This document shows, piece by piece, positions 1 through 64,000 of a stretch of DNA of 64,000 nucleotides. The stretch lies in the NCBI RefSeq assembly GCF_001677475.2, contig NZ_CP015229.1; one strand, written 5' to 3'. Source of the stretch: Escherichia coli (GTDB lineage Bacteria > Pseudomonadota > Gammaproteobacteria > Enterobacterales > Enterobacteriaceae). Made by a program: the position numbers and the translations under genes. The notes under the pieces were generated by a model that was not told where the DNA came from, did not search any database, and saw only the letters and a program-made list of their open reading frames with translations. How positions within the stretch are numbered: the first letter of the stretch is position 1; every line of letters starts with the position of its first letter.

Positions 1-565
1 AGAAAGCGATGAAGATACCCTGGCCTTCACACGAGACGAGCGCCAGTTCAGCAACTTATTGTTGGTTGAACAACCAAACGGCAATTTTGCCGACACCATT
101 GCACGCCAGTATTTCATCGATGCATGGCATGTGGCGCTCTTTACCCGTCTGATGGAAAGCCGCGAGCTGCAACTGGCGGCGATTTCTGCCAAAGCAATTA
201 AAGAAGCGCGTTATCACCTGCGTTTTAGTCGTGGCTGGCTGGAGCGACTGGGCAATGGTACTGACGTATCAGGGCAAAAGATGCAGCAGGCCATCGACAA
301 GTTGTGGCGTTTTACTGCCGAACTGTTCGATGCCGACGAGATTGATATTGCACTGAGTGAAGAGGGTATTGCGGTTGATCCACGCACTTTACGCGCAGCG
401 TGGGAAGCCGAAGTTTTTGCCGGGATCAACGAAGCCACATTGAATGTTCCGCAAGAGCAGGCGTATCGCACTGGCGGTAAAAAAGGACTGCATACCGAAC
501 ACCTTGGGCCAATGCTGGCAGAAATGCAGTATCTCCAGCGTGTCTTGCCCGGTCAGCAGTGGTAA
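1..565 (+). CDS. paaC: Phenylacetate-CoA oxygenase subunit PaaC, 3' portion (5' end lies upstream of the window)
   Basis: Reading frame is open from the window start (frame 2) to the TAA at 563-565; translation matches remembered PaaC C-terminal sequence; followed by paaD-paaK in canonical order. Confidence 0.9.
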   Translation, partial: ESDEDTLAFTRDERQFSNLLLVEQPNGNFADTIARQYFIDAWHVALFTRLMESRELQLAAISAKAIKEARYHLRFSRGWLERLGNGTDVSGQKMQQAIDKLWRFTAELFDADEIDIALSEEGIAVDPRTLRAAWEAEVFAGINEATLNVPQEQAYRTGGKKGLHTEHLGPMLAEMQYLQRVLPGQQW

Positions 566-579
566 CAGAGGAGATGGGT

Positions 580-1077
580 ATGCAACGTCTGGCCACCATT
601 GCACCGCCACAGGTGCATGAGATATGGGCGCTACTCAGCCTGATCCCGGACCCGGAGATCCCGGTGCTGACCATTACCGATTTAGGCATGGTGCGTAATG
701 TGACACAGATGGGAGAAGGATGGGTGATCGGCTTTACGCCGACATATTCCGGTTGTCCGGCAACGGAACATTTGATTGGCGCGATACGTGAGGCAATGTC
801 AACCCACGGGTTTACCCCCGTTCAGGTTGTGCTGCAACTTGACCCGGCATGGACCACCGACTGGATGACCCCCGATGCCCGTGAGCGTCTGCGAGAGTAT
901 GGCATTAGCCCGCCCGCAGGACACAGTTGCCATGCCCATTTGCCGCCAGAAGTACGTTGCCCGCGCTGCGCCAGCGTCCATACCACACTTATCAGTGAAT
1001 TTGGTTCCACGGCCTGCAAAGCATTGTACCGCTGCGATAGTTGCCGCGAACCTTTCGATTATTTCAAATGTATTTGA
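580..1077 (+). CDS. paaD: Phenylacetate degradation protein PaaD (165 aa)
   Basis: Track ORF 559..1077; start placed at ATG 580 (MQRLATIAPP...) to give the remembered 165-aa product; Cys-rich C-terminus. Confidence 0.85.
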   Translation: MQRLATIAPPQVHEIWALLSLIPDPEIPVLTITDLGMVRNVTQMGEGWVIGFTPTYSGCPATEHLIGAIREAMSTHGFTPVQVVLQLDPAWTTDWMTPDARERLREYGISPPAGHSCHAHLPPEVRCPRCASVHTTLISEFGSTACKALYRCDSCREPFDYFKCI

Positions 1078-1084
1078 GGATGCC

Positions 1085-2155
1085 ATGACAACGTTTCATT
1101 CCTTAACGGTGGCAAAAGTCGAGCCGGAAACCCGTGATGCGGTGACCATTACCTTTGCGGTGCCCCAGCCTTTGCAGGAGGCGTATCGCTTTCGCCCCGG
1201 TCAACATTTGACCTTAAAAGCCAGCTTTGATGGTGAAGAATTACGCCGTTGTTACTCCATTTGCCGCAGCTACCTGCCTGGCGAAATTAGCGTGGCGGTG
1301 AAAGCCATTGAAGGCGGACGTTTCTCCCGCTATGCCCGCGAACACATCCGCCAGGGTATGACGCTGGAGGTCATGGTGCCGCAGGGTCATTTCGGCTATC
1401 AGCCGCAGGCCGAACGCCAGGGGCGCTATCTGGCTATTGCAGCAGGATCAGGTATTACGCCAATGCTGGCGATTATCGCCACCACTTTACAAACCGAGCC
1501 TGAAAGTCAGTTCACCCTGATCTATGGTAACCGTACCAGCCAGAGCATGATGTTTCGCCAGGCACTGGCAGACCTGAAAGACAAATATCCTCAGCGTTTA
1601 CAGTTGTTGTGCATTTTCAGTCAGGAAACCCTCGACAGCGATCTGCTTCACGGGCGTATTGACGGTGAAAAATTACAGTCACTTGGGGCCTCGCTCATTA
1701 ATTTTCGTCTTTATGATGAGGCATTTATTTGTGGTCCGGCGGCGATGATGGATGAGACGGAAGCCGCCTTCAAAGCACTGGGAATGTCAGATAAAACCAT
1801 TCATCTGGAGCGGTTTAATACACCTGGCACGCGCGTCAAACGTAACGTTAACGTGCAAAGTGACGGACAAAAAGTGACTGTACGTCAGGATGGGCGGGAT
1901 CGGGAAATCGTGCTTAATGCCGACGATGAAAGTATTCTCGATGCGGCATTGCGCCAGGGGGCGGATCTGCCCTATGCCTGCAAAGGCGGCGTGTGTGCGA
2001 CCTGCAAATGCAAAGTGCTGCGTGGCAAAGTGGCGATGGAAACCAATTACAGTCTGGAACCGGATGAACTGGCCGCAGGCTATGTGTTAAGTTGCCAGGC
2101 ACTGCCGCTGACCAGCGATGTGGTGGTTGACTTTGACGCGAAGGGGATGGCATGA
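1085..2155 (+). CDS. paaE: Phenylacetate-CoA oxygenase reductase subunit PaaE (356 aa)
   Basis: In-frame within track ORF 875..2155; start at ATG 1085 (MTTFHSLTVAK); C-terminal CxxxxCxxC plant-type ferredoxin motif (CKGGVCATCKC). Confidence 0.9.
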   Translation: MTTFHSLTVAKVEPETRDAVTITFAVPQPLQEAYRFRPGQHLTLKASFDGEELRRCYSICRSYLPGEISVAVKAIEGGRFSRYAREHIRQGMTLEVMVPQGHFGYQPQAERQGRYLAIAAGSGITPMLAIIATTLQTEPESQFTLIYGNRTSQSMMFRQALADLKDKYPQRLQLLCIFSQETLDSDLLHGRIDGEKLQSLGASLINFRLYDEAFICGPAAMMDETEAAFKALGMSDKTIHLERFNTPGTRVKRNVNVQSDGQKVTVRQDGRDREIVLNADDESILDAALRQGADLPYACKGGVCATCKCKVLRGKVAMETNYSLEPDELAAGYVLSCQALPLTSDVVVDFDAKGMA

Positions 2156-2919
2156 GCGAACTGATCGTCAGCCGTCAGCAACAAGTATTGTTACTGACCC
2201 TTAACCGTCCCGCCGCACGTAATGCACTGAATAATGCTCTGCTGACGCAACTGGTAAATGAACTGGAAGCTGCGGCTATCGATAGCAGTATTTCGGCCTG
2301 TGTGATTACCGGTAATGCACGCTTTTTTGCCGCCGGGGCCGATCTCAACGAAATGGCAGAAAAAGATCTTGCGGCCACCTTAAACGATACACGCCCGCAG
2401 CTATGGGCGCGATTGCAGGCCTTTAACAAACCACTCATCGCAGCCGTCAACGGTTACGCGCTTGGTGCAGGTTGCGAACTGGCATTGTTGTGCGATGTGG
2501 TGGTTGCCGGAGAGAACGCGCGTTTTGGTTTGCCGGAAATCACTCTCGGCATCATGCCTGGCGCAGGAGGAACGCAACGTTTAATCCGTAGTGTCGGTAA
2601 ATCGTTAGCCAGCAAAATGGTGCTGAGCGGAGAAAGCATCACCGCCCAGCAAGCACTGCAGGCCGGGCTGGTTAGCGACGTCTTCCCCAGCGATTTAACC
2701 CTCGAATACGCCTTACAGCTGGCGTCGAAAATGGCACGTCACTCGCCGCTGGCCTTACAAGCGGCAAAGCAAGCGCTGCGCCAGTCGCAGGAAGTGGGTT
2801 TGCAAGCCGGACTTGCCCAGGAGCGACAGTTATTCACCTTGCTGGCGGCAACAGAAGATCGTCATGAAGGCATCTCCGCTTTTTTACAAAAACGCACGCC
2901 CGACTTTAAAGGACGCTAA
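2152..2919 (+). CDS. paaF: 2,3-dehydroadipyl-CoA hydratase (enoyl-CoA hydratase family)
   Basis: Track ORF, 255 aa; crotonase fold sequence; 4-bp overlap with paaE stop. Confidence 0.9.
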   Translation: MSELIVSRQQQVLLLTLNRPAARNALNNALLTQLVNELEAAAIDSSISACVITGNARFFAAGADLNEMAEKDLAATLNDTRPQLWARLQAFNKPLIAAVNGYALGAGCELALLCDVVVAGENARFGLPEITLGIMPGAGGTQRLIRSVGKSLASKMVLSGESITAQQALQAGLVSDVFPSDLTLEYALQLASKMARHSPLALQAAKQALRQSQEVGLQAGLAQERQLFTLLAATEDRHEGISAFLQKRTPDFKGR

Positions 2920-3707
2920 TGATGGAATTCATCCTCAGTCATGTAGAAAAGGGCGTGATGACACTAACGCTCAACCGCCCGGAACGCCTGAACAGTTTTA
3001 ATGATGAGATGCACGCACAACTGGCAGAGTGCCTGAAACAGGTCGAGCGCGACGACACTATCCGTTGCCTGTTAATTACAGGTGCCGGGCGCGGATTTTG
3101 TGCTGGTCAGGATCTTAACGATCGTAACGTTGATCCCACTGGCCCCGCACCGGATTTAGGTATGTCAGTGGAGCGTTTCTATAACCCACTGGTACGTCGC
3201 CTGGCAAAACTGCCAAAACCAGTGATCTGTGCAGTCAATGGCGTGGCGGCAGGAGCTGGCGCAACACTGGCACTGGGGTGCGATATCGTTATTGCTGCCC
3301 GTTCAGCAAAATTCGTCATGGCGTTTAGTAAGTTAGGTTTGGTACCCGATTGCGGTGGTACCTGGTTACTGCCACGCGTTGCCGGACGAGCGCGCGCCCT
3401 GGGGCTGGCACTGCTGGGGAATCAACTGAGTGCTGAACAGGCGCACGAATGGGGGATGATCTGGCAGGTTGTTGATGATGAAACGCTGGCAGATACCGCG
3501 CAACAGCTGGCACGTCATCTGGCGACACAACCGACATTTGGTCTTGGACTTATCAAGCAAGCGATAAATAGCTCTGAAACCAATACGCTCGATACGCAAC
3601 TGGATCTGGAACGCGACTATCAGCGACTTGCCGGACGGAGCGCAGATTATCGTGAAGGCGTCAGTGCATTCCTGGCTAAACGCTCACCGCAGTTCACGGG
3701 GAAATAG
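2919..3707 (+). CDS. paaG: 1,2-epoxyphenylacetyl-CoA isomerase (crotonase family)
   Basis: Track ORF, 262 aa; crotonase-like; start overlaps paaF stop. Confidence 0.9.
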   Translation: MMEFILSHVEKGVMTLTLNRPERLNSFNDEMHAQLAECLKQVERDDTIRCLLITGAGRGFCAGQDLNDRNVDPTGPAPDLGMSVERFYNPLVRRLAKLPKPVICAVNGVAAGAGATLALGCDIVIAARSAKFVMAFSKLGLVPDCGGTWLLPRVAGRARALGLALLGNQLSAEQAHEWGMIWQVVDDETLADTAQQLARHLATQPTFGLGLIKQAINSSETNTLDTQLDLERDYQRLAGRSADYREGVSAFLAKRSPQFTGK

Positions 3708-3708
3708 C

Positions 3709-5136
3709 ATGATGATAAATGTGCAAACTGTGGCAGTGATTGGGAGCGGCACCATGGGGGCAGGCATTGCTGAAGTTGCCGCCAGTCATGGACGTCAGGT
3801 TTTACTGTATGACATTTCTGCTGAAGCGCTGACCCGCGCAATAGACGGAATACACGCGCGGCTGAATTCACGCGTGAAGCGGGGAAAACTGACCGCTGAA
3901 ACCTGTGAACGCACATTGAAACGCCTGATCCCGGTGACCGATATTCACGCGCTGGCAGCAGCGGACCTGGTCATTGAAGCGGCGTCTGAGCGTCTGGACG
4001 TCAAAAAAGCGCTCTTTGCACAGCTGGCGGAAGTTTGCCCGCCACAAACGCTATTGACCACTAACACTTCGTCAATCTCTATAACCGCGATTGCTGCGGA
4101 GGTGAAGAATCCTGAACGTGTTGCGGGGCTGCATTTTTTTAACCCGGCACCGGTGATGAAGTTGGTGGAGGTGGTCAGTGGGCTGGCAACGGCGGCGGAA
4201 GTTGTCGAGCAGCTGTGTGAACTGACATTGAGTTGGGGTAAGCAGCCGGTGCGCTGTCATTCGACTCCTGGATTTATCGTTAACCGTGTAGCGCGTCCTT
4301 ATTATTCCGAGGCCTGGCGGGCACTGGAAGAGCAGGTTGCTGCACCAGAAGTGATTGACGCTGCGCTACGCGATGGCGCTGGTTTCCCGATGGGGCCGCT
4401 GGAATTAACCGATCTGATTGGTCAGGACGTCAATTTTGCTGTCACCTGTTCGGTGTTTAACGCTTTCTGGCAGGAGCGTCGTTTTTTACCTTCGCTGGTG
4501 CAACAGGAACTGGTGATTGGTGGACGGTTGGGCAAAAAAAGTGGGCTTGGCGTGTACGACTGGCGCGCGGAACGTGAGGCAGTTGTTGGCCTGGAAGCGG
4601 TTAGCGACAGTTTTAGCCCAATGAAAGTAGAAAATAAAAGTGACGGTGTCACGGAAATTGACGATGTTTTATTGATTGAGACACAAGGCGAGACGGCACA
4701 GGCGCTGGCAACACGACTGGCGCGCCCGGTGGTAGTGATCGACAAAATGGCGGGCAAGGTGGTGACCATTGCTGCTGCAGCGGTGAACCCGGACTCAGCG
4801 ACCCGCAAGGCCATTTATTACCTGCAACAGCAGGGCAAAACAGTGCTGCAAATTGCAGATTACCCAGGAATGCTGATTTGGCGAACGGTAGCAATGATCA
4901 TCAATGAAGCCCTCGATGCGCTGCAAAAAGGCGTGGCTTCTGAGCAGGATATCGATACCGCCATGCGTCTTGGGGTGAATTATCCATATGGCCCGCTTGC
5001 ATGGGGAGCGCAACTTGGCTGGCAGCGAATATTAAGGCTCCTGGAAAACCTACAACATCACTATGGCGAAGAACGCTATCGCCCATGTTCATTGCTGCGC
5101 CAACGGGCGCTTCTGGAGAGCGGTTATGAGTCATAA
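3709..5136 (+). CDS. paaH: 3-hydroxyadipyl-CoA dehydrogenase (475 aa)
   Basis: Start at ATG 3709 immediately after paaG stop; N-terminal Rossmann motif VIGSGTMGAGIA; track ORF 3628..5136 includes an upstream extension that overlaps paaG. Confidence 0.9.
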   Translation: MMINVQTVAVIGSGTMGAGIAEVAASHGRQVLLYDISAEALTRAIDGIHARLNSRVKRGKLTAETCERTLKRLIPVTDIHALAAADLVIEAASERLDVKKALFAQLAEVCPPQTLLTTNTSSISITAIAAEVKNPERVAGLHFFNPAPVMKLVEVVSGLATAAEVVEQLCELTLSWGKQPVRCHSTPGFIVNRVARPYYSEAWRALEEQVAAPEVIDAALRDGAGFPMGPLELTDLIGQDVNFAVTCSVFNAFWQERRFLPSLVQQELVIGGRLGKKSGLGVYDWRAEREAVVGLEAVSDSFSPMKVENKSDGVTEIDDVLLIETQGETAQALATRLARPVVVIDKMAGKVVTIAAAAVNPDSATRKAIYYLQQQGKTVLQIADYPGMLIWRTVAMIINEALDALQKGVASEQDIDTAMRLGVNYPYGPLAWGAQLGWQRILRLLENLQHHYGEERYRPCSLLRQRALLESGYES

Positions 5137-5548
5137 GGCCTGGCAAAATGCCCATGCAATGTATGAGAACGATGCCTGCGCCAAAGCGCTTGGCATCGAC
5201 ATTATCTCAATGGATGAAGGCTTTGCTGTAGTGACCATGACCGTCACTGCACAAATGCTTAATGGTCATCAAAGTTGCCATGGTGGGCAGCTATTTTCAC
5301 TGGCTGATACTGCCTTTGCCTACGCCTGCAATAGCCAGGGGCTGGCAGCCGTCGCTTCTGGCTGCACGATTGATTTTTTACGTCCAGGCTTTGCCGGAGA
5401 CACCTTAACTGCGACTGCGCAGGTACGTCATCAGGGCAAGCAAACCGGTGTTTACGACATCGAAATTGTTAACCAACAACAAAAAACGGTTGCGCTGTTT
5501 CGCGGTAAATCTCACCGCATCGGCGGCACCATTACAGGAGAAGCCTGA
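5126..5548 (+). CDS. paaI: Hotdog-fold acyl-CoA thioesterase PaaI (140 aa)
   Basis: Start at ATG 5126 (MSHKAWQNAH) within track ORF 5063..5548; overlaps paaH 3' end. Confidence 0.85.
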   Translation: MSHKAWQNAHAMYENDACAKALGIDIISMDEGFAVVTMTVTAQMLNGHQSCHGGQLFSLADTAFAYACNSQGLAAVASGCTIDFLRPGFAGDTLTATAQVRHQGKQTGVYDIEIVNQQQKTVALFRGKSHRIGGTITGEA

Positions 5549-6753
5549 TGCGTGAAGCCTTTATATGTGACGGAATTCGTACACCAATTGGCCGCTACGG
5601 TGGGACATTATCAGGTGTTCGGGCTGACGATCTGGCAGCTATGCCTTTGCGGGAGTTGCTGGTGCGAAACCCGCGTCTCGATGCGGAGTGTATCGATGAT
5701 GTGATCCTTGGCTGTGCTAATCAGGCGGGAGAAGATAACCGTAACGTAGCACGGATGGCGACGTTACTGGCGGGGCTGCCGCAGAGTGTTTCCGGCACAA
5801 CCATTAACCGCTTGTGTGGTTCCGGGCTGGACGCGCTGGGGTTTGCTGCTCGGGCGATTAAAGCGGGCGATGGCGACTTGCTGATCGCCGGTGGTGTGGA
5901 ATCAATGTCACGGGCGCCGTTTGTTATGGGCAAGGCAACCAGTGCATTTTCTCGTCAGGCAGAGATGTTTGATACCACTATTGGCTGGCGATTTGTGAAC
6001 CCGCTCATGGCTCAGCAATTTGGAACTGACAGCATGCCGGAAACGGCAGAGAATGTAGCTGAACTGTTAAAAATCTCGCGAGAAGATCAAGATAGTTTTG
6101 CGCTACGCAGTCAGCAACGTACGGCAAAAGCGCAATCTTCAGGCATTTTAGCTGAAGAGATTGTTCCGGTTGTGTTGAAAAACAAAAAAGGTGTTGTAAC
6201 AGAAATACAACATGACGAGCATCTGCGCCCGGAAACGACGCTGGAACAGTTACGTGGACTAAAAGCACCATTTCGTGCCAATGGAGTGATCACCGCAGGC
6301 AATGCCTCCGGGGTGAATGATGGAGCCGCTGCGTTGATTATTGCCAGTGAACAGATGGCAGCAGCGCAAGGACTGACACCGCGGGCGCGTATCGTAGCCA
6401 TGGCAACCGCCGGGGTGGAACCGCGTCTGATGGGGCTTGGTCCGGTGCCTGCAACTCGCAGGGTGCTGGAACGCGCGGGGCTGAGTATTCACGATATGGA
6501 CGTGATTGAACTGAACGAAGCGTTCGCGGCCCAGGCGTTGGGTGTACTACGCGAATTGGGGCTGCCTGATGATGCCCCACATGTTAACCCCAACGGAGGC
6601 GCTATCGCCTTAGGCCATCCGTTGGGAATGAGTGGTACCCGCCTGGCACTGGCTGCCAGCCATGAGCTGCATCGGCGTAACGGTCGTTACGCATTGTGCA
6701 CCATGTGCATCGGTGTCGGTCAGGGCATCGCCATGATTCTGGAGCGTGTTTGA
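5548..6753 (+). CDS. paaJ: 3-oxoadipyl-CoA / 3-oxo-5,6-dehydrosuberyl-CoA thiolase
   Basis: Track ORF, 401 aa; thiolase signatures ([10 protein letters not shown]..., C-terminal CIGVGQG). Confidence 0.9.
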
Positions 6754-6779
6754 GCATATCAACCTGCGAGTACCCTACA

Positions 6780-8093
6780 ATGATAACCAATACAAAGCTT
6801 GACCCGATTGAAACCGCGTCTGTTGATGAGTTACAGGCGTTGCAAACACAGCGTCTGAAATGGACGCTCAAACACGCGTATGAAAATGTGCCGATGTATC
6901 GGCGCAAATTCGACGCAGCAGGCGTACATCCTGATGATTTCAGGGAACTTTCAGACCTGCGTAAATTTCCCTGTACCACCAAACAGGATCTGCGCGACAA
7001 CTATCCCTTCGACACCTTTGCCGTGCCGATGGAACAAGTGGTGCGCATTCATGCTTCTTCGGGAACCACAGGTAAACCGACAGTTGTCGGCTATACGCAA
7101 AACGATATTGATAACTGGGCCAATATTGTAGCGCGTTCCTTGCGTGCGGCAGGTGGCACGCCCAAAGACAAAATTCATGTTGCCTATGGTTACGGCCTGT
7201 TTACTGGTGGGCTGGGCGCGCACTATGGTGCCGAACGTCTGGGCGCTACGGTGATCCCGATGTCTGGCGGGCAGACGGAAAAACAAGCGCAACTGATCCG
7301 CGATTTTCAACCAGATATGATCATGGTTACGCCATCTTATTGCCTTAACCTGATTGAAGAGCTGGAGCGGCAGTTGGGCGGTGATGCCAGCGGTTGCTCG
7401 CTGCGAGTTGGAGTGTTTGGTGCTGAGCCGTGGACACAGGCCATGCGTAAAGAGATTGAGCGTCGCCTGGGGATCACCGCACTGGATATTTACGGCCTGT
7501 CAGAAGTGATGGGGCCGGGGGTGGCGATGGAGTGTCTGGAAACTACCGACGGCCCAACCATTTGGGAAGATCATTTCTATCCTGAAATTGTTAATCCTCA
7601 GGACGGCACACCACTTGCCGATGGCGAACATGGCGAACTGTTATTCACCACGCTGACCAAAGAAGCATTGCCGGTCATTCGTTACCGCACGCGTGATTTA
7701 ACCCGACTGTTACCAGGAACGGCGCGGACTATGCGCCGCATGGATCGCATCAGCGGACGCAGCGATGACATGTTGATCATTCGCGGTGTAAATGTATTCC
7801 CGTCACAATTGGAAGAAGAGATTGTCAAATTCGAACATTTATCGCCGCATTACCAACTGGAGGTGAACCGCCGGGGGCATCTTGATTCACTTTCTGTGAA
7901 AGTGGAGTTGAAAGAAAGTAGCCTGACATTGACGCATGAGCAGCGTTGCCAGGTGTGCCACCAGTTGCGCCATCGGATTAAGTCGATGGTGGGGATCTCT
8001 ACCGATGTGATGATCGTTAACTGTGGCAGTATCCCGCGTTCAGAAGGCAAGGCGTGTCGGGTGTTTGATCTGCGCAATATTGTTGGTGCCTGA
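6780..8093 (+). CDS. paaK: Phenylacetate-CoA ligase (437 aa)
   Basis: Start at ATG 6780 (MITNTKLDPIE) within track ORF 6696..8093; adenylate-forming enzyme motif SSGTTGKPT. Confidence 0.9.
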   Translation: MITNTKLDPIETASVDELQALQTQRLKWTLKHAYENVPMYRRKFDAAGVHPDDFRELSDLRKFPCTTKQDLRDNYPFDTFAVPMEQVVRIHASSGTTGKPTVVGYTQNDIDNWANIVARSLRAAGGTPKDKIHVAYGYGLFTGGLGAHYGAERLGATVIPMSGGQTEKQAQLIRDFQPDMIMVTPSYCLNLIEELERQLGGDASGCSLRVGVFGAEPWTQAMRKEIERRLGITALDIYGLSEVMGPGVAMECLETTDGPTIWEDHFYPEIVNPQDGTPLADGEHGELLFTTLTKEALPVIRYRTRDLTRLLPGTARTMRRMDRISGRSDDMLIIRGVNVFPSQLEEEIVKFEHLSPHYQLEVNRRGHLDSLSVKVELKESSLTLTHEQRCQVCHQLRHRIKSMVGISTDVMIVNCGSIPRSEGKACRVFDLRNIVGA

Positions 8094-8101
8094 CGTGTCG
8101 C

Positions 8102-8133
8102 CTGGCCCTGGTGAGGTAAAGCGCCAGGGCCAG
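8102..8133 (+). terminator. GC-rich hairpin after paaK (10-bp perfect stem CTGGCCCTGG/CCAGGGCCAG), no U-tract
   Basis: Inverted repeat read directly; lies 9 bp after paaK stop. Confidence 0.4.
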
Positions 8134-8193
8134 AAGTCGATACGACCTGTGCTATGATTCATAAATCACAACAATAACAACAGACTGAATCGA

Positions 8194-9144
8194 ATGAGTA
8201 AACTTGATACTTTTATCCAACATGCTGTCAACGCTGTTCCTGTCAGTGGCACATCTTTGATCTCCTCTCTGTATGGTGATTCGCTTTCCCATCGTGGTGG
8301 TGAAATCTGGCTGGGTAGTCTGGCTGCTTTGCTGGAAGGGCTGGGATTTGGTGAGCGTTTCGTCCGCACCGCTTTGTTTCGTCTTAATAAAGAAGGCTGG
8401 CTGGATGTTTCCCGCATCGGGCGACGCAGTTTCTATAGCCTCAGTGATAAAGGCTTGCGTCTGACGCGACGGGCAGAAAGTAAAATTTATCGCGCAGAGC
8501 AACCTGCATGGGATGGTAAATGGCTCCTGTTGCTCTCGGAAGGTTTAGATAAATCAACGCTGGCTGATGTCAAAAAGCAGTTGATCTGGCAAGGTTTTGG
8601 CGCACTGGCACCCAGCCTGATGGCATCGCCGTCGCAAAAACTGGCGGATGTACAGACACTTTTGCATGAAGCGGGTGTGGCGGATAACGTGATTTGTTTT
8701 GAAGCGCAAATACCACTGGCGCTTTCTCGTGCAGCACTGCGTGCCAGAGTGGAAGAGTGCTGGCATTTAACTGAACAAAATGCCATGTACGAAACCTTTA
8801 TTCAGTCATTCCGCCCGCTGGTGCCGCTGTTAAAAGAGACGGCAGACGAGTTAACCCCGGAGCGTGCATTTCATATTCAGCTTTTACTGATCCATTTTTA
8901 TCGCCGTGTCGTCCTTAAAGACCCATTATTGCCGGAGGAGTTGCTTCCGGCACACTGGGCAGGGCATACGGCGCGTCAGCTGTGTATCAACATTTATCAG
9001 CGCGTAGCGCCTGCTGCTTTAGCGTTCGTTAGTGAAAAAGGTGAAACCTCGGTCGGTGAACTGCCTTCGCCGGGTAGCCTGTATTTTCAACGTTTTGGCG
9101 GTTTGAATATTGAACAGGAGGCGTTATGCCAATTTATCAGATAG
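8194..9144 (+). CDS. paaX: Phenylacetyl-CoA-responsive transcriptional repressor of the paa operon
   Basis: Track ORF, 316 aa; matches remembered PaaX. Confidence 0.9.
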
Positions 9145-9716
9145 ACGGTCTGACTCCGGTTGTACCAGAAGAGAGTTTTGTTCATCCGACAGCGGTATTG
9201 ATCGGCGATGTTATTCTCGGCAAGGGCGTTTACGTTGGACCAAATGCCAGTCTGCGTGGCGATTTTGGTCGTATCGTGGTGAAAGATGGCGCGAACATTC
9301 AGGATAATTGCGTTATGCACGGTTTTCCCGAGCAGGATACTGTCGTTGAAGAAGATGGGCATATTGGTCATAGCGCTATCCTTCACGGCTGCATTATCCG
9401 CCGCAATGCATTAGTGGGAATGAACGCGGTCGTGATGGACGGTGCGGTGATTGGCGAGAATAGCATTGTTGGCGCATCCGCATTTGTGAAAGCCAAAGCA
9501 GAAATGCCTGCTAATTACCTGATTGTCGGCAGCCCGGCGAAACCGATTCGTGAACTCAGTGAGCAGGAGCTGGCATGGAAAAAGCAGGGCACGCATGAGT
9601 ATCAGGTGCTGGTGACACGTTGTAAGCAGACGTTGCATCAAGTCGAACCATTGCGGGAAGTTGAGGCTGGCAGGCAGCGTCTGGTATTTGATGAGAATCT
9701 GCGACCGAAACAGTAA
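9126..9716 (+). CDS. paaY: Hexapeptide-repeat thioesterase PaaY
   Basis: Track ORF, 196 aa; left-handed beta-helix hexapeptide repeats; overlaps paaX 3' end. Confidence 0.9.
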
Positions 9717-9759
9717 CGTCCTGATGCTGGACGTTCTAATTTTTAGCATGTGATACCTA

Positions 9760-9793
9760 AACCGCAACGCTGATACAGGTTGCGGTTTTTTTA
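9760..9793 (+). terminator. Rho-independent terminator downstream of paaY
   Basis: Stem AACCGCAAC/GTTGCGGTT followed by T7 run. Confidence 0.7.
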
Positions 9794-9947
9794 TTGCCGA
9801 ATGCGGCGCTTTACGCGTTTTGTTTTGGTGTCTTTCAGGACAATAGAGCAACTCATCCAGTAATCTTGTTTACGCCTTCGCATTATTTATCTCTTTTCGT
9901 TTCTATACTGATTTTTCTCAATCCGTTTTATTACAGGGCAGGGTGCG

Positions 9948-10808
9948 ATGAGCAGCAATACATTTACTCTCGGTACTAAATCCGTTAACCGTCTTGGTTA
10001 TGGCGCGATGCAACTGGCAGGTCCTGGGGTTTTTGGCCCCCCAAGAGATCGCCACGTCGCTATAACCGTGCTGCGTGAGGCGCTGGCATTGGGCGTCAAT
10101 CACATTGATACCAGCGACTTTTATGGTCCGCACGTCACCAATCAGATTATCCGCGAAGCGCTTTATCCTTACTCTGACGACCTGACAATTGTCACTAAAA
10201 TTGGTGCGCGGCGTGGAGAGGACGCTTCCTGGTTGCCCGCCTTTTCTCCGTCAGAGCTGCAAAAAGCGGTGCACGATAATCTACGTAATCTCGGGCTGGA
10301 CGTACTGGATGTGGTTAACTTGCGCATTATGATGGGGGATGGTCATGGCCCAGCGGAAGGCTCGATTGAGGCCAGCCTGACCGTGCTGGCAGAGATGCAA
10401 CAACAAGGCCTGGTAAAACATATTGGCCTGAGCAACGTCACACCGACGCAGGTTGCAGAGGCGCGCAAGATTGCCGAAATTGTCTGTGTGCAAAACGAAT
10501 ACAACATCGCGCACCGTGCTGATGATGCAATGATTGATGCTTTGGCCCACGATGGCATTGCCTACGTGCCGTTCTTCCCGCTCGGGGGCTTTACACCGCT
10601 GCAATCCTCTACGCTGTCGGATGTTGCTGCGAGCCTGGGTGCAACACCCATGCAGGTGGCGCTGGCGTGGCTGTTACAACGTTCACCGAATATTTTGCTG
10701 ATCCCAGGGACGTCTTCTGTTGCTCATTTACGGGAGAATATGGCTGCTGAAAAATTGCATCTTTCTGAGGAAGTGTTGTCTACGTTGGATGGTATTTCGC
10801 GAGAATAA
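9948..10808 (+). CDS. ydbC: Aldo-keto reductase family oxidoreductase
   Basis: Track ORF, 286 aa; AKR-type sequence (IDTSDFYGP); matches remembered YdbC. Confidence 0.85.
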   Translation: MSSNTFTLGTKSVNRLGYGAMQLAGPGVFGPPRDRHVAITVLREALALGVNHIDTSDFYGPHVTNQIIREALYPYSDDLTIVTKIGARRGEDASWLPAFSPSELQKAVHDNLRNLGLDVLDVVNLRIMMGDGHGPAEGSIEASLTVLAEMQQQGLVKHIGLSNVTPTQVAEARKIAEIVCVQNEYNIAHRADDAMIDALAHDGIAYVPFFPLGGFTPLQSSTLSDVAASLGATPMQVALAWLLQRSPNILLIPGTSSVAHLRENMAAEKLHLSEEVLSTLDGISRE

Positions 10809-10870
10809 CGAATATACAAAAGGGAAAGATGCATTTCCCTTTTTTTCTTTTTTAATGGCATGGAGTGCAT

Positions 10871-13177
10871 ATGTTTAAGGCCAGGAATTGCAGCTGGATA
10901 GGTTTACTTCCCCTGTTTATGCTGAGTCTTCCAGTACAGGCGGAACTTCGATGTGTTGCAAATGCAGTTGATATTGAACCATTTTTTTCTGCGGCTACCG
11001 CTGAAGATAAACAACAAGTTGAACAAGCTATCAACAGTAGCGTGAATCTTGTCCCCGTCGGTTTATCTGCACCGGACTGGAAAGTGCATCGTGGCAATTT
11101 AGTGGTGGAAGGTAATATAGAGAGTAATGAAAAATTGATTGTTCTTGGCAATTTGACAGTCAAAGGAAATATTTCCACTTTCTCTCTTTCTAATCCATGG
11201 GTTATTCTCGGTGATGTGACGGCAACGAATATATTTACGGATTCACCACTGTTAATTACCGGTTCGATAGATGCAAGTGGACTGGTATTTATCGACTCAT
11301 ATTACGATAATCCGTCTACGATTAAGGGAAGTATTAATGCGCGCGGGATATTTATCAATGACATAATTGCACCTGTTGTTGTGTCTTCGATAAATAGCGA
11401 ATTCATGGTCCGTGCGGGAGACAAAAATGACACTGAAAATGTCAAAAAAGCACTGACGATAATAAATCCTGATGCATATTATTGGGGCCTAATAAATGAT
11501 GAAGATGCTCTGAAAGAAATTTTTAAGCGAAGCAATATTCGCATGGCAGGGAATGTCTGTAATCAGATGAAAAAAGAAGCGCTGTTTCGCCCTAAGCCTT
11601 CTCCTGAGTTAGTGCAGGAATTGCAAATGCTGGATGAAGGCAAAGTTGCTGCATTTGAAGGACGAGACATTGCGACATTTGATCTTGCCGTAATGCGAAC
11701 TCTCCCAAGGCTTAAAGGAATTTCAGCTAACCTACGCAAACAACTTATTAATAGCAATGATGAACAAACGATTGAAAGTATGGCGAGATATATGCCCGAC
11801 AATGAGATTCTGGAGTTGACCGATCAGCAATTGGGTTACCAGCCTGTGGTTCTGGGGTTGCTCAACCGTGAACCGCTCTCTGTCGAAATAATGACGCGAA
11901 TGAGTCGTCTACCTAATGGTGTCGGTCCGTTGAATCTTGCGCTACGTGAAGATCTCCCTCTGGATATCGTCATGACTCTGGCGAAAAGAGATTGGGATAT
12001 GATCATTCAGGAGCTTTATAAAGATGCGTGGTTATTGCCCGAATCCATTATTGATGGCTATATCCGCAGTGATGATTCCTCTATTCGTCAGGTCGGTGCT
12101 GGAGGACAACTCACCTACAATCAGGCAATGCAGTTGGCGAACGATTCATCAAACAATGTTGTCACAAGCTTAGCGTTCAAGCTGGCAGAGATGAAGCACC
12201 ATGGTCAATTGTTGCGGATGACGCCACAAGAGAGTGACAAAGTTGCAGGCTATTTATACCAAAAATTCGAGAATGACGATGATCTAATACGTGTGTTATT
12301 TTTAGCATTGCCAGATAACTTACAGTTTAATTTTGTTAAAAGGATGGAGAAAAAATCCCCGGCCTACTTTTGCTGTCGGGATATGCAGGTAATTCACTCT
12401 GACGCTGCTTTACAACGGTTATTGACACGTTTCAACGATCCTGAGGGGTGGAGTAATCTGGCGAAAAATCAGTATCTGAGTACGGCGAAGAAACAAAAAA
12501 TTTGGCATCGCGCTTTATCGCATCGAAAAAATAATCCGAAAGCAGATTCAGCTGCATATGAAACCAGCGCTGATATGATTTTGTCTGAGCTTATCAGCCA
12601 CGGTGAAGTTGATGACCAGATGCTATTAAATGCCACCGCCCTGATACGTTTGGAAGACTGGGACTTTTTAGAGAGTGCATTAGTTAGTTGGGATAATTTA
12701 CCCGCTGTTGTCCTCAAGGAATTACAGCAAAATACGCCACGCAATGATATTTGGGCGAAGTTTTTTCTGAGGCAGGAAAACAGCTCCCGTGCGCAGGTTG
12801 ATGAAGCATTACGCGTCTATTATGCACTCGACCCCGGTGCGTTAGCACAACTGGATGTACTGGCAAAACAACCGGATCGTATATGGTGGAGTACACTGGC
12901 GAAAAGCAATCTCACATTTTTCAAGTTCGGCGCACTTAACAACCGCCACACACCGCCTGCAGTACTGGCGGCAGAAATTGATCCCGAGTGGTGGATTGTG
13001 GCGATGAATAATCCCCGTTTTCCAGTTGATGTATTAAAGGCGAGGCTGAAACGTGATCCTTTGCTGGCGTTAGAGCTTGTTAACCCTGAACTGGATTTAG
13101 TCCGCCAGCTGGCGCTTAACGGTAAGACGCGCGCAATACGGGAACAAGCGATGAAAAAACTTGATGAGTTGTATTGA
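10871..13177 (+). CDS. ydbD: Secreted protein YdbD: signal peptide, beta-helix-like N-terminal region, repeat-rich C-terminal region
   Basis: Track ORF 10865..13177; hydrophobic signal peptide ending VQA-ELR; start could be ATG 10865 or 10871. Confidence 0.85.
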   Translation: MFKARNCSWIGLLPLFMLSLPVQAELRCVANAVDIEPFFSAATAEDKQQVEQAINSSVNLVPVGLSAPDWKVHRGNLVVEGNIESNEKLIVLGNLTVKGNISTFSLSNPWVILGDVTATNIFTDSPLLITGSIDASGLVFIDSYYDNPSTIKGSINARGIFINDIIAPVVVSSINSEFMVRAGDKNDTENVKKALTIINPDAYYWGLINDEDALKEIFKRSNIRMAGNVCNQMKKEALFRPKPSPELVQELQMLDEGKVAAFEGRDIATFDLAVMRTLPRLKGISANLRKQLINSNDEQTIESMARYMPDNEILELTDQQLGYQPVVLGLLNREPLSVEIMTRMSRLPNGVGPLNLALREDLPLDIVMTLAKRDWDMIIQELYKDAWLLPESIIDGYIRSDDSSIRQVGAGGQLTYNQAMQLANDSSNNVVTSLAFKLAEMKHHGQLLRMTPQESDKVAGYLYQKFENDDDLIRVLFLALPDNLQFNFVKRMEKKSPAYFCCRDMQVIHSDAALQRLLTRFNDPEGWSNLAKNQYLSTAKKQKIWHRALSHRKNNPKADSAAYETSADMILSELISHGEVDDQMLLNATALIRLEDWDFLESALVSWDNLPAVVLKELQQNTPRNDIWAKFFLRQENSSRAQVDEALRVYYALDPGALAQLDVLAKQPDRIWWSTLAKSNLTFFKFGALNNRHTPPAVLAAEIDPEWWIVAMNNPRFPVDVLKARLKRDPLLALELVNPELDLVRQLALNGKTRAIREQAMKKLDELY

Positions 13178-13346
13178 TCCACAACGTAATATTTCTTAAC
13201 TATTTGATTAATTGGGATAATCATTCCTGACAGTGAGTCCCCAATACCTTGATATATTCTGAATTTTTAATGAAGCGGCGTGTTGCGATATCTCCGTCAG
13301 GGGAATTGATGCACCATAACGCAAACCGAATTATCAAGGATTGATA

Positions 13347-13952
13347 ATGACGCTCTACCAGATAAAACCGCTCTTTCAGTCGCTGTTAAGGCCGACGATG
13401 TTTTGGCTTTATAAGCACCACGTTACAGCGAATCACATCACTCTTGCTGCACTGGCGCTTTCTCTTCTTACCGGTTTGCTGTTGATGTTGGTGTCACAAC
13501 CCATCCTCTTTATGCTATTGCCCATCGTGCTTTTTGTCCGTATGGCGCTTAACGCGCTGGATGGTATGCTTGCGCGTGAGTGCAATCAGCAAACACGGCT
13601 TGGGGCAATTTTGAATGAGACTGGCGATGTTATTTCCGATATTGCTCTCTATTTACCGTTTTTATTTTTACCGGAAAGTAACGCATCACTCGTGATACTC
13701 ATGTTATTTTGCACCATATTGACCGAGTTTTGCGGTTTACTCGTGCAGACGATTAACGGTGTTCGCAATTATGCCGGTCCATTTGGCAAAAGCGATCGCG
13801 CGTTAATATTTGGTCTGTGGGGGCTAGCCGTTGCCATTTATCCACAGTGGATGCAATGGAATAATCTTTTATGGAGCATTGCTTCAATTCTGCTTCTCTG
13901 GACTGCGATTAATCGTTGTCGGAGTGTGCTCCTGATGAGCGCTGAAAGATAA
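13347..13952 (+). CDS. ynbA: CDP-alcohol phosphatidyltransferase family membrane protein
   Basis: Track ORF 13341..13952; CAPT-like motif DGMLAR...G...D...D; multiple TM segments. Confidence 0.85.
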   Translation: MTLYQIKPLFQSLLRPTMFWLYKHHVTANHITLAALALSLLTGLLLMLVSQPILFMLLPIVLFVRMALNALDGMLARECNQQTRLGAILNETGDVISDIALYLPFLFLPESNASLVILMLFCTILTEFCGLLVQTINGVRNYAGPFGKSDRALIFGLWGLAVAIYPQWMQWNNLLWSIASILLLWTAINRCRSVLLMSAER

Positions 13953-14848
13953 TGCTGGAAAAATCTCTGGCAACACTTTTCGCGTTGTTAATTTTAGCAA
14001 CGCTGATAAACCGTTTTCTGGTATGGCGGTTACCGGAGAGAAAAGAGGATGAAGTTACATTACGTATTCGTACCTGGTGGGGCATCGTCATTTGTTTTTC
14101 ACTGGTGATTTCAGGTCCACGCTGGATGACGTTGACGTTTTTTACGCTGATAAGTTTTCTGGCATTGAAAGAATATTGTACGCTTATATCCGTACATTTT
14201 CCGCGTTGGTTATATTGGGTTATTCCTCTTAACTATTTGCTTATCGGTTTTAATTGCTTTGAGCTGTTTCTGTTATTTATACCTTTGACTGGGTTTCTGA
14301 TATTAGCCACCTGGCGAGTTTTTGTGGGTGACCCCTCCGGTTTTCTGCATACCGTGAGCGCCATTTTTTGGGGCTGGATAATGACCGTTTTTGCCTTGAG
14401 TCATGCCGCCTGGCTATTAATGTTGCCAACCATAAATATCCAGGGCGGGGCGTTACTGGTGTTATTTCTTTTGGCGTTAACCGAGTCAAACGATATTGCA
14501 CAGTATTTATGGGGGAAATCCTGCGGCAGAAGAAAAGTGGTCCCCAAAGTCAGCCCAGGAAAAACGCTGGAAGGTCTGGTGGGGGGCGTAATCACCACCA
14601 TGATTGCGTCACTGATTATTGGACCGTTGCTGACACCGCTAAATACATTACAGGCATTATTAGCGGGTTTGTTAATTGGTATTAGTGGTTTTTGCGGCGA
14701 TGTAGTGATGTCAGCCATCAAACGAGATATTGGTGTTAAAGATAGTGGAAAACTATTACCAGGACATGGCGGACTCCTTGACAGGATTGACTCATTAATT
14801 TTCACCGCTCCGGTATTTTTTTATTTTATTCGCTACTGCTGTTACTGA
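13952..14848 (+). CDS. ynbB: Phosphatidate cytidylyltransferase (CdsA)-like membrane protein
   Basis: Track ORF, 298 aa; C-terminal CDS signature SAIKRDIGVKDSGKLLPGHGGLLDRIDS; start overlaps ynbA stop. Confidence 0.85.
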   Translation: MLEKSLATLFALLILATLINRFLVWRLPERKEDEVTLRIRTWWGIVICFSLVISGPRWMTLTFFTLISFLALKEYCTLISVHFPRWLYWVIPLNYLLIGFNCFELFLLFIPLTGFLILATWRVFVGDPSGFLHTVSAIFWGWIMTVFALSHAAWLLMLPTINIQGGALLVLFLLALTESNDIAQYLWGKSCGRRKVVPKVSPGKTLEGLVGGVITTMIASLIIGPLLTPLNTLQALLAGLLIGISGFCGDVVMSAIKRDIGVKDSGKLLPGHGGLLDRIDSLIFTAPVFFYFIRYCCY

Positions 14849-14863
14849 AGGAAAATAGAGAAA

Positions 14864-17927
<3,064 letters not shown>

Positions 17928-17977
17928 GTGGATTGAGATGTGGACTGAACTACAGTCCACATCAAGATCGTATCCGG

Positions 17978-18592
<615 letters not shown>

Positions 18593-18783
18593 TTATAGAT
18601 GTTTGAATGGGCGATGCCCCGTTGCTTGTTGACACTTTATTCACAATCCTGCCACAGAGATAGCGCAATAAATCGAAGCCTATGTTCGAATTTATTGAAC
18701 AACGCATAGAAAGCCGCGATGTGGTACTCTATATCTATCATTTAAAAGAAAATTAATCAGGCAGACTACTGCCCACTAACGTT

Positions 18784-21700
18784 ATGACAGAACAACAAAA
18801 ATTGACCTTTACTGCTTTGCAACAGCGGCTGGATTCGCTGATGCTGCGCGACAGACTGCGTTTTTCTCGCCGTCTGCACGGTGTTAAGAAGGTTAAAAAT
18901 CCTGATGCACAACAGGCCATTTTCCAGGAAATGGCGAAAGAGATTGACCAGGCGGCAGGGAAAGTCCTGCTGCGTGAAGCGGCACGACCGGAAATCACTT
19001 ATCCGGACAATTTGCCAGTTAGTCAGAAAAAGCAGGACATACTCGAAGCGATTCGCGATCACCAGGTGGTGATCGTCGCCGGGGAAACGGGTTCTGGTAA
19101 AACGACTCAGTTACCGAAAATCTGTATGGAGCTGGGGCGCGGGATTAAAGGGCTGATCGGCCATACCCAGCCGCGTCGCCTGGCGGCAAGAACGGTGGCG
19201 AACCGTATTGCGGAAGAGCTGAAAACGGAGCCGGGCGGTTGCATCGGTTACAAAGTGCGTTTCAACGATCACGTAAGTGATAACACGATGGTCAAGCTGA
19301 TGACCGACGGTATCCTGTTGGCGGAGATCCAACAAGACCGCCTGCTAATGCAGTACGACACCATCATTATTGACGAGGCGCACGAACGCAGCCTGAATAT
19401 CGATTTTCTGCTCGGCTATTTGAAAGAGTTGCTGCCGCGGCGTCCTGACCTAAAAATCATTATCACTTCCGCGACTATCGACCCGGAACGCTTTTCGCGC
19501 CACTTTAATAATGCGCCGATTATTGAAGTCTCCGGTCGGACTTATCCGGTGGAAGTGCGCTATCGCCCGATAGTTGAAGATGCGGATGACACTGAGCGCG
19601 ACCAGTTGCAGGCGATTTTTGACGCCGTGGATGAACTGGGGCGTGAAAGTGCCGGCGACATTCTGATCTTTATGAGCGGCGAGCGGGAAATTCGCGATAC
19701 CGCCGATGCGCTGAACAAGCTGAATCTGCGTCATACGGAAATTTTACCGCTTTATGCGCGGCTTTCGAATAGCGAACAGAACCGCGTGTTCCAGTCGCAC
19801 AGCGGACGGCGTATTGTGCTGGCGACCAACGTCGCGGAAACCTCGCTGACCGTACCGGGGATTAAATACGTTATCGACCCCGGTACGGCGCGTATCAGCC
19901 GCTACAGCTATCGCACCAAAGTGCAGCGTTTGCCGATTGAACCCATTTCACAGGCGTCTGCCAATCAGCGTAAAGGCCGTTGTGGTCGTGTGTCCGAAGG
20001 GATCTGTATTCGTCTCTATTCCGAAGACGATTTCCTCTCGCGCCCGGAGTTTACCGATCCAGAGATTCTGCGTACCAACCTGGCCTCGGTTATTTTGCAG
20101 ATGACCGCGCTGGGGCTGGGCGATATCGCTGCGTTCCCGTTTGTCGAAGCACCGGATAAACGCAATATCCAGGATGGCGTGCGTCTGCTCGAAGAGCTGG
20201 GCGCGATCACCACTGATGAACAGGCCAGCGCCTATAAACTGACGCCGCTCGGTCGTCAGCTCTCGCAGTTGCCTGTCGACCCACGTCTGGCGCGTATGGT
20301 GCTGGAAGCGCAAAAACATGGCTGCGTGCGTGAGGCGATGATTATCACGTCCGCGCTCTCCATTCAGGATCCGCGCGAACGTCCGATGGACAAACAGCAG
20401 GCATCGGACGAAAAACATCGTCGCTTCCACGACAAAGAGTCTGACTTCCTGGCGTTTGTGAATCTGTGGAATTATCTTGGCGAGCAGCAAAAGGCGCTTT
20501 CTTCAAACGCCTTCCGTCGCCTGTGTCGTACCGATTATCTCAACTATCTGCGTGTGCGCGAATGGCAGGATATCTACACCCAGTTGCGTCAGGTGGTGAA
20601 AGAACTTGGCATTCCGGTCAACAGCGAACCGGCGGAGTATCGCGAAATTCACATCGCCTTACTGACCGGTTTGCTTTCCCATATCGGCATGAAAGATGCC
20701 GATAAACAGGAATATACCGGTGCACGTAACGCGCGTTTCTCCATCTTCCCCGGTTCTGGTTTATTCAAAAAGCCGCCGAAATGGGTAATGGTGGCGGAAT
20801 TGGTAGAAACCAGCCGCCTGTGGGGGCGCATTGCTGCGCGTATCGATCCAGAATGGGTGGAACCCGTTGCGCAGCATTTGATTAAACGCACCTACAGCGA
20901 ACCGCACTGGGAACGGGCGCAGGGCGCGGTGATGGCAACGGAAAAAGTCACTGTGTATGGATTGCCGATTGTTGCCGCGCGCAAGGTCAACTACAGCCAG
21001 ATTGATCCGGCGTTATGTCGTGAACTCTTTATTCGCCACGCGCTGGTGGAAGGTGACTGGCAGACGCGTCACGCATTCTTCCGTGAAAACCTGAAACTGC
21101 GGGCCGAAGTGGAAGAACTGGAACACAAATCACGTCGCCGCGATATTCTGGTTGATGACGAAACGTTGTTTGAGTTTTATGACCAGCGCATCAGCCACGA
21201 TGTAATCTCCGCTCGTCACTTCGACAGCTGGTGGAAAAAAGTCAGCCGCGAAACGCCTGATTTGCTGAACTTTGAAAAGAGCATGTTGATCAAAGAAGGG
21301 GCGGAAAAAATCAGCAAGCTGGATTACCCGAACTTCTGGCATCAGGGCAATCTCAAGCTGCGTTTGAGCTATCAGTTTGAGCCCGGCGCGGATGCTGACG
21401 GTGTGACGGTACATATCCCGCTGCCGTTACTTAATCAGGTTGAGGAGAGTGGGTTTGAGTGGCAGATCCCCGGCCTGCGCCGCGAACTGATCATCGCGCT
21501 GATTAAATCGTTGCCGAAACCGGTACGGCGTAATTTTGTACCCGCGCCAAACTACGCCGAAGCGTTCTTAGGCCGCGTCACGCCACTGGAGCTGCCGTTG
21601 CTCGACAGCCTTGAGCGCGAGCTACGTAGGATGACCGGCGTTACCGTTGACCGCGAGGACTGGCACTGGGATCAGGTGCCCGATCACCTGAAAATCACCT

Positions 21701-22686
21701 TCCGCGTGGTGGATGACAAAAACAAGAAGCTAAAAGAAGGGCGCTCGCTACAAGATCTGAAAGACGCGCTGAAAGGCAAAGTGCAGGAAACGCTGTCTGC
21801 GGTGGCGGATGACGGTATCGAGCAGAGCGGCTTACATATCTGGAGCTTTGGGCAACTGCCGGAAAGCTATGAGCAGAAGCGCGGCAACTACAAAGTGAAG
21901 GCGTGGCCAGCGTTGGTGGATGAACGCGACAGCGTAGCGATCAAACTGTTTGATAATCCGCTGGAACAGAAGCAAGCGATGTGGAACGGTCTTCGCCGTT
22001 TGCTACTGCTGAATATTCCATCGCCGATCAAGTACTTGCATGAAAAGTTACCAAACAAAGCCAAGTTAGGGCTGTACTTTAACCCGTATGGCAAAGTGCT
22101 GGATCTTATCGACGACTGTATCTCCTGCGGTGTGGATAAATTGATCGATGCCAACGGTGGCCCTGTCTGGACGGAAGAATGCTTTGCTGCGCTGCATGAA
22201 AAAGTGCGTGCCGAACTGAACGATACGGTGGTGGATATTGCGAAGCAGGTCGAGCAAATCCTCACAGCGGTGTTCAATATCAATAAACGCCTTAAAGGGC
22301 GCGTTGATATGACGATGGCGCTGGGACTTTCAGATATCAAAGCGCAGATGGGCGGGCTGGTATATCGCGGTTTTGTCACCGGTAACGGTTTCAAACGTCT
22401 GGGTGACACGCTGCGTTATTTGCAGGCGATTGAAAAACGACTGGAAAAACTGGCGGTTGACCCGCATCGTGACCGTGCACAGATGCTCAAAGTCGAGAAC
22501 GTCCAGCAGGCGTGGCAGCAGTGGATCAACAAACTGCCGCCAGCACGTCGTGAGGATGAAGACGTGAAAGAGATTCGTTGGATGATAGAGGAGTTGCGCG
22601 TCAGTTACTTCGCTCAACAACTTGGTACGCCTTATCCTATTTCTGACAAGCGTATTTTGCAGGCGATGGAGCAGATTAGCGGATAA
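18784..22686 (+). CDS. hrpA: ATP-dependent RNA helicase HrpA (DEAH-box)
   Basis: Track ORF, 1300 aa; Walker A GETGSGKTTQ, DEAH motif IIIDEAHERS. Confidence 0.95.
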   Translation: MTEQQKLTFTALQQRLDSLMLRDRLRFSRRLHGVKKVKNPDAQQAIFQEMAKEIDQAAGKVLLREAARPEITYPDNLPVSQKKQDILEAIRDHQVVIVAGETGSGKTTQLPKICMELGRGIKGLIGHTQPRRLAARTVANRIAEELKTEPGGCIGYKVRFNDHVSDNTMVKLMTDGILLAEIQQDRLLMQYDTIIIDEAHERSLNIDFLLGYLKELLPRRPDLKIIITSATIDPERFSRHFNNAPIIEVSGRTYPVEVRYRPIVEDADDTERDQLQAIFDAVDELGRESAGDILIFMSGEREIRDTADALNKLNLRHTEILPLYARLSNSEQNRVFQSHSGRRIVLATNVAETSLTVPGIKYVIDPGTARISRYSYRTKVQRLPIEPISQASANQRKGRCGRVSEGICIRLYSEDDFLSRPEFTDPEILRTNLASVILQMTALGLGDIAAFPFVEAPDKRNIQDGVRLLEELGAITTDEQASAYKLTPLGRQLSQLPVDPRLARMVLEAQKHGCVREAMIITSALSIQDPRERPMDKQQASDEKHRRFHDKESDFLAFVNLWNYLGEQQKALSSNAFRRLCRTDYLNYLRVREWQDIYTQLRQVVKELGIPVNSEPAEYREIHIALLTGLLSHIGMKDADKQEYTGARNARFSIFPGSGLFKKPPKWVMVAELVETSRLWGRIAARIDPEWVEPVAQHLIKRTYSEPHWERAQGAVMATEKVTVYGLPIVAARKVNYSQIDPALCRELFIRHALVEGDWQTRHAFFRENLKLRAEVEELEHKSRRRDILVDDETLFEFYDQRISHDVISARHFDSWWKKVSRETPDLLNFEKSMLIKEGAEKISKLDYPNFWHQGNLKLRLSYQFEPGADADGVTVHIPLPLLNQVEESGFEWQIPGLRRELIIALIKSLPKPVRRNFVPAPNYAEAFLGRVTPLELPLLDSLERELRRMTGVTVDREDWHWDQVPDHLKITFRVVDDKNKKLKEGRSLQDLKDALKGKVQETLSAVADDGIEQSGLHIWSFGQLPESYEQKRGNYKVKAWPALVDERDSVAIKLFDNPLEQKQAMWNGLRRLLLLNIPSPIKYLHEKLPNKAKLGLYFNPYGKVLDLIDDCISCGVDKLIDANGGPVWTEECFAALHEKVRAELNDTVVDIAKQVEQILTAVFNINKRLKGRVDMTMALGLSDIKAQMGGLVYRGFVTGNGFKRLGDTLRYLQAIEKRLEKLAVDPHRDRAQMLKVENVQQAWQQWINKLPPARREDEDVKEIRWMIEELRVSYFAQQLGTPYPISDKRILQAMEQISG

Positions 22687-22710
22687 CGCTGCAATCTGGT
22701 TGATAAATCT

Positions 22711-22745
22711 AAAACCCGGTAAGCATTTAGCGCCGGGTTTTTTAT
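22711..22745 (+). terminator. Rho-independent terminator after hrpA
   Basis: 9-bp stem AAAACCCGG/CCGGGTTTT with 13-nt loop, then T-run. Confidence 0.6.
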
Positions 22746-22958
22746 TAATTCTAAAAACGGTAAGGGAAAAAATTCAGGAGTTCAGAAAAATACAATTCTC
22801 TGCTGCAAGATGAATAATGTTTATCTACAGCATTTCCTTAAAAGATATGTCAGGCTTGCGGAGTGGCGGTTAAGGAAATACGACTTCCTCCTTTCAGAGT
22901 GCTCCGCTTCTCACTATTATCTCACGCAGTATTCTTAAGGGAACGATAAGGAGGAACC

Positions 22959-23759
22959 ATGAACATTACCCCGTTTCCGACGCTTTCGCCGGCAACCATA
23001 GATGCTATAAATGTTATCGGACAGTGGCTGGCGCAGGATGATTTCTCCGGTGAGGTGCCGTATCAGGCCGATTGCGTGATCCTTGCAGGCAATGCGGTTA
23101 TGCCGACTATCGACGCGGCATGTAAGATTGCCCGCGATCAGCAAATTCCTTTACTGATTAGTGGTGGTATCGGTCACTCGACAACTTTTTTGTATAGCGC
23201 CATCGCACAACATCCGCATTACAACACTATCCGCACCACTGGCAGAGCAGAAGCTACCATCCTGGCGGATATCGCTCATCAGTTCTGGCATATTCCGCAT
23301 GAAAAAATCTGGATTGAAGACCAGTCAACAAACTGCGGTGAAAACGCACGCTTTAGCATCGCGCTATTGAATCAGGCCGTAGAACGAGTTCATACGGCTA
23401 TCGTTGTTCAAGACCCCACCATGCAGCGGCGCACGATGGCGACGTTCCGCCGTATGACCGGGGACAATCCCGATGCACCACGTTGGTTAAGTTATCCCGG
23501 ATTCGTTCCTCAGTTAGGAAATAACGCAGACAGTGTAATCTTTGTTAATCCGTTGCAAGGATTATGGCCGGTTGAGCGTTATCTATCACTACTCACTGGC
23601 GAGCTGCCGCGTTTACGCGATGATAGCGATGGCTACGGTCCCCGCGGGCGAGATTTTATCGTTCACGTTGATTTTCCGGCAGAAGTCATTCAGGCATGGC
23701 AAACGCTGAAACATGATGCGGTGCTCATCGAGGCGATGGAAAGTCGCTCGTTACGTTAA
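22959..23759 (+). CDS. ydcF: DUF218-family protein YdcF
   Basis: Track ORF, 266 aa; strong RBS AAGGAGG upstream; matches remembered YdcF. Confidence 0.85.
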
Positions 23760-23955
23760 AAATTGCCCGTTTGTGAACCACTTGTTTGCAAACGGGCATG
23801 ACTCCTGACTTTTATTTCTGCCTTTTATTCCTTTTACACTTGTTTTTATGAAGCCCTTCACAGAATTGTCCTTTCACGATGCCGTCTCTATGATGATTGA
23901 TGTTAATTAACAATGCATTTACCAAAAACAAACATATAAATCACAGGAGTCGCCC

Positions 23956-25395
23956 ATGTCAGTACCCGTTCAACATCCTATGTATATTGATGGACAGTTT
24001 GTTACCTGGCGTGGAGACGCATGGATTGATGTGGTAAACCCTGCTACTGAGGCTGTCATTTCCCGCATTCCCGATGGTCAGGCCGAGGATGCCCGTAAGG
24101 CAATCGATGCAGCAGAACGTGCACAACCAGAATGGGAAGCGTTGCCTGCTATTGAACGCGCCAGTTGGTTGCGCAAAATCTCCGCCGGGATCCGGGAACG
24201 TGCCAGTGAAATCAGTGCGCTGATTGTCGAAGAAGGGGGCAAGATCCAGCAGCTGGCTGAAGTTGAAGTGGCTTTTACTGCGGACTATATCGATTATATG
24301 GCGGAGTGGGCACGCCGTTATGAAGGCGAGATTATTCAAAGCGATCGTCCAGGAGAAAATATTCTTCTGTTTAAACGTGCGCTTGGCGTGACTACCGGCA
24401 TTCTGCCGTGGAACTTCCCGTTCTTCCTCATTGCACGCAAAATGGCTCCCGCTCTTTTGACCGGTAATACCATCGTCATTAAACCCAGTGAATTTACGCC
24501 AAACAATGCGATTGCATTCGCCAAAATCGTCGATGAAATAGGCCTTCCGCGCGGCGTGTTTAACCTTGTACTGGGGCGTGGTGAAACCGTTGGGCAAGAA
24601 CTGGCGGGTAACCCAAAGGTCGCAATGGTCAGTATGACAGGCAGCGTCTCTGCAGGTGAGAAGATCATGGCGACTGCGGCGAAAAACATCACCAAAGTGT
24701 GTCTGGAATTGGGTGGTAAAGCACCGGCTATCGTAATGGACGATGCCGATCTTGAACTGGCAGTCAAAGCCATCGTTGATTCACGCGTCATTAATAGTGG
24801 GCAAGTGTGTAACTGTGCAGAACGTGTTTATGTACAGAAAGGCATTTATGATCAGTTCGTCAATCGTCTGGGTGAAGCGATGCAGGCGGTTCAATTTGGT
24901 AACCCCGCTGAACGCAACGACATTGCGATGGGGCCGTTGATTAACGCCGCGGCGCTGGAAAGGGTTGAGCAAAAAGTAGCGCGCGCAGTAGAAGAAGGGG
25001 CGAGAGTGGGGTTGGGTGGCAAAGCGGTAGAGGGGAAAGGATATTATTATCCGCCGACATTGCTGTTGGATGTTCGCCAGGAAATGTCGATTATGCATGA
25101 GGAAACCTTTGGCCCGGTTCTGCCGGTGGTCGCATTTGACACGCTGGAAGATGCTATCTCAATGGCGAATGACAGTGATTACGGCCTGACCTCATCAATC
25201 TATACCCAAAATCTGAACGTCGCGATGAAAGCCATTAAAGGGCTGAAGTTTGGTGAAACTTACATCAACCGTGAAAACTTCGAAGCTATGCAAGGCTTCC
25301 ACGCCGGATGGCGTAAATCCGGTATTGGCGGCGCAGATGGTAAACATGGCCTGCATGAATATCTGCAGACCCAGGTGGTTTATTTACAGTCGTAA
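23956..25395 (+). CDS. aldA: Lactaldehyde dehydrogenase (NAD-dependent aldehyde dehydrogenase)
   Basis: Track ORF, 479 aa; ALDH catalytic motifs ELGGKAP and VCNCAERVY. Confidence 0.95.
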   Translation: MSVPVQHPMYIDGQFVTWRGDAWIDVVNPATEAVISRIPDGQAEDARKAIDAAERAQPEWEALPAIERASWLRKISAGIRERASEISALIVEEGGKIQQLAEVEVAFTADYIDYMAEWARRYEGEIIQSDRPGENILLFKRALGVTTGILPWNFPFFLIARKMAPALLTGNTIVIKPSEFTPNNAIAFAKIVDEIGLPRGVFNLVLGRGETVGQELAGNPKVAMVSMTGSVSAGEKIMATAAKNITKVCLELGGKAPAIVMDDADLELAVKAIVDSRVINSGQVCNCAERVYVQKGIYDQFVNRLGEAMQAVQFGNPAERNDIAMGPLINAAALERVEQKVARAVEEGARVGLGGKAVEGKGYYYPPTLLLDVRQEMSIMHEETFGPVLPVVAFDTLEDAISMANDSDYGLTSSIYTQNLNVAMKAIKGLKFGETYINRENFEAMQGFHAGWRKSGIGGADGKHGLHEYLQTQVVYLQS

Positions 25396-25405
25396 TGAGT
25401 GGAAG

Positions 25406-25429
25406 AGGCGGAGGTTTTTTCCTCCGCCT
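25406..25429. terminator. Bidirectional terminator between convergent aldA and gapC
   Basis: Stem AGGCGGAGG/CCTCCGCCT with T6 loop. Confidence 0.7.
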
Positions 25430-25436
25430 GTGTGCG

Positions 25437-26438
25437 TCAGAGTTTAGCGAATTTTTCGAGGGTGCGAATGAGCTGTGTGACGAAGCCATATTCGTTATCG
25501 TACCAGGCGACCGTTTTCACCAGTTGTAAATCGCCCACGGCGGTAATTTCCGTTTGCGTGGCATCAAACACCGAACCGAAATGGCTGCCAATGATATCGG
25601 AAGAGACTATTTCTTCATCGGTATAACCAAATGACTCGTTATTGTTTGTCGCCTTTTTAAGCGCGTTGTTCACCTCTTCGGCAGTCACTTTTTTTCCGAG
25701 AATCGACACCAGTTCAGTGACCGAACCTGTTTTCACCGGCACGCGTTGCGCATGACCTTTCAGTTTGCCGCTCAGTTCCGGGATCACCAGACCAATGGCT
25801 TTTGCCGCCCCCGTAGTGTGGGGAATGATATTTTCTGCCGCTGCGCGTGAAGCACGTAAATCTTTACCACGCGGGCCATCAACCAGTGACTGGGTGCCAG
25901 TGTAGGCATGAATGGTCGTCATCGTGCCGACTTCTATCCCGAAACTGTCATGCAAGGCTTTGGCCATCGGCGCAAGGCAGTTAGTGGTGCATGACGCCAC
26001 GGAAACAATAGTGTCGTTGCCATCCAGAGTGTCGTCATTGACGTTATAAACGATGGTTTTCATTTCACCGGCAGGGGCGGAAATCAACACCTTCTTCGCG
26101 CCAGCATCAAGATGTGCCTGCGATTTCTCGGCGGAGGTATAAAAGCCAGTACATTCGACAATGATTTCTGCACCTTTCGCTTTCCACGGAATATTTTTAG
26201 CCTCTTTTTCGGCGTAAACCGCGATGCTTTTTCCATCAACGATAAGTGAATCTTCCGTAAAATCAACGCTCCAGGGGAACGGTCCGTAGTTTGAATCATG
26301 TTTCAGCAGGTAGGCGAGAATTTTTGGGGAAGTGAGATCATTAATAGCGACAATGTCTATGTTGCTTTTGACTTCAAGTAATCGACGCAACACCAGTCGA
26401 CCGATACGACCAAAACCGTTAATACCAACTTTACTCAT
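25437..26438 (-). CDS. gapC: Glyceraldehyde-3-phosphate dehydrogenase (GapC-type), intact ORF
   Basis: Track ORF, 333 aa uninterrupted; GAPDH motifs INGFGRIGR and active-site SCTTNCLAP. Confidence 0.9.
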
Positions 26439-26626
26439 GGTCTTCTCCTGTCAGGAACGTTCGGATGAAAATTGATCCTTTCCAGGCTTAGACCAGGATG
26501 GCGGGATGGGCAATCTACATTCTTGCCGTGAAACGTAACGTACTGAAAATGGGTGAACAATATTTAATGAAATTTTAAGAAAAGCTCGTTATGTTAACAG
26601 CAAATTGTTTTAAAGCAGGAAATGTT

Positions 26627-27157
26627 ATGGAAAATAAATACTCTAGGTTACAAATCAGCATTCACTGGCTGGTCTTTTTGCTGGTTATCGCAGCGTATTG
26701 CGCAATGGAGTTTCGTGGTTTCTTCCCACGTAGCGATCGGCCGCTCATCAACATGATTCATGTTTCCTGTGGCATCACAATTCTCGTGCTGATGATGGTT
26801 CGTCTTTTGTTAAGGCTGAAATACCCAACCCCGCCGATTATACCTAAGCCAAAACCGATGATGACGGGACTGGCGCATTTGGGACATTTGGTGATCTATC
26901 TCCTGTTTATTGCGCTGCCAGTGATTGGTTTGGTGATGATGTATAACCGGGGTAACCCGTGGTTTGCGTTTGGTATAACGATGCCTTATGCATCAGAGGC
27001 CAATTTCGAACGGGTTGATAGCTTAAAGTCGTGGCATGAAACGCTGGCGAATCTGGGATACTTTGTCATCGGGTTGCACGCTGCGGCTGCACTGGCACAC
27101 CACTATTTCTGGAAGGACAACACACTTCTACGCATGATGCCGCGTAAACGTTCCTGA
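26627..27157 (+). CDS. cybB: Cytochrome b561
   Basis: Start at ATG 26627 (MENKYSRLQISIHW) with AGGA RBS, inside track ORF 26591..27157; 176 aa; membrane haem protein. Confidence 0.9.
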   Translation: MENKYSRLQISIHWLVFLLVIAAYCAMEFRGFFPRSDRPLINMIHVSCGITILVLMMVRLLLRLKYPTPPIIPKPKPMMTGLAHLGHLVIYLLFIALPVIGLVMMYNRGNPWFAFGITMPYASEANFERVDSLKSWHETLANLGYFVIGLHAAAALAHHYFWKDNTLLRMMPRKRS

Positions 27158-27166
27158 AGGATATTT

Positions 27167-27231
27167 AAAGAAAACGCCTGTACTAAAACCGACCCGTGGT
27201 ACAGGCGAAGAATACGGGCCTACATCGGAAG
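27167..27231 (-). ncRNA. rydC: Small regulatory RNA RydC
   Basis: Minus-strand sequence CTTCCGATGTAGGCCCGTATTCTTCGCCTGTACCACGGGTCGGTTTTAGTACAGGCGTTTTCTTT matches remembered RydC; in the cybB-ydcA intergenic region; terminator hairpin plus U-tract. Confidence 0.75.
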
Positions 27232-27401
27232 CGCCTATTATATTTATTTGTATGACAAATAAAACCATAATCCTTGTCCATACGTCCATCTGGCTTATCT
27301 TTAATCAATTCACCCGATCTTTGATCTCATCAACGGTATCAAAATAAACCAGCGTATAACGTTAAAATCAAACATAAGATTCGATAAATCATGGAGGTTA
27401 T

Positions 27402-27575
27402 ATGAAAAAACTGGCATTTATCTTGGTTATGGGAACGCTTGTTTCCTTTTATGCCGATGCCGGGCGCAAACCCTGTTCTGGTTCGAAAGGGGGGATCTCA
27501 CACTGTACGGCAGGCGGCAAATTTGTTTGTAATGATGGTTCTATTAGTGCATCGAAAAAAACATGCACTAACTGA
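27402..27575 (+). CDS. ydcA: Small secreted protein YdcA (57 aa)
   Basis: Not in ORF track (under 60 aa); ATG 27402 with GGAGG RBS; translated by hand: [57 protein letters not shown]. Confidence 0.8.
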
Positions 27576-27646
27576 AGTGTAAAAGGGGTGCCATGAGAAA
27601 ATGAATCCGCTAGTCAGATGCGCGGGGAAAATTCCCGCGCTTGCCC

Positions 27647-27843
<197 letters not shown>

Positions 27844-27854
<11 letters not shown>

Positions 27855-27900
27855 TCGTTGGCCTCGGTTGATAGAAATATCGGTCGGGGCCTTCGTCTTT
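27844..27900 (+). ncRNA. sokB: Predicted SokB antisense RNA (antitoxin of hokB); boundaries approximate
   Basis: Plus-strand promoter-like TTGCCG (27808-27813), 17-bp spacer, TAAGAT (27831-27836) inside mokB, transcribing antisense across the mokB start; imperfect hairpin then U-rich tract near 27859-27900. Confidence 0.4.
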
Positions 27901-28128
27901 CTGATTCCCGGTTAGCCTGAAAACAGAAAGTCTCAGGCACCCGTGAGCATCCTATGTGGTTTCCTTAGGGACGAAAATAATCACCTGACGAAATTGCGTG
28001 CTGTTTTCCAGAATTTTTCGTTATTCGGTTTAGCCAGTTTAATCATTCGTTACTCTCTTCATTCCAATGGCATTAATCTTCTCTGCAATAATTGTTGTAA
28101 AAATGTGACGCAAAGAGGTTTTTGGTCG

Positions 28129-28155
28129 TAAGTAATTACCGTCAAGTGCCGATGA
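28129..28155 (+). promoter_or_regulatory. Candidate sigma-28 (FliA) promoter for trg
   Basis: TAAGTAAT, 11-nt spacer, GCCGATGA; the -10 matches the sigma-28 consensus GCCGATAA at 7/8, the -35 is weak; about 40 bp upstream of trg. Confidence 0.4.
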
Positions 28156-28194
28156 CTTTCTATCAGGAGTAAACCTGGAAGAGAGACAACGGTA

Positions 28195-29835
28195 ATGAAT
28201 ACAACTCCCTCACAGCGATTAGGTTTTTTGCATCACATCAGGCTGGTTCCGTTATTTGCCTGCATTCTTGGCGGTATCTTAGTTCTATTCGCATTAAGTT
28301 CAGCCCTGGCCGGCTATTTCCTTTGGCAGGCCGATCGCGATCAGCGTGATGTTACTGCGGAGATTGAGATTCGGACCGGGTTAGCGAACAGTTCAGATTT
28401 TTTGCGTTCAGCCCGGATCAATATGATTCAGGCCGGTGCTGCGAGTCGTATTGCGGAAATGGAAGCAATGAAGCGAAATATTGCGCAAGCCGAATCGGAG
28501 ATTAAACAGTCGCAGCAAGGTTATCGTGCTTATCAGAAGAGGTCGGTGAAAACACCTGCTGATGAAGCCCTCGACACTGAATTAAATCAACGCTTCCAGG
28601 CTTATATCACGGGTATGCAACCTATGTTGAAATATGCCAAAAATGGCATGTTTGAAGCGATTATCAATCATGAAAGTGAGCAGATCCGACCGCTGGATAA
28701 TGCTTATACCGATATTTTGAACAAAGCCGTTAAGATACGTAGCACCAGAGCCAACCAACTGGCGGAACTGGCCCATCAGCGCACCCGCCTGGGTGGGATG
28801 TTCATGATTGGCGCGTTTGTGCTTGCCCTGGTCATGACGCTGATAACATTTATAGTGCTACGTCGGATCGTCATTCGTCCACTGCAACATGCCGCACAAC
28901 GGATTGAAAAAATCGCCAGTGGCGATTTGACGATGAATGATGAACCGGCGGGTCGTAATGAAATCGGTCGCTTAAGTCGTCATTTACAGCAAATGCAGCA
29001 TTCATTGGGGATGACAGTAGGGACCGTTCGACAGGGCGCGGAAGAGATTTATCGTGGCACCAGCGAAATTTCCGCTGGCAATGCGGACCTGTCATCTCGC
29101 ACCGAAGAACAAGCGTCGGCAATTGAACAAACTGCCGCCAGCATGGAGCAACTCACTGCGACGGTGAAACAGAATGCGGATAACGCGCATCATGCCAGCC
29201 AACTGGCGCAAAAGGCTTCTATTAAAGCCAACGATGGCGGGCAGACGGTTTCCGGTGTAGTAAAAACGATGGGGGCTATCTCCACGAGTTCGAAGAAAAT
29301 TTCTGAGATCACCGCCGTCATCAACAGTATTGCTTTCCAGACGAATATTCTGGCACTGAATGCTGCCGTTGAAGCCGCGCGAGCGGGTGAGCAAGGGCGT
29401 GGATTTGCCGTTGTCGCCAGCGAAGTACGGACACTCGCAAGCCGCAGCGCCCAGGCGGCGAAAGAGATTGAAGGCTTGATCAGTGAATCAGTTAGGTTAA
29501 TTGACCTGGGGTCGGATGAGGTGGCAACGGCAGGGAAAACCATGAGCACTATTGTTGATGCCGTCGCGAGTGTCACACATATCATGCAGGAAATCGCCGC
29601 CGCCTCGGATGAACAAAGCAGAGGCATAACACAGATTAGCCAGGCGATTTCTGAAATGGATAAGGTGACGCAACAGAATGCTTCTCTGGTAGAAGAGGCC
29701 TCAGCGGCGGCGGTGTCCCTTGAAGAACAGGCGGCACGATTAACTGAGGCGGTGGACGTATTCCGTCTGAACAAACATTCTGTGTCGGCAGATCCTCGCG
29801 GAGCTGGTGAACCAGTTAGTTTCGCTACGGTGTGA
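28195..29835 (+). CDS. trg: Methyl-accepting chemotaxis protein III (ribose/galactose sensor)
   Basis: Track ORF, 546 aa; two TM segments, HAMP, and the conserved MCP signalling domain. Confidence 0.95.
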
Positions 29836-29872
29836 AAATGTTAAAGGGGGGATCGACAGATCCCTTCACCTT

Positions 29873-30796
29873 TCAGAACGGCATTGATTTTCGAATAGCG
29901 TTAATCATCAACTGGCAACCAGAAGAGAACGTCGCATCTACGCGGGTCAGTATTCCAATCGGTTCGCCTGCACCATGTCCCGGAACAGGCAGGGCCACCA
30001 GAGTGGCATGACGCAGGTCGTCTTTTACAGCGCCAGAAGGGACAAACCACACGTAGTCGTATTCAACCGTAAGTTGACGAGATAGCGAAGCAGACAGCGT
30101 TTCGATACAACCCGAAGGAATTTTACATCCCTGGCTCTGCACTAATGCATCTGAATGCTGGCGTGGCGCAGTGCCTTCTGGTGATACAACGACCGGCCAT
30201 TCCAGCACCCGGCTTAGCGTTACGTTCTCCTGAAGTAGCGGGTGATTAGGGCGGACAACCAGCTTCAGCGATTCAAGAAACAGCAGTTCGTAATTAAGCC
30301 CGGTCATCAGTTCAGGATCTGACATCCGACCAATGCCGATATCGATTTCCCCGGTTTTTAAACCCGCCAGAATCATAGGGTTACTCATTGTCGCAACTTG
30401 CAAGGTCGTCTCTTTTTGTTGCTGATGAAACTGACCTATAACCGAAGGTAATATCCCCAGTGCCGCAGTAGGTAGTGCACCAACCCTGACGACATCATTA
30501 TTAAGACCTTCTTTACGATGAAGCGACTGTCCGGCAGTGTTGATGGCGTCAAGAACTCTGACTGCATGCGTTAAAAATTGCTCGCCGGGTAAGGTAAGTT
30601 GCGCCCCCTGACGACCACGCTCAAACAAGCGAGCGCCCGTCAGCTGCTCCAGTTCATTCAATGTCTTAGAGAGCGCAGGTTGACTCAAATTAAGGGTTTC
30701 AGCCGCGCGCCCCAAAGTTCCTTGTTGTGCGACAGCTACGAATGTATGAAGGTGGCGCAAACGGATGCGCTGACTAAACAGACTATTTTTTTCCAT
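29873..30796 (-). CDS. ydcI: LysR-family transcriptional regulator (307 aa)
   Basis: Start at ATG 30796 (MEKNSLFSQRIRLRHLHTFVAVAQQG) inside track ORF 29873..30937; N-terminal HTH. Confidence 0.85.
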   Translation of the reverse strand: MEKNSLFSQRIRLRHLHTFVAVAQQGTLGRAAETLNLSQPALSKTLNELEQLTGARLFERGRQGAQLTLPGEQFLTHAVRVLDAINTAGQSLHRKEGLNNDVVRVGALPTAALGILPSVIGQFHQQQKETTLQVATMSNPMILAGLKTGEIDIGIGRMSDPELMTGLNYELLFLESLKLVVRPNHPLLQENVTLSRVLEWPVVVSPEGTAPRQHSDALVQSQGCKIPSGCIETLSASLSRQLTVEYDYVWFVPSGAVKDDLRHATLVALPVPGHGAGEPIGILTRVDATFSSGCQLMINAIRKSMPF

Positions 30797-31012
30797 AAGC
30801 GATGTTAAAAACGAAGCGGTGTCGCTGACAAGTGAAGTTGTTTGATTATGATAACTTGATTGCAAAATATTATTAACAATTAAAGCAATCATGTTACAAC
30901 AAAATGGATAATATTGATGTTTTCGCGGCGAGATCACAGTTTGTAAATTCTTCCCGCCGGAGTGAATGCGGTTACCTACACTCCAGATTACTGACCACTG
31001 GAGGCAGATACT

Positions 31013-32356
31013 ATGGCGAACAGCATCACGGCGGATGAGATTCGGGAACAGTTTTCGCAGGTAATGTCAGCCATGTACCAGCAAGAAGTTCCGCAGTACG
31101 GCACGCTGCTGGAACTGGTAGCTGATGTGAATCTGGCTGTGCTGGAAAACAATCCTCAACTGCACGAAAAAATGGTAAATGCAGACGAGCTGGCGCGACT
31201 GAATGTTGAACGTCATGGGGCGATTCGCGTTGGGACTGCACAAGAGCTTGCTACTCTTCGGCGGATGTTTGCCATTATGGGGATGTACCCGGTGAGCTAT
31301 TACGATCTCTCGCAGGCGGGGGTGCCGGTACATTCGACAGCATTTCGGCCTATTGATGATGCTTCTCTGGCGCGTAATCCCTTCCGCGTTTTTACTTCAT
31401 TACTCCGACTTGAGCTTATCGAGAACGAAATTTTGCGCCAGAAAGCGGCGGAGATTCTGCGTCAGCGCGATATCTTCACCCCACGTTGTCGACAACTGTT
31501 AGAGGAATATGAGCAGCGGGGCGGTTTTAACGAAACACAGGCACAGGAGTTTGTGCAGGAAGCCCTGGAAACGTTTCGCTGGCACCAGTCAGCAACGGTA
31601 GATGAAGAAACCTATCGCGCCTTGCACAACGAACATCGGTTGATTGCTGATGTGGTCTGTTTTCCTGGATGCCATATCAACCACCTGACGCCACGTACGC
31701 TGGATATTGACCGGGTGCAGTCGATGATGCCTGAATGCGGAATTGAACCCAAAATTCTGATCGAGGGGCCGCCGCGCCGCGAGGTGCCGATTTTACTACG
31801 CCAGACCAGCTTTAAAGCACTGGAAGAGACGGTGTTGTTTGCGGGGCAGAAACAGGGCACGCATACCGCGCGCTTTGGTGAAATAGAGCAGCGTGGCGTG
31901 GCATTAACGCCGAAAGGGCGACAACTGTATGATGATCTTCTGTGTAACGCTGGAACCGGGCAGGATAATCTCACTCACCAAATGCATTTACAGGAAACCT
32001 TCCGCACTTTTCCTGACAGTGAGTTTTTAATGCGTCAGCAAGGGCTGGCATGGTTCCGGTACCGTCTGACGCCTTCGGGTGAGGCGCATCGTCAGGCGAT
32101 TCATCCTGGAGACGATCCACAGCCCTTAATTGAACGTGGTTGGGTAGTGGCGCAACCCATCACCTATGAAGATTTCTTGCCCGTTAGCGCGGCGGGGATC
32201 TTCCAGTCAAATCTGGGTAATGAAACGCAGACACGCAGTCACGGTAATGCCAGTCGCGAAGCATTTGAGCAGGCGTTGGGTTGTCCGGTTTTGAATGAGT
32301 TCCAGCTTTATCAGGAAGCGGAAGAACGCAGTAAACGTCGCTGTGGTTTGCTTTAA
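31013..32356 (+). CDS. ydcJ: DUF1338-family protein YdcJ
   Basis: Track ORF, 447 aa; matches remembered YdcJ; divergent from ydcI. Confidence 0.85.
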   Translation: MANSITADEIREQFSQVMSAMYQQEVPQYGTLLELVADVNLAVLENNPQLHEKMVNADELARLNVERHGAIRVGTAQELATLRRMFAIMGMYPVSYYDLSQAGVPVHSTAFRPIDDASLARNPFRVFTSLLRLELIENEILRQKAAEILRQRDIFTPRCRQLLEEYEQRGGFNETQAQEFVQEALETFRWHQSATVDEETYRALHNEHRLIADVVCFPGCHINHLTPRTLDIDRVQSMMPECGIEPKILIEGPPRREVPILLRQTSFKALEETVLFAGQKQGTHTARFGEIEQRGVALTPKGRQLYDDLLCNAGTGQDNLTHQMHLQETFRTFPDSEFLMRQQGLAWFRYRLTPSGEAHRQAIHPGDDPQPLIERGWVVAQPITYEDFLPVSAAGIFQSNLGNETQTRSHGNASREAFEQALGCPVLNEFQLYQEAEERSKRRCGLL

Positions 32357-32580
32357 ATTCTGACCATCCGCCTTTGCAAAAATTTGCCTGATTTTACAAT
32401 CGAATCAGGCTCATCCCATCGACATAAAAAAATTGCCAATTTATGCATATTCTCTGAGTTCAACAATTGGATTATTAATAAATATTGTCTAGAGTGAGCG
32501 GTCATAAATAAGCACTTTCTTGCCGCTGAAAACGACCAGCGCGGGACCATTCACAACACCAGAAGGACTCACTTTCAGGT

Positions 32581-34236
32581 ATGGATCGTAGACGATTTAT
32601 TAAAGGTTCAATGGCTATGGCCGCCGTGTGCGGTACCAGCGGCATTGCTTCTCTTTTTTCTCAGGCGGCATTCGCGGCAGATTCTGATATTGCCGACGGG
32701 CAAACTCAGCGTTTTGACTTCTCCATTCTACAGTCAATGGCGCACGACTTAGCGCAAACAGCGTGGCGTGGTGCGCCGCGTCCGTTACCTGACACGCTGG
32801 CGACAATGACGCCGCAGGCTTATAACAGTATTCAATACGACGCCGAAAAATCGCTCTGGCATAACGTTGAGATCCGTCAACTGGACGCTCAGTTCTTCCA
32901 TATGGGAATGGGATTCCGTCGCCGCGTTCGTATGTTTTCTGTTGATCCAGCAACACATCTGGCGCGTGAAATTCACTTTCGCCCGGAGTTGTTCAAATAC
33001 AACGATGCAGGTGTTGATACCAAACAATTAGAAGGGCAAAGCGATCTCGGCTTTGCCGGTTTTCGCGTGTTTAAAGCCCCCGAACTGGCGCGCCGTGATG
33101 TAGTATCATTCCTCGGCGCGAGTTATTTCCGCGCCGTTGATGATACATATCAATACGGTTTGTCCGCCCGCGGCCTGGCGATCGACACTTACACCGACAG
33201 TAAAGAAGAGTTCCCCGACTTTACCGCCTTCTGGTTTGATACGGTAAAACCGGGGGCAACCACCTTTACCGTTTATGCGTTGCTCGATAGCGCCAGCATT
33301 ACTGGTGCCTATAAGTTCACTATCCATTGTGAGAAAAGTCAGGTGATTATGGATGTGGAAAATCACCTGTATGCGCGCAAAGACATTAAACAGCTGGGCA
33401 TTGCGCCGATGACCAGCATGTTCAGCTGCGGTACTAATGAACGTCGGATGTGCGATACAATTCATCCGCAAATTCATGACTCTGATCGTCTGTCCATGTG
33501 GCGGGGCAACGGCGAGTGGATTTGCCGTCCGCTGAATAATCCGCAAAAATTGCAGTTCAATGCTTACACCGACAACAACCCGAAAGGGTTTGGTTTATTG
33601 CAACTGGATCGTGATTTCTCCCATTATCAGGACATTATGGGCTGGTATAACAAACGCCCAAGTCTGTGGGTGGAACCGCGTAACAAGTGGGGTAAGGGCA
33701 CCATCGGCCTGATGGAAATCCCAACAACGGGCGAAACGCTGGATAACATTGTCTGCTTCTGGCAGCCAGAAAAAGCTGTAAAAGCGGGTGATGAGTTTGC
33801 ATTCCAGTATCGTCTGTACTGGAGTGCGCAACCGCCTGTTCATTGCCCATTAGCGCGCGTTATGGCAACGCGTACCGGCATGGGCGGTTTCCCGGAAGGT
33901 TGGGCGCCAGGTGAACACTATCCCGAAAAATGGGCGCGTCGTTTTGCCGTCGATTTCGTTGGTGGTGATCTGAAAGCTGCCGCACCAAAAGGCATTGAGC
34001 CGGTGATTACGCTTTCCAGTGGGGAAGCGAAGCAAATCGAAATTCTCTATATTGAACCCATTGATGGTTATCGTATTCAGTTTGACTGGTATCCGACGTC
34101 GGACTCCACTGATCCGGTCGATATGCGGATGTATCTGCGTTGTCAGGGCGACGCTATCAGTGAAACATGGCTGTATCAGTATTTCCCGCCAGCGCCGGAT
34201 AAACGTCAGTATGTTGACGACCGCGTGATGAGTTAA
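32581..34236 (+). CDS. opgD: Glucans biosynthesis protein D (periplasmic, Tat signal)
   Basis: Track ORF, 551 aa; N-terminal twin-arginine motif [10 protein letters not shown]. Confidence 0.9.
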
Positions 34237-34375
34237 TTGTTTTTTCTTCGGCACCTTCTTCGGGAGGTGCTGTCTGGTTAAACACGATCCCGCTCGCATT
34301 TTTCCCTAAGTTAAATGAGTAATCTGATGGTGTGTATTTCAGATACAACTTGTCAGCCACTAACAGGGAGTGCGT

Positions 34376-34600
34376 ATGTTTCCAGAATACCGAGATTTAA
34401 TATCCCGTCTGAAAAACGAAAATCCTCGCTTTATGTCCTTGTTCGATAAACACAATAAACTTGATCATGAAATTGCCAGAAAGGAAGGTTCCGACGGTCG
34501 AGGTTACAATGCGGAAGTGGTCCGCATGAAAAAACAAAAGCTACAGTTAAAAGATGAGATGCTCAAAATCCTGCAGCAGGAGAGCGTCAAAGAGGTGTAA
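34376..34600 (+). CDS. ydcH: DUF465-family small protein YdcH (74 aa)
   Basis: Track ORF 34370..34600; start at ATG 34376 (MFPEYRDLISRLK). Confidence 0.8.
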   Translation: MFPEYRDLISRLKNENPRFMSLFDKHNKLDHEIARKEGSDGRGYNAEVVRMKKQKLQLKDEMLKILQQESVKEV

Positions 34601-34608
34601 ACTTTCCT

Positions 34609-34633
34609 AAGCCGCCAGCCAGGCGGCTTTTTT
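34609..34633 (+). terminator. Rho-independent terminator after ydcH
   Basis: Stem AAGCCGCC/GGCGGCTT with loop AGCC, then T6. Confidence 0.75.
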
Positions 34634-34662
34634 AACAACTGCATGGATTGACTGGAGATAAG

Positions 34663-35202
34663 ATGACTGAAACGATAAAAGTAAGCGAATCACTTGAATT
34701 ACATGCTGTTGCGGAAAGTCATGTCACACCTCTTTATCAGTTAATCTGTAAAAATAAAACCTGGTTACAGCAGTCGCTAAACTGGCCGCAGTTCGTTCAG
34801 AGTGAAGAGGACACGCGAAAAACGGTGCAGGGTAATGTGATGTTGCATCAACGCGGCTATGCCAAAATGTTCATGATTTTCAAAGAAGATGAACTTATCG
34901 GCGTTATCTCGTTTAATCGAATTGAACCACTGAATAAAACCGCTGAAATCGGCTACTGGCTGGACGAATCTCATCAGGGGCAGGGGATCATTTCTCAGGC
35001 GTTGCAGGCACTGATTCATCATTACGCCCAGTCTGGTGAACTTAGACGCTTCGTGATCAAATGTCGGGTGGACAATCCGCAAAGCAACCAGGTCGCTTTG
35101 CGCAATGGTTTTATTCTTGAAGGTTGCCTGAAACAGGCTGAGTTCCTGAATGATGCCTATGATGATGTGAACTTATACGCGCGTATTATCGATTCACAAT
35201 AA
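34663..35202 (+). CDS. rimL: Ribosomal-protein-L7/L12 serine acetyltransferase (GNAT)
   Basis: Start at ATG 34663 ([14 protein letters not shown]) inside track ORF 34648..35202; 179 aa. Confidence 0.85.
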
Positions 35203-36174
35203 CCCTGCCAGCGGCGTTCGCGTAATGCGCTCCTCGCCGTTAATGACTTTTGGACCACGGACATGAACCGTGTCGCCATCAAAGGCTTCAACGACGGCGT
35301 GGTCGGTTAACTCCACATGGTTTTCAATTATCACCGCATCTGTAATACGGCTCTTACCTTGTATTACAACGTGCTCGTCGAGCAGAATCGGTCCGCCACG
35401 TACCACGGCATTTCCGCCAATCAAGACATGATGTTTTAACACACAATTACCTTCCACAATGGCATATTCCGCCACCTGCGAACTGTAATGAATCGTCGGA
35501 ATGGCATCTTCTTCTATGCCAGCTTTCACCTGCGCGTGACCGTAGACTTTAGCGCAATCGCATAGCCATACGTTGTTCTCTTCATTACCTTCAACACTGG
35601 CAAAATCAAAAACTTCGGCGCGATGTTCAATAAAAGCATACCGGACGACGGCATCGCCATAAATTTGTGCCTGGTGGACAATACGCGAGGCGCTAACCCT
35701 CGCGCGATCATAAATTTGTAGCAGGAGTTGATGGTCGGGCGTTAAGCCTTGTGCGGCGACGATCATAGAATGTTGATCAATTAAGGCGTGACCAAATATT
35801 CTACATTGACCGCAAACTAATGAGTCACGAATGGTGACGCTGTCACTTATATATGCACCCTGGCTGATTTCACTATTATCGATCCAGACATTATCCGTTG
35901 CGTATACCTCTCCCCACAGCACGCTTATGCCGGTGATACGCGTATTCCCGGAAATCACCGCTCCGCCGAACGCAATAGCATTCTGGTCGTAAATCCAGCA
36001 ATTTCCTTCCTGTGCTAACACCGTTTCGCAATCGATCCAGCCGCCAGCGGTTCCTGCTATCACATCGTTAAAATCGCTCATGGCGATAATCTGCCGTAAT
36101 AACACACTTTTTTTAGTGCCATCATCCTGATAACTAAAGGCTCGCTGTTCTTCACTTAGACGATATTTGCGCAT
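35194..36174 (-). CDS. ydcK: Hexapeptide-repeat (left-handed beta-helix) protein YdcK
   Basis: Track ORF, 326 aa; 3' end overlaps rimL by 9 bp (convergent). Confidence 0.85.
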
Positions 36175-36297
36175 AGCGTTTTCCCACAGGTGACTTACTA
36201 TAACCGTAGCAAATTCTGCGGCTCTGGCTATGCTCGAGAAAATTCCATAAAATGCATTTCAAATATACTTTATAAATTAAACAAAATGAGTAAGAAG

Positions 36298-37290
36298 ATG
36301 CAGAGCGATAAAGTGCTCAATTTGCCGGCAGGCTACTTTGGTATTGTGTTGGGGACGATAGGGATGGGATTTGCCTGGCGCTATGCCAGCCAGGTTTGGC
36401 AGGTCAGCCACTGGTTAGGGGATGGGCTGGTGATTCTGGCGATGATCATCTGGGGATTATTAACTAGCGCATTTATTACCCGACTCATACGCTTTCCGCA
36501 TAGCGTGCTGGCAGAAGTGCGCCATCCAGTGATGAGCAGTTTTGTGAGTTTGTTTCCGGCAACGACGATGCTGGTGGCGATTGGTTTTGTTCCGTGGTTT
36601 CGCCCACTGGCGGTGTGCCTGTTCAGTTTTGGTGTCGTGGTTCAGTTGGCTTATGCCGCCTGGCAAACTGCGGGATTATGGCGCGGATCTCACCCTGAAG
36701 AAGCTACCACGCCTGGACTGTATCTGCCGACAGTTGCCAACAACTTTATCAGCGCAATGGCCTGTGGTGCGTTGGGCTACACCGACGCCGGTCTGGTGTT
36801 TTTAGGCGCAGGCGTTTTCTCATGGCTAAGCCTTGAACCGGTGATCTTGCAGCGTCTGCGCAGTTCGGGAGAATTACCCACGGCACTGCGGACATCACTC
36901 GGCATTCAGCTCGCTCCTGCGCTGGTGGCCTGTAGTGCCTGGCTGAGCGTCAACGGCGGCGAGGGTGACACGCTGGCGAAAATGCTTTTCGGTTATGGAC
37001 TGCTGCAACTGCTGTTTATGCTACGTCTGATGCCATGGTATCTCTCCCAGCCATTTAATGCTTCATTCTGGAGTTTCTCGTTCGGCGTATCTGCACTGGC
37101 AACCACCGGTTTGCATCTGGGGAGTGGCAGCGATAATGGATTTTTCCATACGCTGGCGGTGCCGCTGTTTATCTTTACCAATTTTATTATTGCAATACTG
37201 CTCATCCGTACTTTTGCGCTTCTGATGCAGGGAAAATTGTTAGTCAGAACCGAGCGCGCCGTTTTAATGAAAGCAGAGGACAAAGAATGA
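36298..37290 (+). CDS. tehA: Tellurite resistance protein TehA (C4-dicarboxylate transporter/SLAC1 family)
   Basis: Start at ATG 36298 ([19 protein letters not shown]) inside track ORF 36190..37290; 330 aa; polytopic membrane protein. Confidence 0.9.
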
Positions 37291-37880
37291 TCATTCGTGA
37301 CGAAAACTATTTTACTGATAAATATGAATTAACCCGTACACACTCTGAAGTACTGGAAGCGGTGAAAGTGGTTAAACCGGGTAAAACGCTGGATCTGGGC
37401 TGTGGCAATGGTCGTAACAGTCTTTACCTGGCAGCCAATGGTTATGATGTTGACGCATGGGATAAAAATGCCATGAGTATCGCCAACGTCGAGCGCATTA
37501 AATCCATTGAAAATCTGGATAATTTACACACCCGGGTCGTTGATCTGAATAACCTCACATTTGATGGACAGTACGATTTTATTCTTTCGACTGTGGTGCT
37601 GATGTTCCTTGAGGCTAAAACCATCCCAGGGCTGATTGCCAATATGCAACGTTGCACGAAACCTGGCGGTTACAACCTGATTGTGGCGGCGATGGATACC
37701 GCCGATTATCCATGTACCGTCGGCTTCCCGTTTGCCTTCAAAGAGGGAGAATTACGTCGATATTACGAAGGCTGGGAGAGGGTGAAATACAATGAAGACG
37801 TCGGCGAGCTGCACCGCACCGACGCCAACGGTAATCGTATTAAACTGCGTTTCGCCACGATGCTGGCACGTAAAAAATGA
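37287..37880 (+). CDS. tehB: Tellurite methyltransferase TehB (SAM-dependent)
   Basis: Track ORF, 197 aa; methyltransferase motif [11 protein letters not shown]; overlaps tehA stop. Confidence 0.9.
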
Positions 37881-38182
37881 TCCGGTAAGAACAAAGCGCG
37901 TGAAAATTCCCCACGCTGAGATGGTTTACTGTTCTTCTTTTCGGTAAGCATATTTTTTATTGAAGGGATGTGAAATTAATCACAGTAGTCGAAGTTTTTT
38001 AGCAGCTTAACATACTGAAATTTAACTACTGATGATTGACTTAGCCCCTTTTTCGGCATTGACTATATCGTCTGAAAAGGGGCTAAAAAATTTATTTTCA
38101 CCAACACTTTTTTTGCCACAACACGAAGCGGCGCTTTTTGCTATAACTTAAAAAGTAATATAATCATCTCAGGAAACTATTC

Positions 38183-38851
38183 ATGCGTACCACATCATTT
38201 GCGAAAGTTGCAGCTTTATGCGGCTTGTTGGCTCTGTCTGGTTGTGCCTCTAAAATCACCCAGCCAGATAAATATTCTGGTTTTTTAAACAATTACTCTG
38301 ATTTAAAAGAAACAACCTCAGCAACAGGTAAACCTGTTTTACGTTGGGTAGACCCGAGTTTTGATCAAAGCAAATATGACAGCATTGTCTGGAACCCAAT
38401 CACTTATTATCCGGTACCAAAACCTTCTACCCAGGTAGGGCAGAAAGTTCTGGATAAAATTTTGAACTATACAAACACCGAAATGAAAGAAGCGATAGCG
38501 CAGCGTAAACCACTGGTTACCACCGCTGGGCCGCGTAGTCTGATTTTCCGTGGGGCCATTACCGGTGTAGATACCAGCAAAGAAGGGCTGCAATTCTATG
38601 AAGTGGTTCCTGTTGCATTAGTGGTTGCAGGGACGCAAATGGCTACAGGCCACCGTACCATGGATACTCGCCTCTATTTTGAAGGTGAACTGATTGATGC
38701 AGCGACGAATAAACCGGTTATCAAAGTCGTTCGTCAGGGCGAAGGTAAAGACCTGAATAACGAAAGTACGCCAATGGCTTTCGAAAATATTAAACAAGTT
38801 ATTGATGACATGGCGACCGATGCCACCATGTTTGACGTTAACAAAAAGTAG
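38183..38851 (+). CDS. ydcL: Lipoprotein YdcL
   Basis: Track ORF, 222 aa; lipobox LALSG-C. Confidence 0.85.
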   Translation: MRTTSFAKVAALCGLLALSGCASKITQPDKYSGFLNNYSDLKETTSATGKPVLRWVDPSFDQSKYDSIVWNPITYYPVPKPSTQVGQKVLDKILNYTNTEMKEAIAQRKPLVTTAGPRSLIFRGAITGVDTSKEGLQFYEVVPVALVVAGTQMATGHRTMDTRLYFEGELIDAATNKPVIKVVRQGEGKDLNNESTPMAFENIKQVIDDMATDATMFDVNKK

Positions 38852-38859
38852 TTCCAGAC

Positions 38860-38887
38860 GCGCCGTCGTTAGATGGCGCTTTTTATT
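38860..38887. terminator. Bidirectional terminator between convergent ydcL and ydcO
   Basis: 8-bp stem GCGCCGTC/GATGGCGC (one G-U pair) then T-run. Confidence 0.55.
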
Positions 38888-40058
38888 ATCGGTTTCTGTC
38901 AGCGATTAAATTCAACACCACGTAACAAACGCCTCCGGCAATTAAACCCCAAAACGCAGAACCAATCCCGACCAGTGTCAATCCACTTGCCGTTACCAGA
39001 AATGCCACCACCGCCGCGTCGCGCTCACGCTCATTATGCAGCGCCTGATACAAACTGCCGCCAATGGTACTTAACAGCGCCAGACCTGCCAGCATCTGGA
39101 TCCAACTTACGGGCAGGGCAGCCATCATCCCGGTAATGGCACTACCAAACAGACCTGCGAGCAAATAGAAAATGCCGGCAACGGCAGCTGCCAGCCAACG
39201 TTGATCTTTATCCGGATGCGCTTCCGGGCTTTGGCAAATAGCCGCGGTGATTGCCGCAATACCGACGGAATAAACGCCGAAAGGGGAAAAAACCAGTGCC
39301 AGCAATCCAGTAAATACAATTAATGGCGAAACAGGAGCTGAATATCCGGCTGCTTTCATTGCTGCGATACCCGGTGCGTTTTGCGATGCCATCGTCACCA
39401 GAAAAAGGGGGAGTGCAACGCTCAGGCTGTGAGCAAACGAAAAATCAGGGGTAATATAAGTGGGGAGAACGGGTTTAAAGACAATATCAGTTGTGACAAC
39501 GTCACCTTGCGCGATAACGATCACGATCCCAATAATCATCGCGGCAATTACCGCATAGCGCGGCGCAACGGCCCTGGTTGCCAGCCATACCAGCAACATA
39601 CTGCCACACAACGTAAATTGACCATCCAGACTGGCAAACGCCTGTAAACCAAAGCGTAATAAAATCCCGGCAAGCATTGCCGCCGCAAGCGAGTGTGGAA
39701 TAATGCGCATCAGACGAGCAAAGAGTCCCGTTATGCCGCAGAGGACTATTAACGCGTTGGTGACAATAAAAACGCCGATGGCTTCGTTAAGTGTTAGTCC
39801 CTGCAATCCGGTGACCAACAAAGCCGCGCCAGGCGTTGACCATGCGGTGAGAACAGGTACGCGATACCATAATGTCAGAGTCAGCGTACTGACGCCCATT
39901 GCCAGCCCCAGCGCCGTCATCCAGCCAGAGATTTGTGCAGTGGTGGCTCCGGCGACAATCGCTGCTTGCCAGATTATTGCCGCTGAACTGGCGTAGCCAA
40001 TTAATACCGCCAGAAACCCCGCCAGTAGCGTGGGTGGAGGAATAGAAAACAGACGCAT
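38886..40058 (-). CDS. ydcO: BenE-family inner-membrane transporter YdcO
   Basis: Start at ATG 40058 (MRLFSIPPPTLLAGF) inside track ORF 38886..40319; about 390 aa; highly hydrophobic. Confidence 0.8.
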   Translation of the reverse strand: MRLFSIPPPTLLAGFLAVLIGYASSAAIIWQAAIVAGATTAQISGWMTALGLAMGVSTLTLTLWYRVPVLTAWSTPGAALLVTGLQGLTLNEAIGVFIVTNALIVLCGITGLFARLMRIIPHSLAAAMLAGILLRFGLQAFASLDGQFTLCGSMLLVWLATRAVAPRYAVIAAMIIGIVIVIAQGDVVTTDIVFKPVLPTYITPDFSFAHSLSVALPLFLVTMASQNAPGIAAMKAAGYSAPVSPLIVFTGLLALVFSPFGVYSVGIAAITAAICQSPEAHPDKDQRWLAAAVAGIFYLLAGLFGSAITGMMAALPVSWIQMLAGLALLSTIGGSLYQALHNERERDAAVVAFLVTASGLTLVGIGSAFWGLIAGGVCYVVLNLIADRNR

Positions 40059-40149
40059 AGTCACCTCGTGCGTTATAACGTACAGGTACCGTAGCATTTG
40101 TCCGTTATAACGCACAAGTGATAAACTTCCGTTTTGCCGGAGGAGTCGC

Positions 40150-40686
40150 ATGGAAAATCTCGCTCGCTTTTTATCCACCACACTTAAACAACTACGCCAG
40201 CAGCGCGGCTGGAGTCTTTCGCGATTGGCAGAAGCGACGGGCGTTTCTAAAGCGATGTTAGGGCAGATTGAGCGTAATGAATCCAGCCCGACGGTCGCGA
40301 CATTATGGAAAATTGCCACCGGGTTGAATGTGCCATTTTCGACATTTATTTCTCCGCCGCAGTCCGCAACGCCTTCAGTTTATGATCCACAACAGCAGGC
40401 GATGGTGATCACTTCGCTGTTTCCTTATGATCCACAACTCTGCTTTGAACACTTCTCGATTCAGATGGCATCTGGTGCAATAAGCGAATCGACGCCCCAT
40501 GAGAAGGGGGTAATCGAACATGTCGTCGTCATTGATGGACAACTTGATCTGTGCGTTGATGGTGAATGGCAGAGCCTTAATTGTGGGGAAGGCGCTCGAT
40601 TTGCTGCAGACGCCACGCATGTCTATCGTAATCGTGGGGAGCAAATCGTACATTTTCATTCCCTCATCCATTACCCGCGCAGTTAA
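40150..40686 (+). CDS. ydcN: XRE-family HTH regulator with C-terminal cupin domain
   Basis: Track ORF, 178 aa; HTH region LSRLAEATGVSKAMLGQIERNE; divergent from ydcO. Confidence 0.85.
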   Translation: MENLARFLSTTLKQLRQQRGWSLSRLAEATGVSKAMLGQIERNESSPTVATLWKIATGLNVPFSTFISPPQSATPSVYDPQQQAMVITSLFPYDPQLCFEHFSIQMASGAISESTPHEKGVIEHVVVIDGQLDLCVDGEWQSLNCGEGARFAADATHVYRNRGEQIVHFHSLIHYPRS

Positions 40687-40758
40687 GCGGGAAAACTATT
40701 TCGCAACGTCGCGCTTGTGGCTAAAATAGCCGCCATTTTTCAGCTACTGGATAAGAAT

Positions 40759-42720
40759 GTGACCGTATCTTCTCATCGACTTGAACTGTTAAGCCCGGCA
40801 CGCGATGCCGCCATTGCCCGCGAAGCTATTTTGCACGGTGCCGATGCTGTTTATATCGGCGGCCCTGGTTTTGGTGCCCGTCATAATGCCAGTAATAGCC
40901 TGAAAGATATTGCCGAGCTGGTGCCGTTTGCCCATCGTTATGGTGCAAAAATTTTCGTCACGCTTAACACCATTCTGCATGATGATGAGCTTGAACCCGC
41001 GCAACGGCTGATTACCGACCTCTACCAGACCGGCGTCGATGCGCTGATTGTTCAGGATATGGGGATTCTGGAACTTGATATTCCGCCGATTGAACTGCAC
41101 GCCAGTACGCAGTGCGACATTCGCACGGTAGAGAAAGCGAAGTTCCTTTCTGATGTTGGCTTCACGCAGATTGTGCTGGCACGAGAGCTGAATCTTGAGC
41201 AGATCCGCGCGATTCACCAGGCCACGGACGCGACCATTGAATTCTTTATTCATGGCGCACTGTGCGTGGCCTATTCGGGTCAGTGCTACATTTCTCATGC
41301 GCAAACAGGGCGTAGCGCCAACCGTGGCGATTGCTCGCAGGCGTGCCGTTTGCCATACACATTGAAAGACGATCAGGGGCGGGTGGTTTCCTATGAAAAA
41401 CATCTGCTGTCGATGAAAGATAACGATCAGACTGCCAACCTCGGCGCGCTGATTGATGCTGGCGTACGCTCCTTCAAGATTGAAGGGCGTTACAAAGATA
41501 TGAGCTACGTGAAGAATATCACCGCCCATTATCGCCAGATGCTGGATGCCATTATTGAAGAACGTAGCGATTTGGCGCGAGCTTCATCCGGTCGTACTGA
41601 GCACTTCTTCGTACCGTCGACGGAAAAAACCTTCCATCGTGGCAGCACCGACTACTTTGTTAACGCGCGTAAAGGCGATATTGGCGCATTCGATTCACCG
41701 AAATTTATCGGCCTGCCGGTGGGTGAAGTATTGAAAGTGGCGAAAGATCATCTTGATGTTGAGGTTACCGAACCGCTGGCTAACGGCGATGGACTGAACG
41801 TAATGATTAAGCGTGAAGTCGTCGGCTTTCGTGCCAACACGGTAGAGAAAACTGGGGAAAATCAGTACCGCGTCTGGCCAAATGAGATGCCAGTGGAGCT
41901 GCACAAAATTCGCCCGCACCATCCGCTTAATCGCAACCTCGACCATAACTGGCAGCAGGCGTTGACCAAAACCTCCAGCGAACGTCGGGTGGCGGTAGAC
42001 ATTGAACTGGGCGGCTGGCAGGAACAACTGATTCTGACTCTGACCAGCGAAGAGGGCGTCAGTATCACTCATACGCTGGACGGGCAGTTCGACGAAGCGA
42101 ATAACGCCGAAAAAGCACTCCTCAATCTGAAAGAGGGATTGTCGAAGCTTGGGCAAACCCTCTATTACGCCCGCGATGTGCAAATTAATTTGCCGGGGGC
42201 GCTGTTTGTACCAAACAGTCTGTTAAACCAGTTCCGCCGTGAAGCTGCCGACATGCTGGATGCTGCACGTCTTGCCAGTTACCAGCGGGGCAGCCGTAAA
42301 CCGGTTGCTGATCCTGCGCCGGTTTATCCGCAAACGCATCTGAGTTTCCTCGCGAACGTATACAACCAGAAAGCGCGTGAATTTTATCATCGCTATGGTG
42401 TGCAGCTGATTGACGCGGCGTATGAGGCACATGAAGAGAAGGGCGAAGTCCCGGTGATGATCACCAAGCATTGTCTGCGCTTTGCCTTTAATCTGTGCCC
42501 GAAACAGGCGAAAGGCAATATCAAAAGCTGGAAGGCGACGCCAATGCAACTGGTTAACGGCGATGAAGTGTTAACGCTGAAATTTGATTGCCGCCCATGC
42601 GAGATGCACGTCATTGGCAAAATCAAAAATCACATACTGAAAATGCCGTTACCGGGAAGCGTAGTGGCATCCGTAAGTCCGGATGAGCTGCTGAAAACAT
42701 TGCCGAAGCGAAAAGGGTAA
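40759..42720 (+). CDS. rlhA: Peptidase U32-family protein (YdcP/RlhA)
   Basis: Track ORF 40717..42720; start placed at GTG 40759 to match remembered 653 aa (ATG 40717 is the alternative); Cys-rich C-terminus. Confidence 0.8.
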   Translation: MTVSSHRLELLSPARDAAIAREAILHGADAVYIGGPGFGARHNASNSLKDIAELVPFAHRYGAKIFVTLNTILHDDELEPAQRLITDLYQTGVDALIVQDMGILELDIPPIELHASTQCDIRTVEKAKFLSDVGFTQIVLARELNLEQIRAIHQATDATIEFFIHGALCVAYSGQCYISHAQTGRSANRGDCSQACRLPYTLKDDQGRVVSYEKHLLSMKDNDQTANLGALIDAGVRSFKIEGRYKDMSYVKNITAHYRQMLDAIIEERSDLARASSGRTEHFFVPSTEKTFHRGSTDYFVNARKGDIGAFDSPKFIGLPVGEVLKVAKDHLDVEVTEPLANGDGLNVMIKREVVGFRANTVEKTGENQYRVWPNEMPVELHKIRPHHPLNRNLDHNWQQALTKTSSERRVAVDIELGGWQEQLILTLTSEEGVSITHTLDGQFDEANNAEKALLNLKEGLSKLGQTLYYARDVQINLPGALFVPNSLLNQFRREAADMLDAARLASYQRGSRKPVADPAPVYPQTHLSFLANVYNQKAREFYHRYGVQLIDAAYEAHEEKGEVPVMITKHCLRFAFNLCPKQAKGNIKSWKATPMQLVNGDEVLTLKFDCRPCEMHVIGKIKNHILKMPLPGSVVASVSPDELLKTLPKRKG

Positions 42721-42768
42721 AACGCCAGTTTTCTGGTTACTCACCACTCATTGAATCTGCATGATATT

Positions 42769-42804
42769 GCCTGCCGGGTAAGGCGTCATGCCGCATCCGG
42801 CATC
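42769..42804. repeat. REP (repetitive extragenic palindromic) element
   Basis: Reverse complement GCCGGATGCGGCATGACGCCTTACCCGGCAGG resembles the remembered REP consensus; between ydcP and yncJ. Confidence 0.6.
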
Positions 42805-42811
42805 AAACGAC

Positions 42812-43042
42812 TCAACGTTGTCCTGCTTCTGGTTTGCGCGATTTTTGCCAGTAAAAATGCTCGCGCAAACCTTCCGCCGACTCTTCCGCCACAGCACGCA
42901 ATTCATCGCTGTCCGCTTCATGACGTAGCTGATGATCCACATTCTTTACCCACATAAATTCATGTCCTTTGTGCCCTGCCATGAGTTGTCCTGAGAACAG
43001 CGCACACGTTAATAAGACAACCGATAACGCCTTCGTAAACAT
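42812..43042 (-). CDS. yncJ: Small secreted protein YncJ (DUF2554)
   Basis: Track ORF, 76 aa; N-terminal signal peptide. Confidence 0.8.
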   Translation of the reverse strand: MFTKALSVVLLTCALFSGQLMAGHKGHEFMWVKNVDHQLRHEADSDELRAVAEESAEGLREHFYWQKSRKPEAGQR

Positions 43043-43263
43043 CCCGCCACCTTTTTCTCACCTTTTGCCGCTATGATGCCGATCGTTTCTTGAGGTTCTT
43101 ATTCAGTTTTGCAAATTAGCGCAAAGAAATTCTGGAATCTTCCTTCCTGATTTTGCATTGCATTCTGCCGTTGCGGCGATTAAGTGCTATTTTCGAGCAA
43201 ATTACACACGGAGGTAAACACTAATGTTTACTTTGTTGATATACTCAGCGGCAGGGAGGCGAT

Positions 43264-43440
43264 GTGAAACAAAGCGAGTTCAGACGTTGGCTCGAATCTC
43301 AGGGCGTCGATGTAGCGAATGGCAGCAACCATTTAAAACTAAGGTTTCACGGGAGGCGCAGTGTCATGCCGCGTCACCCCAGCGAAGAGATTAAAGAATC
43401 ATTGCGTCAAGCCATTCTGAAACTACTCAGTTTGAGTTAA
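43264..43440 (+). CDS. hicA: Type II toxin HicA (mRNA interferase), 58 aa
   Basis: Not in ORF track; GTG start 43264, hand-translated (M)KQSEFRRWLESQGVDVANGSNHLKLRFHGRRSVMPRHPSEEIKESLRQAILKLLSLS. Confidence 0.8.
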   Translation: MKQSEFRRWLESQGVDVANGSNHLKLRFHGRRSVMPRHPSEEIKESLRQAILKLLSLS

Positions 43441-43464
43441 TCGCCCATTAAAAAGGTTAATGAC

Positions 43465-43902
<438 letters not shown>

Positions 43903-43980
43903 TAACAGTTAATGAAAAGTTGTCATTTTTAACAACTGATATAGACTGCCGAATCACCTGCACATAATAACGATTCGATA

Positions 43981-45387
43981 ATGAAAAAATACCAGCAGCT
44001 TGCAGAACAATTACGCGAGCAGATTGCGTCGGGTATCTGGCAACCCGGCGATCGTTTGCCTTCGTTGCGTGACCAGGTGGCGCTTTCTGGCATGAGCTTT
44101 ATGACTGTCAGCCATGCCTATCAGTTGCTCGAAAGTCAGGGATATATTATCGCGCGACCGCAGTCGGGTTATTACGTTGCGCCACAGGCAATAAAAATGC
44201 CGAAAGCGCCAGTCATTCCAGTCACTCGAGATGAAGCAGTCGATATCAACACCTATATTTTTGATATGTTGCAGGCCAGTCGCGATCCGTCGGTCGTTCC
44301 GTTTGCCTCGGCCTTTCCCGACCCGCGACTTTTCCCCCTCCAACAACTCAACCGCTCGCTGGCGCAGGTAAGCAAAACCGCCACGGCGATGAGCGTGATT
44401 GAAAATTTACCGCCAGGAAACGCAGAACTGCGTCAGGCTATTGCTCGTCGCTATGCCTTACAGGGCATCACTATTTCTCCTGATGAAATTGTCATTACCG
44501 CCGGGGCGTTAGAGGCATTAAACCTCAGTTTACAAGCGGTAACGGAACCAGGCGATTGGGTGATAGTAGAGAATCCTTGTTTCTACGGCGCGTTGCAGGC
44601 GCTGGAGCGGTTACGGCTGAAGGCGTTATCGGTGGCGACGGACGTTAACGAAGGGATTGATCTCAAGGCGCTGGAACTGGCGTTGCAGGAGTATCCGGTG
44701 AAAGCGTGCTGGCTGATGACTAATAGCCAGAATCCACTCGGATTTACCTTGACGCCGCAGAAAAAAGCGAGGCTGGTAGCGTTGCTCAATCAGTACAACG
44801 TAACGCTGATTGAAGATGATGTTTACAGCGAACTTTATTTTGGACGGGAAAAACCGCTGCCTGCGAAAGCGTGGGATCGCCACGATGGCGTTTTGCATTG
44901 CTCTTCGTTTTCGAAATGTCTGGTGCCTGGTTTTCGTATTGGTTGGGTCGCCGCCGGAAAACATGCACGTAAAATTCAACGCTTGCAGTTGATGAGTACG
45001 CTTTCCACCAGCTCACCGATGCAGCTTGCGCTGGTGGATTACCTTTCCACGCGCCGATACGACGCCCATCTTCGTCGCCTGCGTCGCCAGCTTGCGGAAC
45101 GTAAACAACGTGCCTGGCAGGCACTGCTGCGTTATCTGCCTGCGGAAGTTAAAATTCATCATAATGACAGCGGTTATTTTCTCTGGCTGGAGCTCCCCGA
45201 GCCGTTAGATGCCGGCGAATTAAGCCTGGCGGCACTGACGCATCATATCAGTATTGCGCCGGGTAAAATGTTTTCTACCGGTGAAAACTGGTCACGTTTT
45301 TTTCGTTTTAATACCGCGTGGCAGTGGGGAGAACGTGAAGAACAGGCGGTAAAACAATTAGGCAAACTTATTCAAGAACGGCTGTAA
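43981..45387 (+). CDS. ydcR: MocR-type regulator (GntR HTH fused to PLP-aminotransferase-like domain)
   Basis: Track ORF, 468 aa; N-terminal HTH then aminotransferase fold. Confidence 0.85.
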   Translation: MKKYQQLAEQLREQIASGIWQPGDRLPSLRDQVALSGMSFMTVSHAYQLLESQGYIIARPQSGYYVAPQAIKMPKAPVIPVTRDEAVDINTYIFDMLQASRDPSVVPFASAFPDPRLFPLQQLNRSLAQVSKTATAMSVIENLPPGNAELRQAIARRYALQGITISPDEIVITAGALEALNLSLQAVTEPGDWVIVENPCFYGALQALERLRLKALSVATDVNEGIDLKALELALQEYPVKACWLMTNSQNPLGFTLTPQKKARLVALLNQYNVTLIEDDVYSELYFGREKPLPAKAWDRHDGVLHCSSFSKCLVPGFRIGWVAAGKHARKIQRLQLMSTLSTSSPMQLALVDYLSTRRYDAHLRRLRRQLAERKQRAWQALLRYLPAEVKIHHNDSGYFLWLELPEPLDAGELSLAALTHHISIAPGKMFSTGENWSRFFRFNTAWQWGEREEQAVKQLGKLIQERL

Positions 45388-45631
45388 TAGCGTTTAATTT
45401 AATTCCTCTTAGATTAGGTAATATGAATTTCGAATAGCAGTCATATTTCCTAACTCCTTGTCTATACTCCAGAAGATAACCTTACAGACGGCATAATGCG
45501 CGGTAGCTCACAACCTGATTAAATTTTCTCAGGGGCGAAGGTGTGCCTGCTAGCCGCCGTCTATGGTTAAACAAGGAGATATTTTTACGGCACGGCGGCT
45601 GAACAATTAATTACGACAGGAGTAAGACTTT

Positions 45632-46777
45632 ATGAGCAAGACATTTGCCCGCAGCAGCCTGTGTGCGCTCACCATGACAATAATGACCGCTCACGCCGCC
45701 GAACCGCCTACCAATTTAGATAAACCGGAAGGGCGACTGGATATTATCGCCTGGCCGGGATACATCGAACGCGGACAAACTGATAAACAATACGACTGGG
45801 TAACGCAGTTCGAAAAAGAGACAGGCTGCGCGGTGAATGTTAAAACCGCCGCGACTTCCGATGAAATGGTCAGTCTGATGGCCAAAGGGGGTTACGATCT
45901 GGTTACGGCATCCGGCGATGCCTCGCTGCGTTTGATTATGGGCAAACGCGTGCAGCCGATTAATACCGCCTTGATTCCCAACTGGAAAACGCTCGATCCG
46001 CGCGTGGTTAAAGGCGACTGGTTTAACGTTGGCGGCAAAGTTTACGGCACACCTTACCAATGGGGGCCGAACCTGCTGATGTACAACACTAAAACCTTCC
46101 CGACGCCGCCGGATAGCTGGCAAGTGGTTTTTGTTGAGCAAAATCTGCAGGACGGCAAGAGCAATAAAGGCCGCGTTCAGGCTTATGATGGCCCTATCTA
46201 CATTGCGGACGCTGCGTTGTTCGTTAAAGCCACTCAGCCGCAGTTGGGCATCAGCGATCCGTATCAACTCACCGAAGAACAGTATCAGGCGGTGCTGAAA
46301 GTGCTGCGCGATCAACATAGTTTGATCCATCGCTACTGGCATGACACTACCGTGCAAATGAGCGATTTCAAAAACGAGGGTGTGGTCGCTTCCAGTGCCT
46401 GGCCCTATCAGGCCAACGCCTTGAAAGCCGAAGGTCAGCCTGTCGCTACCGTTTTCCCGAAGGAGGGCGTTACCGGTTGGGCTGACACCACTATGCTACA
46501 TAGCGAAGCGAAACATCCGATTTGCGCCTACAAATGGATGAACTGGTCATTAACGCCAAAAGTGCAGGGCGATGTGGCGGCCTGGTTTGGTTCGTTACCA
46601 GTCGTGCCGGAAGGGTGTAAAGCCAGTTCGTTATTAGGCGAGAAAGGTTGTGAAACAAACGGTTTTAACTATTTCGATAAAATAGCCTTCTGGAAAACGC
46701 CTATAGCAGAAGGGGGCAAGTTTGTTCCCTACAGTCGCTGGACGCAGGATTACATTGCCATTATGGGCGGTCGCTAA
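45632..46777 (+). CDS. ydcS: ABC transporter periplasmic substrate-binding protein (polyamine-type)
   Basis: Track ORF, 381 aa; signal peptide; first gene of ydcSTUV. Confidence 0.85.
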   Translation: MSKTFARSSLCALTMTIMTAHAAEPPTNLDKPEGRLDIIAWPGYIERGQTDKQYDWVTQFEKETGCAVNVKTAATSDEMVSLMAKGGYDLVTASGDASLRLIMGKRVQPINTALIPNWKTLDPRVVKGDWFNVGGKVYGTPYQWGPNLLMYNTKTFPTPPDSWQVVFVEQNLQDGKSNKGRVQAYDGPIYIADAALFVKATQPQLGISDPYQLTEEQYQAVLKVLRDQHSLIHRYWHDTTVQMSDFKNEGVVASSAWPYQANALKAEGQPVATVFPKEGVTGWADTTMLHSEAKHPICAYKWMNWSLTPKVQGDVAAWFGSLPVVPEGCKASSLLGEKGCETNGFNYFDKIAFWKTPIAEGGKFVPYSRWTQDYIAIMGGR

Positions 46778-46794
46778 CTTCGCTGGGGTGCTTT

Positions 46795-47808
46795 ATGACG
46801 TACGCAGTGGAGTTTGACAACGTCTCGCGGTTGTACGGTGACGTGCGCGCAGTAGATGGCGTCAGTATTGCGATAAAAGATGGTGAGTTCTTCTCTATGC
46901 TGGGGCCGTCCGGCTCCGGCAAAACCACCTGCCTGCGCCTGATTGCTGGATTCGAACAGCTTTCCGGCGGGGCTATCTCTATCTTTGGTAAACCCGCCAG
47001 CAATCTGCCACCGTGGGAGCGGGATGTTAATACCGTTTTCCAGGACTATGCGCTGTTTCCCCATATGTCGATTCTCGATAACGTGGCCTACGGGTTAATG
47101 GTCAAAGGTGTGGAGAAAAAAAAGCGTTACATCATGGCGCAAGAGGCGCTGGAAAAAGTGGCGCTGGGTTTTGTTCAGCAACGTAAACCGTCACAACTTT
47201 CTGGTGGTCAGCGCCAGCGGGTTGCTATCGCCAGAGCATTAGTAAATGAACCGCGCGTATTATTGCTGGATGAACCACTCGGCGCGCTGGATCTCAAGTT
47301 GCGTGAGCAGATGCAGCTGGAACTGAAAAAGCTGCAACAGTCTCTCGGTATCACTTTTATCTTCGTTACCCACGATCAGGGCGAAGCGTTATCGATGTCC
47401 AATCGTGTGGCGGTTTTCAATAATGGACGCATTGAGCAGGTCGATTCCCCGCGCGATCTCTATATGCGCCCGCGCACGCCGTTTGTTGCCGGGTTCGTTG
47501 GTACATCGAATGTTTTTGATGGACTGATGGCAGAGAAACTTTGTGGCATGACGGGAAGCTTCGCCCTGCGACCGGAACATATCCGCCTCAACACCCCTGG
47601 TGAACTGCAGGCCAATGGCACGATCCAGGCGGTGCAATATCAGGGCGCGGCGACCCGTTTTGAACTGACACTGAGCGGCGGTGAAAAACTGCTGGTTAGT
47701 CAGGCCAATATGACGGGGGAAGAACTCCCCGCTACGCTTACTCCAGGGCAACAAGTGATGGTTTCCTGGGCGCGCGATGTGATGGTGCCACTGGTTGAGG
47801 AGAGGTGA
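46795..47808 (+). CDS. ydcT: ABC transporter ATP-binding protein
   Basis: Track ORF, 337 aa; Walker A GPSGSGKTT, signature LSGGQRQR, Walker B LLLDEP. Confidence 0.9.
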   Translation: MTYAVEFDNVSRLYGDVRAVDGVSIAIKDGEFFSMLGPSGSGKTTCLRLIAGFEQLSGGAISIFGKPASNLPPWERDVNTVFQDYALFPHMSILDNVAYGLMVKGVEKKKRYIMAQEALEKVALGFVQQRKPSQLSGGQRQRVAIARALVNEPRVLLLDEPLGALDLKLREQMQLELKKLQQSLGITFIFVTHDQGEALSMSNRVAVFNNGRIEQVDSPRDLYMRPRTPFVAGFVGTSNVFDGLMAEKLCGMTGSFALRPEHIRLNTPGELQANGTIQAVQYQGAATRFELTLSGGEKLLVSQANMTGEELPATLTPGQQVMVSWARDVMVPLVEER

Positions 47809-48750
47809 ATGGCGATGAACGTATTGCAATCACCTTCACGTCCGGGTGTTGGGAAAATATCAGGTTTTTTCTGGCGGAATCCGGGGCTGGGGCTGTTTTT
47901 GCTGCTGCTTGGCCCGCTAATGTGGTTTGGCATTGTCTATTTCGGCTCGCTGCTGACACTGTTATGGCAGGGATTTTATACCTTTGACGATTTCACCATG
48001 TCGGTAACGCCGGAACTGACGCTGGCGAATATCCGTGCGCTGTTTAATCCGGCGAATTACGACATCATTCTCCGCACGCTGACTATGGCTGTGGCAGTCA
48101 CTATCGCCAGCGCCATTCTGGCTTTTCCAATGGCGTGGTATATGGCGCGCTATACCAGCGGGAAAATGAAAGCGTTTTTTTATATTGCGGTAATGTTGCC
48201 GATGTGGGCGAGCTACATTGTTAAAGCCTATGCCTGGACGTTATTGCTGGCAAAAGATGGCGTGGCTCAGTGGTTTTTACAACATCTTGGGCTGGAACCA
48301 CTGCTGACTGCGTTCCTTACATTACCTGCGGTGGGCGGCAATACGCTGTCAACTTCCGGGCTGGGGCGCTTTCTGGTGTTTCTCTATATCTGGCTGCCGT
48401 TCATGATCCTGCCCGTGCAGGCGGCGCTTGAGCGTTTGCCGCCGTCATTGTTGCAGGCGTCAGCTGATCTCGGCGCACGTCCACGACAAACCTTTCGCTA
48501 TGTGGTGCTGCCGCTGGCGATCCCGGGTATTGCCGCTGGCTCTATCTTTACCTTCTCACTCACACTGGGCGATTTTATCGTCCCGCAGCTGGTTGGCCCG
48601 CCAGGATATTTTATCGGCAATATGGTTTATTCCCAGCAGGGGGCGATTGGCAATATGCCGATGGCGGCGGCATTCACCCTGGTGCCGATTGTTCTCATCG
48701 CACTGTACCTGGCGTTCGTGAAACGTCTGGGAGCGTTCGATGCACTCTGA
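47809..48750 (+). CDS. ydcU: ABC transporter permease
   Basis: Track ORF, 313 aa; hydrophobic; starts immediately after ydcT stop. Confidence 0.85.
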
Positions 48751-49534
48751 ACGCGCACCGTTTTTCCTCAAACTGGCGGCCTGGGGCGGCGTTGTTTTCC
48801 TACATTTTCCCATCCTGATAATCGCCGCCTATGCGTTTAACACTGAAGATGCGGCGTTTAGTTTTCCACCGCAGGGCCTGACGCTGCGCTGGTTTAGCGT
48901 GGCAGCACAGCGTAGTGATATTCTTGATGCCGTGACACTGTCACTTAAAGTGGCGGCGCTGGCGACATTAATGGCGCTGGTGTTAGGGACGCTGGCAGCT
49001 GCCGCGCTGTGGCGACGAGACTTTTTCGGCAAAAACGCCATTTCGCTGTTACTGCTGCTGCCCATTGCGCTGCCGGGCATTGTCACTGGTCTGGCGTTAT
49101 TAACCGCCTTTAAAACCATCAATCTGGAGCCGGGATTTTTCACCATCGTGGTCGGTCATGCGACTTTTTGTGTAGTTGTGGTGTTTAACAATGTCATCGC
49201 CCGTTTTCGCCGCACCTCGTGGAGTCTGGTTGAGGCGTCAATGGATCTTGGGGCCAATGGCTGGCAAACCTTCCGCTACGTAGTGTTGCCGAATCTTAGT
49301 TCGGCGTTACTGGCAGGAGGAATGCTGGCGTTTGCCTTGTCGTTCGATGAAATCATCGTTACGACTTTTACGGCAGGTCATGAACGAACGTTACCGTTGT
49401 GGTTGCTCAATCAGCTTGGGCGACCGCGTGATGTACCGGTAACCAACGTGGTGGCACTGCTGGTTATGTTGGTAACAACCTTGCCGATCCTGGGGGCCTG
49501 GTGGCTAACCCGCGAAGGCGACAATGGTCAATAA
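48740..49534 (+). CDS. ydcV: ABC transporter permease
   Basis: Track ORF, 264 aa; overlaps ydcU 3' end. Confidence 0.85.
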
Positions 49535-49555
49535 CCACTGATACAGGAATATGCT

Positions 49556-50980
49556 ATGCAACATAAGTTACTGATTAACGGAGAACTGGTCAGCGGCGAA
49601 GGGGAAAAACAGCCTGTCTATAATCCGGCAACGGGGGACGTTTTACTGGAGATTGCCGAGGCATCCGCAGAGCAGGTCGATGCTGCTGTGCGCGCGGCAG
49701 ATGCAGCATTTGCCGAATGGGGGCAAACCACGCCGAAAGTGCGTGCGGAATGCCTGCTGAAACTGGCTGATGTTATCGAAGAAAATGGTCAGGTTTTTGC
49801 CGAACTGGAGTCCCGTAATTGTGGCAAACCGCTGCATAGTGCGTTCAATGATGAAATTCCGGCGATTGTCGATGTCTTTCGCTTTTTCGCCGGAGCAGCT
49901 CGCTGCCTGCATGGTCTGGCGGCAGGTGAATATCTTGAAGGTCATACTTCGATGATCCGTCGCGATCCGTTGGGGGTCGTGGCTTCTATCGCACCGTGGA
50001 ATTATCCGCTGATGATGGCTGCGTGGAAACTGGCTCCGGCGCTGGCGGCAGGGAACTGCGTAGTGCTCAAACCATCAGAAATTACCCCGCTGACCGCGTT
50101 GAAGTTGGCAGAGCTGGCGAAAGATATCTTCCCGGCAGGCGTGATTAACGTACTGTTTGGCAGAGGCAAAACGGTGGGAGATCCGCTGACCGGACATCCC
50201 AAAGTGCGGATGGTGTCGCTGACGGGCTCTATCGCCACTGGCGAGCACATCATCAGCCATACCGCGCCGTCCATAAAGCGTACTCATATGGAACTTGGAG
50301 GCAAAGCGCCAGTGATAGTTTTTGATGATGCGGATATTGAAGCGGTGGTCGAAGGTGTACGTACTTTTGGCTATTACAATGCCGGACAGGATTGTACAGC
50401 GGCTTGTCGGATCTATGCGCAAAAAGCCATTTACGATACGCTGGTGGAAAAACTTGGTGCTGCAGTGGCAACGTTAAAATCGGGTGCACCGGATGACGAG
50501 TCTACGGAGCTTGGACCTTTAAGCTCGCTGGCGCATCTCGAACGCGTCAGCAAAGCGGTAGAAGAGGCGAAAGCGACAGGGCACATCAAAGTGATCACTG
50601 GCGGTGAAAAGCGCAAGGGTAATGGCTATTACTATGCGCCGACGCTACTGGCTGGCGCATTACAGGACGATGCCATCGTGCAAAAAGAGGTATTTGGTCC
50701 GGTAGTGAGTGTTACCCTCTTCGACAACGAAGAACAGGTGGTGAACTGGGCAAATGACAGCCAGTACGGACTTGCATCCTCGGTATGGACGAAAGATGTG
50801 GGCAGGGCGCATCGCGTCAGCTCGCGGCTGCAATATGGTTGTACCTGGGTCAATACCCATTTCATGCTGGTAAGTGAAATGCCGCACGGTGGGCAGAAAC
50901 TTTCTGGTTACGGCAAGGATATGTCACTTTATGGGCTGGAGGATTACACCGTCGTCCGCCACGTCATGGTTAAACATTAA
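49556..50980 (+). CDS. patD: Gamma-aminobutyraldehyde dehydrogenase (ALDH family)
   Basis: Track ORF, 474 aa; ALDH motifs ELGGKAP and catalytic Cys region. Confidence 0.9.
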
Positions 50981-51019
50981 GGATAATATTGCAGATCGTA
51001 AGAGTATGAGAAGATCTTG

Positions 51020-51054
51020 CGTACTGTCAGAGAGTTGATTTCTCTGACAGTACG
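51020..51054. terminator. Large hairpin between convergent patD and yncL (14-bp perfect stem)
   Basis: CGTACTGTCAGAGA / TCTCTGACAGTACG with 7-nt loop. Confidence 0.5.
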
Positions 51055-51076
51055 TGTTGCGTGCAAAATCACTACA

Positions 51077-51172
51077 TCAAATAAACCAGCCAAATCTCAT
51101 AGAGATAAGAGTAAACAAACCAACAGCAGCAAAGACATTTATCAGTACTACAGTTCTACTGGAAACATTCAT
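51077..51172 (-). CDS. yncL: Small membrane protein YncL (31 aa)
   Basis: Not in ORF track; hand-translated minus strand MNVSSRTVVLINVFAAVGLFTLISMRFGWFI. Confidence 0.7.
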   Translation of the reverse strand: MNVSSRTVVLINVFAAVGLFTLISMRFGWFI

Positions 51173-51366
51173 TTTTGCCACCTTTTATCATTGCCCCTAT
51201 GTGTATAGTACGGGTTAAGAAAATCCGCAATAATACTCATTCTGAAGATGGATAAGGGCAAGTTGCTGTTTGATGATTTTTTCTCAAACCGGTTAAAAAA
51301 CTTGATGTACATCAAAAAATGACGCATATTTGCGCGCGTTTTATTCATCTGGCTGGACGCCCGTAC

Positions 51367-51540
51367 ATGTCTTTCTATCAACACATGCTTGTTTTTTATG
51401 CGGTTATGGCAGCAATCGCATTTCTTATCACCTGGTTTCTTTCTCACGATAAGAAACGCATCCGTTTCTTAAGCGCCTTTCTGGTGGGGGCAACATGGCC
51501 GATGAGTTTCCCGGTGGCGCTGTTGTTTTCACTGTTTTAA
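51367..51540 (+). CDS. ortT: Orphan membrane toxin OrtT (YdcX), 57 aa
   Basis: In-frame within track ORF 51319..51540; start at ATG 51367 (MSFYQHMLVFYAVMAAIAFLITWFL...). Confidence 0.8.
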   Translation: MSFYQHMLVFYAVMAAIAFLITWFLSHDKKRIRFLSAFLVGATWPMSFPVALLFSLF

Positions 51541-51625
51541 ATCTTATGCATTGGCTTGACGGCACCACGCAGACTTATATCATTTGGATGAATCGATAAA
51601 TTTCACAAGTGGCTAAGGAGAAAGT

Positions 51626-51859
51626 ATGTCGCATCTGGATGAAGTCATCGCGCGCGTGGATGCCGCGATTGAAGAGAGCGTCATTGCCCATATGAACGAA
51701 TTATTAATCGCCCTGAGCGATGACGCGGAGTTAAGTCGGGAAGATCGCTACACCCAGCAGCAGCGTTTGCGCACCGCTATTGCTCATCACGGTCGCAAGC
51801 ATAAAGAAGATATGGAAGCGCGCCACGAACAGTTAACCAAAGGCGGCACCATCCTCTGA
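51626..51859 (+). CDS. ydcY: Small protein YdcY
   Basis: Track ORF, 77 aa; matches remembered YdcY. Confidence 0.8.
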   Translation: MSHLDEVIARVDAAIEESVIAHMNELLIALSDDAELSREDRYTQQQRLRTAIAHHGRKHKEDMEARHEQLTKGGTIL

Positions 51860-52309
51860 TTAAAATGAGCGTCTGGCCACCAACCAGGCGCCAACCACAA
51901 GTAAAATTGCGCCACAAATTGGTCCGAACAACGCCCGTAGTGGTACGCCATGACTGCGGAAGATATCCAGAACCAGACCGCCAATCAGCTGGCTGGCGAC
52001 CAGTACTGCAATAGTTGTCGCCGCTCCCACATTCTGATATCCGCTGATACTAGCGAAGACAAAAAACGAACCCAGCAAGCCAGGTATAAGTGTCCACCAG
52101 CGCACGCTGGACACCAGTTCGCCAAACCCCGCCATGCCTTGTTTAAACCATAAAATAGAAACAAAGAGCACAATCCCCACCAGTGAGTTCAGCAACATGG
52201 CGATGAGAATGGTAGAGGAGGTCTGGGTGATGCGCACCATAAGCGTGTTCTGGATTACCAGACCAATTCCGGCGGCAATCAAAAAAGCAAGGGTGAGCGA
52301 CTGATTCAT
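51860..52309 (-). CDS. ydcZ: DMT-superfamily inner-membrane protein YdcZ
   Basis: Track ORF, 149 aa; hydrophobic. Confidence 0.85.
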   Translation of the reverse strand: MNQSLTLAFLIAAGIGLVIQNTLMVRITQTSSTILIAMLLNSLVGIVLFVSILWFKQGMAGFGELVSSVRWWTLIPGLLGSFFVFASISGYQNVGAATTIAVLVASQLIGGLVLDIFRSHGVPLRALFGPICGAILLVVGAWLVARRSF

Positions 52310-52824
52310 CCAATCGTGTCCGGTTCAGTGCGCTCGTCGAGTTGCAACTGCATAAATGTCAGATCCAGCCAACGACCAAATTTAGTGCCTACCTGCGGCA
52401 TTTGTGCGGTGACGACAAATCCCAGCGACTGGTGCAGATGCAGCGAGGCCTGATTTTGCGATTCGATCCCGGCGATCATGACATGCTTCCCGCAATCTCG
52501 CGCTTCATCAATCAATCGGCTTAACAATTTACGCCCCAGGCCTTTGCCCTGATGATCGGGATGGACATAAACCGAATGCTCCACGGTATGGCGAAAACCA
52601 TCGAAACTACGCCAGTCGCCAAATGAGGCATATCCCGTCACTACGCCATCTTCTTCACTTACCAGCACCGGATAACCTGCTATGGTCCGCGCTTCAAACC
52701 AGGCAATGCGGTTATCTGCATCCACCGTTTGGTCATTCCAGATAGCCGCCGTATACAACACGGCGTGGTTATAAATTTCCGCAATGGCAGCACAGTCGGC
52801 TTTGCGGGCAAAACGGATGGACAT
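52306..52824 (-). CDS. mnaT: L-amino acid N-acyltransferase (GNAT), 172 aa
   Basis: Start at ATG 52824 (MSIRFARKADCAAIAEIYNH) inside track ORF 52306..53058; 4-bp overlap with ydcZ. Confidence 0.85.
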   Translation of the reverse strand: MSIRFARKADCAAIAEIYNHAVLYTAAIWNDQTVDADNRIAWFEARTIAGYPVLVSEEDGVVTGYASFGDWRSFDGFRHTVEHSVYVHPDHQGKGLGRKLLSRLIDEARDCGKHVMIAGIESQNQASLHLHQSLGFVVTAQMPQVGTKFGRWLDLTFMQLQLDERTEPDTIG

Positions 52825-53004
52825 GTCTGGCCTCAATAAAATAATGATGATGATGTTATCAATACTATCGAAAACAGCCCGAAGCAACGGATTCCTCGAT
52901 GAAATTATTGCGTGTTGCAGAGGGGATGTGACGGCTACAAACAAAACCAATCCCGTGAGCCTGCTACTATTGATGGATTCATGCCAAAAGCACAGGAGAG
53001 CATT

Positions 53005-54042
53005 ATGGGGCAACAAAAGCAGCGTAATCGACGTTGGGTTCTGGCCTCGCGTCCACATGGCGCACCGGTTCCGGAGAATTTCCGTCTTGAAGAAGATGAT
53101 GTCGCCACACCGGGTGAAGGACAGGTGTTACTGCGCACAGTTTATTTGTCCCTGGACCCGTATATGCGTGGACGTATGAGCGATGAGCCATCTTATTCAC
53201 CGCCGGTTGATATTGGCGGCGTGATGGTCGGCGGTACGGTGAGCCGTGTCGTGGAGTCGAATCATCCTGATTATCAGCCTGGCGACTGGGTGCTGGGCTA
53301 CAGTGGATGGCAGGACTATGACATATCCAGTGGTGATGATCTGATGAAACTTGGCGATCATCCGCAAAATCCATCGTGGTCGCTGGGTGTGCTGGGGATG
53401 CCAGGCTTTACCGCTTATATGGGGCTGCTGGATATCGGTCAACCTAAAGAGGGCGAAACATTGGTGGTTGCTGCGGCAACCGGCCCAGTGGGAGCAACGG
53501 TGGGGCAAATCGGCAAACTTAAAGGTTGCAGGGTGGTGGGTGTTGCCGGTGGCGCGGAAAAATGCCGCCATGCTACCGAGGTGTTAGGCTTTGATGTTTG
53601 TCTTGACCATCACGCGGATGATTTTGCCGAACAACTGGCGAAAGCGTGCCCAAAAGGTATTGATATCTATTATGAAAACGTGGGCGGTAAGGTATTCGAT
53701 GCGGTGCTACCGTTACTTAATACATCTGCGCGCATTCCCGTTTGTGGCTTAGTGAGCAGCTATAACGCTACAGAGCTACCACCCGGTCCGGATCGATTAC
53801 CTTTGTTGATGGCTACGGTGCTGAAAAAACGTATTCGCTTGCAAGGATTTATTATCGCTCAGGATTATGGTCACCGCATCCATGAGTTTCAGAAGGAGAT
53901 GGGGCAATGGGTGAAAGAGGATAAAATCCACTACCGCGAAGAAATTACTGACGGTTTAGAGAATGCGCCACAGACGTTTATCGGCCTTCTGAAGGGTAAA
54001 AACTTCGGCAAAGTGGTGATCCGCGTGGCGGATGATGATTAA
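53005..54042 (+). CDS. curA: NADPH-dependent curcumin/dihydrocurcumin reductase (MDR family)
   Basis: Start at ATG 53005 (MGQQKQRNRRWVLASRPHG) inside track ORF 52912..54042; 345 aa. Confidence 0.85.
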   Translation: MGQQKQRNRRWVLASRPHGAPVPENFRLEEDDVATPGEGQVLLRTVYLSLDPYMRGRMSDEPSYSPPVDIGGVMVGGTVSRVVESNHPDYQPGDWVLGYSGWQDYDISSGDDLMKLGDHPQNPSWSLGVLGMPGFTAYMGLLDIGQPKEGETLVVAAATGPVGATVGQIGKLKGCRVVGVAGGAEKCRHATEVLGFDVCLDHHADDFAEQLAKACPKGIDIYYENVGGKVFDAVLPLLNTSARIPVCGLVSSYNATELPPGPDRLPLLMATVLKKRIRLQGFIIAQDYGHRIHEFQKEMGQWVKEDKIHYREEITDGLENAPQTFIGLLKGKNFGKVVIRVADDD

Positions 54043-54048
54043 AGTTTC

Positions 54049-54068
54049 AACGGCGGCGTAAGCCGCCA
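54049..54068 (+). terminator. Candidate terminator after curA
   Basis: Stem GGCGGC/GCCGCC with loop GTAA, then A/T-rich tract. Confidence 0.45.
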
Positions 54069-54239
54069 TAAAAATCCAGGCAAAAAGCTTATTTTCAGCT
54101 TTAATTAACTAACCACGTCATTGTTCTGCTGCTAATAACAACAAAGGTGAGTGGTTTATGATTATTCACTTTAATACACCAGGTGAACTCCTTCTGCCAT
54201 GCAGGCAGGGTTGGGCAGAAAACACGCGAAGGAATTAAA

Positions 54240-54905
54240 ATGCCTGGAACGGGAAAAATGAAACATGTCAGTTTGACTCTGCAGGTTGAGAACGACCTGA
54301 AACATCAGCTTAGTATTGGCGCATTAAAACCTGGCGCACGCCTGATTACTAAAAATCTGGCGGAGCAATTAGGTATGAGTATTACACCTGTGCGTGAAGC
54401 ATTATTACGTCTGGTTTCGGTGAATGCGCTTTCTGTCGCACCAGCGCAAGCATTTACAGTTCCGGAAGTGGGAAAACGTCAATTAGACGAAATCAATCGG
54501 ATCCGCTATGAACTGGAATTAATGGCAGTTACTCTGGCTGTTGAACACCTCACCCCGCAAGACCTGGCGGAACTCCAGGTATTACTCGAGAAATTACAGC
54601 AGGCGCAAGAAAAGGGCGACATGGAACAAATCATTAATGCGAACAGGCTATTTCGCTTAGCGATTTATCATCGCTCAAATATGCCCATCCTGTGTGAGAT
54701 GATTGAGCAACTGTGGGTCAGGATGGGACCTGGTTTACATTATCTTTATGAAGCGATTAATCCAGCGGAATTACGGGAGCGTATAGAAAACTATCATCTA
54801 TTACTCGCCGCGTTAAAAGCAAAAGACAAAGAGGGATGCAGGCATTGTCTTGCTGAAATTATGCAACAAAATATTGCTATTTTATACCAGCAATACAATC
54901 GTTAA
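54240..54905 (+). CDS. mcbR: GntR-family transcriptional regulator McbR (YncC)
   Basis: Start at ATG 54240 (MPGTGKMKHVSL...) inside track ORF 54183..54905; 221 aa. Confidence 0.85.
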   Translation: MPGTGKMKHVSLTLQVENDLKHQLSIGALKPGARLITKNLAEQLGMSITPVREALLRLVSVNALSVAPAQAFTVPEVGKRQLDEINRIRYELELMAVTLAVEHLTPQDLAELQVLLEKLQQAQEKGDMEQIINANRLFRLAIYHRSNMPILCEMIEQLWVRMGPGLHYLYEAINPAELRERIENYHLLLAALKAKDKEGCRHCLAEIMQQNIAILYQQYNR

Positions 54906-54912
54906 ATTAAAT

Positions 54913-54930
54913 GCCCGGCAAATACCGGGC
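54913..54930. terminator. Hairpin between convergent mcbR and yncD
   Basis: Stem GCCCGG/CCGGGC with loop CAAATA. Confidence 0.45.
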
Positions 54931-54940
54931 ATCAAGGTAA

Positions 54941-57031
54941 TTACTCAAATCGCCACGCAATATTCATGCCGACACCATAATTTCGTCCGGGCGCAGGTTC
55001 GTAATATCGCCCGTTTGACTCATTGACAATGACAGAACCAACGTATTCTTTATCGAATAAATTATCGACACGACCAAATAAATCCACGGTTAAATTGTGG
55101 TAATTGTATTTATACCCGGTGAATAAGCCGACGAGAGTATAAGACGGCGCTTTTGCCGTATTTTCATCATCTGCCATAATATCGCCCATATAACGCGCTT
55201 CCGTGCCTGCATACCAGCCATCTTCCGGTACATAACCTATCGACGCAAAGCCCATATTACGGGCGATCCCTGGCATCCGATTACCGTTACAATCCTGTTC
55301 GTTGCAAACATTGCTGCGATAGGTCGCATCAAGCCAGGTCCAGGACGCGTTTACGCGAAAATCTCCCGCGAAACGTTGATCCCATGCCAGTTCAGCGCCT
55401 TGACGACGGGTCTTTCCGGCATTTTTGTAAGTCGTACGCCCACCGCTACTGCTATCGACAACAATTTCATCATCGGTGTCGGTCTGGAACAATGCGAGAC
55501 TAAGCAGCCCATCACCAATACGCGTTTTACTGCCGATCTCAATTGTATCGTTGGTGGATGGTTTTAAACCAAAGTTCATACCGCTTTGCCCATCAGCGCG
55601 ATAAGACAGTTCATTAATCGTCGGCGTTTCAAAACCTCGCCCGGCTGCCAGATAGATATTCCAGGCATCGGTCATTGCATATTTTAACGAACCGGCAGGT
55701 AGCCATTTATGATAACTGTCATCGCCGTTACCCGGAGTAACGTAATGGTCGTTGGAATCAAACCACACGGAGCTGTAGCGCACGCCAGCATCCAGCGACA
55801 GTTTTTCGCTCAGCTGCCACTGCGTCTGTAAATAGGGATCGACGTTCCACATCAGATTGCGTTCGTCGCGACGCAACTCACCTTTTTGCCCGTATTCCGG
55901 CACGCCGCTATTCAGGCGGAAGTTATTGTAGCCCTTGCGGTTTTCACTCATGTTTTCGTAGTTCAGGCCGGTAGTGAACGTGACCGGAACGCCCAGTTCA
56001 CCACGGTGTGTCCAGCGGCTGTCTATTCCCTGGTAATGGCGTTGCAGGGTAATCACGCCGCCCGCATGTGACGGGTTAAGTTGTGGTGCCATGGGTATTG
56101 ACTGGTACTGGGTCGTTTCTCGCTCTCCGGCATACATCATCACACTCATATCATCCCGCGAACTCAGGCTACGTTCATAGCGCAACCCAGCCTGAGTTTG
56201 CTTGATGGTTTTTCGCGTGTCGTACTGTTCTGCACGAGGCGCTTGTTGTGGATTCGCCTTCCATTCTGCTTTTGTTAGACCACCTGGGTCATCTGCTTTG
56301 ATATCCACACTATTGAAAATCAGGCTTAATTTGCTGGCTTCATCAATGCGCACGCCCAGTTTGGCATTGGCTAAATTTTTCTGTGCGCCACTATGGTTAC
56401 GATAACCGTGGGTCGTAAAACGCGTGGTTGAGACGGTGTAATCGACATCGCCAGGCTGTGTGCCGTCGCCCGTTACACCCGTTGCTTTCAGCCCATAGCG
56501 CCAGCTGCCAAAACTGCCGTAGTAACTACTGGCTTCAATAGTTGGTGGCAGTTGTCCGGTCTGGGTGGTGACATTCATTACCCCACCAGACGCGTTGCCA
56601 TACAGGGCAGAGAAGGGGCCACGCAGCACTTCCACATTTTGCACACTGCTTAAATCGATGTTGGATGTTTGCCCTTGCCCGTCGGGCATGGTGGCGGGAA
56701 TACCGTCCACATACAGGCGAATACCGCGAATTCCGTAAGTGGAACGGGAGCCAAATCCGCGAATCGACAGCTGTAAATCTTGCGCATAGTTCTGCCGGTT
56801 TTGTACCTGCAAACCAGGCACGCCGGTCAGTGATTCGGACAAGTTAATGCGCGGTGTTGCCAGGCGCATCTCCTTGCCATCCACCACGCTCACGGCTGCA
56901 GGGGTATCCAGTTCTGAAACCACCTGCGGCGCGGCACTGACAATCATGGTCTGTTCATCAGCGGCAAAAACAACGGGGGAAAGAACAAGCAGTGCGGGCA
57001 AAACGGTCTGTCGAACGAAAACAATCTTCAT
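54941..57031 (-). CDS. yncD: TonB-dependent outer-membrane receptor YncD
   Basis: Track ORF, 696 aa; signal peptide; C-terminal aromatic residue (…AWRFE). Confidence 0.9.
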   Translation of the reverse strand: MKIVFVRQTVLPALLVLSPVVFAADEQTMIVSAAPQVVSELDTPAAVSVVDGKEMRLATPRINLSESLTGVPGLQVQNRQNYAQDLQLSIRGFGSRSTYGIRGIRLYVDGIPATMPDGQGQTSNIDLSSVQNVEVLRGPFSALYGNASGGVMNVTTQTGQLPPTIEASSYYGSFGSWRYGLKATGVTGDGTQPGDVDYTVSTTRFTTHGYRNHSGAQKNLANAKLGVRIDEASKLSLIFNSVDIKADDPGGLTKAEWKANPQQAPRAEQYDTRKTIKQTQAGLRYERSLSSRDDMSVMMYAGERETTQYQSIPMAPQLNPSHAGGVITLQRHYQGIDSRWTHRGELGVPVTFTTGLNYENMSENRKGYNNFRLNSGVPEYGQKGELRRDERNLMWNVDPYLQTQWQLSEKLSLDAGVRYSSVWFDSNDHYVTPGNGDDSYHKWLPAGSLKYAMTDAWNIYLAAGRGFETPTINELSYRADGQSGMNFGLKPSTNDTIEIGSKTRIGDGLLSLALFQTDTDDEIVVDSSSGGRTTYKNAGKTRRQGAELAWDQRFAGDFRVNASWTWLDATYRSNVCNEQDCNGNRMPGIARNMGFASIGYVPEDGWYAGTEARYMGDIMADDENTAKAPSYTLVGLFTGYKYNYHNLTVDLFGRVDNLFDKEYVGSVIVNESNGRYYEPAPGRNYGVGMNIAWRFE

Positions 57032-57170
57032 GAAAAAAGCCAGGTTAAGAATGGGAAAACACCGTCATGGTAATAAAATTGTAAATTTATGGAAAACGAA
57101 ACGGCACGATACGTTAAGTAATTGAGAAAATTGTAGTCGTAACGGCAAGAAATGCTCCACATTTGAGAAA

Positions 57171-57185
57171 ATAATGATTACCATT
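57171..57185. promoter_or_regulatory. Candidate Fur box in the yncD/yncE divergent promoter region
   Basis: ATAATGATTACCATT resembles the Fur consensus core ATAATGATAATCATT; about 90 bp upstream of yncE. Confidence 0.4.
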
Positions 57186-57271
57186 CCCATTTATAACAAG
57201 AGCGTAACGATGATTACGCTTAGCGAAGCATTGTGAAGCAGCAAAAATATCGGTCATCAAAGGGAGTCGTC

Positions 57272-58333
57272 ATGCATTTACGTCATCTGTTTTCATCGCG
57301 CCTGCGTGGTTCATTACTGTTAGGTTCATTGCTTGTTGCTTCATCATTCAGTACGCAGGCCGCAGAAGAAATGCTGCGTAAAGCGGTAGGTAAAGGTGCC
57401 TACGAAATGGCTTATAGCCAGCAAGAAAACGCGCTGTGGCTCGCCACTTCGCAAAGCCGCAAACTGGATAAAGGCGGCGTGGTTTATCGTCTTGATCCGG
57501 TTACTCTGGAAGTGACCCAGGCGATCCATAACGATCTCAAGCCGTTTGGTGCCACCATCAATAACACGACTCAGACGTTGTGGTTTGGTAACACCGTAAA
57601 CAGCGCGGTCACGGCGATAGATGCCAAAACTGGCGAGGTGAAAGGCCGTCTGGTGCTGGATGATCGTAAGCGCACGGAAGAGGTGCGCCCGCTGCAACCG
57701 CGTGAGCTGGTGGCAGACGATGCCACGAACACCGTTTACATCAGTGGTATTGGTAAAGAGAGCGTGATTTGGGTCGTTGATGGCGAGAATATCAAACTGA
57801 AAACCGCCATCCAGAATACCGGTAAAATGAGTACCGGTCTGGCGCTGGATAGCAAAGGCAAACGTCTTTACACCACTAACGCTGACGGCGAATTGATTAC
57901 CATCGACAGCGCCGACAATAAAATCCTCAGCCGTAAAAAGCTGCTGGATGACGGCAAAGAGCACTTCTTTATCAACATCAGCCTTGATACGGCCAATCAG
58001 CGTGCATTTATCACCGATTCTAAAGCGGCAGAAGTGTTAGTGGTCGATACCCGTAATGGCAATATTCTGGCGAAGGTTGCGGCACCGGAATCACTGGCTG
58101 TGCTGTTTAACCCAGCACGTAATGAAGCCTACGTAACGCATCGTCAGGCAGGTAAAGTCAGTGTGATTGACGCGAAAAGCTATAAAGTGGTGAAAACGTT
58201 CGATACGCCGACTCATCCGAACAGCCTGGCGCTGTCTGCCGATGGTAAAACGCTGTATGTCAGTGTGAAACAAAAATCCACTAAACAGCAGGAAGCAACC
58301 CAGCCGGATGATGTGATTCGTATTACGCTGTAA
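57272..58333 (+). CDS. yncE: Periplasmic beta-propeller protein YncE
   Basis: Start at ATG 57272 (MHLRHLFSSRLRGSLLLGSL...) inside track ORF 57233..58333; 353 aa; signal peptide. Confidence 0.85.
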   Translation: MHLRHLFSSRLRGSLLLGSLLVASSFSTQAAEEMLRKAVGKGAYEMAYSQQENALWLATSQSRKLDKGGVVYRLDPVTLEVTQAIHNDLKPFGATINNTTQTLWFGNTVNSAVTAIDAKTGEVKGRLVLDDRKRTEEVRPLQPRELVADDATNTVYISGIGKESVIWVVDGENIKLKTAIQNTGKMSTGLALDSKGKRLYTTNADGELITIDSADNKILSRKKLLDDGKEHFFINISLDTANQRAFITDSKAAEVLVVDTRNGNILAKVAAPESLAVLFNPARNEAYVTHRQAGKVSVIDAKSYKVVKTFDTPTHPNSLALSADGKTLYVSVKQKSTKQQEATQPDDVIRITL

Positions 58334-58413
58334 TAGATATGGCGAGGGTGAAAACTGAGAGACGTGCCTGACTTTTATCACGCCGTATCCGGCACCTTCG
58401 TCAGTAATTTGAA

Positions 58414-58441
58414 TTTGCCCGGCACGTAGCCGGGCAATTTT
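58414..58441. terminator. Bidirectional terminator between convergent yncE and ansP
   Basis: Stem TTGCCCGGC/GCCGGGCAA, then TTTT. Confidence 0.65.
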
Positions 58442-58445
58442 GCAA

Positions 58446-59945
58446 TTAACTCGCCGTTTCAGGTTTAAACACAATTTCCTGTTTTTCTTCATCTTCCTCG
58501 ACGACTGGCGCAGTGCTGTGAATTTCAGCAACGCGTTTGCGCACACCAAACCAGCCTATAACCAGCAGAATACCGATAATCGGCAGCGCCGCGATGGTAT
58601 AAGTCCCGTTCGGGTAATCGAATGCCATCAGCACCAGGACACTCAGTAAAAACAGTAATGTCAGCCAGGAAGTGAAGGGCGCGCCAGGCAGTTTAAAACT
58701 GACATCCGCTGCTTTGCCTTCTTTAATCGCTTTACGCAGGCGCATCTGGCACACGATGATAAACGCCCATGAAGCGATGATTCCCAGCGACGCGAAGTTC
58801 AACACAATCTCAAATACGCGCGACGGCACCAGATAGTTGAGGAATACGCCGACGACATAAACGACCAGTGTCGCCAGAATCCCGGCATACGGCACATGCT
58901 GACGGCTCATTTTCGCCATAAAACTCGGTGCGGAACCGCCCATCGCCATCGAGCGTAGAATACGTCCGGTGCAGTACAGACCTGAGTTCAGGCTGGAGAG
59001 GGCAGCGGTCAGCACCACAATGTTCATAATGCTGCCGATGTACGGCACACCCAGTTTAGAGAAAAACGTCACGAACGGACTTTGCCCAGCCTGATACGCG
59101 CTCCACGGCAATAACATAACCAGCAACACCACGGAGCCGACGTAAAACAGGCCAATACGCCAAATCACACTGTTAATCGCTTTAGGCACCATGGTCTGCG
59201 GATCTTTACATTCTCCGGCAGCTGTACCCACCATTTCAATGGAGGCAAAAGCAAACACTACGCCCTGAATCAACACCAGAGCAGGAAGCAAACCGTGGGG
59301 GAAGAAGCCGCCATTATCGGTGATTAAATGAAAGCCAGTGGTGTTGCCATCCAGCGGCTGACCACTACCGAGGAACACTGTACCCACGACCAAAAAGGTC
59401 ACAATGGCGAGCACTTTAATAAGCGCAAACCAGAACTCCATCTCCGCAAACCATTTCACACCAATCATATTCATGGTGCCAACGATGGTAAGTGCAGCGA
59501 GCGCAAAGACCCACTGCGGCACGCCGCCAAACGCCCCCCAGTAATGCATATACAGCGCTACAGCGGTGATATCGACAATCCCCGTCATCGCCCAGTTAAT
59601 GAAGTACATCCAGCCTGCAACGTAAGCGGCTTTCTCTCCTAAAAACTCACGGGCATAAGAGACAAAGCTGCCACTGGAAGGGCGATGTAACACCAGCTCA
59701 CCCAATGCACGCAGAATAAAAAACGAAAACAGGCCACATATTAAATAAACCAGTGCCAGCGCAGGACCCGCCATTTGCAGTCGGGCTCCTGCACCTAAAA
59801 ACAAGCCGGTGCCAATCGCGCCGCCAATGGCGATCATCTGCACCTGGCGATTGCCCATCGCTTTGTGATACCCCTCTTCGTGGGCATTAAGCCAGCGGCG
59901 TTTCGCGGCGTGTTGATCTGGAGTGTCGGTGTCGTGTTTACTCAT
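58446..59945 (-). CDS. ansP: L-asparagine permease (APC family)
   Basis: Start at ATG 59945 (MSKHDTDTPDQHAAKRRWLNAHEEGYHKAM) inside track ORF 58446..59996; 499 aa. Confidence 0.9.
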   Translation of the reverse strand: MSKHDTDTPDQHAAKRRWLNAHEEGYHKAMGNRQVQMIAIGGAIGTGLFLGAGARLQMAGPALALVYLICGLFSFFILRALGELVLHRPSSGSFVSYAREFLGEKAAYVAGWMYFINWAMTGIVDITAVALYMHYWGAFGGVPQWVFALAALTIVGTMNMIGVKWFAEMEFWFALIKVLAIVTFLVVGTVFLGSGQPLDGNTTGFHLITDNGGFFPHGLLPALVLIQGVVFAFASIEMVGTAAGECKDPQTMVPKAINSVIWRIGLFYVGSVVLLVMLLPWSAYQAGQSPFVTFFSKLGVPYIGSIMNIVVLTAALSSLNSGLYCTGRILRSMAMGGSAPSFMAKMSRQHVPYAGILATLVVYVVGVFLNYLVPSRVFEIVLNFASLGIIASWAFIIVCQMRLRKAIKEGKAADVSFKLPGAPFTSWLTLLFLLSVLVLMAFDYPNGTYTIAALPIIGILLVIGWFGVRKRVAEIHSTAPVVEEDEEKQEIVFKPETAS

Positions 59946-60295
59946 TGCTCTCCCTGATTGCTTTAATGAAAAAGTCATATAAGTTGCCATGAACAATGTT
60001 TATTCATCCTGGCGATGACAAGATTCACCATTATTCTTTATGGGTATAACTGTCGGCGCAGAATCCTACCTTTTATCGTGTAACGATGCAAAATAATCCC
60101 GCTATAAATATGAGGGGATAAAGGCGGCCGGCAACAAAATAGCAACCTGATGAAATTTTGACGGAAACAACCACTATTGGTTTGATGATGCCCGACGGCA
60201 GTCCTACTCTTGCGCCACTCGTTCGTCGCTCTGAACGCCAGTGGTTGCAGTGGACACTGGCGTGGTTGGCTCATTGAATAGTGAGGTGCTAGCAC

Positions 60296-60472
60296 ATGAC
60301 GGGTTTCAGGGGTAATACACCAAATACCAATACAATTGCTGATTATATGAGCCAATTGCCGATGTTACAGAAAAGGCTAAAAAATGTAAGAGGCATGCAG
60401 GATGATAAACGCGCTATTGCCCAACAGGGGTTTCTGGAATTAGTCCTGTTCCATGGTCATTACAACTCTTAA
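60296..60472 (+). CDS. Hypothetical small protein (58 aa); identity not recognised
   Basis: ATG 60296 preceded by GAGGTG; hand translation MTGFRGNTPNTNTIADYMSQLPMLQKRLKNVRGMQDDKRAIAQQGFLELVLFHGHYNS; not in ORF track. Confidence 0.25.
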   Translation: MTGFRGNTPNTNTIADYMSQLPMLQKRLKNVRGMQDDKRAIAQQGFLELVLFHGHYNS

Positions 60473-60882
60473 AACATTACTTCAATATAATTAATGTGTA
60501 TATCATTCCCGATATTAATTTATGAAGTGAATTTGATATATTCCGAATTCTTAATTTACATTACTAATGTATGGGGCATAACGTTAAGATTGCTATGTGC
60601 AGATTAACATATCAGGGTGGGGCGGTAGCGTTTACAGATATTAATCAATTGATGAGAATTATGTTAACTGCGTAATCATTTGCATCGATTATTGATATTG
60701 AAGATAGATTAATAAAAATGCTGAGAATTAATGTTAAAAAATCATAACGGGAAACGTTGATAACTTGCTTTGATTTCATTTTCTATGAAGATGATGTCAT
60801 CAATACTGTATAAAGTGGAAATGTTGAACATCAAAGAGCGTTTGTGTTTTATCTGAAAGATATTATTTCCAGGGGGAAGGAT

Positions 60883-61013
60883 ATGTCATTAAGGAGAATG
60901 ACATCTGGTGAATTAACATTGGCCAGATCGATTTTTGAGAATACAATTGATTATAGCAAGGTATGGATCCACAATGAAAAATATTTGCCTGGTCAAGGGG
61001 AAAGAACAGCGAT
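60883..61013 (+). pseudogene. 5' fragment of a host ORF interrupted by the prophage insertion
   Basis: ATG 60883 with GGAAGGA RBS; MSLRRMTSGELTLARSIFENTIDYSKVWIHNEKYLPGQGERTAI then reads straight into the Mu-type end at 61014 (track ORF 60844..61083 is the chimera). Confidence 0.4.
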
Positions 61014-61190
61014 TGTATTGATTCACTTGAAGTACGAAAAAAACCGGGAGGACATTGGATTATTCGGGATTTGGCGGGATTAGATTTAGTGGGGCTTGCA
61101 AGCCTGTAGGACAGATTTTAGCCGTTACATCTTGAAACGCGAAAGATTGTTGGAAACAGCTTTTGATTCATTAAAGACACGAAAAGCAAT
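61014..61190 (+). repeat. Prophage attL with transposase end-binding sites L1, L2 and L3
   Basis: L1 about 61019-61040 (TGATTCACTTGAAGTACGAAAA), L2 about 61128-61147 (CTTGAAACGCGAAAGA), L3 about 61164-61186 (TGATTCATTAAAGACACGAAAAG); terminal 5'-TG. Confidence 0.8.
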
Positions 61191-61352
61191 TACTTCACGC
61201 ATCATTTCAAGTACAGCTTCAAAAATGCTTCAAAAACGGTAACAACCAGGCTTTCGGCAAGTGATGTGTGTCAAAAACAATCATCACTGTTTGGGTATCT
61301 TACATATGTAATTACCTAGAGTGAAGTTTATGTCTTAGCTATTACCTGGTTG

Positions 61353-61877
61353 TTATACAGCTTTCTTTACATCGTTTTCTCTTACAGGGAAATTATGTTC
61401 TTTGCCTTCATACTGAGACAAAATCTCTCTCACTTTTTCAGGTGGTAATGCCTGAAGAGTTTGCAGGGTTTTCTGTTGATCCACAGTAATCCCTAATGCC
61501 TCTAATGCCTTATCTTTACTGACAATTGTAGGCATAAGTCCTTTAATCCCTGCTACACGAATGATCTCCACAGCTGCGGCCTGCTCATCTGGTGTTAAGA
61601 AGCTCATTGCATAAATTAGCCTCTCATCAACTGTATGGGCGATTGATGTATGCACTGGTTTATCAGAAAGTGAGGCTCCTTTAATGGCCCTACGTGTTTC
61701 TTCTGGCAGACTGTTGATGTGATACTCATAAGCGACACCTTTCCCACCGTGACGCTGACGTTTTACCCAATCTTCCGCCACAGCTTTCCTGGTAATGTTA
61801 GTCGCCAACTTTGGTACACCAGGCATCCCTTCCAGCTCTTTCGCATTAAACCATTCTTTGATTTCAAAAGACATCAT
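61353..61877 (-). CDS. c: Mu-type lysogeny repressor (174 aa)
   Basis: Track ORF; C-terminus ...NDVKKAV resembles Mu repressor ...QEVKKAV; N-terminal region resembles the transposase N-terminus; leftward orientation as in Mu. Confidence 0.85.
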   Translation of the reverse strand: MMSFEIKEWFNAKELEGMPGVPKLATNITRKAVAEDWVKRQRHGGKGVAYEYHINSLPEETRRAIKGASLSDKPVHTSIAHTVDERLIYAMSFLTPDEQAAAVEIIRVAGIKGLMPTIVSKDKALEALGITVDQQKTLQTLQALPPEKVREILSQYEGKEHNFPVRENDVKKAV

Positions 61878-62057
61878 TTAAAATCCTAGCGATTTCAATA
61901 GAGACAAAATAAATTCATATAAAAATCATGCCGTTATATGAAATCATGGTAAATACTTTCAAATCTCTATTGATTTGAAAATGATTCCACACTACATTGC
62001 ACGATATGCCGTGAGCTACTTTATAGCGTAGCTCACGGGGGAATCTGAAAGGATTAC
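61878..62057. promoter_or_regulatory. Prophage early control region (operators, divergent promoters, transposition enhancer) by position
   Basis: Intergenic AT-rich region between divergent repressor and ner; individual operators not resolved by eye. Confidence 0.5.
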
Positions 62058-62062
62058 ATGAA

Positions 62063-62284
62063 ATGCATATGAATAAAAGAACTAACCGCCAAGATTGGCA
62101 CAGAGCTGACATCGTTGCAGAGCTACGAAAACGCAATATGTCACTAGCTGAATTGGGAAGATCTAATCATCTTTCGTCTTCAACATTAAAAAATGCTTTG
62201 GATAAGAGATATCCGAAAGCGGAGAAAATCATTGCAGATGCACTGGGAATGACACCGCAAGATATTTGGCCGTCTCGATACTAG
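62063..62284 (+). CDS. ner: Ner-like DNA-binding regulator of early transcription (73 aa)
   Basis: Track ORF; [33 protein letters not shown]... resembles Mu Ner (...DWHRADVIAGLKKRKLSLSALSR...); AAGGA RBS. Confidence 0.85.
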
Positions 62285-62291
62285 GTGCGCT

Positions 62292-64000
62292 ATGAAAGAA
62301 TGGTATACAGCAAAAGAGTTGCTCGGTTTGGCAGGTTTACCAAAGCAAGCCACTAACATTACACGTAAGGCACAAAGAGAAGGCTGGGAGTTCAGGCAGG
62401 TTGCAGGGACTAAAGGTGTATCATTTGAATTCAATATCAAATCATTCCCTGTCGCATTACGTGCTGAAATTCTGTTGCAACAAGGGAGAATTGAAACAAG
62501 CCAGGGGTATTTTGAAATCGCCCGCCCCACGCTGGAAGCCCACGATTACGATCGCGGGGCACTGTGGAGCAAATGGGATAAAGCCAGCGATTCCCAGCGC
62601 AGACTTGCTGAAAAATGGTTGCCTGCAGTTCAGGCCGCAGACGAAATGCTGAACCAGGGGATTTCAACAAAAACGGCTTTTGCGACCGTTGCAGGACATT
62701 ACCAGGTCAGCGCATCCACTTTGCGAGACAAGTATTACCAGGTACAGAAGTTTGCGAAGCCTGACTGGGCGGCTGCACTTGTTGATGGACGTGGTGCATC
62801 TCGTCGCAATGTTCACAAAAGTGAATTTGACGAGGATGCCTGGCAGTTTCTGATTGCAGATTATCTGCGACCGGAAAAACCCGCCTTCCGCAAATGTTAT
62901 GAGCGTCTGGAACTGGCAGCCCGCGAGCATGGCTGGAGTATTCCCTCCCGTGCCACGGCCTTTCGCCGGATTCAGCAACTGGACGAGGCAATGGTTGTTG
63001 CCTGTCGTGAAGGTGAACATGCACTGATGCATCTGATACCGGCACAGCAGCGAACTGTGGAACACCTGGACGCCATGCAGTGGATCAACGGCGACGGTTA
63101 TCTGCATAACGTCTTTGTACGCTGGTTTAACGGTGATGTGATCCGCCCGAAAACATGGTTCTGGCAGGATGTGAAAACCCGAAAAATTCTGGGCTGGCGC
63201 TGCGATGTGAGCGAGAACATTGATTCAATTCGCCTCTCGTTCATGGATGTGGTGACACGCTACGGCATCCCGGAAGATTTTCACATCACCATTGATAACA
63301 CCCGTGGGGCAGCGAATAAATGGCTGACGGGGGGCGCGCCCAATCGTTACCGCTTTAAGGTGAAAGAGGACGATCCAAAGGGACTGTTTTTACTGATGGG
63401 CGCGAAAATGCACTGGACAAGCGTTGTTGCCGGTAAAGGCTGGGGCCAGGCAAAACCTGTTGAACGTGCTTTCGGTGTTGGTGGGCTTGAGGAATACGTT
63501 GATAAGCATCCGGCACTGGCTGGCGCATATACGGGGCCAAATCCGCAGGCAAAACCTGATAACTATGGCGACCGTGCTGTTGATGCAGAGCTGTTTCTGA
63601 AAACCCTTGCTGAAGGTGTGGCGATGTTCAATGCCAGAACAGGCCGTGAAACAGAAATGTGCGGGGGCAAACTCTCGTTTGATGATGTTTTCGAGCGTGA
63701 ATACGCCAGAACGATTGTGCGTAAGCCAACCGAAGAACAAAAACGGATGCTGTTACTGCCTGCCGAAGCGGTGAACGTTTCACGCAAAGGCGAGTTTACG
63801 CTTAAAGTTGGCGGCTCCCTTAAAGGCGCGAAAAACGTTTATTACAACATGGCGTTAATGAATGCAGGCGTGAAAAAAGTTGTGGTCAGGTTTGATCCGC
63901 AGCAGCTACACAGCACAGTTTATTGCTACACCCTGGACGGTCGGTTTATCTGTGAAGCGGAATGTCTGGCACCTGTTGCATTTAATGATGCTGCGGCAGG
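62292..64000 (+). CDS. A: MuA-type DDE transposase, N-terminal ~569 codons (3' end outside window)
   Basis: Not in ORF track because there is no stop before the window end; hand translation [32 protein letters not shown]... with DDE residues at codons 268 (INGDGY), 335 (ITIDNTRG) and 391 (PVERAF). Confidence 0.9.

What the first reader, a model, noticed from the sequence alone, without database searches (positions are those of the whole stretch)
43981..50980. ydcR-ydcSTUV-patD module
A MocR-type regulator with a PLP-binding sensor domain, a complete ABC importer with a polyamine-type binding protein, and an aminoaldehyde dehydrogenase are arranged co-directionally. This looks like one regulon for uptake and oxidation of an amine-derived substrate; the importer's ligand and the regulator's effector are, to my knowledge, unsettled.
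Basis: partly seen in the sequence, partly recalled or inferred. Interest (0 to 1): 0.3.

Follow-up and report, generated by a model that had tools for sequence, protein, structure and literature searches.

The report
Known E. coli ydcR, ydcSTUV-patD locus
These six genes are the already annotated E. coli ydcR and ydcSTUV-patD genes; the transporter and the aldehyde dehydrogenase form one tightly conserved operon, the neighbouring regulator appears to be a separate unit, and what the transporter carries is still unknown.

Summary
Six intact, co-directional genes sit exactly at 43981-50980 and are orthologues of E. coli K-12 ydcR, ydcS, ydcT, ydcU, ydcV and patD. The locus is present in 5415 of 5426 complete E. 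coli genomes.

The "one regulon" reading is only partly supported.
- **Transporter and dehydrogenase belong together.** patD follows ydcV in 72 of 72 species loci with enough sequence.
- **ydcR is a lineage-specific neighbour.** It lies upstream only in Enterobacteriaceae. In 41 other species that position holds a LysR regulator plus a second aminobutyraldehyde-dehydrogenase paralogue.
- **ydcR outlives the transporter.** It persists in Salmonella, C. koseri and Shimwellia, which lack ydcSTUV.
- **ydcR has its own conserved operator,** ATAACAG-N27-CTGATAT, which is absent from the ydcS promoter region.
- **ydcS has its own promoter.** The spacer carries conserved sigma-S-type -10 elements matching a published sigma-S ChIP peak and transcription start. 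The literature reports Nac and RpoS control.

The cargo remains unsettled. YdcS lacks three of the four acidic residues that PotF uses to hold putrescine. In Serratia and some Pseudomonas the operon is followed by a Tat-signal spermidine dehydrogenase. I therefore favour, with low confidence, import of an omega-aminoaldehyde or its cyclic imine rather than putrescine.

This is a known locus of modest interest.

The parts
43902..43942 (+). Candidate YdcR operator: ATAACAG-N27-CTGATAT, an inverted pair that overlaps the ydcR promoter-like site at 43920-43947 (TTGTCA-16-TAGACT)
   Evidence: It is the only match in the 64-kb window, with 0.01 expected by chance. Both half-sites are exact at a fixed 34-nt start-to-start spacing upstream of ydcR in 10 of 14 genera, with a further variant-spaced pair in Pseudescherichia; these include Salmonella and Shimwellia, which lack ydcSTUV. 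The same half-site is repeated upstream of K-12 ylaC. Its identity as the YdcR site is inferred.
43981..45387 (+). ydcR: MocR-type regulator with an N-terminal GntR wHTH and an aminotransferase-like PLP domain; SFSK motif with K312
   Evidence: PF00392 and PF00155 are recorded on 98-99% identical proteins. The protein aligns to GabR (PDB 4n0b) from residue 4 and to LysN (2egy) through the SFSK lysine motif.
45414..45453 (.). AT-rich palindrome TTAGGTAATATGA-N14-TCATATTTCCTAA in the ydcR-ydcS spacer; function unknown (a possible activator site, and not a G+C-rich terminator)
   Evidence: It overlaps the moderately conserved block TCATAGGAAAT.TG.ATA in alignment A2.
45459..45468 (+). Distal sigma-S/sigma-70-like extended -10 element, TGTCTATACT
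   Evidence: The block CTAACTCCTTGTCTATACTCCA is nearly invariant in 12 Enterobacteriaceae genera. It is kept in C. koseri and lost in Salmonella. Promoter function is inferred.
45497..45512 (.). CRP-like bipartite site TGCGC-N6-TCACA, centred roughly 70 nt upstream of the mapped ydcS transcription start
   Evidence: The two half-sites are at least 90% conserved while the 6-nt spacer varies (A2). The site is retained in Salmonella and C. koseri, where the promoter now drives patD alone (A7). Assignment to CRP is an inference from the consensus TGTGA-N6-TCACA.
45557..45571 (+). Proximal sigma-S-type -10 region CCGTCTATGGTTAAA, with the transcription start about 45574-45578
   Evidence: The block is conserved in all 13 aligned sequences, one of them the window (12 other Enterobacteriaceae genera), and in Salmonella and C. 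koseri. A published sigma-S ChIP-seq peak and TSS at 1509623 for ydcS in K-12 map about 55 nt upstream of the ATG. That mapping uses the K-12 coordinates and assumes the roughly 1976-bp offset between the U00096.2 and U00096.3 genome versions.
45575..45602 (+). Conserved leader block GGAGATATTTTTACGGCACGGCGGCTGA; function unresolved
   Evidence: It is invariant or nearly so across genera. There is no covariation for an RNA structure. The sigma-54-like GG-N10-GC spacing holds in other genera but not in Escherichia.
45632..46777 (+). ydcS: periplasmic substrate-binding protein with a signal peptide ending AHA/AEPP
   Evidence: It passes NF041888 at 812.7 bits. PDB 6nlp is a near-identical sequence covering residues 23-381.
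46795..47808 (+). ydcT: ABC ATPase with Walker A at 37-44, LSGGQ at 135 and Walker B at 155-160
47809..48750 (+). ydcU: ABC permease, PotB/PotH-like
   Evidence: 120 bits to PotB, below the cut-off of 348. It starts the base after the ydcT stop.
48740..49534 (+). ydcV: ABC permease, PotC/PotI-like; overlaps ydcU by 11 nt
49556..50980 (+). patD: NAD-dependent gamma-aminobutyraldehyde dehydrogenase with ELGG at 246-249 (Glu246), GQDC at 277-280 (Cys280) and no signal peptide
   Evidence: It passes TIGR03374 at 1034 bits against a cut-off of 909.
51020..51054 (.). Perfect 14-bp inverted repeat CGTACTGTCAGAGA/TCTCTGACAGTACG between the convergent genes patD and yncL; probable bidirectional terminator marking the end of the operon
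   Evidence: The yncL position comes from the annotation of L001.

Best explanation
The stretch holds two functional units, not one.

**Unit 1: ydcR.** It encodes a MocR-type, probably PLP-binding, transcription factor. It has its own promoter and a conserved repeat pair over that promoter, so it is likely autoregulated. Its conserved targets lie elsewhere in the genome.

**Unit 2: the five-gene operon ydcS-ydcT-ydcU-ydcV-patD.**
- It is transcribed from sigma-S-type promoter(s) inside the 244-nt spacer.
- It is switched on in stationary phase and nitrogen limitation (RpoS and Nac, with a probable CRP site).
- It ends at a 14-bp hairpin after patD.

**Proposed mechanism.** Periplasmic YdcS captures a small amine and YdcTUV imports it at the cost of ATP. 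Cytoplasmic PatD then oxidises an omega-aminoaldehyde to the omega-amino acid (GABA or 5-aminovalerate), which feeds GabT/GabD.

**Cargo (inferred, about 0.35-0.4 on its own).** I think the cargo is not putrescine. I favour a singly charged species at the aldehyde oxidation level: 4-aminobutanal in equilibrium with 1-pyrroline, and its C3 and C5 homologues. In relatives these are produced in the periplasm by the Tat-exported spermidine dehydrogenase encoded next to the operon. In E. coli they would be scavenged from the environment.

**Shown:** gene content, conservation of the operon, its own promoter region, and the independence of ydcR.

**Inferred:** the identity of the operator, the CRP site, and the cargo.
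For: **Operon unity**
- Junctions are 17 nt, 0 nt, an 11-nt overlap and 21 nt.
- ydcS-T-U-V-patD is contiguous in 72 of 72 species loci, from Enterobacteriaceae to Pseudomonas.
- There is a hairpin after patD.

**Own promoter**
- The spacer has conserved blocks with no RNA covariation.
- A sigma-S ChIP peak and TSS are published for ydcS.
- ydcST is 125- and 22-fold RpoS-dependent in EDL933.
- PydcS is used as an RpoS reporter.
- ydcSTUVW and patD are listed as Nac-controlled.
- The promoter is kept and fused to patD in Salmonella and C. koseri after loss of ydcSTUV.

**ydcR independence**
- It is adjacent in 32 loci (plus 4 with a 1.2-3.3 kb insertion) out of 80. It never co-occurs with the LysR plus ALDH2 pair found in 41 loci.
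- It is retained without ydcSTUV.
- The box ATAACAG-N27-CTGATAT is conserved upstream of ydcR only, and a related repeat lies upstream of ylaC.
- Published regulon predictions give ylaC and cydAB-like genes, and srfN in Salmonella.

**Cargo**
- YdcS keeps the aromatic box and one aspartate: W41, Y44, W257, W283 and D285.
- It replaces PotF D39, E185 and D247 with G43, Y190 and Q260.
- Its PotF and PotD equivalog scores are 64 and 46 bits against cut-offs of 636 and 582.
- In 41 species, two aminobutyraldehyde-dehydrogenase-family genes flank the transporter, with no aminotransferase in the core.
- A full-length SpdH homologue (PDB 7d9f, E 5.7e-244) with a twin-arginine signal follows patD in 5 Serratia and 4 Pseudomonas species, immediately downstream in 8 of the 9 (about 2.2 kb away in L073). 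Serratia also has a secreted cytochrome c next to it.
- SpdH makes 4-aminobutanal and 3-aminopropanal (review text).
- PuuP, not YdcSTUV, is described as the transporter needed for putrescine use.
Against: - No transport or binding experiment for YdcS was found.
- The pocket comparison is by sequence alignment at 23% identity, not by structure. D96, at the PotF S87 position, could supply a second acidic anchor, so a short diamine such as 1,3-diaminopropane or putrescine is not excluded.
- 1-pyrroline is small and probably membrane-permeant, which weakens the need for an ABC importer.
- No binding protein for an aldehyde or cyclic imine is known to me.
- spdH is adjacent in only 9 of 80 species, and E. 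coli has no spdH to my knowledge.
- No G+C-rich terminator separates ydcR from ydcS in this window, so some read-through from ydcR is possible.
- The YdcR operator is predicted, not demonstrated. A different, weaker YdcR site at ydcS cannot be ruled out.
- The TSS mapping relies on an assumed coordinate offset between genome versions.
Confidence: 0.5

Rival explanations
1. YdcR senses an amine or amino acid through its PLP domain and directly controls the adjacent ydcSTUV-patD genes, so all six genes form one regulon for uptake and oxidation of one substrate.
For: - The genes are co-directional and adjacent in 32 Enterobacteriaceae species.
- ydcR stays next to patD even after ydcSTUV is lost in Salmonella and C. 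koseri.
- No strong terminator follows ydcR.
- Characterised MocR regulators such as GabR control neighbouring amine-catabolic genes.
Against: - In 41 species a LysR regulator, not ydcR, accompanies the operon. ydcR and LysR plus ALDH2 never co-occur.
- Shimwellia has ydcR with neither ydcSTUV nor patD.
- The conserved ydcR-upstream box has no conserved copy before ydcS: 1 one-mismatch half-site against 2.4 expected.
- The published YdcR regulog contains ylaC and cydAB-like genes, not ydcS or patD.
- The Salmonella target found by proteomics is srfN.
- Known control of ydcS is by RpoS and Nac.
Confidence: 0.12
2. The operon architecture is as in the best explanation, but the cargo is a classical diamine (putrescine, cadaverine or 1,3-diaminopropane). 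The unlinked aminotransferase PatA makes the aminoaldehyde that PatD oxidises.
For: - YdcS, YdcT, YdcU and YdcV have PotF/PotD, PotA, PotB and PotC as their closest characterised relatives.
- The aromatic box and one aspartate of the polyamine pocket are kept, and D96 may add a second acidic group.
- patA and patD are co-induced by NtrC and Nac.
- PatA and PatD together convert putrescine and cadaverine.
- Several papers list YdcSTUV as a putrescine importer.
- 1,3-diaminopropane is the other product of SpdH.
Against: - Three of the four acidic anchors of PotF are replaced by G, Y and Q, and these replacements are conserved in the six YdcS sequences aligned with PotF and PotD.
- Scores against the PotF and PotD models are about a tenth of the cut-offs.
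- No aminotransferase is found in the conserved core in any of 80 species, while 41 carry two aldehyde dehydrogenases.
- The 'putrescine importer' label traces to a database classification in the papers read.
- PuuP is described as the transporter required for putrescine use.
Confidence: 0.3
3. YdcS and YdcV have a function unrelated to small amines. YdcS would be a periplasmic poly-3-hydroxybutyrate synthase and/or a DNA-binding protein that hands double-stranded DNA to a YdcV channel during natural transformation on plates.
For: - K-12 annotation carries 'polyhydroxybutyrate synthase' for YdcS.
- A review reports 6.7- and 9.5-fold lower natural transformation in ydcS and ydcV mutants, and cites the PHB synthase report.
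Against: - The protein is a typical cluster-D binding protein with a closed-form crystal structure.
- It has 75-88% identity from E. coli to Pseudomonas and an invariant link to an aminoaldehyde dehydrogenase. None of this is expected for DNA uptake or polymer synthesis.
- The ydcT ATPase mutant has only a minor transformation defect, which argues against transport by the ABC system.
- The phenotypes could be indirect effects on the envelope or on polyamine status.
Confidence: 0.05

Closest known systems
E. coli K-12 ydcR (b1439) and ydcSTUV-patD (b1440-b1444)
   Same: Gene order, lengths and junctions are the same. Window proteins are 98-100% identical to those of a typical E. coli. The spacer is up to 99.2% identical to E. 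coli spacers.
   Different: Across the 7 kb, the nucleotide sequence is at most 97.6% identical to any of 5426 complete E. coli genomes. No difference in gene content was found.
PotFGHI (putrescine) and PotABCD (spermidine) ABC importers of E. coli
   Same: Both share the four-component type I ABC importer layout. YdcS belongs to the same binding-protein superfamily, with E about 1e-17 to PotF structures. The aromatic residues W41, Y44, W257 and W283 and the aspartate D285 are conserved.
   Different: Identity is 23-24%. All four proteins fall far below the curated Pot cut-offs. PotF D39, E185 and D247 (PotD E36 and E171) are replaced by G43, Y190 and Q260. There is a 7-residue insertion after the WxxY motif carrying the invariant E46-R47. 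A dehydrogenase gene is fused into the operon, which the pot operons lack.
Spermidine dehydrogenase pathway of Pseudomonas aeruginosa (SpdH plus KauB) and the Serratia spermidine dehydrogenase
   Same: In 5 Serratia and 4 Pseudomonas species the ydcSTUV-patD cluster is followed by a full-length SpdH homologue (814 bits to PDB 7d9f). It is flanked by two KauB/PatD-type aldehyde dehydrogenases, the enzyme class that oxidises the SpdH products.
   Different: The window and all Enterobacteriaceae loci examined lack spdH and the second dehydrogenase. No published link between SpdH and a YdcS-type importer was found in the papers I could search.
MocR regulators with adjacent targets (GabR-gabTD, PdxR-pdxST, TauR, EhuR)
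   Same: YdcR has the same two-domain build, a retained PLP lysine motif, and a bipartite repeat operator about three helical turns apart upstream of its own gene.
   Different: YdcR passes none of the curated MocR equivalog models; the best is PdxR at 268 bits against a cut-off of 320. Its predicted regulon (ylaC, cydAB-like, napH-like) is not the neighbouring operon. Its effector is unknown.

Membership tests
MocR subfamily of GntR regulators (YdcR) | N-terminal GntR-type winged helix-turn-helix domain | tested here: met
   MocR-like NCBIfam models align from residue 2-6. PF00392 is recorded on 98-99% identical proteins. The alignment to GabR (4n0b) starts at residue 4.
MocR subfamily of GntR regulators (YdcR) | C-terminal fold-type-I aminotransferase-like domain with the PLP-binding lysine | tested here: met
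   PF00155 is recorded. The match to 2-aminoadipate aminotransferase 2egy has E 5e-44, and the SFSK motif aligns, giving K312. PLP binding itself was not tested.
MocR subfamily of GntR regulators (YdcR) | Equivalence to a characterised member (PdxR, GabR, PtsJ, EhuR, MocR, YczR) | tested here: not met
   All scores are below the curated cut-offs: PdxR 268/320, YczR 241/487, EhuR 185/480, PtsJ 124/573, GabR 122/600.
Single YdcR regulon covering ydcSTUV-patD | Regulator and operon linked across taxa | tested here: not met
   ydcR is adjacent in 36 of 80 species, all of them Enterobacteriaceae. LysR plus ALDH2 occupies the position in 41. ydcR is present without ydcSTUV in Salmonella, C. koseri and Shimwellia.
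Single YdcR regulon covering ydcSTUV-patD | Shared operator motif upstream of the regulator gene and of the operon | tested here: not met
   ATAACAG-N27-CTGATAT occurs once in the window, upstream of ydcR. No conserved copy lies in the ydcR-ydcS spacer of 12 genera. That the motif is the YdcR site is itself inferred.
Single YdcR regulon covering ydcSTUV-patD | Expression of ydcS-patD depends on YdcR | not testable with these tools
   This needs ydcR-mutant transcriptomics or ChIP. The literature found reports RpoS and Nac dependence only.
PotD/PotF polyamine-binding proteins (YdcS) | Homology to PotF/PotD and a periplasmic location | tested here: met
   E 1e-16 to 1e-18 to PotF structures and 6e-10 to PotD. 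The signal peptide is MSKTFARSSLCALTMTIMTAHA, and the PDB construct starts at residue 23.
PotD/PotF polyamine-binding proteins (YdcS) | Passes the curated PotF or PotD family threshold | tested here: not met
   PotF 64 bits against a cut-off of 636; PotD 45.7 against 582. YdcS has its own equivalog model, NF041888.
PotD/PotF polyamine-binding proteins (YdcS) | Acidic residues that pair with each ammonium group of the polyamine (PotF D39, E185, D247, D278; residue list from my knowledge of the PotF and PotD structures) | tested here: not met
   G43, Y190 and Q260 replace three of them, and only D285 is kept. The replacements are conserved in the six YdcS sequences aligned. This is a sequence alignment only; D96 might compensate.
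PotD/PotF polyamine-binding proteins (YdcS) | Aromatic box around the aliphatic chain (PotF W37, Y40, W244, F276) | tested here: met
   W41, Y44, W257 and W283 align with these residues.
PotD/PotF polyamine-binding proteins (YdcS) | Binds putrescine or spermidine | not testable with these tools
   No binding data were found. PDB 6nlp is described only as a solute-binding family protein, and a modelling paper treats it as a closed form.
Type I ABC importer | ATPase with Walker A, signature and Walker B motifs, plus two permeases and a binding protein in one operon | tested here: met
   YdcT has GPSGSGKT at 37, LSGGQ at 135 and VLLLDE at 155. YdcU and YdcV match PotB/PotH and PotC/PotI models. 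Junctions are tight. My strict regular expression for the permease EAA loop found no match, so that motif was not confirmed.
Gamma-aminobutyraldehyde dehydrogenase (PatD, TIGR03374) | Passes the curated equivalog threshold and has the catalytic Glu and Cys | tested here: met
   1034.3 bits against a cut-off of 909.3 over residues 2-473. ELGG is at 246-249 (Glu246) and GQDC at 277-280 (Cys280).
Sigma-S-dependent promoter (ydcS) | A -10 region of the type (T/G)CTA(C/T)(A/G)CTTAA with C at -13, bound by sigma-S RNA polymerase | tested here: met
   TCTATGGTTAA at 45560-45570 matches 10 of 11 positions of the consensus as I recall it, and it is conserved. A sigma-S ChIP peak and TSS are published for K-12 ydcS. 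Activity in this strain was not tested.

The most novel reading that the evidence does not exclude
YdcSTUV may not be a polyamine importer at all. It may be the first ABC importer for omega-aminoaldehydes or their cyclic imines (4-aminobutanal/1-pyrroline, 3-aminopropanal, 5-aminopentanal/1-piperideine).

In the ancestral cluster (LysR, ALDH2, ydcSTUV, patD, spdH, cytochrome c), a Tat-exported spermidine dehydrogenase would cleave spermidine or spermine in the periplasm. YdcSTUV would carry the aldehyde products inward, and two cytoplasmic dehydrogenases would convert them to GABA and beta-alanine.

E. coli kept only the import and oxidation half. It placed that half under RpoS and Nac control to scavenge aminoaldehydes made by other organisms' amine oxidases.
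Probability: 0.3. Interest if true: 0.55.

Novelty: already known. Interest (0 to 1): 0.3.

Why it matters
The locus is annotated in essentially every E. coli genome, so the finding as written adds nothing new.

What the follow-up adds is practical.
- **Regulation.** ydcR should not be used as the presumed regulator of ydcSTUV-patD. The operon has its own conserved sigma-S/Nac-type control region, which is preserved even where only patD is left.
- **Cargo.** It gives a concrete, testable idea for one of the remaining orphan transporters of E. coli. The idea rests on the invariant link to an aminoaldehyde dehydrogenase, the loss of the diamine-binding acidic residues in YdcS, and the adjacency of a periplasmic spermidine dehydrogenase in Serratia and Pseudomonas.

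If that idea holds, it would change how polyamine scavenging in the gut and rhizosphere is drawn: periplasmic cleavage followed by import of the aldehyde. It would also explain why YdcSTUV does not substitute for PuuP in putrescine use.

Tried and rejected
1. **Regulatory RNA in the ydcS leader.** The Rfam gathering search of the whole window found only sok and RydC, far away. RNAalifold on 16 genera gave -5.9 kcal/mol with no compensatory pair. Rejected: the conservation is at the DNA-sequence level.
2. **Sigma-54 promoter in the conserved block cGGCACG-N4-ccGC.** The spacing fits in most genera, but Escherichia, including this window, has GA instead of GC at -12. Not adopted.
3. **NtrC site at AATGCGC...GGTCACA.** The half-site spacing is two bases short of TGCACC-N5-GGTGCA. 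A CRP-type reading fits better. Neither was tested.
4. **Generic promoter and terminator scan of 43200-51600.** It found 7 promoter-like sites against 8.9 expected, and 16 terminator-like sites against 9.8, none in the ydcR-ydcS spacer. Uninformative.
5. **The published YdcR motif.** The supplementary text of the MocR regulon paper lists regulon members but not site sequences, so I derived the box from my own alignment.
6. **Contexts of distant YdcS-like proteins (35-59% identity).** They lay on 2-10 kb metagenome contigs with no informative neighbours.
7. **Papers not held.** The Salmonella YdcR paper and the Schneider and Reitzer putrescine paper are not in the library.
8. **Structure prediction and fold search.** Not run, because a crystal structure of YdcS already exists and the tools return no coordinates for pocket inspection.

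Full report
**Observation**

| Gene | Coordinates | Length |
|---|---|---|
| ydcR | 43981-45387 | 468 aa |
| ydcS | 45632-46777 | 381 aa |
| ydcT | 46795-47808 | 337 aa |
| ydcU | 47809-48750 | 313 aa |
| ydcV | 48740-49534 | 264 aa |
| patD | 49556-50980 | 474 aa |

The 7-kb stretch is found in 5415 of 5426 complete E. coli genomes under these gene names. K-12 has the same layout.

- ORF 1 is MocR-like over its whole length but passes no curated equivalog.
- ORF 2 passes the YdcS model (812.7 bits against 725).
- ORFs 3-5 are PotA/B/C-like but below the Pot cut-offs.
- ORF 6 passes the aminobutyraldehyde dehydrogenase equivalog (1034 bits against 909).

Sequence motifs are intact. YdcT has Walker A, LSGGQ and Walker B. 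PatD has Glu246 and Cys280. YdcR has an SFSK lysine motif that aligns with the PLP lysine of an aminotransferase structure. YdcS has a signal peptide.

**One unit or two**

Inside ydcS-patD the junctions are 17 nt, 0 nt, an 11-nt overlap and 21 nt. ydcR and ydcS are 244 nt apart. A perfect 14-bp inverted repeat follows patD, in front of the convergent yncL gene.

I scanned one genome per species (GTDB representatives) with a YdcS alignment and kept 80 loci. The window's proteins were then placed on them with tblastn:
- patD follows ydcV in 72 of 72 loci that extend far enough. These run from Escherichia through Serratia, Rahnella, Lonsdalea and Hafnia to Pseudomonas.
- ydcR lies within 400 bp upstream in 32 loci, all of them Enterobacteriaceae.
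- ydcR is separated by 1.2-3.3 kb in four loci (Buttiauxella, Cedecea and one Enterobacter species).
- In 41 loci the upstream position is taken by a co-directional LysR-type regulator and a second dehydrogenase. That dehydrogenase is 60-63% identical to PatD and passes the aminobutyraldehyde dehydrogenase subfamily model.
- The two arrangements never co-occur.

Conversely, Salmonella and Citrobacter koseri have ydcR followed directly by a patD orthologue (83% and 88% identical), with ydcSTUV absent. Shimwellia has ydcR with neither.

**The spacer is a conserved promoter region**

An alignment of the ydcR-ydcS spacer from 13 genera shows sharply conserved blocks in an otherwise unalignable background. 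RNAalifold finds no compensatory changes, and Rfam has nothing there. So the blocks are read as DNA sites.

Two of them are sigma-S-type -10 regions:
- TGTCTATACT at 45459-45468
- TCTATGGTTAA at 45560-45570

A published sigma-S ChIP-seq study lists a peak and a transcription start for K-12 ydcS. That start maps about 55 nt upstream of the ATG, just downstream of the proximal element. The mapping uses the K-12 coordinates and my assumption about the offset between genome versions.

A further bipartite block, TGCGC-N6-TCACA at 45497-45512, has conserved halves and a variable spacer. It lies about 70 nt upstream of that start, which fits a CRP class I site. This is inference.

The literature I could read reports the following:
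- ydcST is strongly RpoS-dependent.
- The ydcS promoter is used as an RpoS reporter.
- ydcSTUVW and patD are Nac-controlled.

In C. koseri and Salmonella the deletion of ydcSTUV left this promoter region fused to patD. In C. koseri the fusion runs right up to the ribosome-binding site. This shows that the control region serves patD and is under selection on its own.

**ydcR has a different operator**

Upstream of ydcR there is a pair of half-sites, ATAACAG-N27-CTGATAT, at 43902-43942. It overlaps a promoter-like match. It is the only match in the 64-kb window, with 0.01 expected.

Both half-sites are exact, at the same 34-nt spacing, upstream of ydcR in 10 of 14 genera; Pseudescherichia has a pair at a different spacing. 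The ten include Salmonella and Shimwellia. The ylaC upstream region of K-12 carries CTGTTAT-N17-CTGTTAC, the same half-site.

The published comparative reconstruction of MocR regulons lists ylaC, and in other taxa cydAB-like and napH-like genes, as the YdcR regulon. It does not list ydcS or patD. A review reports that Salmonella YdcR directly activates srfN.

In the ydcR-ydcS spacers of 12 genera I found no conserved copy of the half-site. In the window there is one one-mismatch hit against 2.4 expected by chance.

I therefore read ydcR as a separate, probably autoregulated, unit. Its adjacency to ydcS looks like a feature of Enterobacteriaceae genome history, not evidence of shared control. 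Some read-through cannot be excluded, because no G+C-rich terminator follows ydcR in this window.

**What the transporter carries**

No binding or transport experiment was found. Papers call YdcSTUV a putrescine or polyamine importer by citing a classification database, or as 'putative'. Other proposals are a PHB synthase and a route for DNA uptake.

A crystal structure exists (PDB 6nlp), but I could not inspect it.

A MAFFT alignment of six YdcS sequences (the window plus five orthologues) with K-12 PotF and PotD shows this pattern. The residue roles come from my knowledge of the PotF and PotD structures.

| PotF residue | YdcS residue | Status |
|---|---|---|
| W37 | W41 | aromatic box, kept |
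| Y40 | Y44 | aromatic box, kept |
| W244 | W257 | aromatic box, kept |
| F276 | W283 | aromatic box, kept |
| D278 | D285 | acidic anchor, kept |
| D39 | G43 | acidic anchor, lost |
| E185 | Y190 | acidic anchor, lost |
| D247 | Q260 | acidic anchor, lost |

This argues for a ligand with one cationic group rather than a diamine or triamine. There are caveats: the alignment is at 23% identity, and D96 (at the PotF S87 position) might act as a second anchor.

Genomic context points the same way. The conserved core contains one or two aminobutyraldehyde-type dehydrogenases but never an aminotransferase or cytoplasmic oxidase.

In all five Serratia species and in four Pseudomonas species, patD is followed on the same strand by a 620-636-aa protein. 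It is immediately downstream in eight of the nine loci and about 2.2 kb away in L073.
- It has a twin-arginine signal (M.ITRRDFLNG).
- It is a full-length homologue of P. aeruginosa spermidine dehydrogenase SpdH (814 bits to PDB 7d9f).
- Serratia adds a secreted cytochrome c next to it.

SpdH cleaves spermidine to 1,3-diaminopropane plus 4-aminobutanal, and spermine to spermidine plus 3-aminopropanal.

A periplasmic enzyme that makes aminoaldehydes, two cytoplasmic NAD-dependent aminoaldehyde dehydrogenases and an importer between them suggest that the importer carries the aldehydes or their cyclic imines. This is my preferred reading, at roughly 0.35-0.4. A classical diamine cargo with PatA acting elsewhere is the main rival, at roughly 0.3. 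PatA and PatD do convert putrescine and cadaverine. PuuP is described as the transporter required for putrescine use.

**Comparison with known systems, and novelty**

The locus is the known K-12 locus b1439-b1444. It works like a Pot-type ABC importer with a catabolic enzyme attached. It fails the curated PotF, PotD, PotA, PotB and PotC thresholds and lacks the acidic-residue signature, so I do not file YdcS as a polyamine-binding protein in the strict sense. YdcR is a MocR-family member by architecture but is not equivalent to any characterised one. The finding itself is already known.

The parts that I did not find in the searchable literature are:
- the complementary distribution of ydcR and the LysR-plus-dehydrogenase pair
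- the spdH linkage
- the promoter retention after ydcSTUV loss
- the pocket differences

These are leads for experiments, not established facts.

**Other points**

The window is at most 97.6% identical to any complete E. coli genome, over this region and over its first 20 kb. It is 92% identical to the E69-type Escherichia representative and 88.7% to E. albertii. The spacer reaches 99.2% identity.

A conserved block at the start of the ydcS transcript (45575-45602) remains unexplained.

Noticed in passing
window 1-64000 (tested on 1-20000 and 43981-50980): The window is at most 97.6% identical to the best of 5426 complete E. coli genomes, although gene order and proteins are typical E. coli. 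It is 92% identical to the E69-type Escherichia species representative and 88.7% to E. albertii. The non-coding ydcR-ydcS spacer is more conserved (99.2%) than the flanking genes. The strain therefore belongs to a lineage not represented among complete genomes, or the sequence differs mostly at synonymous sites.
   Followed up: partly
window 27168-27231 (-) and 27791-27942 (-): Rfam gathering-level matches to the RydC sRNA (90.5 bits) and to a sok antitoxin RNA of a hok/sok-type locus (109.7 bits).
   Followed up: no
window 43465-43902 (+) and just upstream: A hicB antitoxin ORF lies immediately upstream of ydcR, and hicA is annotated before it in E. coli. This toxin-antitoxin pair is present in only some related genera, so the region between rlhA and ydcR is variable.
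   Followed up: partly
L038 7419-18622 (Serratia plymuthica); also L030, L032, L039, L041, L069, L073, L076, L077: An extended co-directional cluster: LysR regulator, second aminobutyraldehyde-type dehydrogenase, ydcSTUV, patD, a Tat-signal spermidine dehydrogenase homologue and, in Serratia, a secreted cytochrome c. NCBI names the SpdH homologue only 'NAD(P)/FAD-dependent oxidoreductase'.
   Followed up: yes
L082 8001-10985, L083 1130-4114 (Salmonella); L085 8001-11154 (C. koseri): ydcSTUV has been deleted, and the ydcS promoter and leader are fused to patD. In C. koseri the junction is at the start codon. In both species the srfABC virulence-associated genes lie just downstream of ortT.
   Followed up: yes
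window 45575-45602: A strongly conserved block at the 5' end of the ydcS transcript (GGAGATATTTTTACGGCACGGC...). It has no structural covariation and a sigma-54-like GG-N10-GC spacing that is broken in Escherichia. With the Shine-Dalgarno GGA it gives two GGA motifs that could be CsrA sites. Its function is unknown.
   Followed up: partly
L089 5290-5350 (- strand; K-12 ylaC upstream): A direct repeat CTGTTAT-N17-CTGTTAC lies upstream of ylaC. It shares the half-site of the ydcR-upstream box, consistent with the published prediction that ylaC is a YdcR target.
   Followed up: partly
L084 10078-17431 (Shimwellia): Here ydcR is followed by an autotransporter gene and a napF-napD-napA-type nitrate reductase cluster. 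NapH-like genes are predicted YdcR targets in other taxa.
   Followed up: no

Follow-up and report, generated by a model that had tools for sequence, protein, structure and literature searches.

The locus considered here raises the question of what an unusually long hairpin does between two convergent genes when no strong U-tract flanks it, and which of the two genes it serves. Within the 64,000-nt stretch of Escherichia coli DNA that was analyzed (contig NZ_CP015229.1; hereafter, the window), the hairpin spans positions 51020 to 51054. On one side lies patD (plus strand, 49556 to 50980), which encodes aminobutyraldehyde dehydrogenase and whose stop codon is located 39 nt before the hairpin; on the other side lies yncL (minus strand, 51077 to 51172, stop codon included), listed among the open reading frames and in the RefSeq annotation as the gene of a 31–amino acid small membrane protein. 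The original prediction had placed a 14-bp perfect stem with a 7-nt loop between these convergent genes, and this description is borne out by the window allele. In the sequence CGTACTGTCAGAGA-GTTGATT-TCTCTGACAGTACG, the arms at 51020 to 51033 and 51041 to 51054 are complementary at 14 of 14 positions and enclose a loop at 51034 to 51040.

The length of the stem is indeed unusual, as had been claimed. Among all perfect hairpins of the 64-kb window it is the longest, the runners-up having 11 bp, and a 14-bp perfect hairpin was not reached in any of 30 Markov shuffles of the window. The arm-loop-arm pattern, searched with up to three mismatches allowed, was found just once in the window, and 100 dinucleotide shuffles produced no occurrence of it. 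The runners-up are located at 17937 to 17963 (11-bp stem and 5-nt loop) and at 62009 to 62038 (11-bp stem and 8-nt loop).

The hairpin is predicted to be stable on both strands. When folded alone, the minus-strand RNA has an energy of −23.6 kcal/mol (z = −7.9), and the plus-strand RNA, in which G-U pairs lengthen the stem to 16 pairs, has an energy of −26.7 kcal/mol (z = −6.4). The stem is followed by the tail CAAGAUCUUCUC on the minus strand and by UGUUGCGUGCAA on the plus strand. As originally stated, neither contains a strong U-tract: the canonical run of ~5 to 8 nt located within 0 to 2 nt of the stem is absent from both strands, no A-tract is found upstream of the hairpin, and a consensus terminator scan flagged it on neither strand. 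An Rfam scan of positions 50000 to 52000 at E ≤ 10 returned no match overlapping 50981 to 51076.

Published 3′-end maps reveal which strand uses the hairpin. In the Term-seq data of Adams et al. 2021 (PMC7815308, supplement 1), a minus-strand 3′ end of MG1655 is located at 1517039, with 75,265 reads in LB at OD 0.4 and 536,300 reads in LB at OD 2.0, a sevenfold increase from exponential to stationary phase; a third entry comes from M63 medium. We checked the register of the table on thrL, where the 3′ end corresponds to base 51 of each 61-mer. With this register, the yncL 3′ end falls at ...GACAGUACG-CAA, 3 nt beyond the stem, which is equivalent to window position 51017 on the minus strand, the transfer of MG1655 coordinates to the window being based on an assumed colinearity that is backed by comparison of K-12 with the window. 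As calculated from the K-12 yncL coordinates 1517099 to 1517194 (PMC10687069), the end is located 60 nt after the yncL stop codon. The Adams table labels it “antisense to patD”; the RNA concerned is the yncL transcript. TRS, which is independent of Term-seq, calls the hairpin site the “Primary” terminus of yncL, with a longest U run of 2, and folds the same hairpin at −21.6 kcal/mol in the K-12 allele (PMC10687069). The TERMITe supplements mention neither patD nor yncL. All these experimental 3′-end data, as well as the Rho data considered below, were obtained with the K-12 allele, whose stem has 13 bp and which shows one difference from the window in the flanks. An outer 8-bp helix (GAUUUUGC/GCAAGAUC) was also predicted around the hairpin and was set aside; mature yncL RNA would be unable to form it because the mapped 3′ end lies inside the 3′ arm of this helix.

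The 5′ part of the transcription unit is consistent with the increase in stationary phase. A CTATACA box at 51202 to 51208 on the minus strand, ~30 nt 5′ of the yncL start codon, is likely a σS-type −10 element of yncL; this box (CGTACTATAC) is kept in Escherichia, in Citrobacter, and at a Klebsiella-like yncL locus. A transcript running from the box to the hairpin would be roughly 180 nt long. The Salmonella orthologue of yncL was first annotated as a small RNA, STnc1110, that is σS dependent and was later shown to be the yncL mRNA (PMC5437024). The small RNA–like appearance of this short, discrete, and σS-dependent orthologous transcript would be explained by the defined 3′ end and ~180-nt size of yncL RNA. 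Orthologues of yncL are matched by Pfam family PF28073 (YncL).

Transcription of yncL does not necessarily end where its mRNA does. In a bicyclomycin experiment (PMC7815308, supplement 2), a minus-strand region of Rho termination was assigned to MG1655 position 1516753, ~286 nt beyond the hairpin. Its approximate equivalent in the window is 50731 on the minus strand, a low-resolution position that is antisense to patD. Upstream and downstream read numbers changed from 220 and 9 in untreated cells to 106 and 72 under bicyclomycin, and the Rho score was 16.6 (P = 5e-21), a measure that is based on 800-nt windows in one dataset and gives no fraction of polymerases stopping at the hairpin (PMC7815308). 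With bicyclomycin, the downstream/upstream ratio on the yncL strand is therefore 0.68. The read-through is sensitive to bicyclomycin, and therefore polymerases coming from upstream continue well beyond the hairpin when Rho is blocked; the drug could also unmask additional antisense starts within patD.

The RNA just 3′ of the mapped end has a composition that may suit Rho. A C-rich, G-poor, U-rich untranslated tract at 51016 to 50975 on the minus strand contains 10 C and 4 G residues in 42 nt and is, on the basis of its sequence, a candidate Rho-utilization (rut) region. Over 80 nt downstream, the ratio of C to G is 1.6 to 3.0 in Escherichia, Citrobacter, and Superficieibacter, a modest signal. 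The motif GATCTTC 3′ of the hairpin is conserved between Escherichia and Citrobacter. Just after the mapped 3′ end (51012 to 51016, minus strand), GATC is invariant in all 11 aligned Escherichia and Citrobacter sequences, while its neighbors vary; it may belong to a rut element, or be a target of a nuclease or of Dam.

A class of transcripts with these properties was described by Dar and Sorek 2018 (PMC6061677). According to that report, Rho-dependent transcripts have precise steady-state 3′ ends directly after stable stem-loops that lack U-tracts, C is mildly enriched over G downstream, and the stem-loops protect against polynucleotide phosphorylase (PNPase) and RNase II. The yncL hairpin shares with this class a stable stem-loop at the 3′ end, the lack of a U-rich tail and of an A-tract, the excess of C over G downstream, and bicyclomycin-dependent read-through, the last known from a literature table of one dataset. 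In contrast to the Rho-dependent genes of Dar and Sorek, which were on average less expressed, yncL reaches a high abundance in stationary phase.

We think that the hairpin is probably the protective 3′ stem-loop of a stationary-phase–induced, Rho-terminated yncL mRNA. A polymerase transcribing yncL would run through the hairpin, which offers no U-tract for release. Rho would then load on the untranslated C-rich RNA just past the hairpin and, over the next few hundred nucleotides, end transcription in the antisense patD region. The tail would be trimmed by 3′→5′ exonucleases back to the stable stem, and trimming would leave a precise, protected end 3 nt past it, presumably stabilizing the yncL mRNA. 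This sequence of read-through, Rho action, and trimming is favored because the anatomy of the hairpin matches the class described above. With 13 to 14 perfect pairs, the yncL stem is said to be long for the stem-length distribution of that class. The steady-state 3′ end itself is compatible with other routes, for partial intrinsic termination without a U-tract or endonucleolytic cleavage would produce the same end.

Comparison between species revealed that the hairpin belongs with yncL. In 80 patD loci of other species, we looked for yncL and the intergenic sequence, and a search of protein representatives and their encoding contigs added three further distinct yncL loci. In three species of Citrobacter, yncL is located 2.3 kb from patD, with genes for a major facilitator superfamily (MFS) transporter and an AraC-type protein between them, and a homologous hairpin, CUGGCAGAGAGA...UCUCUCUGCCA, follows the yncL stop codon. 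The hairpin is also present in divergent Escherichia (loci L004 and L088), where a C-G pair replaces a U-A pair of E. coli. In Escherichia albertii, both yncL and the hairpin are absent within ~1 kb downstream of patD, and the patD gene is followed there by an AT-rich sequence that opens with a canonical stem and a U run (L005, 3934 to 3975). The more distant yncL loci carry nonhomologous stable hairpins soon after the stop codon, which lack U-tracts in Superficieibacter and at locus L084. Because it is kept with yncL across loci, the hairpin is a 3′ structure of that gene, and its adjacency to patD reflects the E. coli gene order. A hairpin owned by patD was considered and rejected, as the Citrobacter hairpin stays with yncL and the E. 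albertii patD has a canonical terminator of its own.

The stem appears to be conserved as a structure. When 11 sequences were aligned on the yncL strand, both sides were found changed in 2 of the 14 pairs, in five cells: one is the U-A to C-G replacement and the other, U-A to G-C, is a compensatory change in the Citrobacter hairpin. Paired cells amount to 92%, compared to 26 to 45% when the 3′ partner columns are slid, in a sample of 11 sequences with two independent events. Both covariation events, small as the sample is, point toward a base-paired structure and not a sequence motif.

The main competing explanation is that the hairpin is a noncanonical intrinsic terminator for yncL only, at which many polymerases stop without a U-tract and Rho deals with the remainder. 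As would be expected in this case, the very stable stem has a strong and precise steady-state 3′ end at its base. In its terminator-like size and energy, its position soon after a stop codon, and its location between convergent genes, the hairpin resembles a canonical intrinsic terminator. Moreover, at the Klebsiella-like yncL locus the equivalent position is occupied by a canonical terminator with an A-tract, a GC-rich stem, and a U-tract, so termination right after yncL is a conserved outcome. A canonical terminator, however, has the U-tract and A-tract, whereas the E. coli RNA ends only 3 nt past the stem in a tail (CAAGAUCUUCUC) whose longest U run is 2, and read-through downstream is sensitive to Rho. 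Release at intrinsic terminators is typically located deeper in a U-tract than 3 nt past the stem. Nor does the hairpin behave as Rho independent, to judge from the low-resolution bicyclomycin-sensitive region downstream, and the ratio of 0.68 with bicyclomycin suggests that most polymerases pass it. We therefore consider intrinsic termination without a U-tract possible but unlikely as the origin of the end.

The relation of yncL to patD suggests another reading. ExcludonFinder lists patD-yncL among 165 convergent E. coli gene pairs with overlapping transcription (PMC12288877), and Rho-limited read-through from yncL, which runs antisense into patD, has this excludon-type overlap in common with them. 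The hairpin might then be a shared two-way element that caps and protects both transcripts of the patD-yncL excludon, a reading we regard as doubtful. It would add, with equally little likelihood, that a terminator belonging to patD was lost in the short allele and that C-rich, rut-like sequence lies beyond the stem on both strands; in the window allele, patD does have no terminator of its own. If the two-way reading were true, strong, σS-driven, and Rho-limited yncL read-through antisense to patD would tune putrescine catabolism in stationary phase. No evidence that the overlap regulates patD or yncL was found.

Alternatively, the 3′ end could be made by an endonuclease, the hairpin then protecting the upstream product. 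The cutting enzyme could be RNase E, at the single-stranded AAG/AUC past the stem, or RNase III, on duplexes formed between the patD and yncL transcripts where they overlap. The abundance of yncL mRNA is altered in RNase E and/or RNase III mutants (PMC3082872). The listed excludon-type overlap of the pair and the GATC at the 3′ end that is invariant across Escherichia and Citrobacter agree with such cleavage. However, no endonuclease is needed to explain Rho-dependent read-through, and cleavage-site data for yncL RNA were not found in the literature searched. The 14-bp stem is also shorter than typical RNase III substrates, which counts against this enzyme. Overall, endonucleolytic formation of the end is very unlikely.

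A bidirectional intrinsic terminator serving both patD and yncL, one of the two roles originally put forward, is highly improbable. The palindrome folds on both strands, more stably on the plus strand (−26.7 kcal/mol), it lies between convergent genes, and patD in the window has no other terminator-like structure. The symmetry of A-tract and U-tract expected of such an element is, however, absent from both sides, and on the yncL strand there is Rho-sensitive read-through. Mapping of 3′ ends by Term-seq on both strands had been proposed as the check, and the published MG1655 data answer it for each strand separately: the minus-strand end is at the hairpin, and a plus-strand end is not listed. 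No plus-strand 3′ end containing the hairpin occurs in any sheet or condition of the Adams tables, where the three entries are on the minus strand and patD is poorly expressed, and the TRS tables (PMC10687069) contain none for patD; the low expression of patD limits the weight of this absence from the three Term-seq conditions and the TRS tables. Furthermore, patD and yncL are among the convergent pairs listed for overlapping transcription, the hairpin is evolutionarily linked to yncL and not to patD, and patD has a terminator-like hairpin of its own in E. albertii and in an insert-bearing E. coli allele described below. The other suggested role, that of an RNA-stability or 3′-end element, survives for the yncL strand only, where two datasets place a strong 3′ end 3 nt past the stem.

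A DNA-level palindrome (a protein site, a cruciform, or a REP-like repeat) or a chance occurrence has next to no probability: perfect dyad symmetry and GATC sites at the flanks would fit the former, but the hairpin has a single copy in the window and per E. coli genome and matches no Rfam family, whereas REP elements have many copies with a shared consensus, the two-arm changes keep pairing rather than sequence while the loop is free to vary, and chance is excluded by the shuffles.

The hairpin is thus real, conserved, functional-looking, and of a well-described kind, and two public datasets already list its 3′ end. Its annotation should be assigned to yncL, not to patD or to both genes, and beyond annotation the finding has little importance. 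As a protective 3′ stem-loop of yncL mRNA, it joins the class of 3′ stem-loops without a U-tract that protect transcripts terminated by Rho, of which it is a clean and conserved example. For genome scans, it suggests that when a long hairpin lacking a U-tract is found between convergent genes, 3′-end protection of one transcript is a likelier role than bidirectional termination.

The hairpin varies within E. coli. The 14th pair is specific to the allele: the stem has 13 bp and the loop 9 nt in K-12 and, as estimated from identity bands, in the majority of E. coli genomes. The window differs from the K-12–type allele by three adjacent substitutions at 51033 to 51036 (AGT versus CAC on the plus strand), which affect the loop and the closing pair, and the loop sequence varies freely between alleles. 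By the same identity bands, the window’s version of the hairpin is present in roughly 20% of E. coli records; an exact match to the window’s 65-mer was found in none of the E. coli records searched. There is one hairpin locus per E. coli genome, and the two matching places seen per genome are most simply explained by the palindrome matching on both strands.

The surrounding locus is also polymorphic. In at most 1174 of 5415 complete E. coli genomes, or up to roughly a fifth, patD, the hairpin, and yncL are not covered by one contiguous match. In the rows that were inspected, a low-GC segment of ~1.3 kb is located between the patD stop codon and the hairpin (window 50971 to 50988; L001, 2687 to 4013). 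An O-acetyltransferase related to CatB is encoded in this segment, which has an imperfect 8-bp direct repeat (ACATTAAG / ATATTAAG) on either side and carries, right after patD, a terminator-like hairpin with a T-rich tail (L001, 2696 to 2721) that is absent from the short window allele. The polymorphism arose by either insertion or deletion of the segment. In E. coli LAM_HS, a laboratory stock (L003, 3164 to 3861), IS1A is located between patD and ortT and no yncL is annotated; a 300-nt query matched there through its first 108 bases only, and both yncL and the hairpin appear to be missing.

Two further observations concern neighboring sequences. Upstream of ortT, a short GC hairpin (ACGCATATTTGCGCGCGT) is present at approximately 51322 to 51339 of the window. 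A weak orphan plus-strand 3′ end (window 51335; MG1655 1517357; 848 reads in LB at OD 0.4; PMC7815308) is located at this hairpin, which is also overlapped by a subthreshold Rfam match to STnc320 (17.3 bits compared to a gathering score of 50). Last, an 82–amino acid database protein (P0002) corresponds to YncL in which the TGA stop is changed to a Leu codon, so that translation continues across the hairpin into antisense patD; natural loss of the stop codon or an error in sequencing would account for it.

Follow-up and report, generated by a model that had tools for sequence, protein, structure and literature searches.

The divergent region between yncL and ortT harbours a perfect 14-bp palindrome that we propose to be a high-affinity FNR operator placed on the core promoter of ortT, from which transcription would start at position 51338 of the 64-kb stretch of DNA analysed here (the window). 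We assign this reading, including the anaerobic repression of ortT that would follow from it, a probability of roughly 0.6. FNR, a member of the CRP/FNR family, senses oxygen through a [4Fe-4S] cluster and has the consensus TTGAT-N4-ATCAA. An FNR site at the orthologous position in Escherichia coli K-12 has been in the literature since 2007, and the box in the window is ordinary in kind. The present analysis adds the geometry, with the site centred at -29.5 relative to the transcription start site (TSS), and this geometry points to repression; the mechanism so proposed is new but modest.

Position and sequence context of the palindrome

The gene downstream of the palindrome is a 57-aa ORF on the plus strand (51367-51540) whose product shares 98% identity with OrtT (YdcX) of E. 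coli, an orphan membrane toxin (Islam et al. 2015). Its neighbours patD, yncL (divergent), ydcY and ydcZ are arranged as in E. coli. The palindrome itself, TTGATGTACATCAA, occupies 51302-51315. It had been singled out by a sequence-only reading of this DNA, and its description stands: the repeat is perfect, an AAAAAAC stretch precedes it and an A-run follows, its centre at 51308.5 lies 58.5 bp upstream of the ortT ATG where about 58 bp had been given, and it is situated between yncL (minus strand, ATG at 51172) and ortT (plus strand).

Palindromy of this length alone is not beyond chance in the window. Two perfect 14-bp palindromes are present compared to 4.8 ± 2.1 expected from first-order Markov simulations; the other one, GCAAATTAATTTGC, resides at 42180-42193 inside the rlhA coding sequence and probably arose by chance. 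The exact sequence TTGATNNNNATCAA has an expectation of 0.13 per 64 kb and occurs at least once in 12% of simulations. The palindrome is the sole exact match to TTGAT-N4-ATCAA in the window, and when one mismatch is allowed there are seven matches versus 3.5 expected. As these within-window statistics are unremarkable, the case for function rests on conservation and on published ChIP data. A sequence one mismatch removed from the FNR consensus, TTGATGTTAATTAA at 23897-23910, is the aldA site, which has been predicted but was unbound by FNR in ChIP-seq (Myers 2013).

FNR as the cognate regulator

Written as TTGAT-GTAC-ATCAA, the palindrome matches the FNR consensus at 10 of 10 half-site bases. 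It is also the same 14-mer as FF(-41.5), the laboratory consensus FNR site with a quoted Kd of ~14 nM. In K-12 MG1655 the orthologous site reads TTGATGCACGTCAA and underlies an FNR ChIP peak upstream of ydcX in three independent studies. The first reported an FNR target there by ChIP-chip (Grainger 2007); the second, combining ChIP-seq and ChIP-chip, found the ydcX peak in all datasets and among the taller ones, with a PatSer score of 14.54 (Myers 2013); the third, again by ChIP-chip, measured an FNR occupancy of 55.7 under fermentation and 32.8 under nitrate respiration, among the higher values listed (Federowicz 2014). FNR binding has thus been shown in the literature both for the 14-mer of the window, in the form of FF(-41.5), and for the K-12 orthologous site by ChIP. 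The sequence-only reading had considered the palindrome to be in the expected position for an operator or a promoter-overlapping regulator site and had left the regulator unnamed. Its first surmise is borne out by the consensus match, the K-12 ChIP data and the overlap of the box with the mapped ortT promoter; exact consensus, identity to FF(-41.5) and the three ChIP studies on the K-12 orthologue now supply the name.

The scoring matrix of Myers 2013 was recovered by linear regression on 148 sites from its Table S6, and no residual exceeded 0.006. Using this matrix, the window allele is predicted to score 16.87 versus 14.54 for the K-12 allele, and the two alleles that lie a single step away score 15.63 and 15.79. 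Among those 148 entries a value of 16.87 ranks third-highest, with only yfiD (17.25) and narK/nirB (17.06) above it.

Several other elements were considered and rejected. On inspection of the sequence, NsrR 11-mers and an IHF consensus were discarded; a sigmaE promoter was dismissed because AACTT and TCAAA are just 8 nt apart; and the single NarL heptamer, TACTCAT at 51234-51240, is within chance. The box is located upstream of both mapped start sites, which argues against an RNA hairpin, a terminator or any other RNA element, and an Rfam scan of 50900-51900 returned no family match.

Architecture of the ortT promoter

Transcription start site mapping in aerobic M9-glucose cultures of K-12 placed the ydcX start at 1515384, supported by 37 reads and giving a 29-nt 5'UTR, with an upstream sequence that ends in ...GCATATTTGCGCGCG (Kim et al. 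2012, Table S1). This upstream sequence, 51 nt in length, matches 51288-51338 of the window, and the TSS (a G) can therefore be transferred to 51338, again with a 5'UTR of 29 nt. This start, the beginning of the site in Myers 2013 (1,515,348) and the start of the gene (1515413) are mutually consistent; the site centre given by Grainger 2007 (1,515,344.5) is 10 bp off. The promoter geometry has thus been shown for K-12, and its transfer predicts the same geometry for the window.

Relative to the transferred TSS, the FNR site extends from -36 to -23 and is centred at -29.5. The box sits on the core promoter and overlaps the -35/-10/+1 region: its left half-site coincides with the -35 hexamer TTGATG (51302-51307, -36 to -31, plus strand), and its right half-site ATCAA (51311-51315, -27 to -23) falls into the 17-bp promoter spacer (51308-51324, -30 to -14). 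The -10 hexamer CATATT (51325-51330, -13 to -8) is 8 nt upstream of the TSS and 19 bp from the centre of the FNR site, and is followed by a GC-rich discriminator, TGCGCGC (51331-51337, -7 to -1), which reads GCGCGCG in most genera. Upstream of the box the AAAAAAC flank (51295-51301), with its A-tract at -43 to -38, may serve as an FNR flank, as a proximal UP-element-like sequence or as both. A simple sigma70 scan missed this promoter, which agrees with the consensus at 8 of 12 positions where the threshold was 9. The TSS for the ydcX peak is listed as unknown in Myers 2013, and in the literature that we searched the FNR site and the ortT TSS were not found combined.

An in-frame ATG at 51319 would extend the ORF to 73 aa (51319-51540). 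It lies upstream of the TSS at 51338, which implies that the annotated start of the 57-aa protein is the one used from the mapped promoter. Between 51324 and 51337 a fully conserved GCAT (100%) precedes the conserved GC-rich discriminator GCGCGCG, and this element, together with a CTTGATG 14 nt upstream of it, is similar to a promoter of the sigma32 type (CTTGAAA-N13-15-CCCCATNT); ortT has been reported to be induced by heat shock. In genomic SELEX, RpoS holoenzyme alone selects the spacer between ortT and yncL (peak at 1515332, intensity 28.5), a signal that could stem from either promoter, that of ortT or that of yncL. A GC-rich discriminator usually denotes negative stringent control, which contrasts with the reported induction of ortT in the stringent response. 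Further downstream a sigma70-like promoter, TTGACG-16-TATCAT, matches at 10 of 12 positions (51556-51583) just upstream of ydcY, so that ydcY may be transcribed independently of the ortT promoter, although ydcX-ydcY is regarded as an operon in one study (Federowicz 2014).

Conservation across the Enterobacterales

A scan for OrtT using one genome per species retrieved 80 loci from Escherichia, Citrobacter, Salmonella, Enterobacter, Kosakonia, Lelliottia, Leclercia, Phytobacter, Cedecea, Buttiauxella, Pantoea, Mixta and other genera. With few exceptions, the best FNR-like box of these loci is found 54.5-60.5 bp upstream of the ortT ATG. The conservation figures below refer to 77 distinct orthologous promoters anchored on the box. 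The left half-site is almost invariant (TTGA 100%, T5 97%) and so is the T-C-A core of the right half-site (99-100%), while the four bases between the half-sites carry merely 0.2-0.96 bits each. All ten consensus positions are matched in 34 promoters, nine in 28, eight in 13 and seven in two. Retention of the half-sites combined with a free spacer is the signature to be expected of a dimeric CRP/FNR-type site, and the pattern implies selection on the half-sites rather than on the 14-bp palindrome. The exact 14-mer TTGATGTACATCAA also occurs in Citrobacter sedlakii, and ATCAA right half-sites are found in other Escherichia species.

The flank immediately upstream of the box is likewise retained, with A at -4 to -2 from the box conserved to 90-91% and C at -1 to 95%, and 5' of this AAAAC the genera become unalignable. 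Strong conservation is otherwise confined to a block of GCATATT (92-100%) followed by GCGCGCG, which begins exactly 8 bp after the box with no gaps in any sequence. The -10 variants CATAGT, CATTAT and CATAAT all keep A2 and T6, as expected of a -10 hexamer.

The FNR box is absent from the more distant Klebsiella and Proteus homologues. In Klebsiella pneumoniae (locus L089, 1-574) yncL is divergent from a GhoT/OrtT-family gene whose product is 59.6% identical to OrtT, and the locus contains neither the FNR box nor the GCATATT element. The joint absence of the two suggests that the promoter has been replaced in the Klebsiella lineage, and a homologue without the box indicates that FNR control is not obligatory for the gene family.

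Direction of regulation

A site centred at -29.5 lies outside the activation window and on the core promoter, and hence has the geometry of repression. In the survey of Myers 2013, 19 of 23 directly FNR-activated promoters have their site at -41.5 ± 4, and the sites of directly repressed promoters range from -125.5 to +1, with gadE (-22.5) and can (-11.5) as examples. The left half-site of the ortT box furthermore consists of the very bases with which sigma region 4 has to make contact, which supports steric repression by holo-FNR under anaerobiosis. We infer that repression of ortT is the outcome of FNR binding. According to this model, dimeric FNR would occupy -36 to -23 of the promoter when oxygen is lacking and would exclude both sigma region 4 and RNA polymerase. 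Oxygen or NO would destroy the FNR cluster and relieve the repression, and OrtT would be made only when FNR is inactivated in this manner and a stress signal drives the promoter.

Nitrate is an endogenous source of NO. In anaerobically grown CFT073, which carries the K-12-type box, nitrate raised ydcX expression 11.85-fold along with that of cyoABCD and sdh. This fits the inactivation of FNR by NO and provides circumstantial support for repression; NarL/NarP or NsrR could equally be the cause. The published expression data are mixed. The ydcX peak belongs to those without an FNR-dependent expression change in glucose minimal medium, and the tables of the same study that list genes differing between aerobic and anaerobic growth, or showing altered sigma70 occupancy, do not contain ydcX (Myers 2013). 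For ydcX-ydcY the entry in Federowicz 2014 is N/D in the case of fermentation and 'Activation' by Fnr in that of nitrate respiration.

That label and the nitrate response of CFT073 would also suit a different reading, namely that FNR activates ortT-ydcY anaerobically, perhaps in conjunction with NarL/NarP under nitrate, from a second promoter of the class II type. Its start would be located ~12 nt further downstream, near 51350, so as to place the centre of the box at -41.5, and it would be invisible in aerobic TSS maps; inspection of some Enterobacter sequences reveals a TATTTT whose spacing would put the centre at about -43.5. We nevertheless regard such activation as unlikely. From the mapped start the centre is at -29.5 and not at -41.5 ± 4, and the hexamers ~32 bp downstream of it in the window and in K-12, GTTTTA and TTTTAT, lack the essential A at position 2. 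Among the 77 promoters the position expected for class II shows no conserved -10-like element with A2 and T6, whereas the distance between the box and CATATT is invariant. No change was recorded under fermentation. The 'Activation' label in the nitrate table extends to fnr itself, to the FNR-repressed nuo and to gapA and thrLABC, which suggests indirect, growth-related effects of the fnr mutant, and we have discounted it for this reason, although it leaves the activation model some weight. Since an fnr mutant is unable to respire nitrate, it would also forfeit whatever induction depends on nitrate or NO.

Like many FNR peaks of its class, that of ydcX is strong in ChIP yet unaccompanied by altered expression in glucose minimal medium, and this might signify that FNR binds without regulatory output, as a silent or architectural site, with conservation reflecting the -35 function of TTGAT alone. 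The distribution of conserved bases renders this improbable: the T-C-A of the right half-site is maintained within the promoter spacer even though RNA polymerase imposes no sequence need there, and the 4 bp between the half-sites vary. Moreover, a dimer bound to the -35 element cannot be neutral while the promoter is in use. Repression by FNR thus remains our preferred reading. In our literature search FNR regulation of ortT was not discussed, and the sole text containing both terms leaves them unconnected; ydcX/ortT is not mentioned in the supplements of a Shigella FNR RNA-seq study or of an iModulon paper, and the ortT homologue is missing from a K. pneumoniae TSS table.

Assignment of the site to ortT

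The sequence-only reading had tied the palindrome to the expression of both ortT and yncL, and of this pairing the ortT part is sustained and the yncL part is not. The yncL gene encodes 31 aa on the minus strand (51077-51172). Its start has been mapped to 51195 (K-12 1515241), with the -10 element TATACA at 51207-51202 and the -35 element TTGCGG at 51230-51225 (Kim et al. 2012). Regulation of yncL from the box could be entertained given that the intergenic region is shared and that the target is described as 'indistinguishable' (Myers 2013), but we consider it very improbable. The centre of the box is at -113.5 from the yncL start, YncL reportedly responds to heat shock and to minimal medium and not to oxygen limitation, and its regulation is N/D in both tables of Federowicz 2014. 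The yncL gene is detectable only in the loci of Escherichia, Citrobacter, Salmonella and Intestinirhabdus, apart from a single Pluralibacter locus whose match is weak (47%), yet the box and its distance to ortT are retained in ~52 loci that lack yncL, and the box is present on Pantoea megaplasmids as well. Persistence of the box without yncL, at a fixed distance from ortT, implies that the site travels with ortT. The comparative evidence thus assigns it, in all likelihood, to ortT and not to both divergent genes, an assignment that the present analysis adds.

That the palindrome is a mere chance occurrence, or the site of another regulator such as CRP, is extremely improbable: 14-bp palindromes may not be over-represented in the window, but the box is conserved across genera, direct FNR ChIP evidence exists for the K-12 orthologue, and the half-sites read cTTGAt...aTCAAa, with a T in place of the discriminating G of the CRP site (TGTGA-N6-TCACA, half-site tGTGAt).

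On the other side of yncL, between it and the convergent patD, the window contains a perfect 14-bp inverted repeat with a 7-nt loop (51020-51054, CGTACTGTCAGAGA-GTTGATT-TCTCTGACAGTACG), which is probably a shared terminator or a stabiliser hairpin. A terminator scan did not call this repeat, and it is not followed by a T-run.

Operator alleles and lineage of the window

The occurrence of operator alleles was determined in 5426 complete E. coli genomes using 36-mer megablast queries with a 28-base seed, such that a match is only obtained if the box is exact. The K-12 type TTGATGCACGTCAA dominates with 4729 genomes, followed by TTGATGTACGTCAA (453 genomes) and TTGATGCACATCAA (32 genomes); the perfect palindrome of the window, TTGATGTACATCAA, is found in nine. 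Two substitutions distinguish the window from the K-12 box, a C to T change in the spacer and a G to A change in the right half-site, the first A of which is replaced by G in most E. coli. Together they result in both the perfect consensus and the perfect palindrome of the window. By its predicted score the window would carry a rare allele of maximal strength, a point added by the present analysis.

No complete E. coli genome is closely similar to the window; around ortT the identity is 97.5-98.9%. The ortT stretch (50900-51900) reaches the upper value, and the rlhA stretch (41700-42700) is ~94% identical to essentially all 5426 genomes. The source genome may be either a divergent Escherichia lineage or a mosaic. 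E. coli strain 53 (locus L084, 76-885), which has the perfect-palindrome allele, carries a gene for a CatB-related O-acetyltransferase upstream of yncL in place of patD.

Biological meaning

OrtT is a toxin without an antitoxin, and so the manner in which its silence is kept matters. The authors who described it proposed tight transcriptional control via alternative sigma factors (Islam et al. 2015). If our reading is true, an FNR operator on the -35 element adds oxygen and NO as a second gate on ortT, and it would account for an FNR ChIP peak that is among the strongest of those lacking an assigned output. Going further, FNR may act as an anaerobic safety catch on this membrane-depolarising toxin, as a module that has been kept with ortT across the Enterobacterales including the Pantoea megaplasmids, and the E. 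coli alleles, with predicted scores of 14.5, 15.6, 15.8 and 16.9, may tune the silencing in hypoxic niches, the window having the tightest and a rare allele. We advance this wider interpretation tentatively and rate its chances at a little short of even. The four natural alleles constitute a ready-made series for relating operator strength to repression.

Comparison with known FNR sites

The closest known counterpart of the window site is the ydcX site of K-12 MG1655, which has the same position (58.5 bp upstream of the ATG), the same flanks and the same promoter, and differs in its sequence, TTGATGCACGTCAA, and hence in its score of 14.54 as compared to the 16.87 predicted for the window. FF(-41.5) is identical to the window site in all 14 bases and is a documented high-affinity FNR target; there, however, the site is located at -41.5 and FNR activates, whereas the window site has its centre at -29.5, on the -35 hexamer. 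At the FNR-repressed promoters of gadE (-22.5), can (-11.5), hisL (-11.5), fnr (-0.5) and ndh (-50.5), FNR is likewise positioned to compete with RNA polymerase, from sites outside the activation window. An FNR-dependent decrease has been measured for these five genes, in contrast to ortT, for which no change was seen in Myers 2013. The class II promoters of narG, nirB, dmsA and yfiD share with the ortT site the regulator and the consensus, and their site scores are comparable. The difference lies in the spacing: class II promoters have the site at -41.5 ± 4 and the -10 element ~32 bp from its centre, while in the ortT promoter the corresponding distance is 19 bp.

Follow-up and report, generated by a model that had tools for sequence, protein, structure and literature searches.

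The 64,000-nucleotide stretch of Escherichia coli DNA analysed here (the window) carries, between the divergent genes pqqU (formerly yncD) and yncE, a 19-bp element at positions 57170-57188 that is very probably the Fe2+-Fur operator of the yncE promoter. This element is already known: later papers credit McHugh et al. 2003 with a Fur box at the yncE promoter. It has little weight as a discovery, yncE being already placed in the core Fur regulon.

The preliminary description had pointed to the 15-mer ATAATGATTACCATT as a likeness of the Fur consensus core lying between a TonB-dependent receptor gene and yncE. An exact position check located this 15-mer at window positions 57171-57185 on the + strand, and the proposed setting was confirmed: the receptor gene is pqqU, and the gap that separates it from yncE covers 240 bp (57032-57271; 37% G+C). 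A 501-bp query spanning the region found matches in 5411 of the 5426 complete E. coli genomes, in which the two genes are named pqqU and yncE (see Table 1 for the coordinates of all features). The 15-mer is the same in MG1655 (NC_000913.3 1523205-1523219), CFT073 (NC_004431.1 1711865-1711879), W3110 (NC_007779.1 1524919-1524933) and a STEC strain. When the window was compared with K-12, CFT073 and the STEC strain, the operator showed no differences, and a few substitutions were observed elsewhere in the intergenic region; the yncE 5′ leader carries a 1-bp deletion at 57252-57253 (ATCGG-TCATC) relative to the same three. The product of yncE is a periplasmic seven-bladed beta-propeller protein. 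With regard to the origin of the DNA, the pqqU-yncE segment (56900-57400) reaches 99.2% identity among the 5426 complete E. coli genomes, and an hrpA segment (19250-19670) reaches a maximum of 95.5% identity to any of them, with 90-95% for most; the window appears to derive from an Escherichia lineage that is divergent or mosaic.

Table 1. Features of the pqqU-yncE region and the evidence on which each assignment is based (window coordinates).
Feature	Position	Strand	Evidence and remarks
pqqU (formerly yncD) CDS	54941-57031	-	696-aa ORF; annotation in matching E. coli genomes
Putative yncE -35, TCCACA	57156-57161	+	within the conserved block CTCCACATT; retained in Citrobacter youngae, which lacks pqqU
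Fur box (operator), 19 bp, AATAATGATTACCATTCCC	57170-57188		encloses the 15-mer at 57171-57185; consensus, PWM, ChIP and conservation
Second overlapping Fur-motif register	57176-57194	-	13.7-14.3 bits; third-best match in the window; 6-bp shift
Putative yncE -10, TACCAT	57179-57184	+	inside the Fur box; T1, A5 and T6 invariant, A2 at least 90% conserved
Stem-loop in the yncE 5′ leader, AGCGTAA / CGATGA / TTACGCT	57201-57220	+	inverted-repeat scan and RNAalifold
RyhB-complementary element GAAGCATTGTG	57225-57235	+	10/11 complementary to RyhB nt 47-57, CACAUUGCUUC
yncE CDS	57272-58333	+	ATG at 57272; ORF and annotation of matching genomes; 353-aa translation served as query

The box agrees with the classical consensus GATAATGATAATCATTATC at 14 of 19 positions when read on the + strand and at 15 of 19 on the - strand, and the resemblance claimed for the 15-mer is thus borne out. 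The 15/19 match is unique to this box within the whole window, and matches at 14 or more positions are expected 1.5 times per shuffled 64-kb window. A consensus search of the window that allowed up to 3 mismatches returned no match, the box carrying 4-5 of them; its right arm (the 3′ third) reads ATTCCC where the consensus has ATTATC, which makes for a poor + strand match. Since the counting of consensus matches was too blunt, a position weight matrix (PWM) was used instead. This matrix was trained on 18 canonical peaks from the Fur ChIP-exo data for E. coli W3110 (Gao et al. 2023 Dataset 2, PMC10164565), namely those at fhuA, fepA/fes, fepD/entS, fepB, entC, fiu, fhuE, tonB, yddA, sufA, ydiE, cirA, mntH, nrdH, exbB, yqjH, sodA and yojI, by fitting an EM motif, seeded with the consensus, to the DNA around each peak, with yncE left out. 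The nrdH region held no usable training site (8 bits; -2.9 in the leave-one-out analysis), so that the matrix is slightly diluted by it. When left out in turn, the 18 training sites scored between -3 and 23 bits (median near 18); the ryhB operator, which was held out of training, scored 21.9 bits.

With this matrix the yncE box, read on the minus strand as GGGAATGGTAATCATTATT, scored 16.1-16.6 bits, i.e., within the range of bona fide sites; scoring with a Fur matrix was a check that the preliminary description had proposed. It ranked second among the 127,964 positions of the window, and the number of matches expected per window at its score was 0.10-0.20 when bases were treated as independent and 0.24 when first-order shuffles were used. 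Of the composition-matched shuffled intergenic regions, only 0.26% attained the score of the box. Given the position-specific weights and the intergenic location, the resemblance to the Fur motif exceeds chance. In addition to the second register listed in Table 1, a further overlapping register was detected at 57167-57185 (11 bits); a 6-bp offset corresponds to the hexamer periodicity that is usual in Fur operators. The top PWM score of the window was observed elsewhere, within the hrpA coding sequence (19452-19470, - strand, GGAAGTGATAATGATTTTT, 17-18 bits). The MG1655 and W3110 peak lists contain no Fur ChIP-exo peak in its vicinity, and hence a high PWM score alone is no proof of binding; the hrpA match is probably a non-functional coding-sequence match.

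Published ChIP data place Fur on the yncE box. The supplement of Banerjee et al. 2020 (PMC7157518) gives a CFT073 Fur ChIP-seq peak at 1711868, with a height of 845 and flanked by yncD_1 and yncE, and when this coordinate was mapped onto the sequence it fell within the box (1711865-1711879). For W3110, Gao et al. 2023 (PMC10164565) report a ChIP-exo peak at 1524928-1524940, under iron-replete conditions only, and this interval, mapped here, overlaps the box (1524919-1524933). The MG1655 sheet of the latter study lists, in older genome coordinates, a peak at 1521238-1521250, which is probably the yncE peak. In that sheet (PMC10164565, Dataset 2) the gene and TU labels are shifted by one row against the coordinates from P37 on, e.g., the label acnA stands at the tonB peak and adhP at that of yncE. 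Given this shift, peaks were assigned to genes by coordinate, and we relied mainly on W3110 and CFT073, for which the coordinates were open to a direct check; reuse of the MG1655 sheet by gene name would lead to mis-assigned peaks.

A second check envisaged for the site, the expression of yncE in a fur mutant or under iron limitation, is answered by published work, in which yncE is strongly derepressed in both situations. In CFT073 a 147-fold rise of yncE was listed for the fur mutant, and the gene was marked as directly Fur-regulated (Banerjee et al. 2020, PMC7157518). RNA-seq of fur mutants compared with the wild type in the presence of FeCl2 gave log2 fold changes for yncE of 3.10 in MG1655, 8.14 in W3110 and 3.6-5.5 in six more strains (Gao et al. 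2023, PMC10164565), which corresponds to an 8- to 280-fold increase across the eight strains, and the same authors place yncE in a core Fur regulon of 36 genes. Furthermore, a fur mutant overproduces the YncE protein (Moriel et al. 2016), and iron limitation raises the yncE transcript 16-fold, for the most part without dependence on RyhB, whose share is about 3-fold (Bar et al. 2022). Beauchene et al. 2015 describe a Fur site upstream of yncE and the activation of yncE by RyhB. Bar et al. 2022 credit the identification of the yncE promoter Fur box to McHugh et al. 2003, and Wang et al. 2015 likewise cite McHugh et al. 2003 as the source; Huja et al. 2014 predicted the yncE box with a PRODORIC matrix, whereas yncE is absent from Chen 2007. 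The literature surveyed contained neither an in vitro footprint or gel shift of the exact box nor a mutated version of this operator.

The box is also conserved well beyond E. coli. A YncE scan of GTDB species-representative genomes returned 79 loci, and the conserved form of the box, AATAATGATTAC[C/T]ATTC[C/T/G]C, was found 94-106 bp upstream of the yncE ATG. Of the 36 Enterobacteriaceae loci scanned, most had a box of 11-19 bits, including those of Escherichia, Citrobacter, Salmonella, Enterobacter, Klebsiella, Raoultella, Kluyvera, Lelliottia, Trabulsiella, Huaxiibacter and others, and near-consensus boxes of 21-22 bits were observed in Buttiauxella and Rouxiella. An alignment of 20 intergenic sequences, from about 15-20 enterobacterial genera, had a mean column identity of 58%, and the Fur box was its best-conserved block. 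Within the box cluster the invariant columns are TAATGATT (57172-57179), ATTC (57183-57186) and CA (57188-57189). Upstream, the cluster CTCCACATT (57155-57163), which is outside the Fur 19-mer, comprises five invariant columns and four that are at least 90% conserved. At least 5007 of the 5426 complete E. coli genomes carry the 40-bp core 57153-57192 unchanged. A second conserved block is located nearer to pqqU, at 57065-57117 (consensus ATGTTAA..TTTTGTAAAT..TTGAAAA.TTTAAC.GCACATT.CGTTAA). The PWM scan found no Fur motif in it, and it is presumably a promoter or regulatory region of pqqU.

Could the likeness to Fur be no more than that of an AT-rich promoter, i.e., the -10 and spacer of yncE, with the Fur dependence of the gene arising indirectly, for instance through RyhB? 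The intergenic region has only 37% G+C, matches to the consensus at 14 or more of 19 positions turn up 1.5 times per shuffled window, and RyhB does activate yncE. However, ChIP peaks lie on the box in at least two strains, only 0.26% of composition-matched shuffles attain its PWM score, its conservation tracks the positions of the Fur motif, and RyhB explains only about 3-fold of the 16-fold induction, so that we regard this explanation as extremely improbable. Hardly better placed, and still very improbable, is the view that the site chiefly serves as operator for a different regulator recognising AT-rich DNA, such as MarA, H-NS or another metalloregulator. A RegulonDB-derived table gives 'Fur, MarA' as the regulators of yncE, and a 10-bp direct repeat, TTGAGAAAAT, abuts the box, yet no evidence puts another regulator on the bases of the box, and Fur occupancy together with the fur-mutant phenotype fully explains the site. 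The two copies of the repeat are located at 57122-57131 and 57163-57172 (+ strand), 41 bp apart, and it is the second that abuts the box; the first lies in a stretch with little conservation beyond Escherichia, which also speaks against such a regulator. The repeat may be due to chance.

The assignment of the operator to Fur leaves the question of which of the two flanking genes it serves. No YncD match was found upstream in 17 of the 79 yncE loci, several of which are cut by contig ends, and about a dozen loci with full 1.5-kb upstream flanks were still without pqqU, mostly in Citrobacter, including the freundii group. In these loci both mcbR and pqqU are absent beside yncE. In Citrobacter youngae, which has no pqqU, a curA homologue and a terminator-like hairpin are found directly 5′ of the yncE promoter, and both the CTCCAC block and the box, AATAATGATTACTATTCTC, are intact. 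The retention of the box in Citrobacter without pqqU argues that the operator belongs to yncE. The preliminary description had considered both neighbours as plausibly iron-regulated; this holds for yncE, as a member of the core Fur regulon, and does not extend in general to pqqU. PqqU is a TonB-dependent importer of the cofactor PQQ, not of iron, and earlier work on YncD, as summarised by Grinter and Lithgow 2020 and by Hantke and Friz 2022, showed neither regulation by Fur nor induction by iron. In the fur mutants of Gao et al. 2023 (PMC10164565) the log2 fold change of yncD was 0.12 in MG1655 (p = 0.39), 2.95 in W3110 and 2.02 in strain 042, and the neighbours curA, mcbR and ansP were unmoved. 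Hence, pqqU is mostly unresponsive to Fur, with a modest response in W3110 and strain 042 only.

That response bears on a different reading, in which the box is a shared bidirectional operator, and bound or spreading Fur also represses the divergent pqqU promoter, so that both genes are iron-responsive. In Gao et al. 2023 (PMC10164565) the W3110 ChIP-exo peak is credited to yncD as well as to yncE, and yncD moves in the W3110 and strain 042 fur mutants while curA, mcbR and ansP stay flat; in addition, an extra MG1655 ChIP-exo interval (1520944-1520980, old coordinates) appears within the 5′ end of yncD (PMC10164565). With an estimated offset, this interval corresponds to window positions of about 56886-56922, i.e., 110-146 bp inside pqqU. 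It contains no Fur motif, its best PWM score being -4.8 bits, and may represent a shoulder of the main peak. MG1655 carries the identical box, yet its yncD does not respond (0.12, p = 0.39), and the two papers cited above hold that YncD is not Fur-regulated, with PQQ and not iron as the substrate. The centre of the box is 148 bp away from the pqqU start codon, a separate conserved block (57065-57117) lies closer to pqqU, and the Citrobacter loci without pqqU keep the box beside yncE. On balance, a shared operator appears unlikely, and an operator of yncE is the reading that we retain.

How Fur might repress yncE is suggested by the position of the box relative to a putative promoter. The block CTCCACATT lies outside the 19-bp motif and therefore needs an explanation of its own, and it was read as containing the -35 hexamer. 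The candidate -10 varies as TACTAT in most genera and as TATTAT in Salmonella, and an ungapped 17-bp spacing between the two hexamers is kept in 20 of the 20 sequences. The yncE transcription start would then be near 57189-57193, just upstream of the covarying hairpin, and the Fur 19-mer would cover the spacer and the -10, from roughly -21 to -3, a placement that is classical for operators that repress by occlusion of RNA polymerase. A sigma-70 promoter scan of the region called no + strand promoter, so that the argument for the -10 overlap is one of conservation, and the conservation of the -10 is confounded by that of the Fur box itself. Two other candidates were discarded. A - strand promoter pair, TTCACA/AATCAT (57237-57210), occurs at chance frequency (0.9 expected), and its -10 is not kept in other genera; an alternative -10, TATAAC (57192-57197), is not conserved, and its start would fall inside the covarying hairpin.

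The 5′ leader that would follow from this promoter contains two further conserved elements. All 7 pairs of the leader hairpin showed compensatory changes across the 20 enterobacterial sequences (RNAalifold), G-U pairs outnumbered A-C mismatches by 16 to 4, which favours a + strand transcript, and conservation is also high in the ATGA of the loop. A comparison with Rfam returned no family for the hairpin, which may serve transcript stability or RyhB-dependent activation. The second element, GAAGCATTGTG, had 9-10 of 11 RyhB matches in 58 of the 72 yncE loci, compared with 6-7 in shuffles. The energy of the local duplex between RyhB and this element was -22 kcal/mol, a value that 2% of the shuffles reached, and the folding of the full-length RyhB/leader duplex was uninformative, 11% of the shuffles being as good. 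The activation of yncE by RyhB is reported in Bar et al. 2022, Wang et al. 2015 and Beauchene et al. 2015, and on the basis of its complementarity we infer that the element at 57225-57235 is a candidate RyhB pairing site for this activation.

Taken in sequence, the proposed regulation would operate as follows. When iron is sufficient, Fe2+-Fur dimers bind the 19-bp box at 57170-57188, and probably also the second overlapping register at 57176-57194. As the box would extend over the spacer and the -10, RNA polymerase would be excluded and yncE would remain silent. When iron is low, Fur leaves and yncE is transcribed, and RyhB, itself freed from Fur repression, would raise yncE further through the 5′ leader, thus forming a coherent feed-forward loop.

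Compared with known systems, the element is the same as the published E. coli yncE Fur box (McHugh 2003; ChIP in Beauchene 2015, Banerjee 2020 and Gao 2023), with an identical 15-mer. The fepA-fes, fhuA, entC, cirA, sodA and ryhB promoters, like that of yncE, combine a 19-bp GATAATGATAATCATTATC-type motif with registers that overlap at a shift of 6 bp, and they share with it binding only when iron is replete and derepression in fur mutants. However, the yncE box is weaker than the best sites (16.6 bits compared with 18-23 for most), its right arm is degenerate (ATTCCC), and the product of yncE is not a demonstrated iron transporter. Closest to it is the yddA Fur box (yddA-yddB-pqqL operon; W3110), GCTAATGATAACCATTCCC, which agrees with the yncE box AATAATGATTACCATTCCC at 16 of 19 positions, the atypical ACCATTCCC arm among them. 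Each is a Fur ChIP-exo site beside a TonB-dependent receptor locus, although the two belong to different loci and operons. With respect to RyhB, a coherent feed-forward involving Fur and RyhB is published for cirA, and yncE is likewise repressed by Fur and activated post-transcriptionally by RyhB, but for yncE both the pairing site (57225-57235) and any part played by the covarying 5′ hairpin are putative.

A broader proposal, which we put forward as speculation and consider somewhat less probable still than the shared operator, is that the yncE operator, from a position about 100 bp upstream of the pqqU promoter, exerts a weak and condition-dependent repression on pqqU, and that the leader hairpin and the RyhB-complementary element constitute an undescribed yncE activation module. 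If this were true, PQQ scavenging would be coupled to iron status. The gain of the present analysis is that the operator is fixed to exact bases and that the box is tied to yncE, and not to its neighbour, the TonB-dependent PQQ importer. YncE is a proposed vaccine antigen, and work on it could draw on a base-level map of its control region, which comprises the putative -35, the operator over the putative -10, the covarying leader hairpin, the RyhB-complementary element and the ribosome site.

Follow-up and report, generated by a model that had tools for sequence, protein, structure and literature searches.

Validated small proteins of Escherichia coli are defined by direct translation evidence, usually accompanied by an intact frame that is conserved across strains. 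Another described system with which the present locus can be compared is YncG of E. coli K-12 (b1454), a 205 aa member of the GST family, the gene for which follows ansP and precedes yncH and rhsE in the K-12 order. Jackson et al. 2009 (PMC2935791) give yncG as the gene that flanks E. coli rhs locus 6 on the left. Overexpression of yncG has been associated with increased tolerance of H2O2 (PMC8228696), and the same paper relates that YncG was without GST activity in an earlier study. The role of yncG is evidently modest and the gene dispensable.

Here, a 58-codon ORF located within a 64-kb window (the whole stretch of E. coli DNA that was analysed, 64,000 nucleotides) was examined. With a probability of roughly 0.88, this ORF is an accidental frame through the remains of yncG, a non-functional relic that is open in one small lineage. 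It is very probably not a gene, and its product, if made, would be expected to lack a function. The relic resembles K-12 YncG in its place, its orientation and its two homologous blocks, but differs in that it retains only ∼38% of the length and is without the promoter, the start, most of GST_N and most of the C-terminal domain. The N-terminal thioredoxin-like GST_N domain of the K-12 protein (Pfam GST_N_2/GST_N_3, residues ∼2-78) cannot be formed by the relic, from which codons 1-56 have gone, and the relic cannot encode a GST; with these domains missing, glutathione-dependent activity would be implausible. Compared with validated E. coli small proteins, the 58-codon ORF is alike in being shorter than 60 aa and in starting with ATG behind a good Shine-Dalgarno sequence, but unlike them its frame is broken in relatives. 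The ORF is accordingly best regarded as an ordinary pseudogene relic at the known yncG locus, and new biology would follow only if translation were shown.

Coordinates and start site of the 58-codon ORF

The initial annotation had described an unrecognised ORF of 58 codons, with a plausible ribosome-binding site, between ansP and an AT-rich tract. Its coordinates and length were borne out (Table 1), as was its placement, with ansP upstream and a drop in GC content downstream, 60400-60900 having 0.30-0.33 as against ∼0.50 for 60100-60300. The ribosome-binding site was likewise upheld: a GAGGTG at 60283-60288 is separated from the ATG at 60296 by a 7-nt spacer, constituting a Shine-Dalgarno match, and the same motif at a spacing of 5-9 nt precedes only 2 of the 2,294 ATG triplets on both strands of the 64-kb window. 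The start codon and ribosome-binding site expected of a small-protein gene are thus both present, and this Shine-Dalgarno-like sequence means that any transcript crossing the region could be translated. The length of the ORF, on the other hand, is uninformative, because the six frames of the window contain 251 ORFs of 58 codons or longer; many non-genic ORFs of such length are found between 57000 and 64000 alone, and the length is not beyond chance.

Table 1. Features of the ansP-yncG relic region, with positions counted from the first nucleotide of the window
Feature	Position	Strand	Basis or remark
ansP (L-asparagine permease, 499 aa)	58446-59945	-	annotated in matching RefSeq genomes; conserved left neighbour
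ansP-yncG intergenic DNA	59946-60122	.	collinear with K-12
Antisense 105-codon ORF	60038-60355	-	TTG start
Block B, yncG codons 57-101	60139-60269	+	ungapped nucleotide alignment, tblastn, HMM
39-codon ORF	60158-60277	+	RefSeq hypothetical protein WP_001317812.1; yncG codons ∼63-101
Internal-deletion junction	60270-60294	+	yncG nt 302-513 replaced by 25 nt; alignments
Block C, yncG codons 172-203	60295-60391	+	first ∼32 codons of the 58-codon ORF; nucleotide alignment, HMM, tblastn
58-codon ORF	60296-60472	+	ATG at 60296-60298, TAA at 60470-60472; product MTGFRGNTPNTNTIADYMSQLPMLQKRLKNVRGMQDDKRAIAQQGFLELVLFHGHYNS
Codon 17 of the 58-codon ORF	60346-60348	+	TAT in the window
Codon 35 of the 58-codon ORF	60398-60400	+	CAG in the window
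Read-through extension	60401-60472	+	23 codons and stop, into DNA once downstream of yncG; consequence of TAG>CAG
AT-rich intergenic tract	60473-60882	.	upstream of the next chromosomal gene
176-aa gene, first 44 codons	60883-61014	+	cut by prophage; intact in L016-L019 and RefSeq genomes
D108/Mu-like transposable prophage, left end	61015-64000	+	97.8% identity to Escherichia phage D108
c repressor	61353-61877	-	
ner	62063-62284	+	
transposase A	from 62293	+	

Descent of the sequence from yncG

Although the ORF had been entered as unrecognised, an identity was found for it, namely the 3' tail of an internally deleted and 5'-truncated yncG that is read in a fortuitous frame. Its position is exactly that of yncG in K-12, and synteny is retained, the relic adjoining ansP on the opposite strand at the flank of the rhs locus. 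When K-12 YncG was compared with window positions 59946-61013 by tblastn, two collinear matches in one frame were obtained, the first between YncG 54-101 and 60128-60277 (E 3e-11) and the second between YncG 175-200 and ORF residues 4-29 (13 of 26 residues identical, E 8e-5). An HMM of the YncG family, which was built from 114 full-length proteins and has a family length of 205 residues, identified only two significant places in the six-frame translation of the whole window, corresponding to HMM positions 54-104 (21 bits, E 7.6e-8, block B) and 175-201. The ORF alone scored 13.6 bits against the latter positions, a value reached by none of 5,000 composition-preserving shuffles (maximum 10.0).

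Nucleotide alignment to K-12 gave the same picture. Positions 60139-60269 correspond without gaps to yncG nt 171-301, and 60295-60391 to yncG nt 514-608, the latter with a local score of 66 against a shuffle mean of 20.4 (sd 3.0, maximum 34), such that both matches to the head of the ORF, by profile and by nucleotide, were covered by shuffle controls. A weak match inside yncG was also returned by blastn of the window against K-12. Upstream of the relic, 59800-60122 is 92% identical to K-12 (L003 4836-5160), and this homology ends 87 bp before the K-12 yncG start, while the 5' end of ansP is identical or nearly so to that of K-12. Judging from these alignments, the head of the 58-codon ORF is the 3' tail of yncG.

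A pure chance ORF in intergenic DNA that was never coding would account for the abundance of frames of this length in the window, for the low GC content and for the lack of a Pfam or NCBIfam match, but it is very improbable, the collinear same-frame matches to YncG by protein, profile and nucleotide exceeding every shuffle control at exactly the position that yncG occupies in K-12. Searches against Pfam and NCBIfam returned no family match for the ORF, the 39-aa ORF, the joined relic translation, or the 176-aa and 118-aa proteins encoded downstream; Pfam finds GST_N in K-12 YncG, and none in the ORF or the joined translation. The fragments of the relic lack the length that generic GST models require.

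In protein sequence, the relic is only ∼41-50% identical to K-12 YncG, indicating descent from a divergent yncG-like allele as opposed to the K-12 allele. A 20-mer that is invariant in all alleles was scanned against 100,044 species-representative genomes and was found only in Escherichia sp. E1V33, which carries the relic with frameshifts, and in one Chloroflexi MAG as a chance match; no intact progenitor closer than the K-12/Citrobacter-type YncG was found among these genomes. No meaningful similarity to YncH was found in the region, where the best match scored 18.5 bits, covered 35 residues and lay on the opposite strand; yncH is simply absent from the allele in the window.

Structure of the relic and opening of the frame

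The allele lacks the yncG promoter, ribosome-binding site and codons 1-56 owing to one deletion, and codons ∼102-171 owing to a second; between them, these deletions removed most of the gene, with codons 57-101 and 172-205 as the survivors. Two stops in the yncG frame, TGA at 60275 and TAG at 60290, lie in the junction between the two blocks, as does the GAGGTG referred to above. An uninterrupted yncG frame of ∼205 codons with its own start is absent, given the two deletions, these two stops and a 1-nt indel. Two divergent alleles, from CUWW06 (L011) and Escherichia sp. E1V33 (L021), have kept an additional 12 nt at the second junction that encode FADY, equivalent to YncG 110-113, and this junction is therefore an old deletion scar.

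The ATG of the ORF is an out-of-frame cATGa that spans yncG codons H172/E173 (CAT GAA), and an extra base near 60310 (CAGGGG versus CAGG) shifts the ORF into the yncG frame. Any translation would start out of frame in codons 172/173, pass through the 1-nt insertion and then continue along the final ∼30 yncG codons. Since ORF residue 30 aligns with HMM position 201, the end of the 205-residue family falls at residue 34, which places codon 35 opposite the native yncG stop in the ungapped protein or profile alignment. Codon 35 appears to be that stop, with the qualification that gaps in the nucleotide alignment near the 3' end leave the equivalence uncertain. The extension beyond it (60401-60472) resembles neither YncG nor YncH and matches no family.

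In relatives, the frame is closed. Codon 17 is a stop in all 17 homologous copies read outside the window lineage, being TAA in the 14 ungapped copies from other lineages and TAG in three copies of divergent alleles, and codon 35 is TAG in all ten ungapped copies that come from neither the window lineage nor the sister lineage. In ten RefSeq genomes fetched to span 94-98% identity, codon 17 is always TAA and codon 35 always TAG. The sister lineage (L022-L025), which encodes a 36-aa peptide and is the closest relative at 98.6-98.9% identity, combines TAA at the first of these codons with CAG at the second. The alleles of CUWW06 and E1V33, which are ∼83% identical, have TAG at codon 17 and single-base deletions that lead to frameshifts. 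In CUWW06, moreover, an IS1B lies inside the relic (L011:1800-2497) at ORF codons ∼33-40, which is further evidence that the stretch tolerates disruption. Homology to YncG, taken together with the deletions and the stops in relatives, indicates that the ORF is a by-product of gene decay.

Parsimony suggests both an order and a direction for the loss of the two stops. The deletions and the nonsense codon at position 17 would have come first, being common to all relic alleles, including that from cryptic-clade Escherichia. A TAG>CAG change at codon 35 would have followed before the window and sister lineages parted, the outgroup base being T. Finally, a TAA>TAT change at codon 17, confined to the window lineage, would have left the frame open to the TAA at 60470. 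The possibility that TAT at codon 17 is ancestral was considered and rejected, since TAA is present in the sister lineage and in all other ingroup alleles; the G in the outgroup is by itself not decisive.

Five substitutions, clustered within 111 nt (60319-60429), set the window lineage apart from the ten two-stop RefSeq alleles; of these, three occur in the window lineage alone and the sister lineage has the other two as well. Elsewhere in the 381-bp segment that surrounds the ORF, no such private change is seen in the window. This cluster may represent a small recombination patch or chance.

Distribution and selection

The 381-bp segment was found in 786 of 5,426 complete E. coli genomes at 94-98% identity, with the ORF unannotated in all of them. 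The best match to the ORF itself in this set was 96.0%, and the intact 58-codon frame was absent from all 5,426 complete RefSeq genomes. K-12-type yncG is present in 4,608 of the same genomes, and if the two sets are disjoint then yncG and the relic together account for 5,394 of 5,426, which is nearly all. Such counts would be expected if yncG and the relic were alternative alleles of a single locus, and suggest that they are. The border between ansP and the rhs locus would then carry a two-allele polymorphism, with intact-type yncG in ∼85% and the deleted relic in ∼14% of complete genomes.

A search of protein databases for homologues, proposed at the outset as a check on the ORF, returned only the identical 58-aa peptide, from 37 contigs of one small E. 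coli lineage, and the 36-aa truncated form; as a protein, the ORF is essentially without homologues. Eight loci with the intact frame were fetched, four with a Mu insertion at the same site and four without. Over 441 nt, seven of the eight match the window at every position and the eighth differs by one base, and since these loci are nearly identical there is no variation with which selection could be tested within the lineage. In the ungapped alleles, the frame of the ORF has 6, 10 and 8 variable sites at codon positions 1, 2 and 3, respectively, with a density (0.136 per site) comparable to that of flanking non-coding DNA. The 58-codon frame shows no sign of purifying selection, nor is an intact frame conserved in related genomes, as would be expected of a small-protein gene.

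The data also bear on whether the reopened tail of the pseudogene might be a very young small-protein gene, the 58-aa peptide of which has a lineage-specific role. The favourable start site, which is rare by chance, the stepwise loss of stops, for which the intermediate lineage is seen, and the presence of the intact frame in assemblies with and without the Mu insertion, and hence not in a single clone, are all consistent with such a gene, and the ORF is indeed called 'hypothetical protein' by some pipelines and assemblies. Nevertheless, this explanation is unlikely: the frame is intact only in a shallow lineage and in none of the complete RefSeq genomes, no promoter-like site was picked up upstream on the plus strand by a scan of a weak kind, the upstream region of yncG is deleted, no family is matched, and the substitutions are without third-position bias. 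A particular case, in which the peptide, made up of what was once a GST C-terminal helix and of 23 new residues, would be the translated product of a proto-gene under incipient selection, is slightly less probable again; were it true, it would amount to the datable birth of a small protein from a pseudogene within E. coli. A counterpoint to the relic reading is that two stop-removing changes fall within 52 nt and five lineage-specific substitutions within 111 nt. This clustering could reflect selection for opening of the frame, with a recombination patch or chance equally possible. The case serves as a caution that a good ribosome-binding site and an open frame in a single genome are no evidence of a gene.

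Promoter and RNA signals

A consensus scan of 59900-60296, a type of scan that is weak, revealed no sigma-70-like site on the plus strand, and no terminator-like site was found when the region was scanned for promoters and terminators. Several promoter-like sites on the plus strand do occur at 60533-60947, in or near the AT-rich tract. A search of Rfam 15 with a permissive E-value returned only snoR27, a eukaryotic snoRNA family, at 60640-60732 and thus outside the ORF, with a sub-threshold score of 30.9 bits against a threshold of 41.

These promoter-like sites, together with the retention of the 381-bp segment at 94-98% identity in 786 genomes, would be compatible with the stretch having importance as non-coding DNA, either as a small RNA or as a regulatory or H-NS-bound leader of the downstream cluster that comprises the 176-aa and 118-aa genes and vgrG. 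Such a role is improbable, however, in view of the lack of any Rfam family above threshold and of any terminator-like site, the equivalence in density of variation between the ORF and neighbouring DNA, and the insertion of IS1 and ISEc1 in or near the segment in other strains, where the segment has not been lost.

Neighbouring reading frames in the relic

The 39-codon ORF that corresponds to WP_001317812.1 is, from its alignment to YncG, a fragment of the yncG pseudogene. It starts with TTG in the window and with ATG in ST131-type alleles. Like the 58-codon ORF, which it precedes by 18 nt and with which it shares a frame, it is a fragment of this relic, but it differs in that it is intact in all ungapped alleles sampled, where the 58-codon ORF is interrupted, and is sometimes annotated. 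For the purposes of annotation, the two ORFs are to be treated as two fragments of one yncG pseudogene and not as small-protein genes.

An antisense frame of 105 codons is open in 9 of 10 alleles and overlaps the ansP promoter region. Differences between alleles are overwhelmingly amino-acid-changing in this frame, which is annotated nowhere. It is probably spurious, and was set aside as an open frame of the kind commonly found antisense to DNA that was once coding.

Genomic setting

The suggestion that the ORF sits at the edge of an apparently acquired region holds in part. The ORF does lie at the border of a variable region, but the foreign prophage begins only at 61015, ∼540 bp downstream. 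Since the foreign element starts there, the ORF and the AT-rich tract belong to the chromosomal ansP-yncG-rhs/vgrG variable locus, and the relic marks the eroded border of this known hypervariable locus. The left end of the prophage, which begins TGTATTGATTCACTTGAAGTACG, matches D108 from base 2 of the record. Among draft assemblies of the window lineage, L012-L015 have the prophage at the same site and L016-L019 are without it; Pfam HTH_Tnp_Mu, DDE_2 and MuB were identified in the identical loci of the former group.

An intact copy of the 176-aa gene that is cut by the prophage is present at L016:6588-7118, the window diverging from L016 after ...CAGCGAT. Matching RefSeq genomes contain, in this order, ansP, the 39-aa hypothetical protein, the 176-aa gene, the 118-aa gene and vgrG, no feature being annotated between the second and the third of these, and the RefSeq names for the 176-aa gene are inconsistent, being either 'type IV secretion protein Rhs' or hypothetical. 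The 176-aa protein has a HEMMH motif (HExxH, metallopeptidase-like) and no Pfam match. The 176-aa and 118-aa genes, which are situated just 5' of vgrG, may constitute a type VI secretion cargo or effector pair.

Within the AT-rich tract, a block of 122 bp (60513-60634, including TATCAGGGTGGGGCGGTAGCG) is 76% identical to K-12 DNA located between yncH and rhsE (L003:6492-6615). In ST131 (L007), similarity to the window stops inside this block after ...GATATCAGGG, and is followed by ISEc1 (ISAs1-family, ydcC). The block may represent conserved rhs/vgrG border sequence or an insertion hot spot.

Follow-up and report, generated by a model that had tools for sequence, protein, structure and literature searches.

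The window, as we call the whole analysed stretch of 64,000 nucleotides, contains near its right edge a junction between Escherichia coli host DNA and the left end of a Mu-family prophage (Table 1). On the host side, ansP is followed by a short reading frame that does not stop at the junction and runs on into phage DNA. The frame is found in the ORF listing of the window as a plus-strand ORF of 79 aa with a GTG start (60844–61083). An ATG within it at 60883, the codon used by RefSeq as the start in intact alleles, gives a product of 66 aa, MSLRRMTSGELTLARSIFENTIDYSKVWIHNEKYLPGQGERTA-I-VLIHLKYEKNREDIGLFGIWRD, that terminates at TAG (61081–61083). Forty-three complete host codons (60883–61011) precede the hybrid codon at 61012–61014, in which AT is contributed by the host and T by the phage. 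The preliminary description had traced the frame in this way, from the ATG through 43 host codons and over the junction, and was accurate to the base. It had also credited the ATG with a good ribosome-binding site, GGAAGGA. A purine-rich stretch, GGGGGAAGGA, does precede the ATG, and its counterpart in the alignment of intact alleles, GGGGAAAGGA, is conserved; however, GGAAGGA sits just 1 nt from the ATG, and the G-run farther 5′ is therefore the better-spaced Shine-Dalgarno candidate. The length of the ORF by itself is not above chance at 31–39% GC. The stub is counted as part of a real gene on grounds of homology, since its 43 residues match the start of a conserved protein of 176 aa without a single difference.

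Table 1. Features at the ansP locus and across the host/phage junction, in window coordinates.
Feature	Position	Strand	Remarks
ansP, L-asparagine permease, core-gene anchor of the locus	58446..59945	-	annotated at the equivalent site in contigs L001, L002 and L034
Purine-rich Shine-Dalgarno-like stretch GGGGGAAGGA	60872..60881	+	read from the sequence, 5′ of the effector ATG
Chimeric ORF, 66 aa	60883..61083	+	43 host codons, hybrid codon ATT, 22 phage left-end codons, TAG
Putative effector gene, 5′ remnant (43 codons + 2 nt)	60883..61013	+	identical to residues 1–43 of the intact 176-aa allele
Presumed Mu target pentamer GCGAT, left copy	61009..61013	.	final five host bases ahead of the Mu end
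D108-like (Muvirus) prophage, left 2,987 bp	61014..64000	+	D108 bases 1–2987; runs off the window end
MuA transposase-binding site	61024..61040	+	0 mismatches to YMYNWRAARYRCGAAAR; D108 annotated site 11–27
Second annotated MuA-binding site	61169..61185	+	1 mismatch to the consensus; D108 annotated site 156–172
Repressor gene c, 174 aa	61353..61877	-	D108 c 340–864; Pfam HTH_Tnp_Mu_1 on the identical gene of contig L006
ner, 73 aa	62063..62284	+	D108 ner 1050–1271; Pfam HTH_35 on the gene of contig L006
Transposase gene A	62292..64000	+	stop-free to the window end; 569 of 662 codons

Phage terminus and junctions

Comparison of the window with two intact host alleles shows that host homology ends exactly at 61013, which places the junction at 61013/61014. 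The window matches the intact alleles through 61013 (…GAACAGCGAT) and continues from 61014 with unrelated sequence, TGTATTGATTCAC, where the intact alleles read ...GCGAT(A/G)ACCCCAAAC. In a megablast of 61013–64000 against phage records, phage D108 (Muvirus) was 97.8% identical over 2,987 bp, and D108 base 1 aligned to window 61014. Since TGTATTGATTCAC also begins D108-like insertions after unrelated flanks, as in the prophages of RIVM_C019217 (inside yehR) and UMNF18 (near treA), the phage terminus is fixed at 61014. Prophage matches starting from query 304–306, which would shift the junction leftwards, were rejected as chance partial matches of unrelated flanks. The early region has the Mu-like order of c (leftward), ner, A and B.

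The exact 66-aa chimera is also recorded in a Logan assembly, that of run ERR10434734, as a 10.8-kb contig (L006) seen in 3 samples. This contig covers the locus from mcbR past ansP to the stub, followed by c, ner, A and B, and it carries the full-length A (662 aa) with MuB behind it; its 499-aa gene call at 3914–5413 corresponds to ansP of the window. The contig was assembled from short reads and reaches 6.5 kb into host DNA on one side of the junction and 4.3 kb into phage DNA on the other. Its sequence agrees fully with the window for about 9.4 kb (offset 54532), with the exception of about 25 bases at the contig's own end. The contig and the window may have the same isolate as their source, and would hence not be independent. 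The first bases of the contig (1–25, equal to window 54533–54557) differ from the window, which is probably an artefact of an assembly-graph end and could alternatively reflect a rearrangement within mcbR in that sample.

Insertion of Mu yields a 5-bp duplication of the target that flanks the element. A second GCGAT is thus presumed at the right junction, which would read as the D108 right end ...GTGCGCCGCTTCA followed by GCGAT-GACCCCAAACGGGG. MuA-catalysed transposition can hit nearly any site, with a degenerate 5-bp target 5′-CYSRG (PMC7350765). The central CGA of GCGAT fits the Y-S-R core of that consensus, and the outer C and G are not matched. The latitude in site choice is also apparent among D108-type prophages: an exact look-up of D108 gp56 for the right flank displayed ten prophages among 3,273 blocks, and these ten had ten different right flanks, all unrelated to the present locus, in keeping with near-random insertion.

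The window covers about 3 kb of a prophage of about 37 kb, so the right end falls outside it, and the 3′ continuation of the interrupted gene was not found within the window. Searches for the right junction (the D108 right end, 0–12 nt, then CCCCAAACGGGGAA) gave 0 matches each in genome, metagenome and viral contig collections, and the exact left junction likewise gave 0 matches in these collections. The products expected from the 3′ fragment (133 aa from M44 and 127 aa from M50) occur in many contigs, none of which has a Mu right end upstream. Likewise, none of the 5,426 complete E. coli genomes carries both halves of the junction together, which again agrees with near-random insertion. Because the right junction, the duplication and the 3′ part of the gene were not found here, a deletion or rearrangement at the far end may have occurred, while we infer that the prophage is complete. 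Four Logan contigs (L012, L014, L015 and L016, from runs ERR2223757, SRR23198770, SRR17276607 and SRR17276606) all start at the identical base, G/ATGACCCCAAAC, inside the presumed pentamer. They carry the common allele, 99.95–100% identical to contig L002, and may stem from right flanks whose assembly broke off at a Mu end or at some other structural breakpoint here.

An assembly artefact, in which a Mu end has been chimerically joined to this locus, would also produce such a frame, and it is highly improbable. The join falls to the base on the canonical Mu terminus TG, the pentamer beside it shows the Y-S-R core of the consensus for Mu targets (PMC7350765), and the short-read contig L006 crosses the junction and is identical to the window. 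These observations stand against the facts that Mu-type ends can repeat within genomes and be mis-joined, that the right junction is missing from the genome, metagenome and viral contig collections, and that the four Logan contigs of other samples, in starting exactly at G/ATGACC, show assemblies breaking at this site.

The intact gene and its locus

The core genes in window 36000–60900 (tehAB ... mcbR-pqqU-yncE-ansP) are, over 25 kb, no more than 97.3% identical to even the closest of the 5,426 complete genomes of E. coli. This suggests that the host belongs to a divergent Escherichia lineage, somewhat outside the sampled diversity of complete genomes. In the best-matching genome, GF3-3, an extra IS200/IS605 tnpA-insQ insertion of about 1.8 kb lies between ydcL and ydcO, which the window does not have.

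The 533 bp of host flank matches 782 complete E. coli genomes. The gene interrupted in the window is found in 230 of the 5,426, and at least 80% of its length is present in 223. In these 223 genomes the gene is intact at the same chromosomal locus, so that the uninterrupted allele sought on the advice of the preliminary description is found. For instance, an intact 531-bp CDS (176 aa) occupies the same position in AR_0077, 2014C-3338 and GF3-3. The order of the intact locus is mcbR-pqqU-yncE-ansP, then the putative effector CDS, a lipoprotein CDS, vgrG, a DcrB-family gene and an RHS core gene. The lipoprotein CDS (357 bp, 118 aa) overlaps the 531-bp CDS by ATGA, the two making up a bicistronic, putative effector/immunity pair, and the downstream vgrG encodes the domains Phage_GPD, Phage_base_V and Gp5_trimer_C. 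The module has 29–36% GC and stands between core genes of about 50% GC, and it is therefore a horizontally acquired accessory island. Scans with promoter and terminator consensus sequences gave matches that were not above shuffled expectation.

The lipoprotein gene is present in 226 of the 5,426 complete genomes. The identity classes of the two genes are matched: identities of at least 99% are found in 81 genomes for the effector gene and in 80 for the lipoprotein gene, and the lower bands hold 149 and 146, respectively. Between allele classes the lipoprotein gene diverges much more (90–95% identity) than the effector gene (95–99%), a pattern that would fit co-diversifying effector/immunity pairs.

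Other forms of the module were also observed. Variants of the effector gene with 5′ deletions occur in other assemblies (contigs L017–L021, around 5990–6001, and L007/L008, around 5922). One deletion takes the RBS and codons 1–49 and leaves a 127-aa ORF, which is listed in 106 collection blocks; another joins ...GGTTGCAG to TTTTGAGAATAC within the gene. C-terminally truncated and frameshifted products are present as well (P0012, P0021 and P0094). The notion that 5′-deleted alleles are common in E. coli was dropped, as 223 of the 230 carriers among the complete genomes have the gene near full length. In E. coli IH5 (NZ_CP168949.1, match H97), a partial lipoprotein gene with 53% coverage adjoins a T6SS contractile-sheath gene, a hint that some main T6SS cluster contains a related module.

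Protein family and putative immunity partner

The N-terminus encoded by the stub was not recognised in the preliminary description, which advised a search of protein databases. A database search yielded 144 homologues from Enterobacterales, with 45–70% identity, and the full-length ones are mostly stand-alone proteins of about 160–200 aa. They reach well past the break at 61013, whereas homology confined to the host fragment had been named as the outcome that would make the ORF fortuitous. In a sequence search against the PDB, the intact 176-aa protein matches 6H56_A over residues 4–138 with an E-value of 1.9e-20. The 6H56 entry is the C-terminal effector domain of Pseudomonas aeruginosa VgrG2b, a zinc metallopeptidase. 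The predicted fold is in agreement: an AlphaFold2 model of the intact protein, built with a 25-sequence family alignment, has a pLDDT of 91.7 and a pTM of 0.89, and the only significant matches of this model in a Foldseek search of the PDB are 6h56_A and 6h56_B (E 4.5e-9, probability 1.00, TM 0.65, 33% identity). In an alignment of 25 sequences, comprising the intact allele and 24 homologues, H82, E83 and H86 of an HExxH motif and E123-Q124-Q125 are invariant.

The family is not reached by the usual domain models. The intact protein has no Pfam-A match in hmmscan even at E<=10, DUF4157 included, and no NCBIfam match, and no precomputed Pfam domain is attached to any of the 120 homologues listed. 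Members of the family are often filed under DUF4157. In RefSeq the homologues and the intact gene (L001:6404–6934) are named 'type IV secretion protein Rhs', the usual name among the full-length proteins, or 'hypothetical protein'. The former label is a misnomer, and the naming as a whole is a systematic misannotation. Judged by sequence and predicted fold, the Escherichia gene is a previously uncharacterised member of the known VgrG2b-type zinc-metallopeptidase effector family, and the stub would encode the N-terminus of such a T6SS effector.

The 118-aa protein encoded downstream starts with MKRFFLFFFLSGC and has a lipoprotein signal with an LSGC lipobox. It matches NCBIfam NF045617, 'putative T6SS immunity periplasmic lipoprotein', with an E-value of 2.3e-7 and 30.9 bits against a curated cutoff of 43, and it has no Pfam match. 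By analogy with the systems compared below, this lipoprotein is the probable immunity partner of the effector.

Wood et al. 2019 (PMC6899460) defined the VgrG2b family as antibacterial T6SS toxins, zinc metallopeptidases whose site of action is the periplasm. Many Enterobacteriaceae encode a putative cargo version followed by a small ORF for a predicted lipoprotein, and periplasmic toxicity, delivery and neutralisation by immunity were reported for VgrG2b/PA0261 and ACIAD0053 (PMC6899460). The Escherichia gene shares with VgrG2b/PA0261 its sequence, predicted fold, HExxH and downstream conserved Glu, and the locus shares the small downstream ORF for an envelope-targeted protein and the vgrG/T6SS linkage. 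In contrast to VgrG2b, the Escherichia protein is a free-standing 'cargo' of 176 aa and no part of a VgrG spike, it has a lipoprotein as its immunity candidate, it lacks a Pfam DUF4157 match, and the copy in the window keeps only codons 1–43.

A stand-alone enterobacterial member of the family is also known with its partner. SARI_02727 of Salmonella enterica subsp. arizonae (SPI-20 T6SS) is a protein of 189 aa whose gene is bicistronic with that of a lipoprotein immunity protein; placed in the periplasm of E. coli the protein is toxic, the SARI_02726 lipoprotein neutralises it, and the pair was validated by competition and periplasmic toxicity assays (PMC12992299, 2026). The likeness of the Escherichia effector to SARI_02727 is drawn from the published description of the latter. 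SARI_02726 belongs to the NCBIfam immunity lipoprotein family to which the 118-aa protein of E. coli has its weak match below the cutoff. The two systems differ in location: SARI_02727 is part of a main T6SS cluster, and the Escherichia pair sits beside ansP in an orphan vgrG-rhs island. Their immunity proteins differ in length, 118 aa in E. coli and 154 aa for SARI_02726, and SARI_02726 is reported with DUF7480, whereas the E. coli protein has no Pfam match. Toxicity and T6SS delivery of the E. coli effector would follow by homology to VgrG2b/PA0261 and SARI_02727/SARI_02726.

Consequences of the insertion

The window copy lacks all the catalytic residues; H82, E83, H86 and E123 lie 3′ of the break. 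Because HExxH and Glu123 are all downstream of codon 44, the copy is taken as a null allele, a pseudogene fragment whose loss of function we infer from its sequence. The 66-aa fusion peptide is most likely without function, an incidental by-product, because its 22-residue tail is a read-through of the MuA-binding site of attL, across which D108 has no annotated gene.

A functional chimera, acting for instance as a newly formed small protein or regulator or as a dominant-negative piece of the effector, is very unlikely. It is true that the stub keeps the native promoter and RBS and is probably transcribed and translated, and that its residues 1–43 hold R4, G9, E10, V27, H30 and Q38, which are invariant in the family, and form a strand-helix-strand in the predicted model. 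The whole catalytic core is nevertheless absent from the fragment, and the phage residues derive from a transposase-binding site in which no gene is annotated. Recurrence of the exact ORF in 3 samples is explained by clonal descent, the contig being identical to the window, and the occurrence of the junction in 0 complete E. coli genomes gives no sign of spread or selection. A merely fortuitous frame in AT-rich intergenic DNA abutting the prophage, with no real host gene, can be dismissed. Short ORFs are common in a region of 31–39% GC, promoter-like matches stay at shuffled expectation and the effector has no Pfam or NCBIfam match, yet the 43 residues are the N-terminus of a 176-aa protein conserved in Enterobacterales (144 matches) that has a homologue of solved structure, 6H56, and intact alleles at the same locus in 223 complete genomes.

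We regard 60883–61013 as the stub of a stand-alone T6SS zinc-metallopeptidase effector gene, with a D108-like phage of the Mu family inserted in codon 44, and assign this reading a probability of about 0.92. The preliminary description had offered two possibilities, a host gene truncated by the insertion or a fusion ORF created by the junction, and both hold. In the proposed course of events, a D108-like phage would have integrated within codon 44 of the effector gene via MuA-mediated transposition. The insertion would part the promoter, the RBS and 43 codons from all that follows: the other codons of the gene, the immunity gene and the cluster of vgrG and rhs. These parts would be expected one prophage length (about 37 kb in D108) rightward, outside the window. 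The stub would then be read on into phage attL for 22 codons to a chance stop, giving the 66-aa ORF.

The event is a textbook Mu-type insertional knockout, and the effector family has already been described. The left terminus, the MuA-binding sites, the c-ner-A-B order, the insertion in a coding sequence and the variable insertion sites are all shared with insertion mutagenesis by Mu and D108 lysogeny. It differs from such lysogens in that the prophage is a natural one, in a wild Escherichia lineage that is somewhat divergent, with about 34 kb of the element outside the window. That the insertion is not neutral, in that Mu lysogeny may turn an armed and immune cell into an unarmed one by severing the effector from the overlapping immunity gene and from vgrG-rhs, is an improbable suggestion. 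Should the immunity gene lack a promoter of its own, kin with an intact module might even be able to harm the lysogen. If true, T6SS-mediated kin discrimination in a natural lineage of Escherichia would be reshaped by a transposable phage. As part of the same improbable suggestion, Mu might prefer the island as a target, AT-rich and probably poorly transcribed as it is.

For annotation, the 66- or 79-aa ORF should be entered as the 5′ part of a T6SS effector gene that has been disrupted; to list it as a novel small protein would be wrong. The intact gene of Escherichia, which is widely mislabelled and invisible to Pfam and NCBIfam, can now be assigned by homology to the VgrG2b-type metallopeptidase effectors. 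The locus adds one more natural case of Mu-type phages acting as mutators, by which, as far as homology predicts, one interbacterial weapon has been disarmed.
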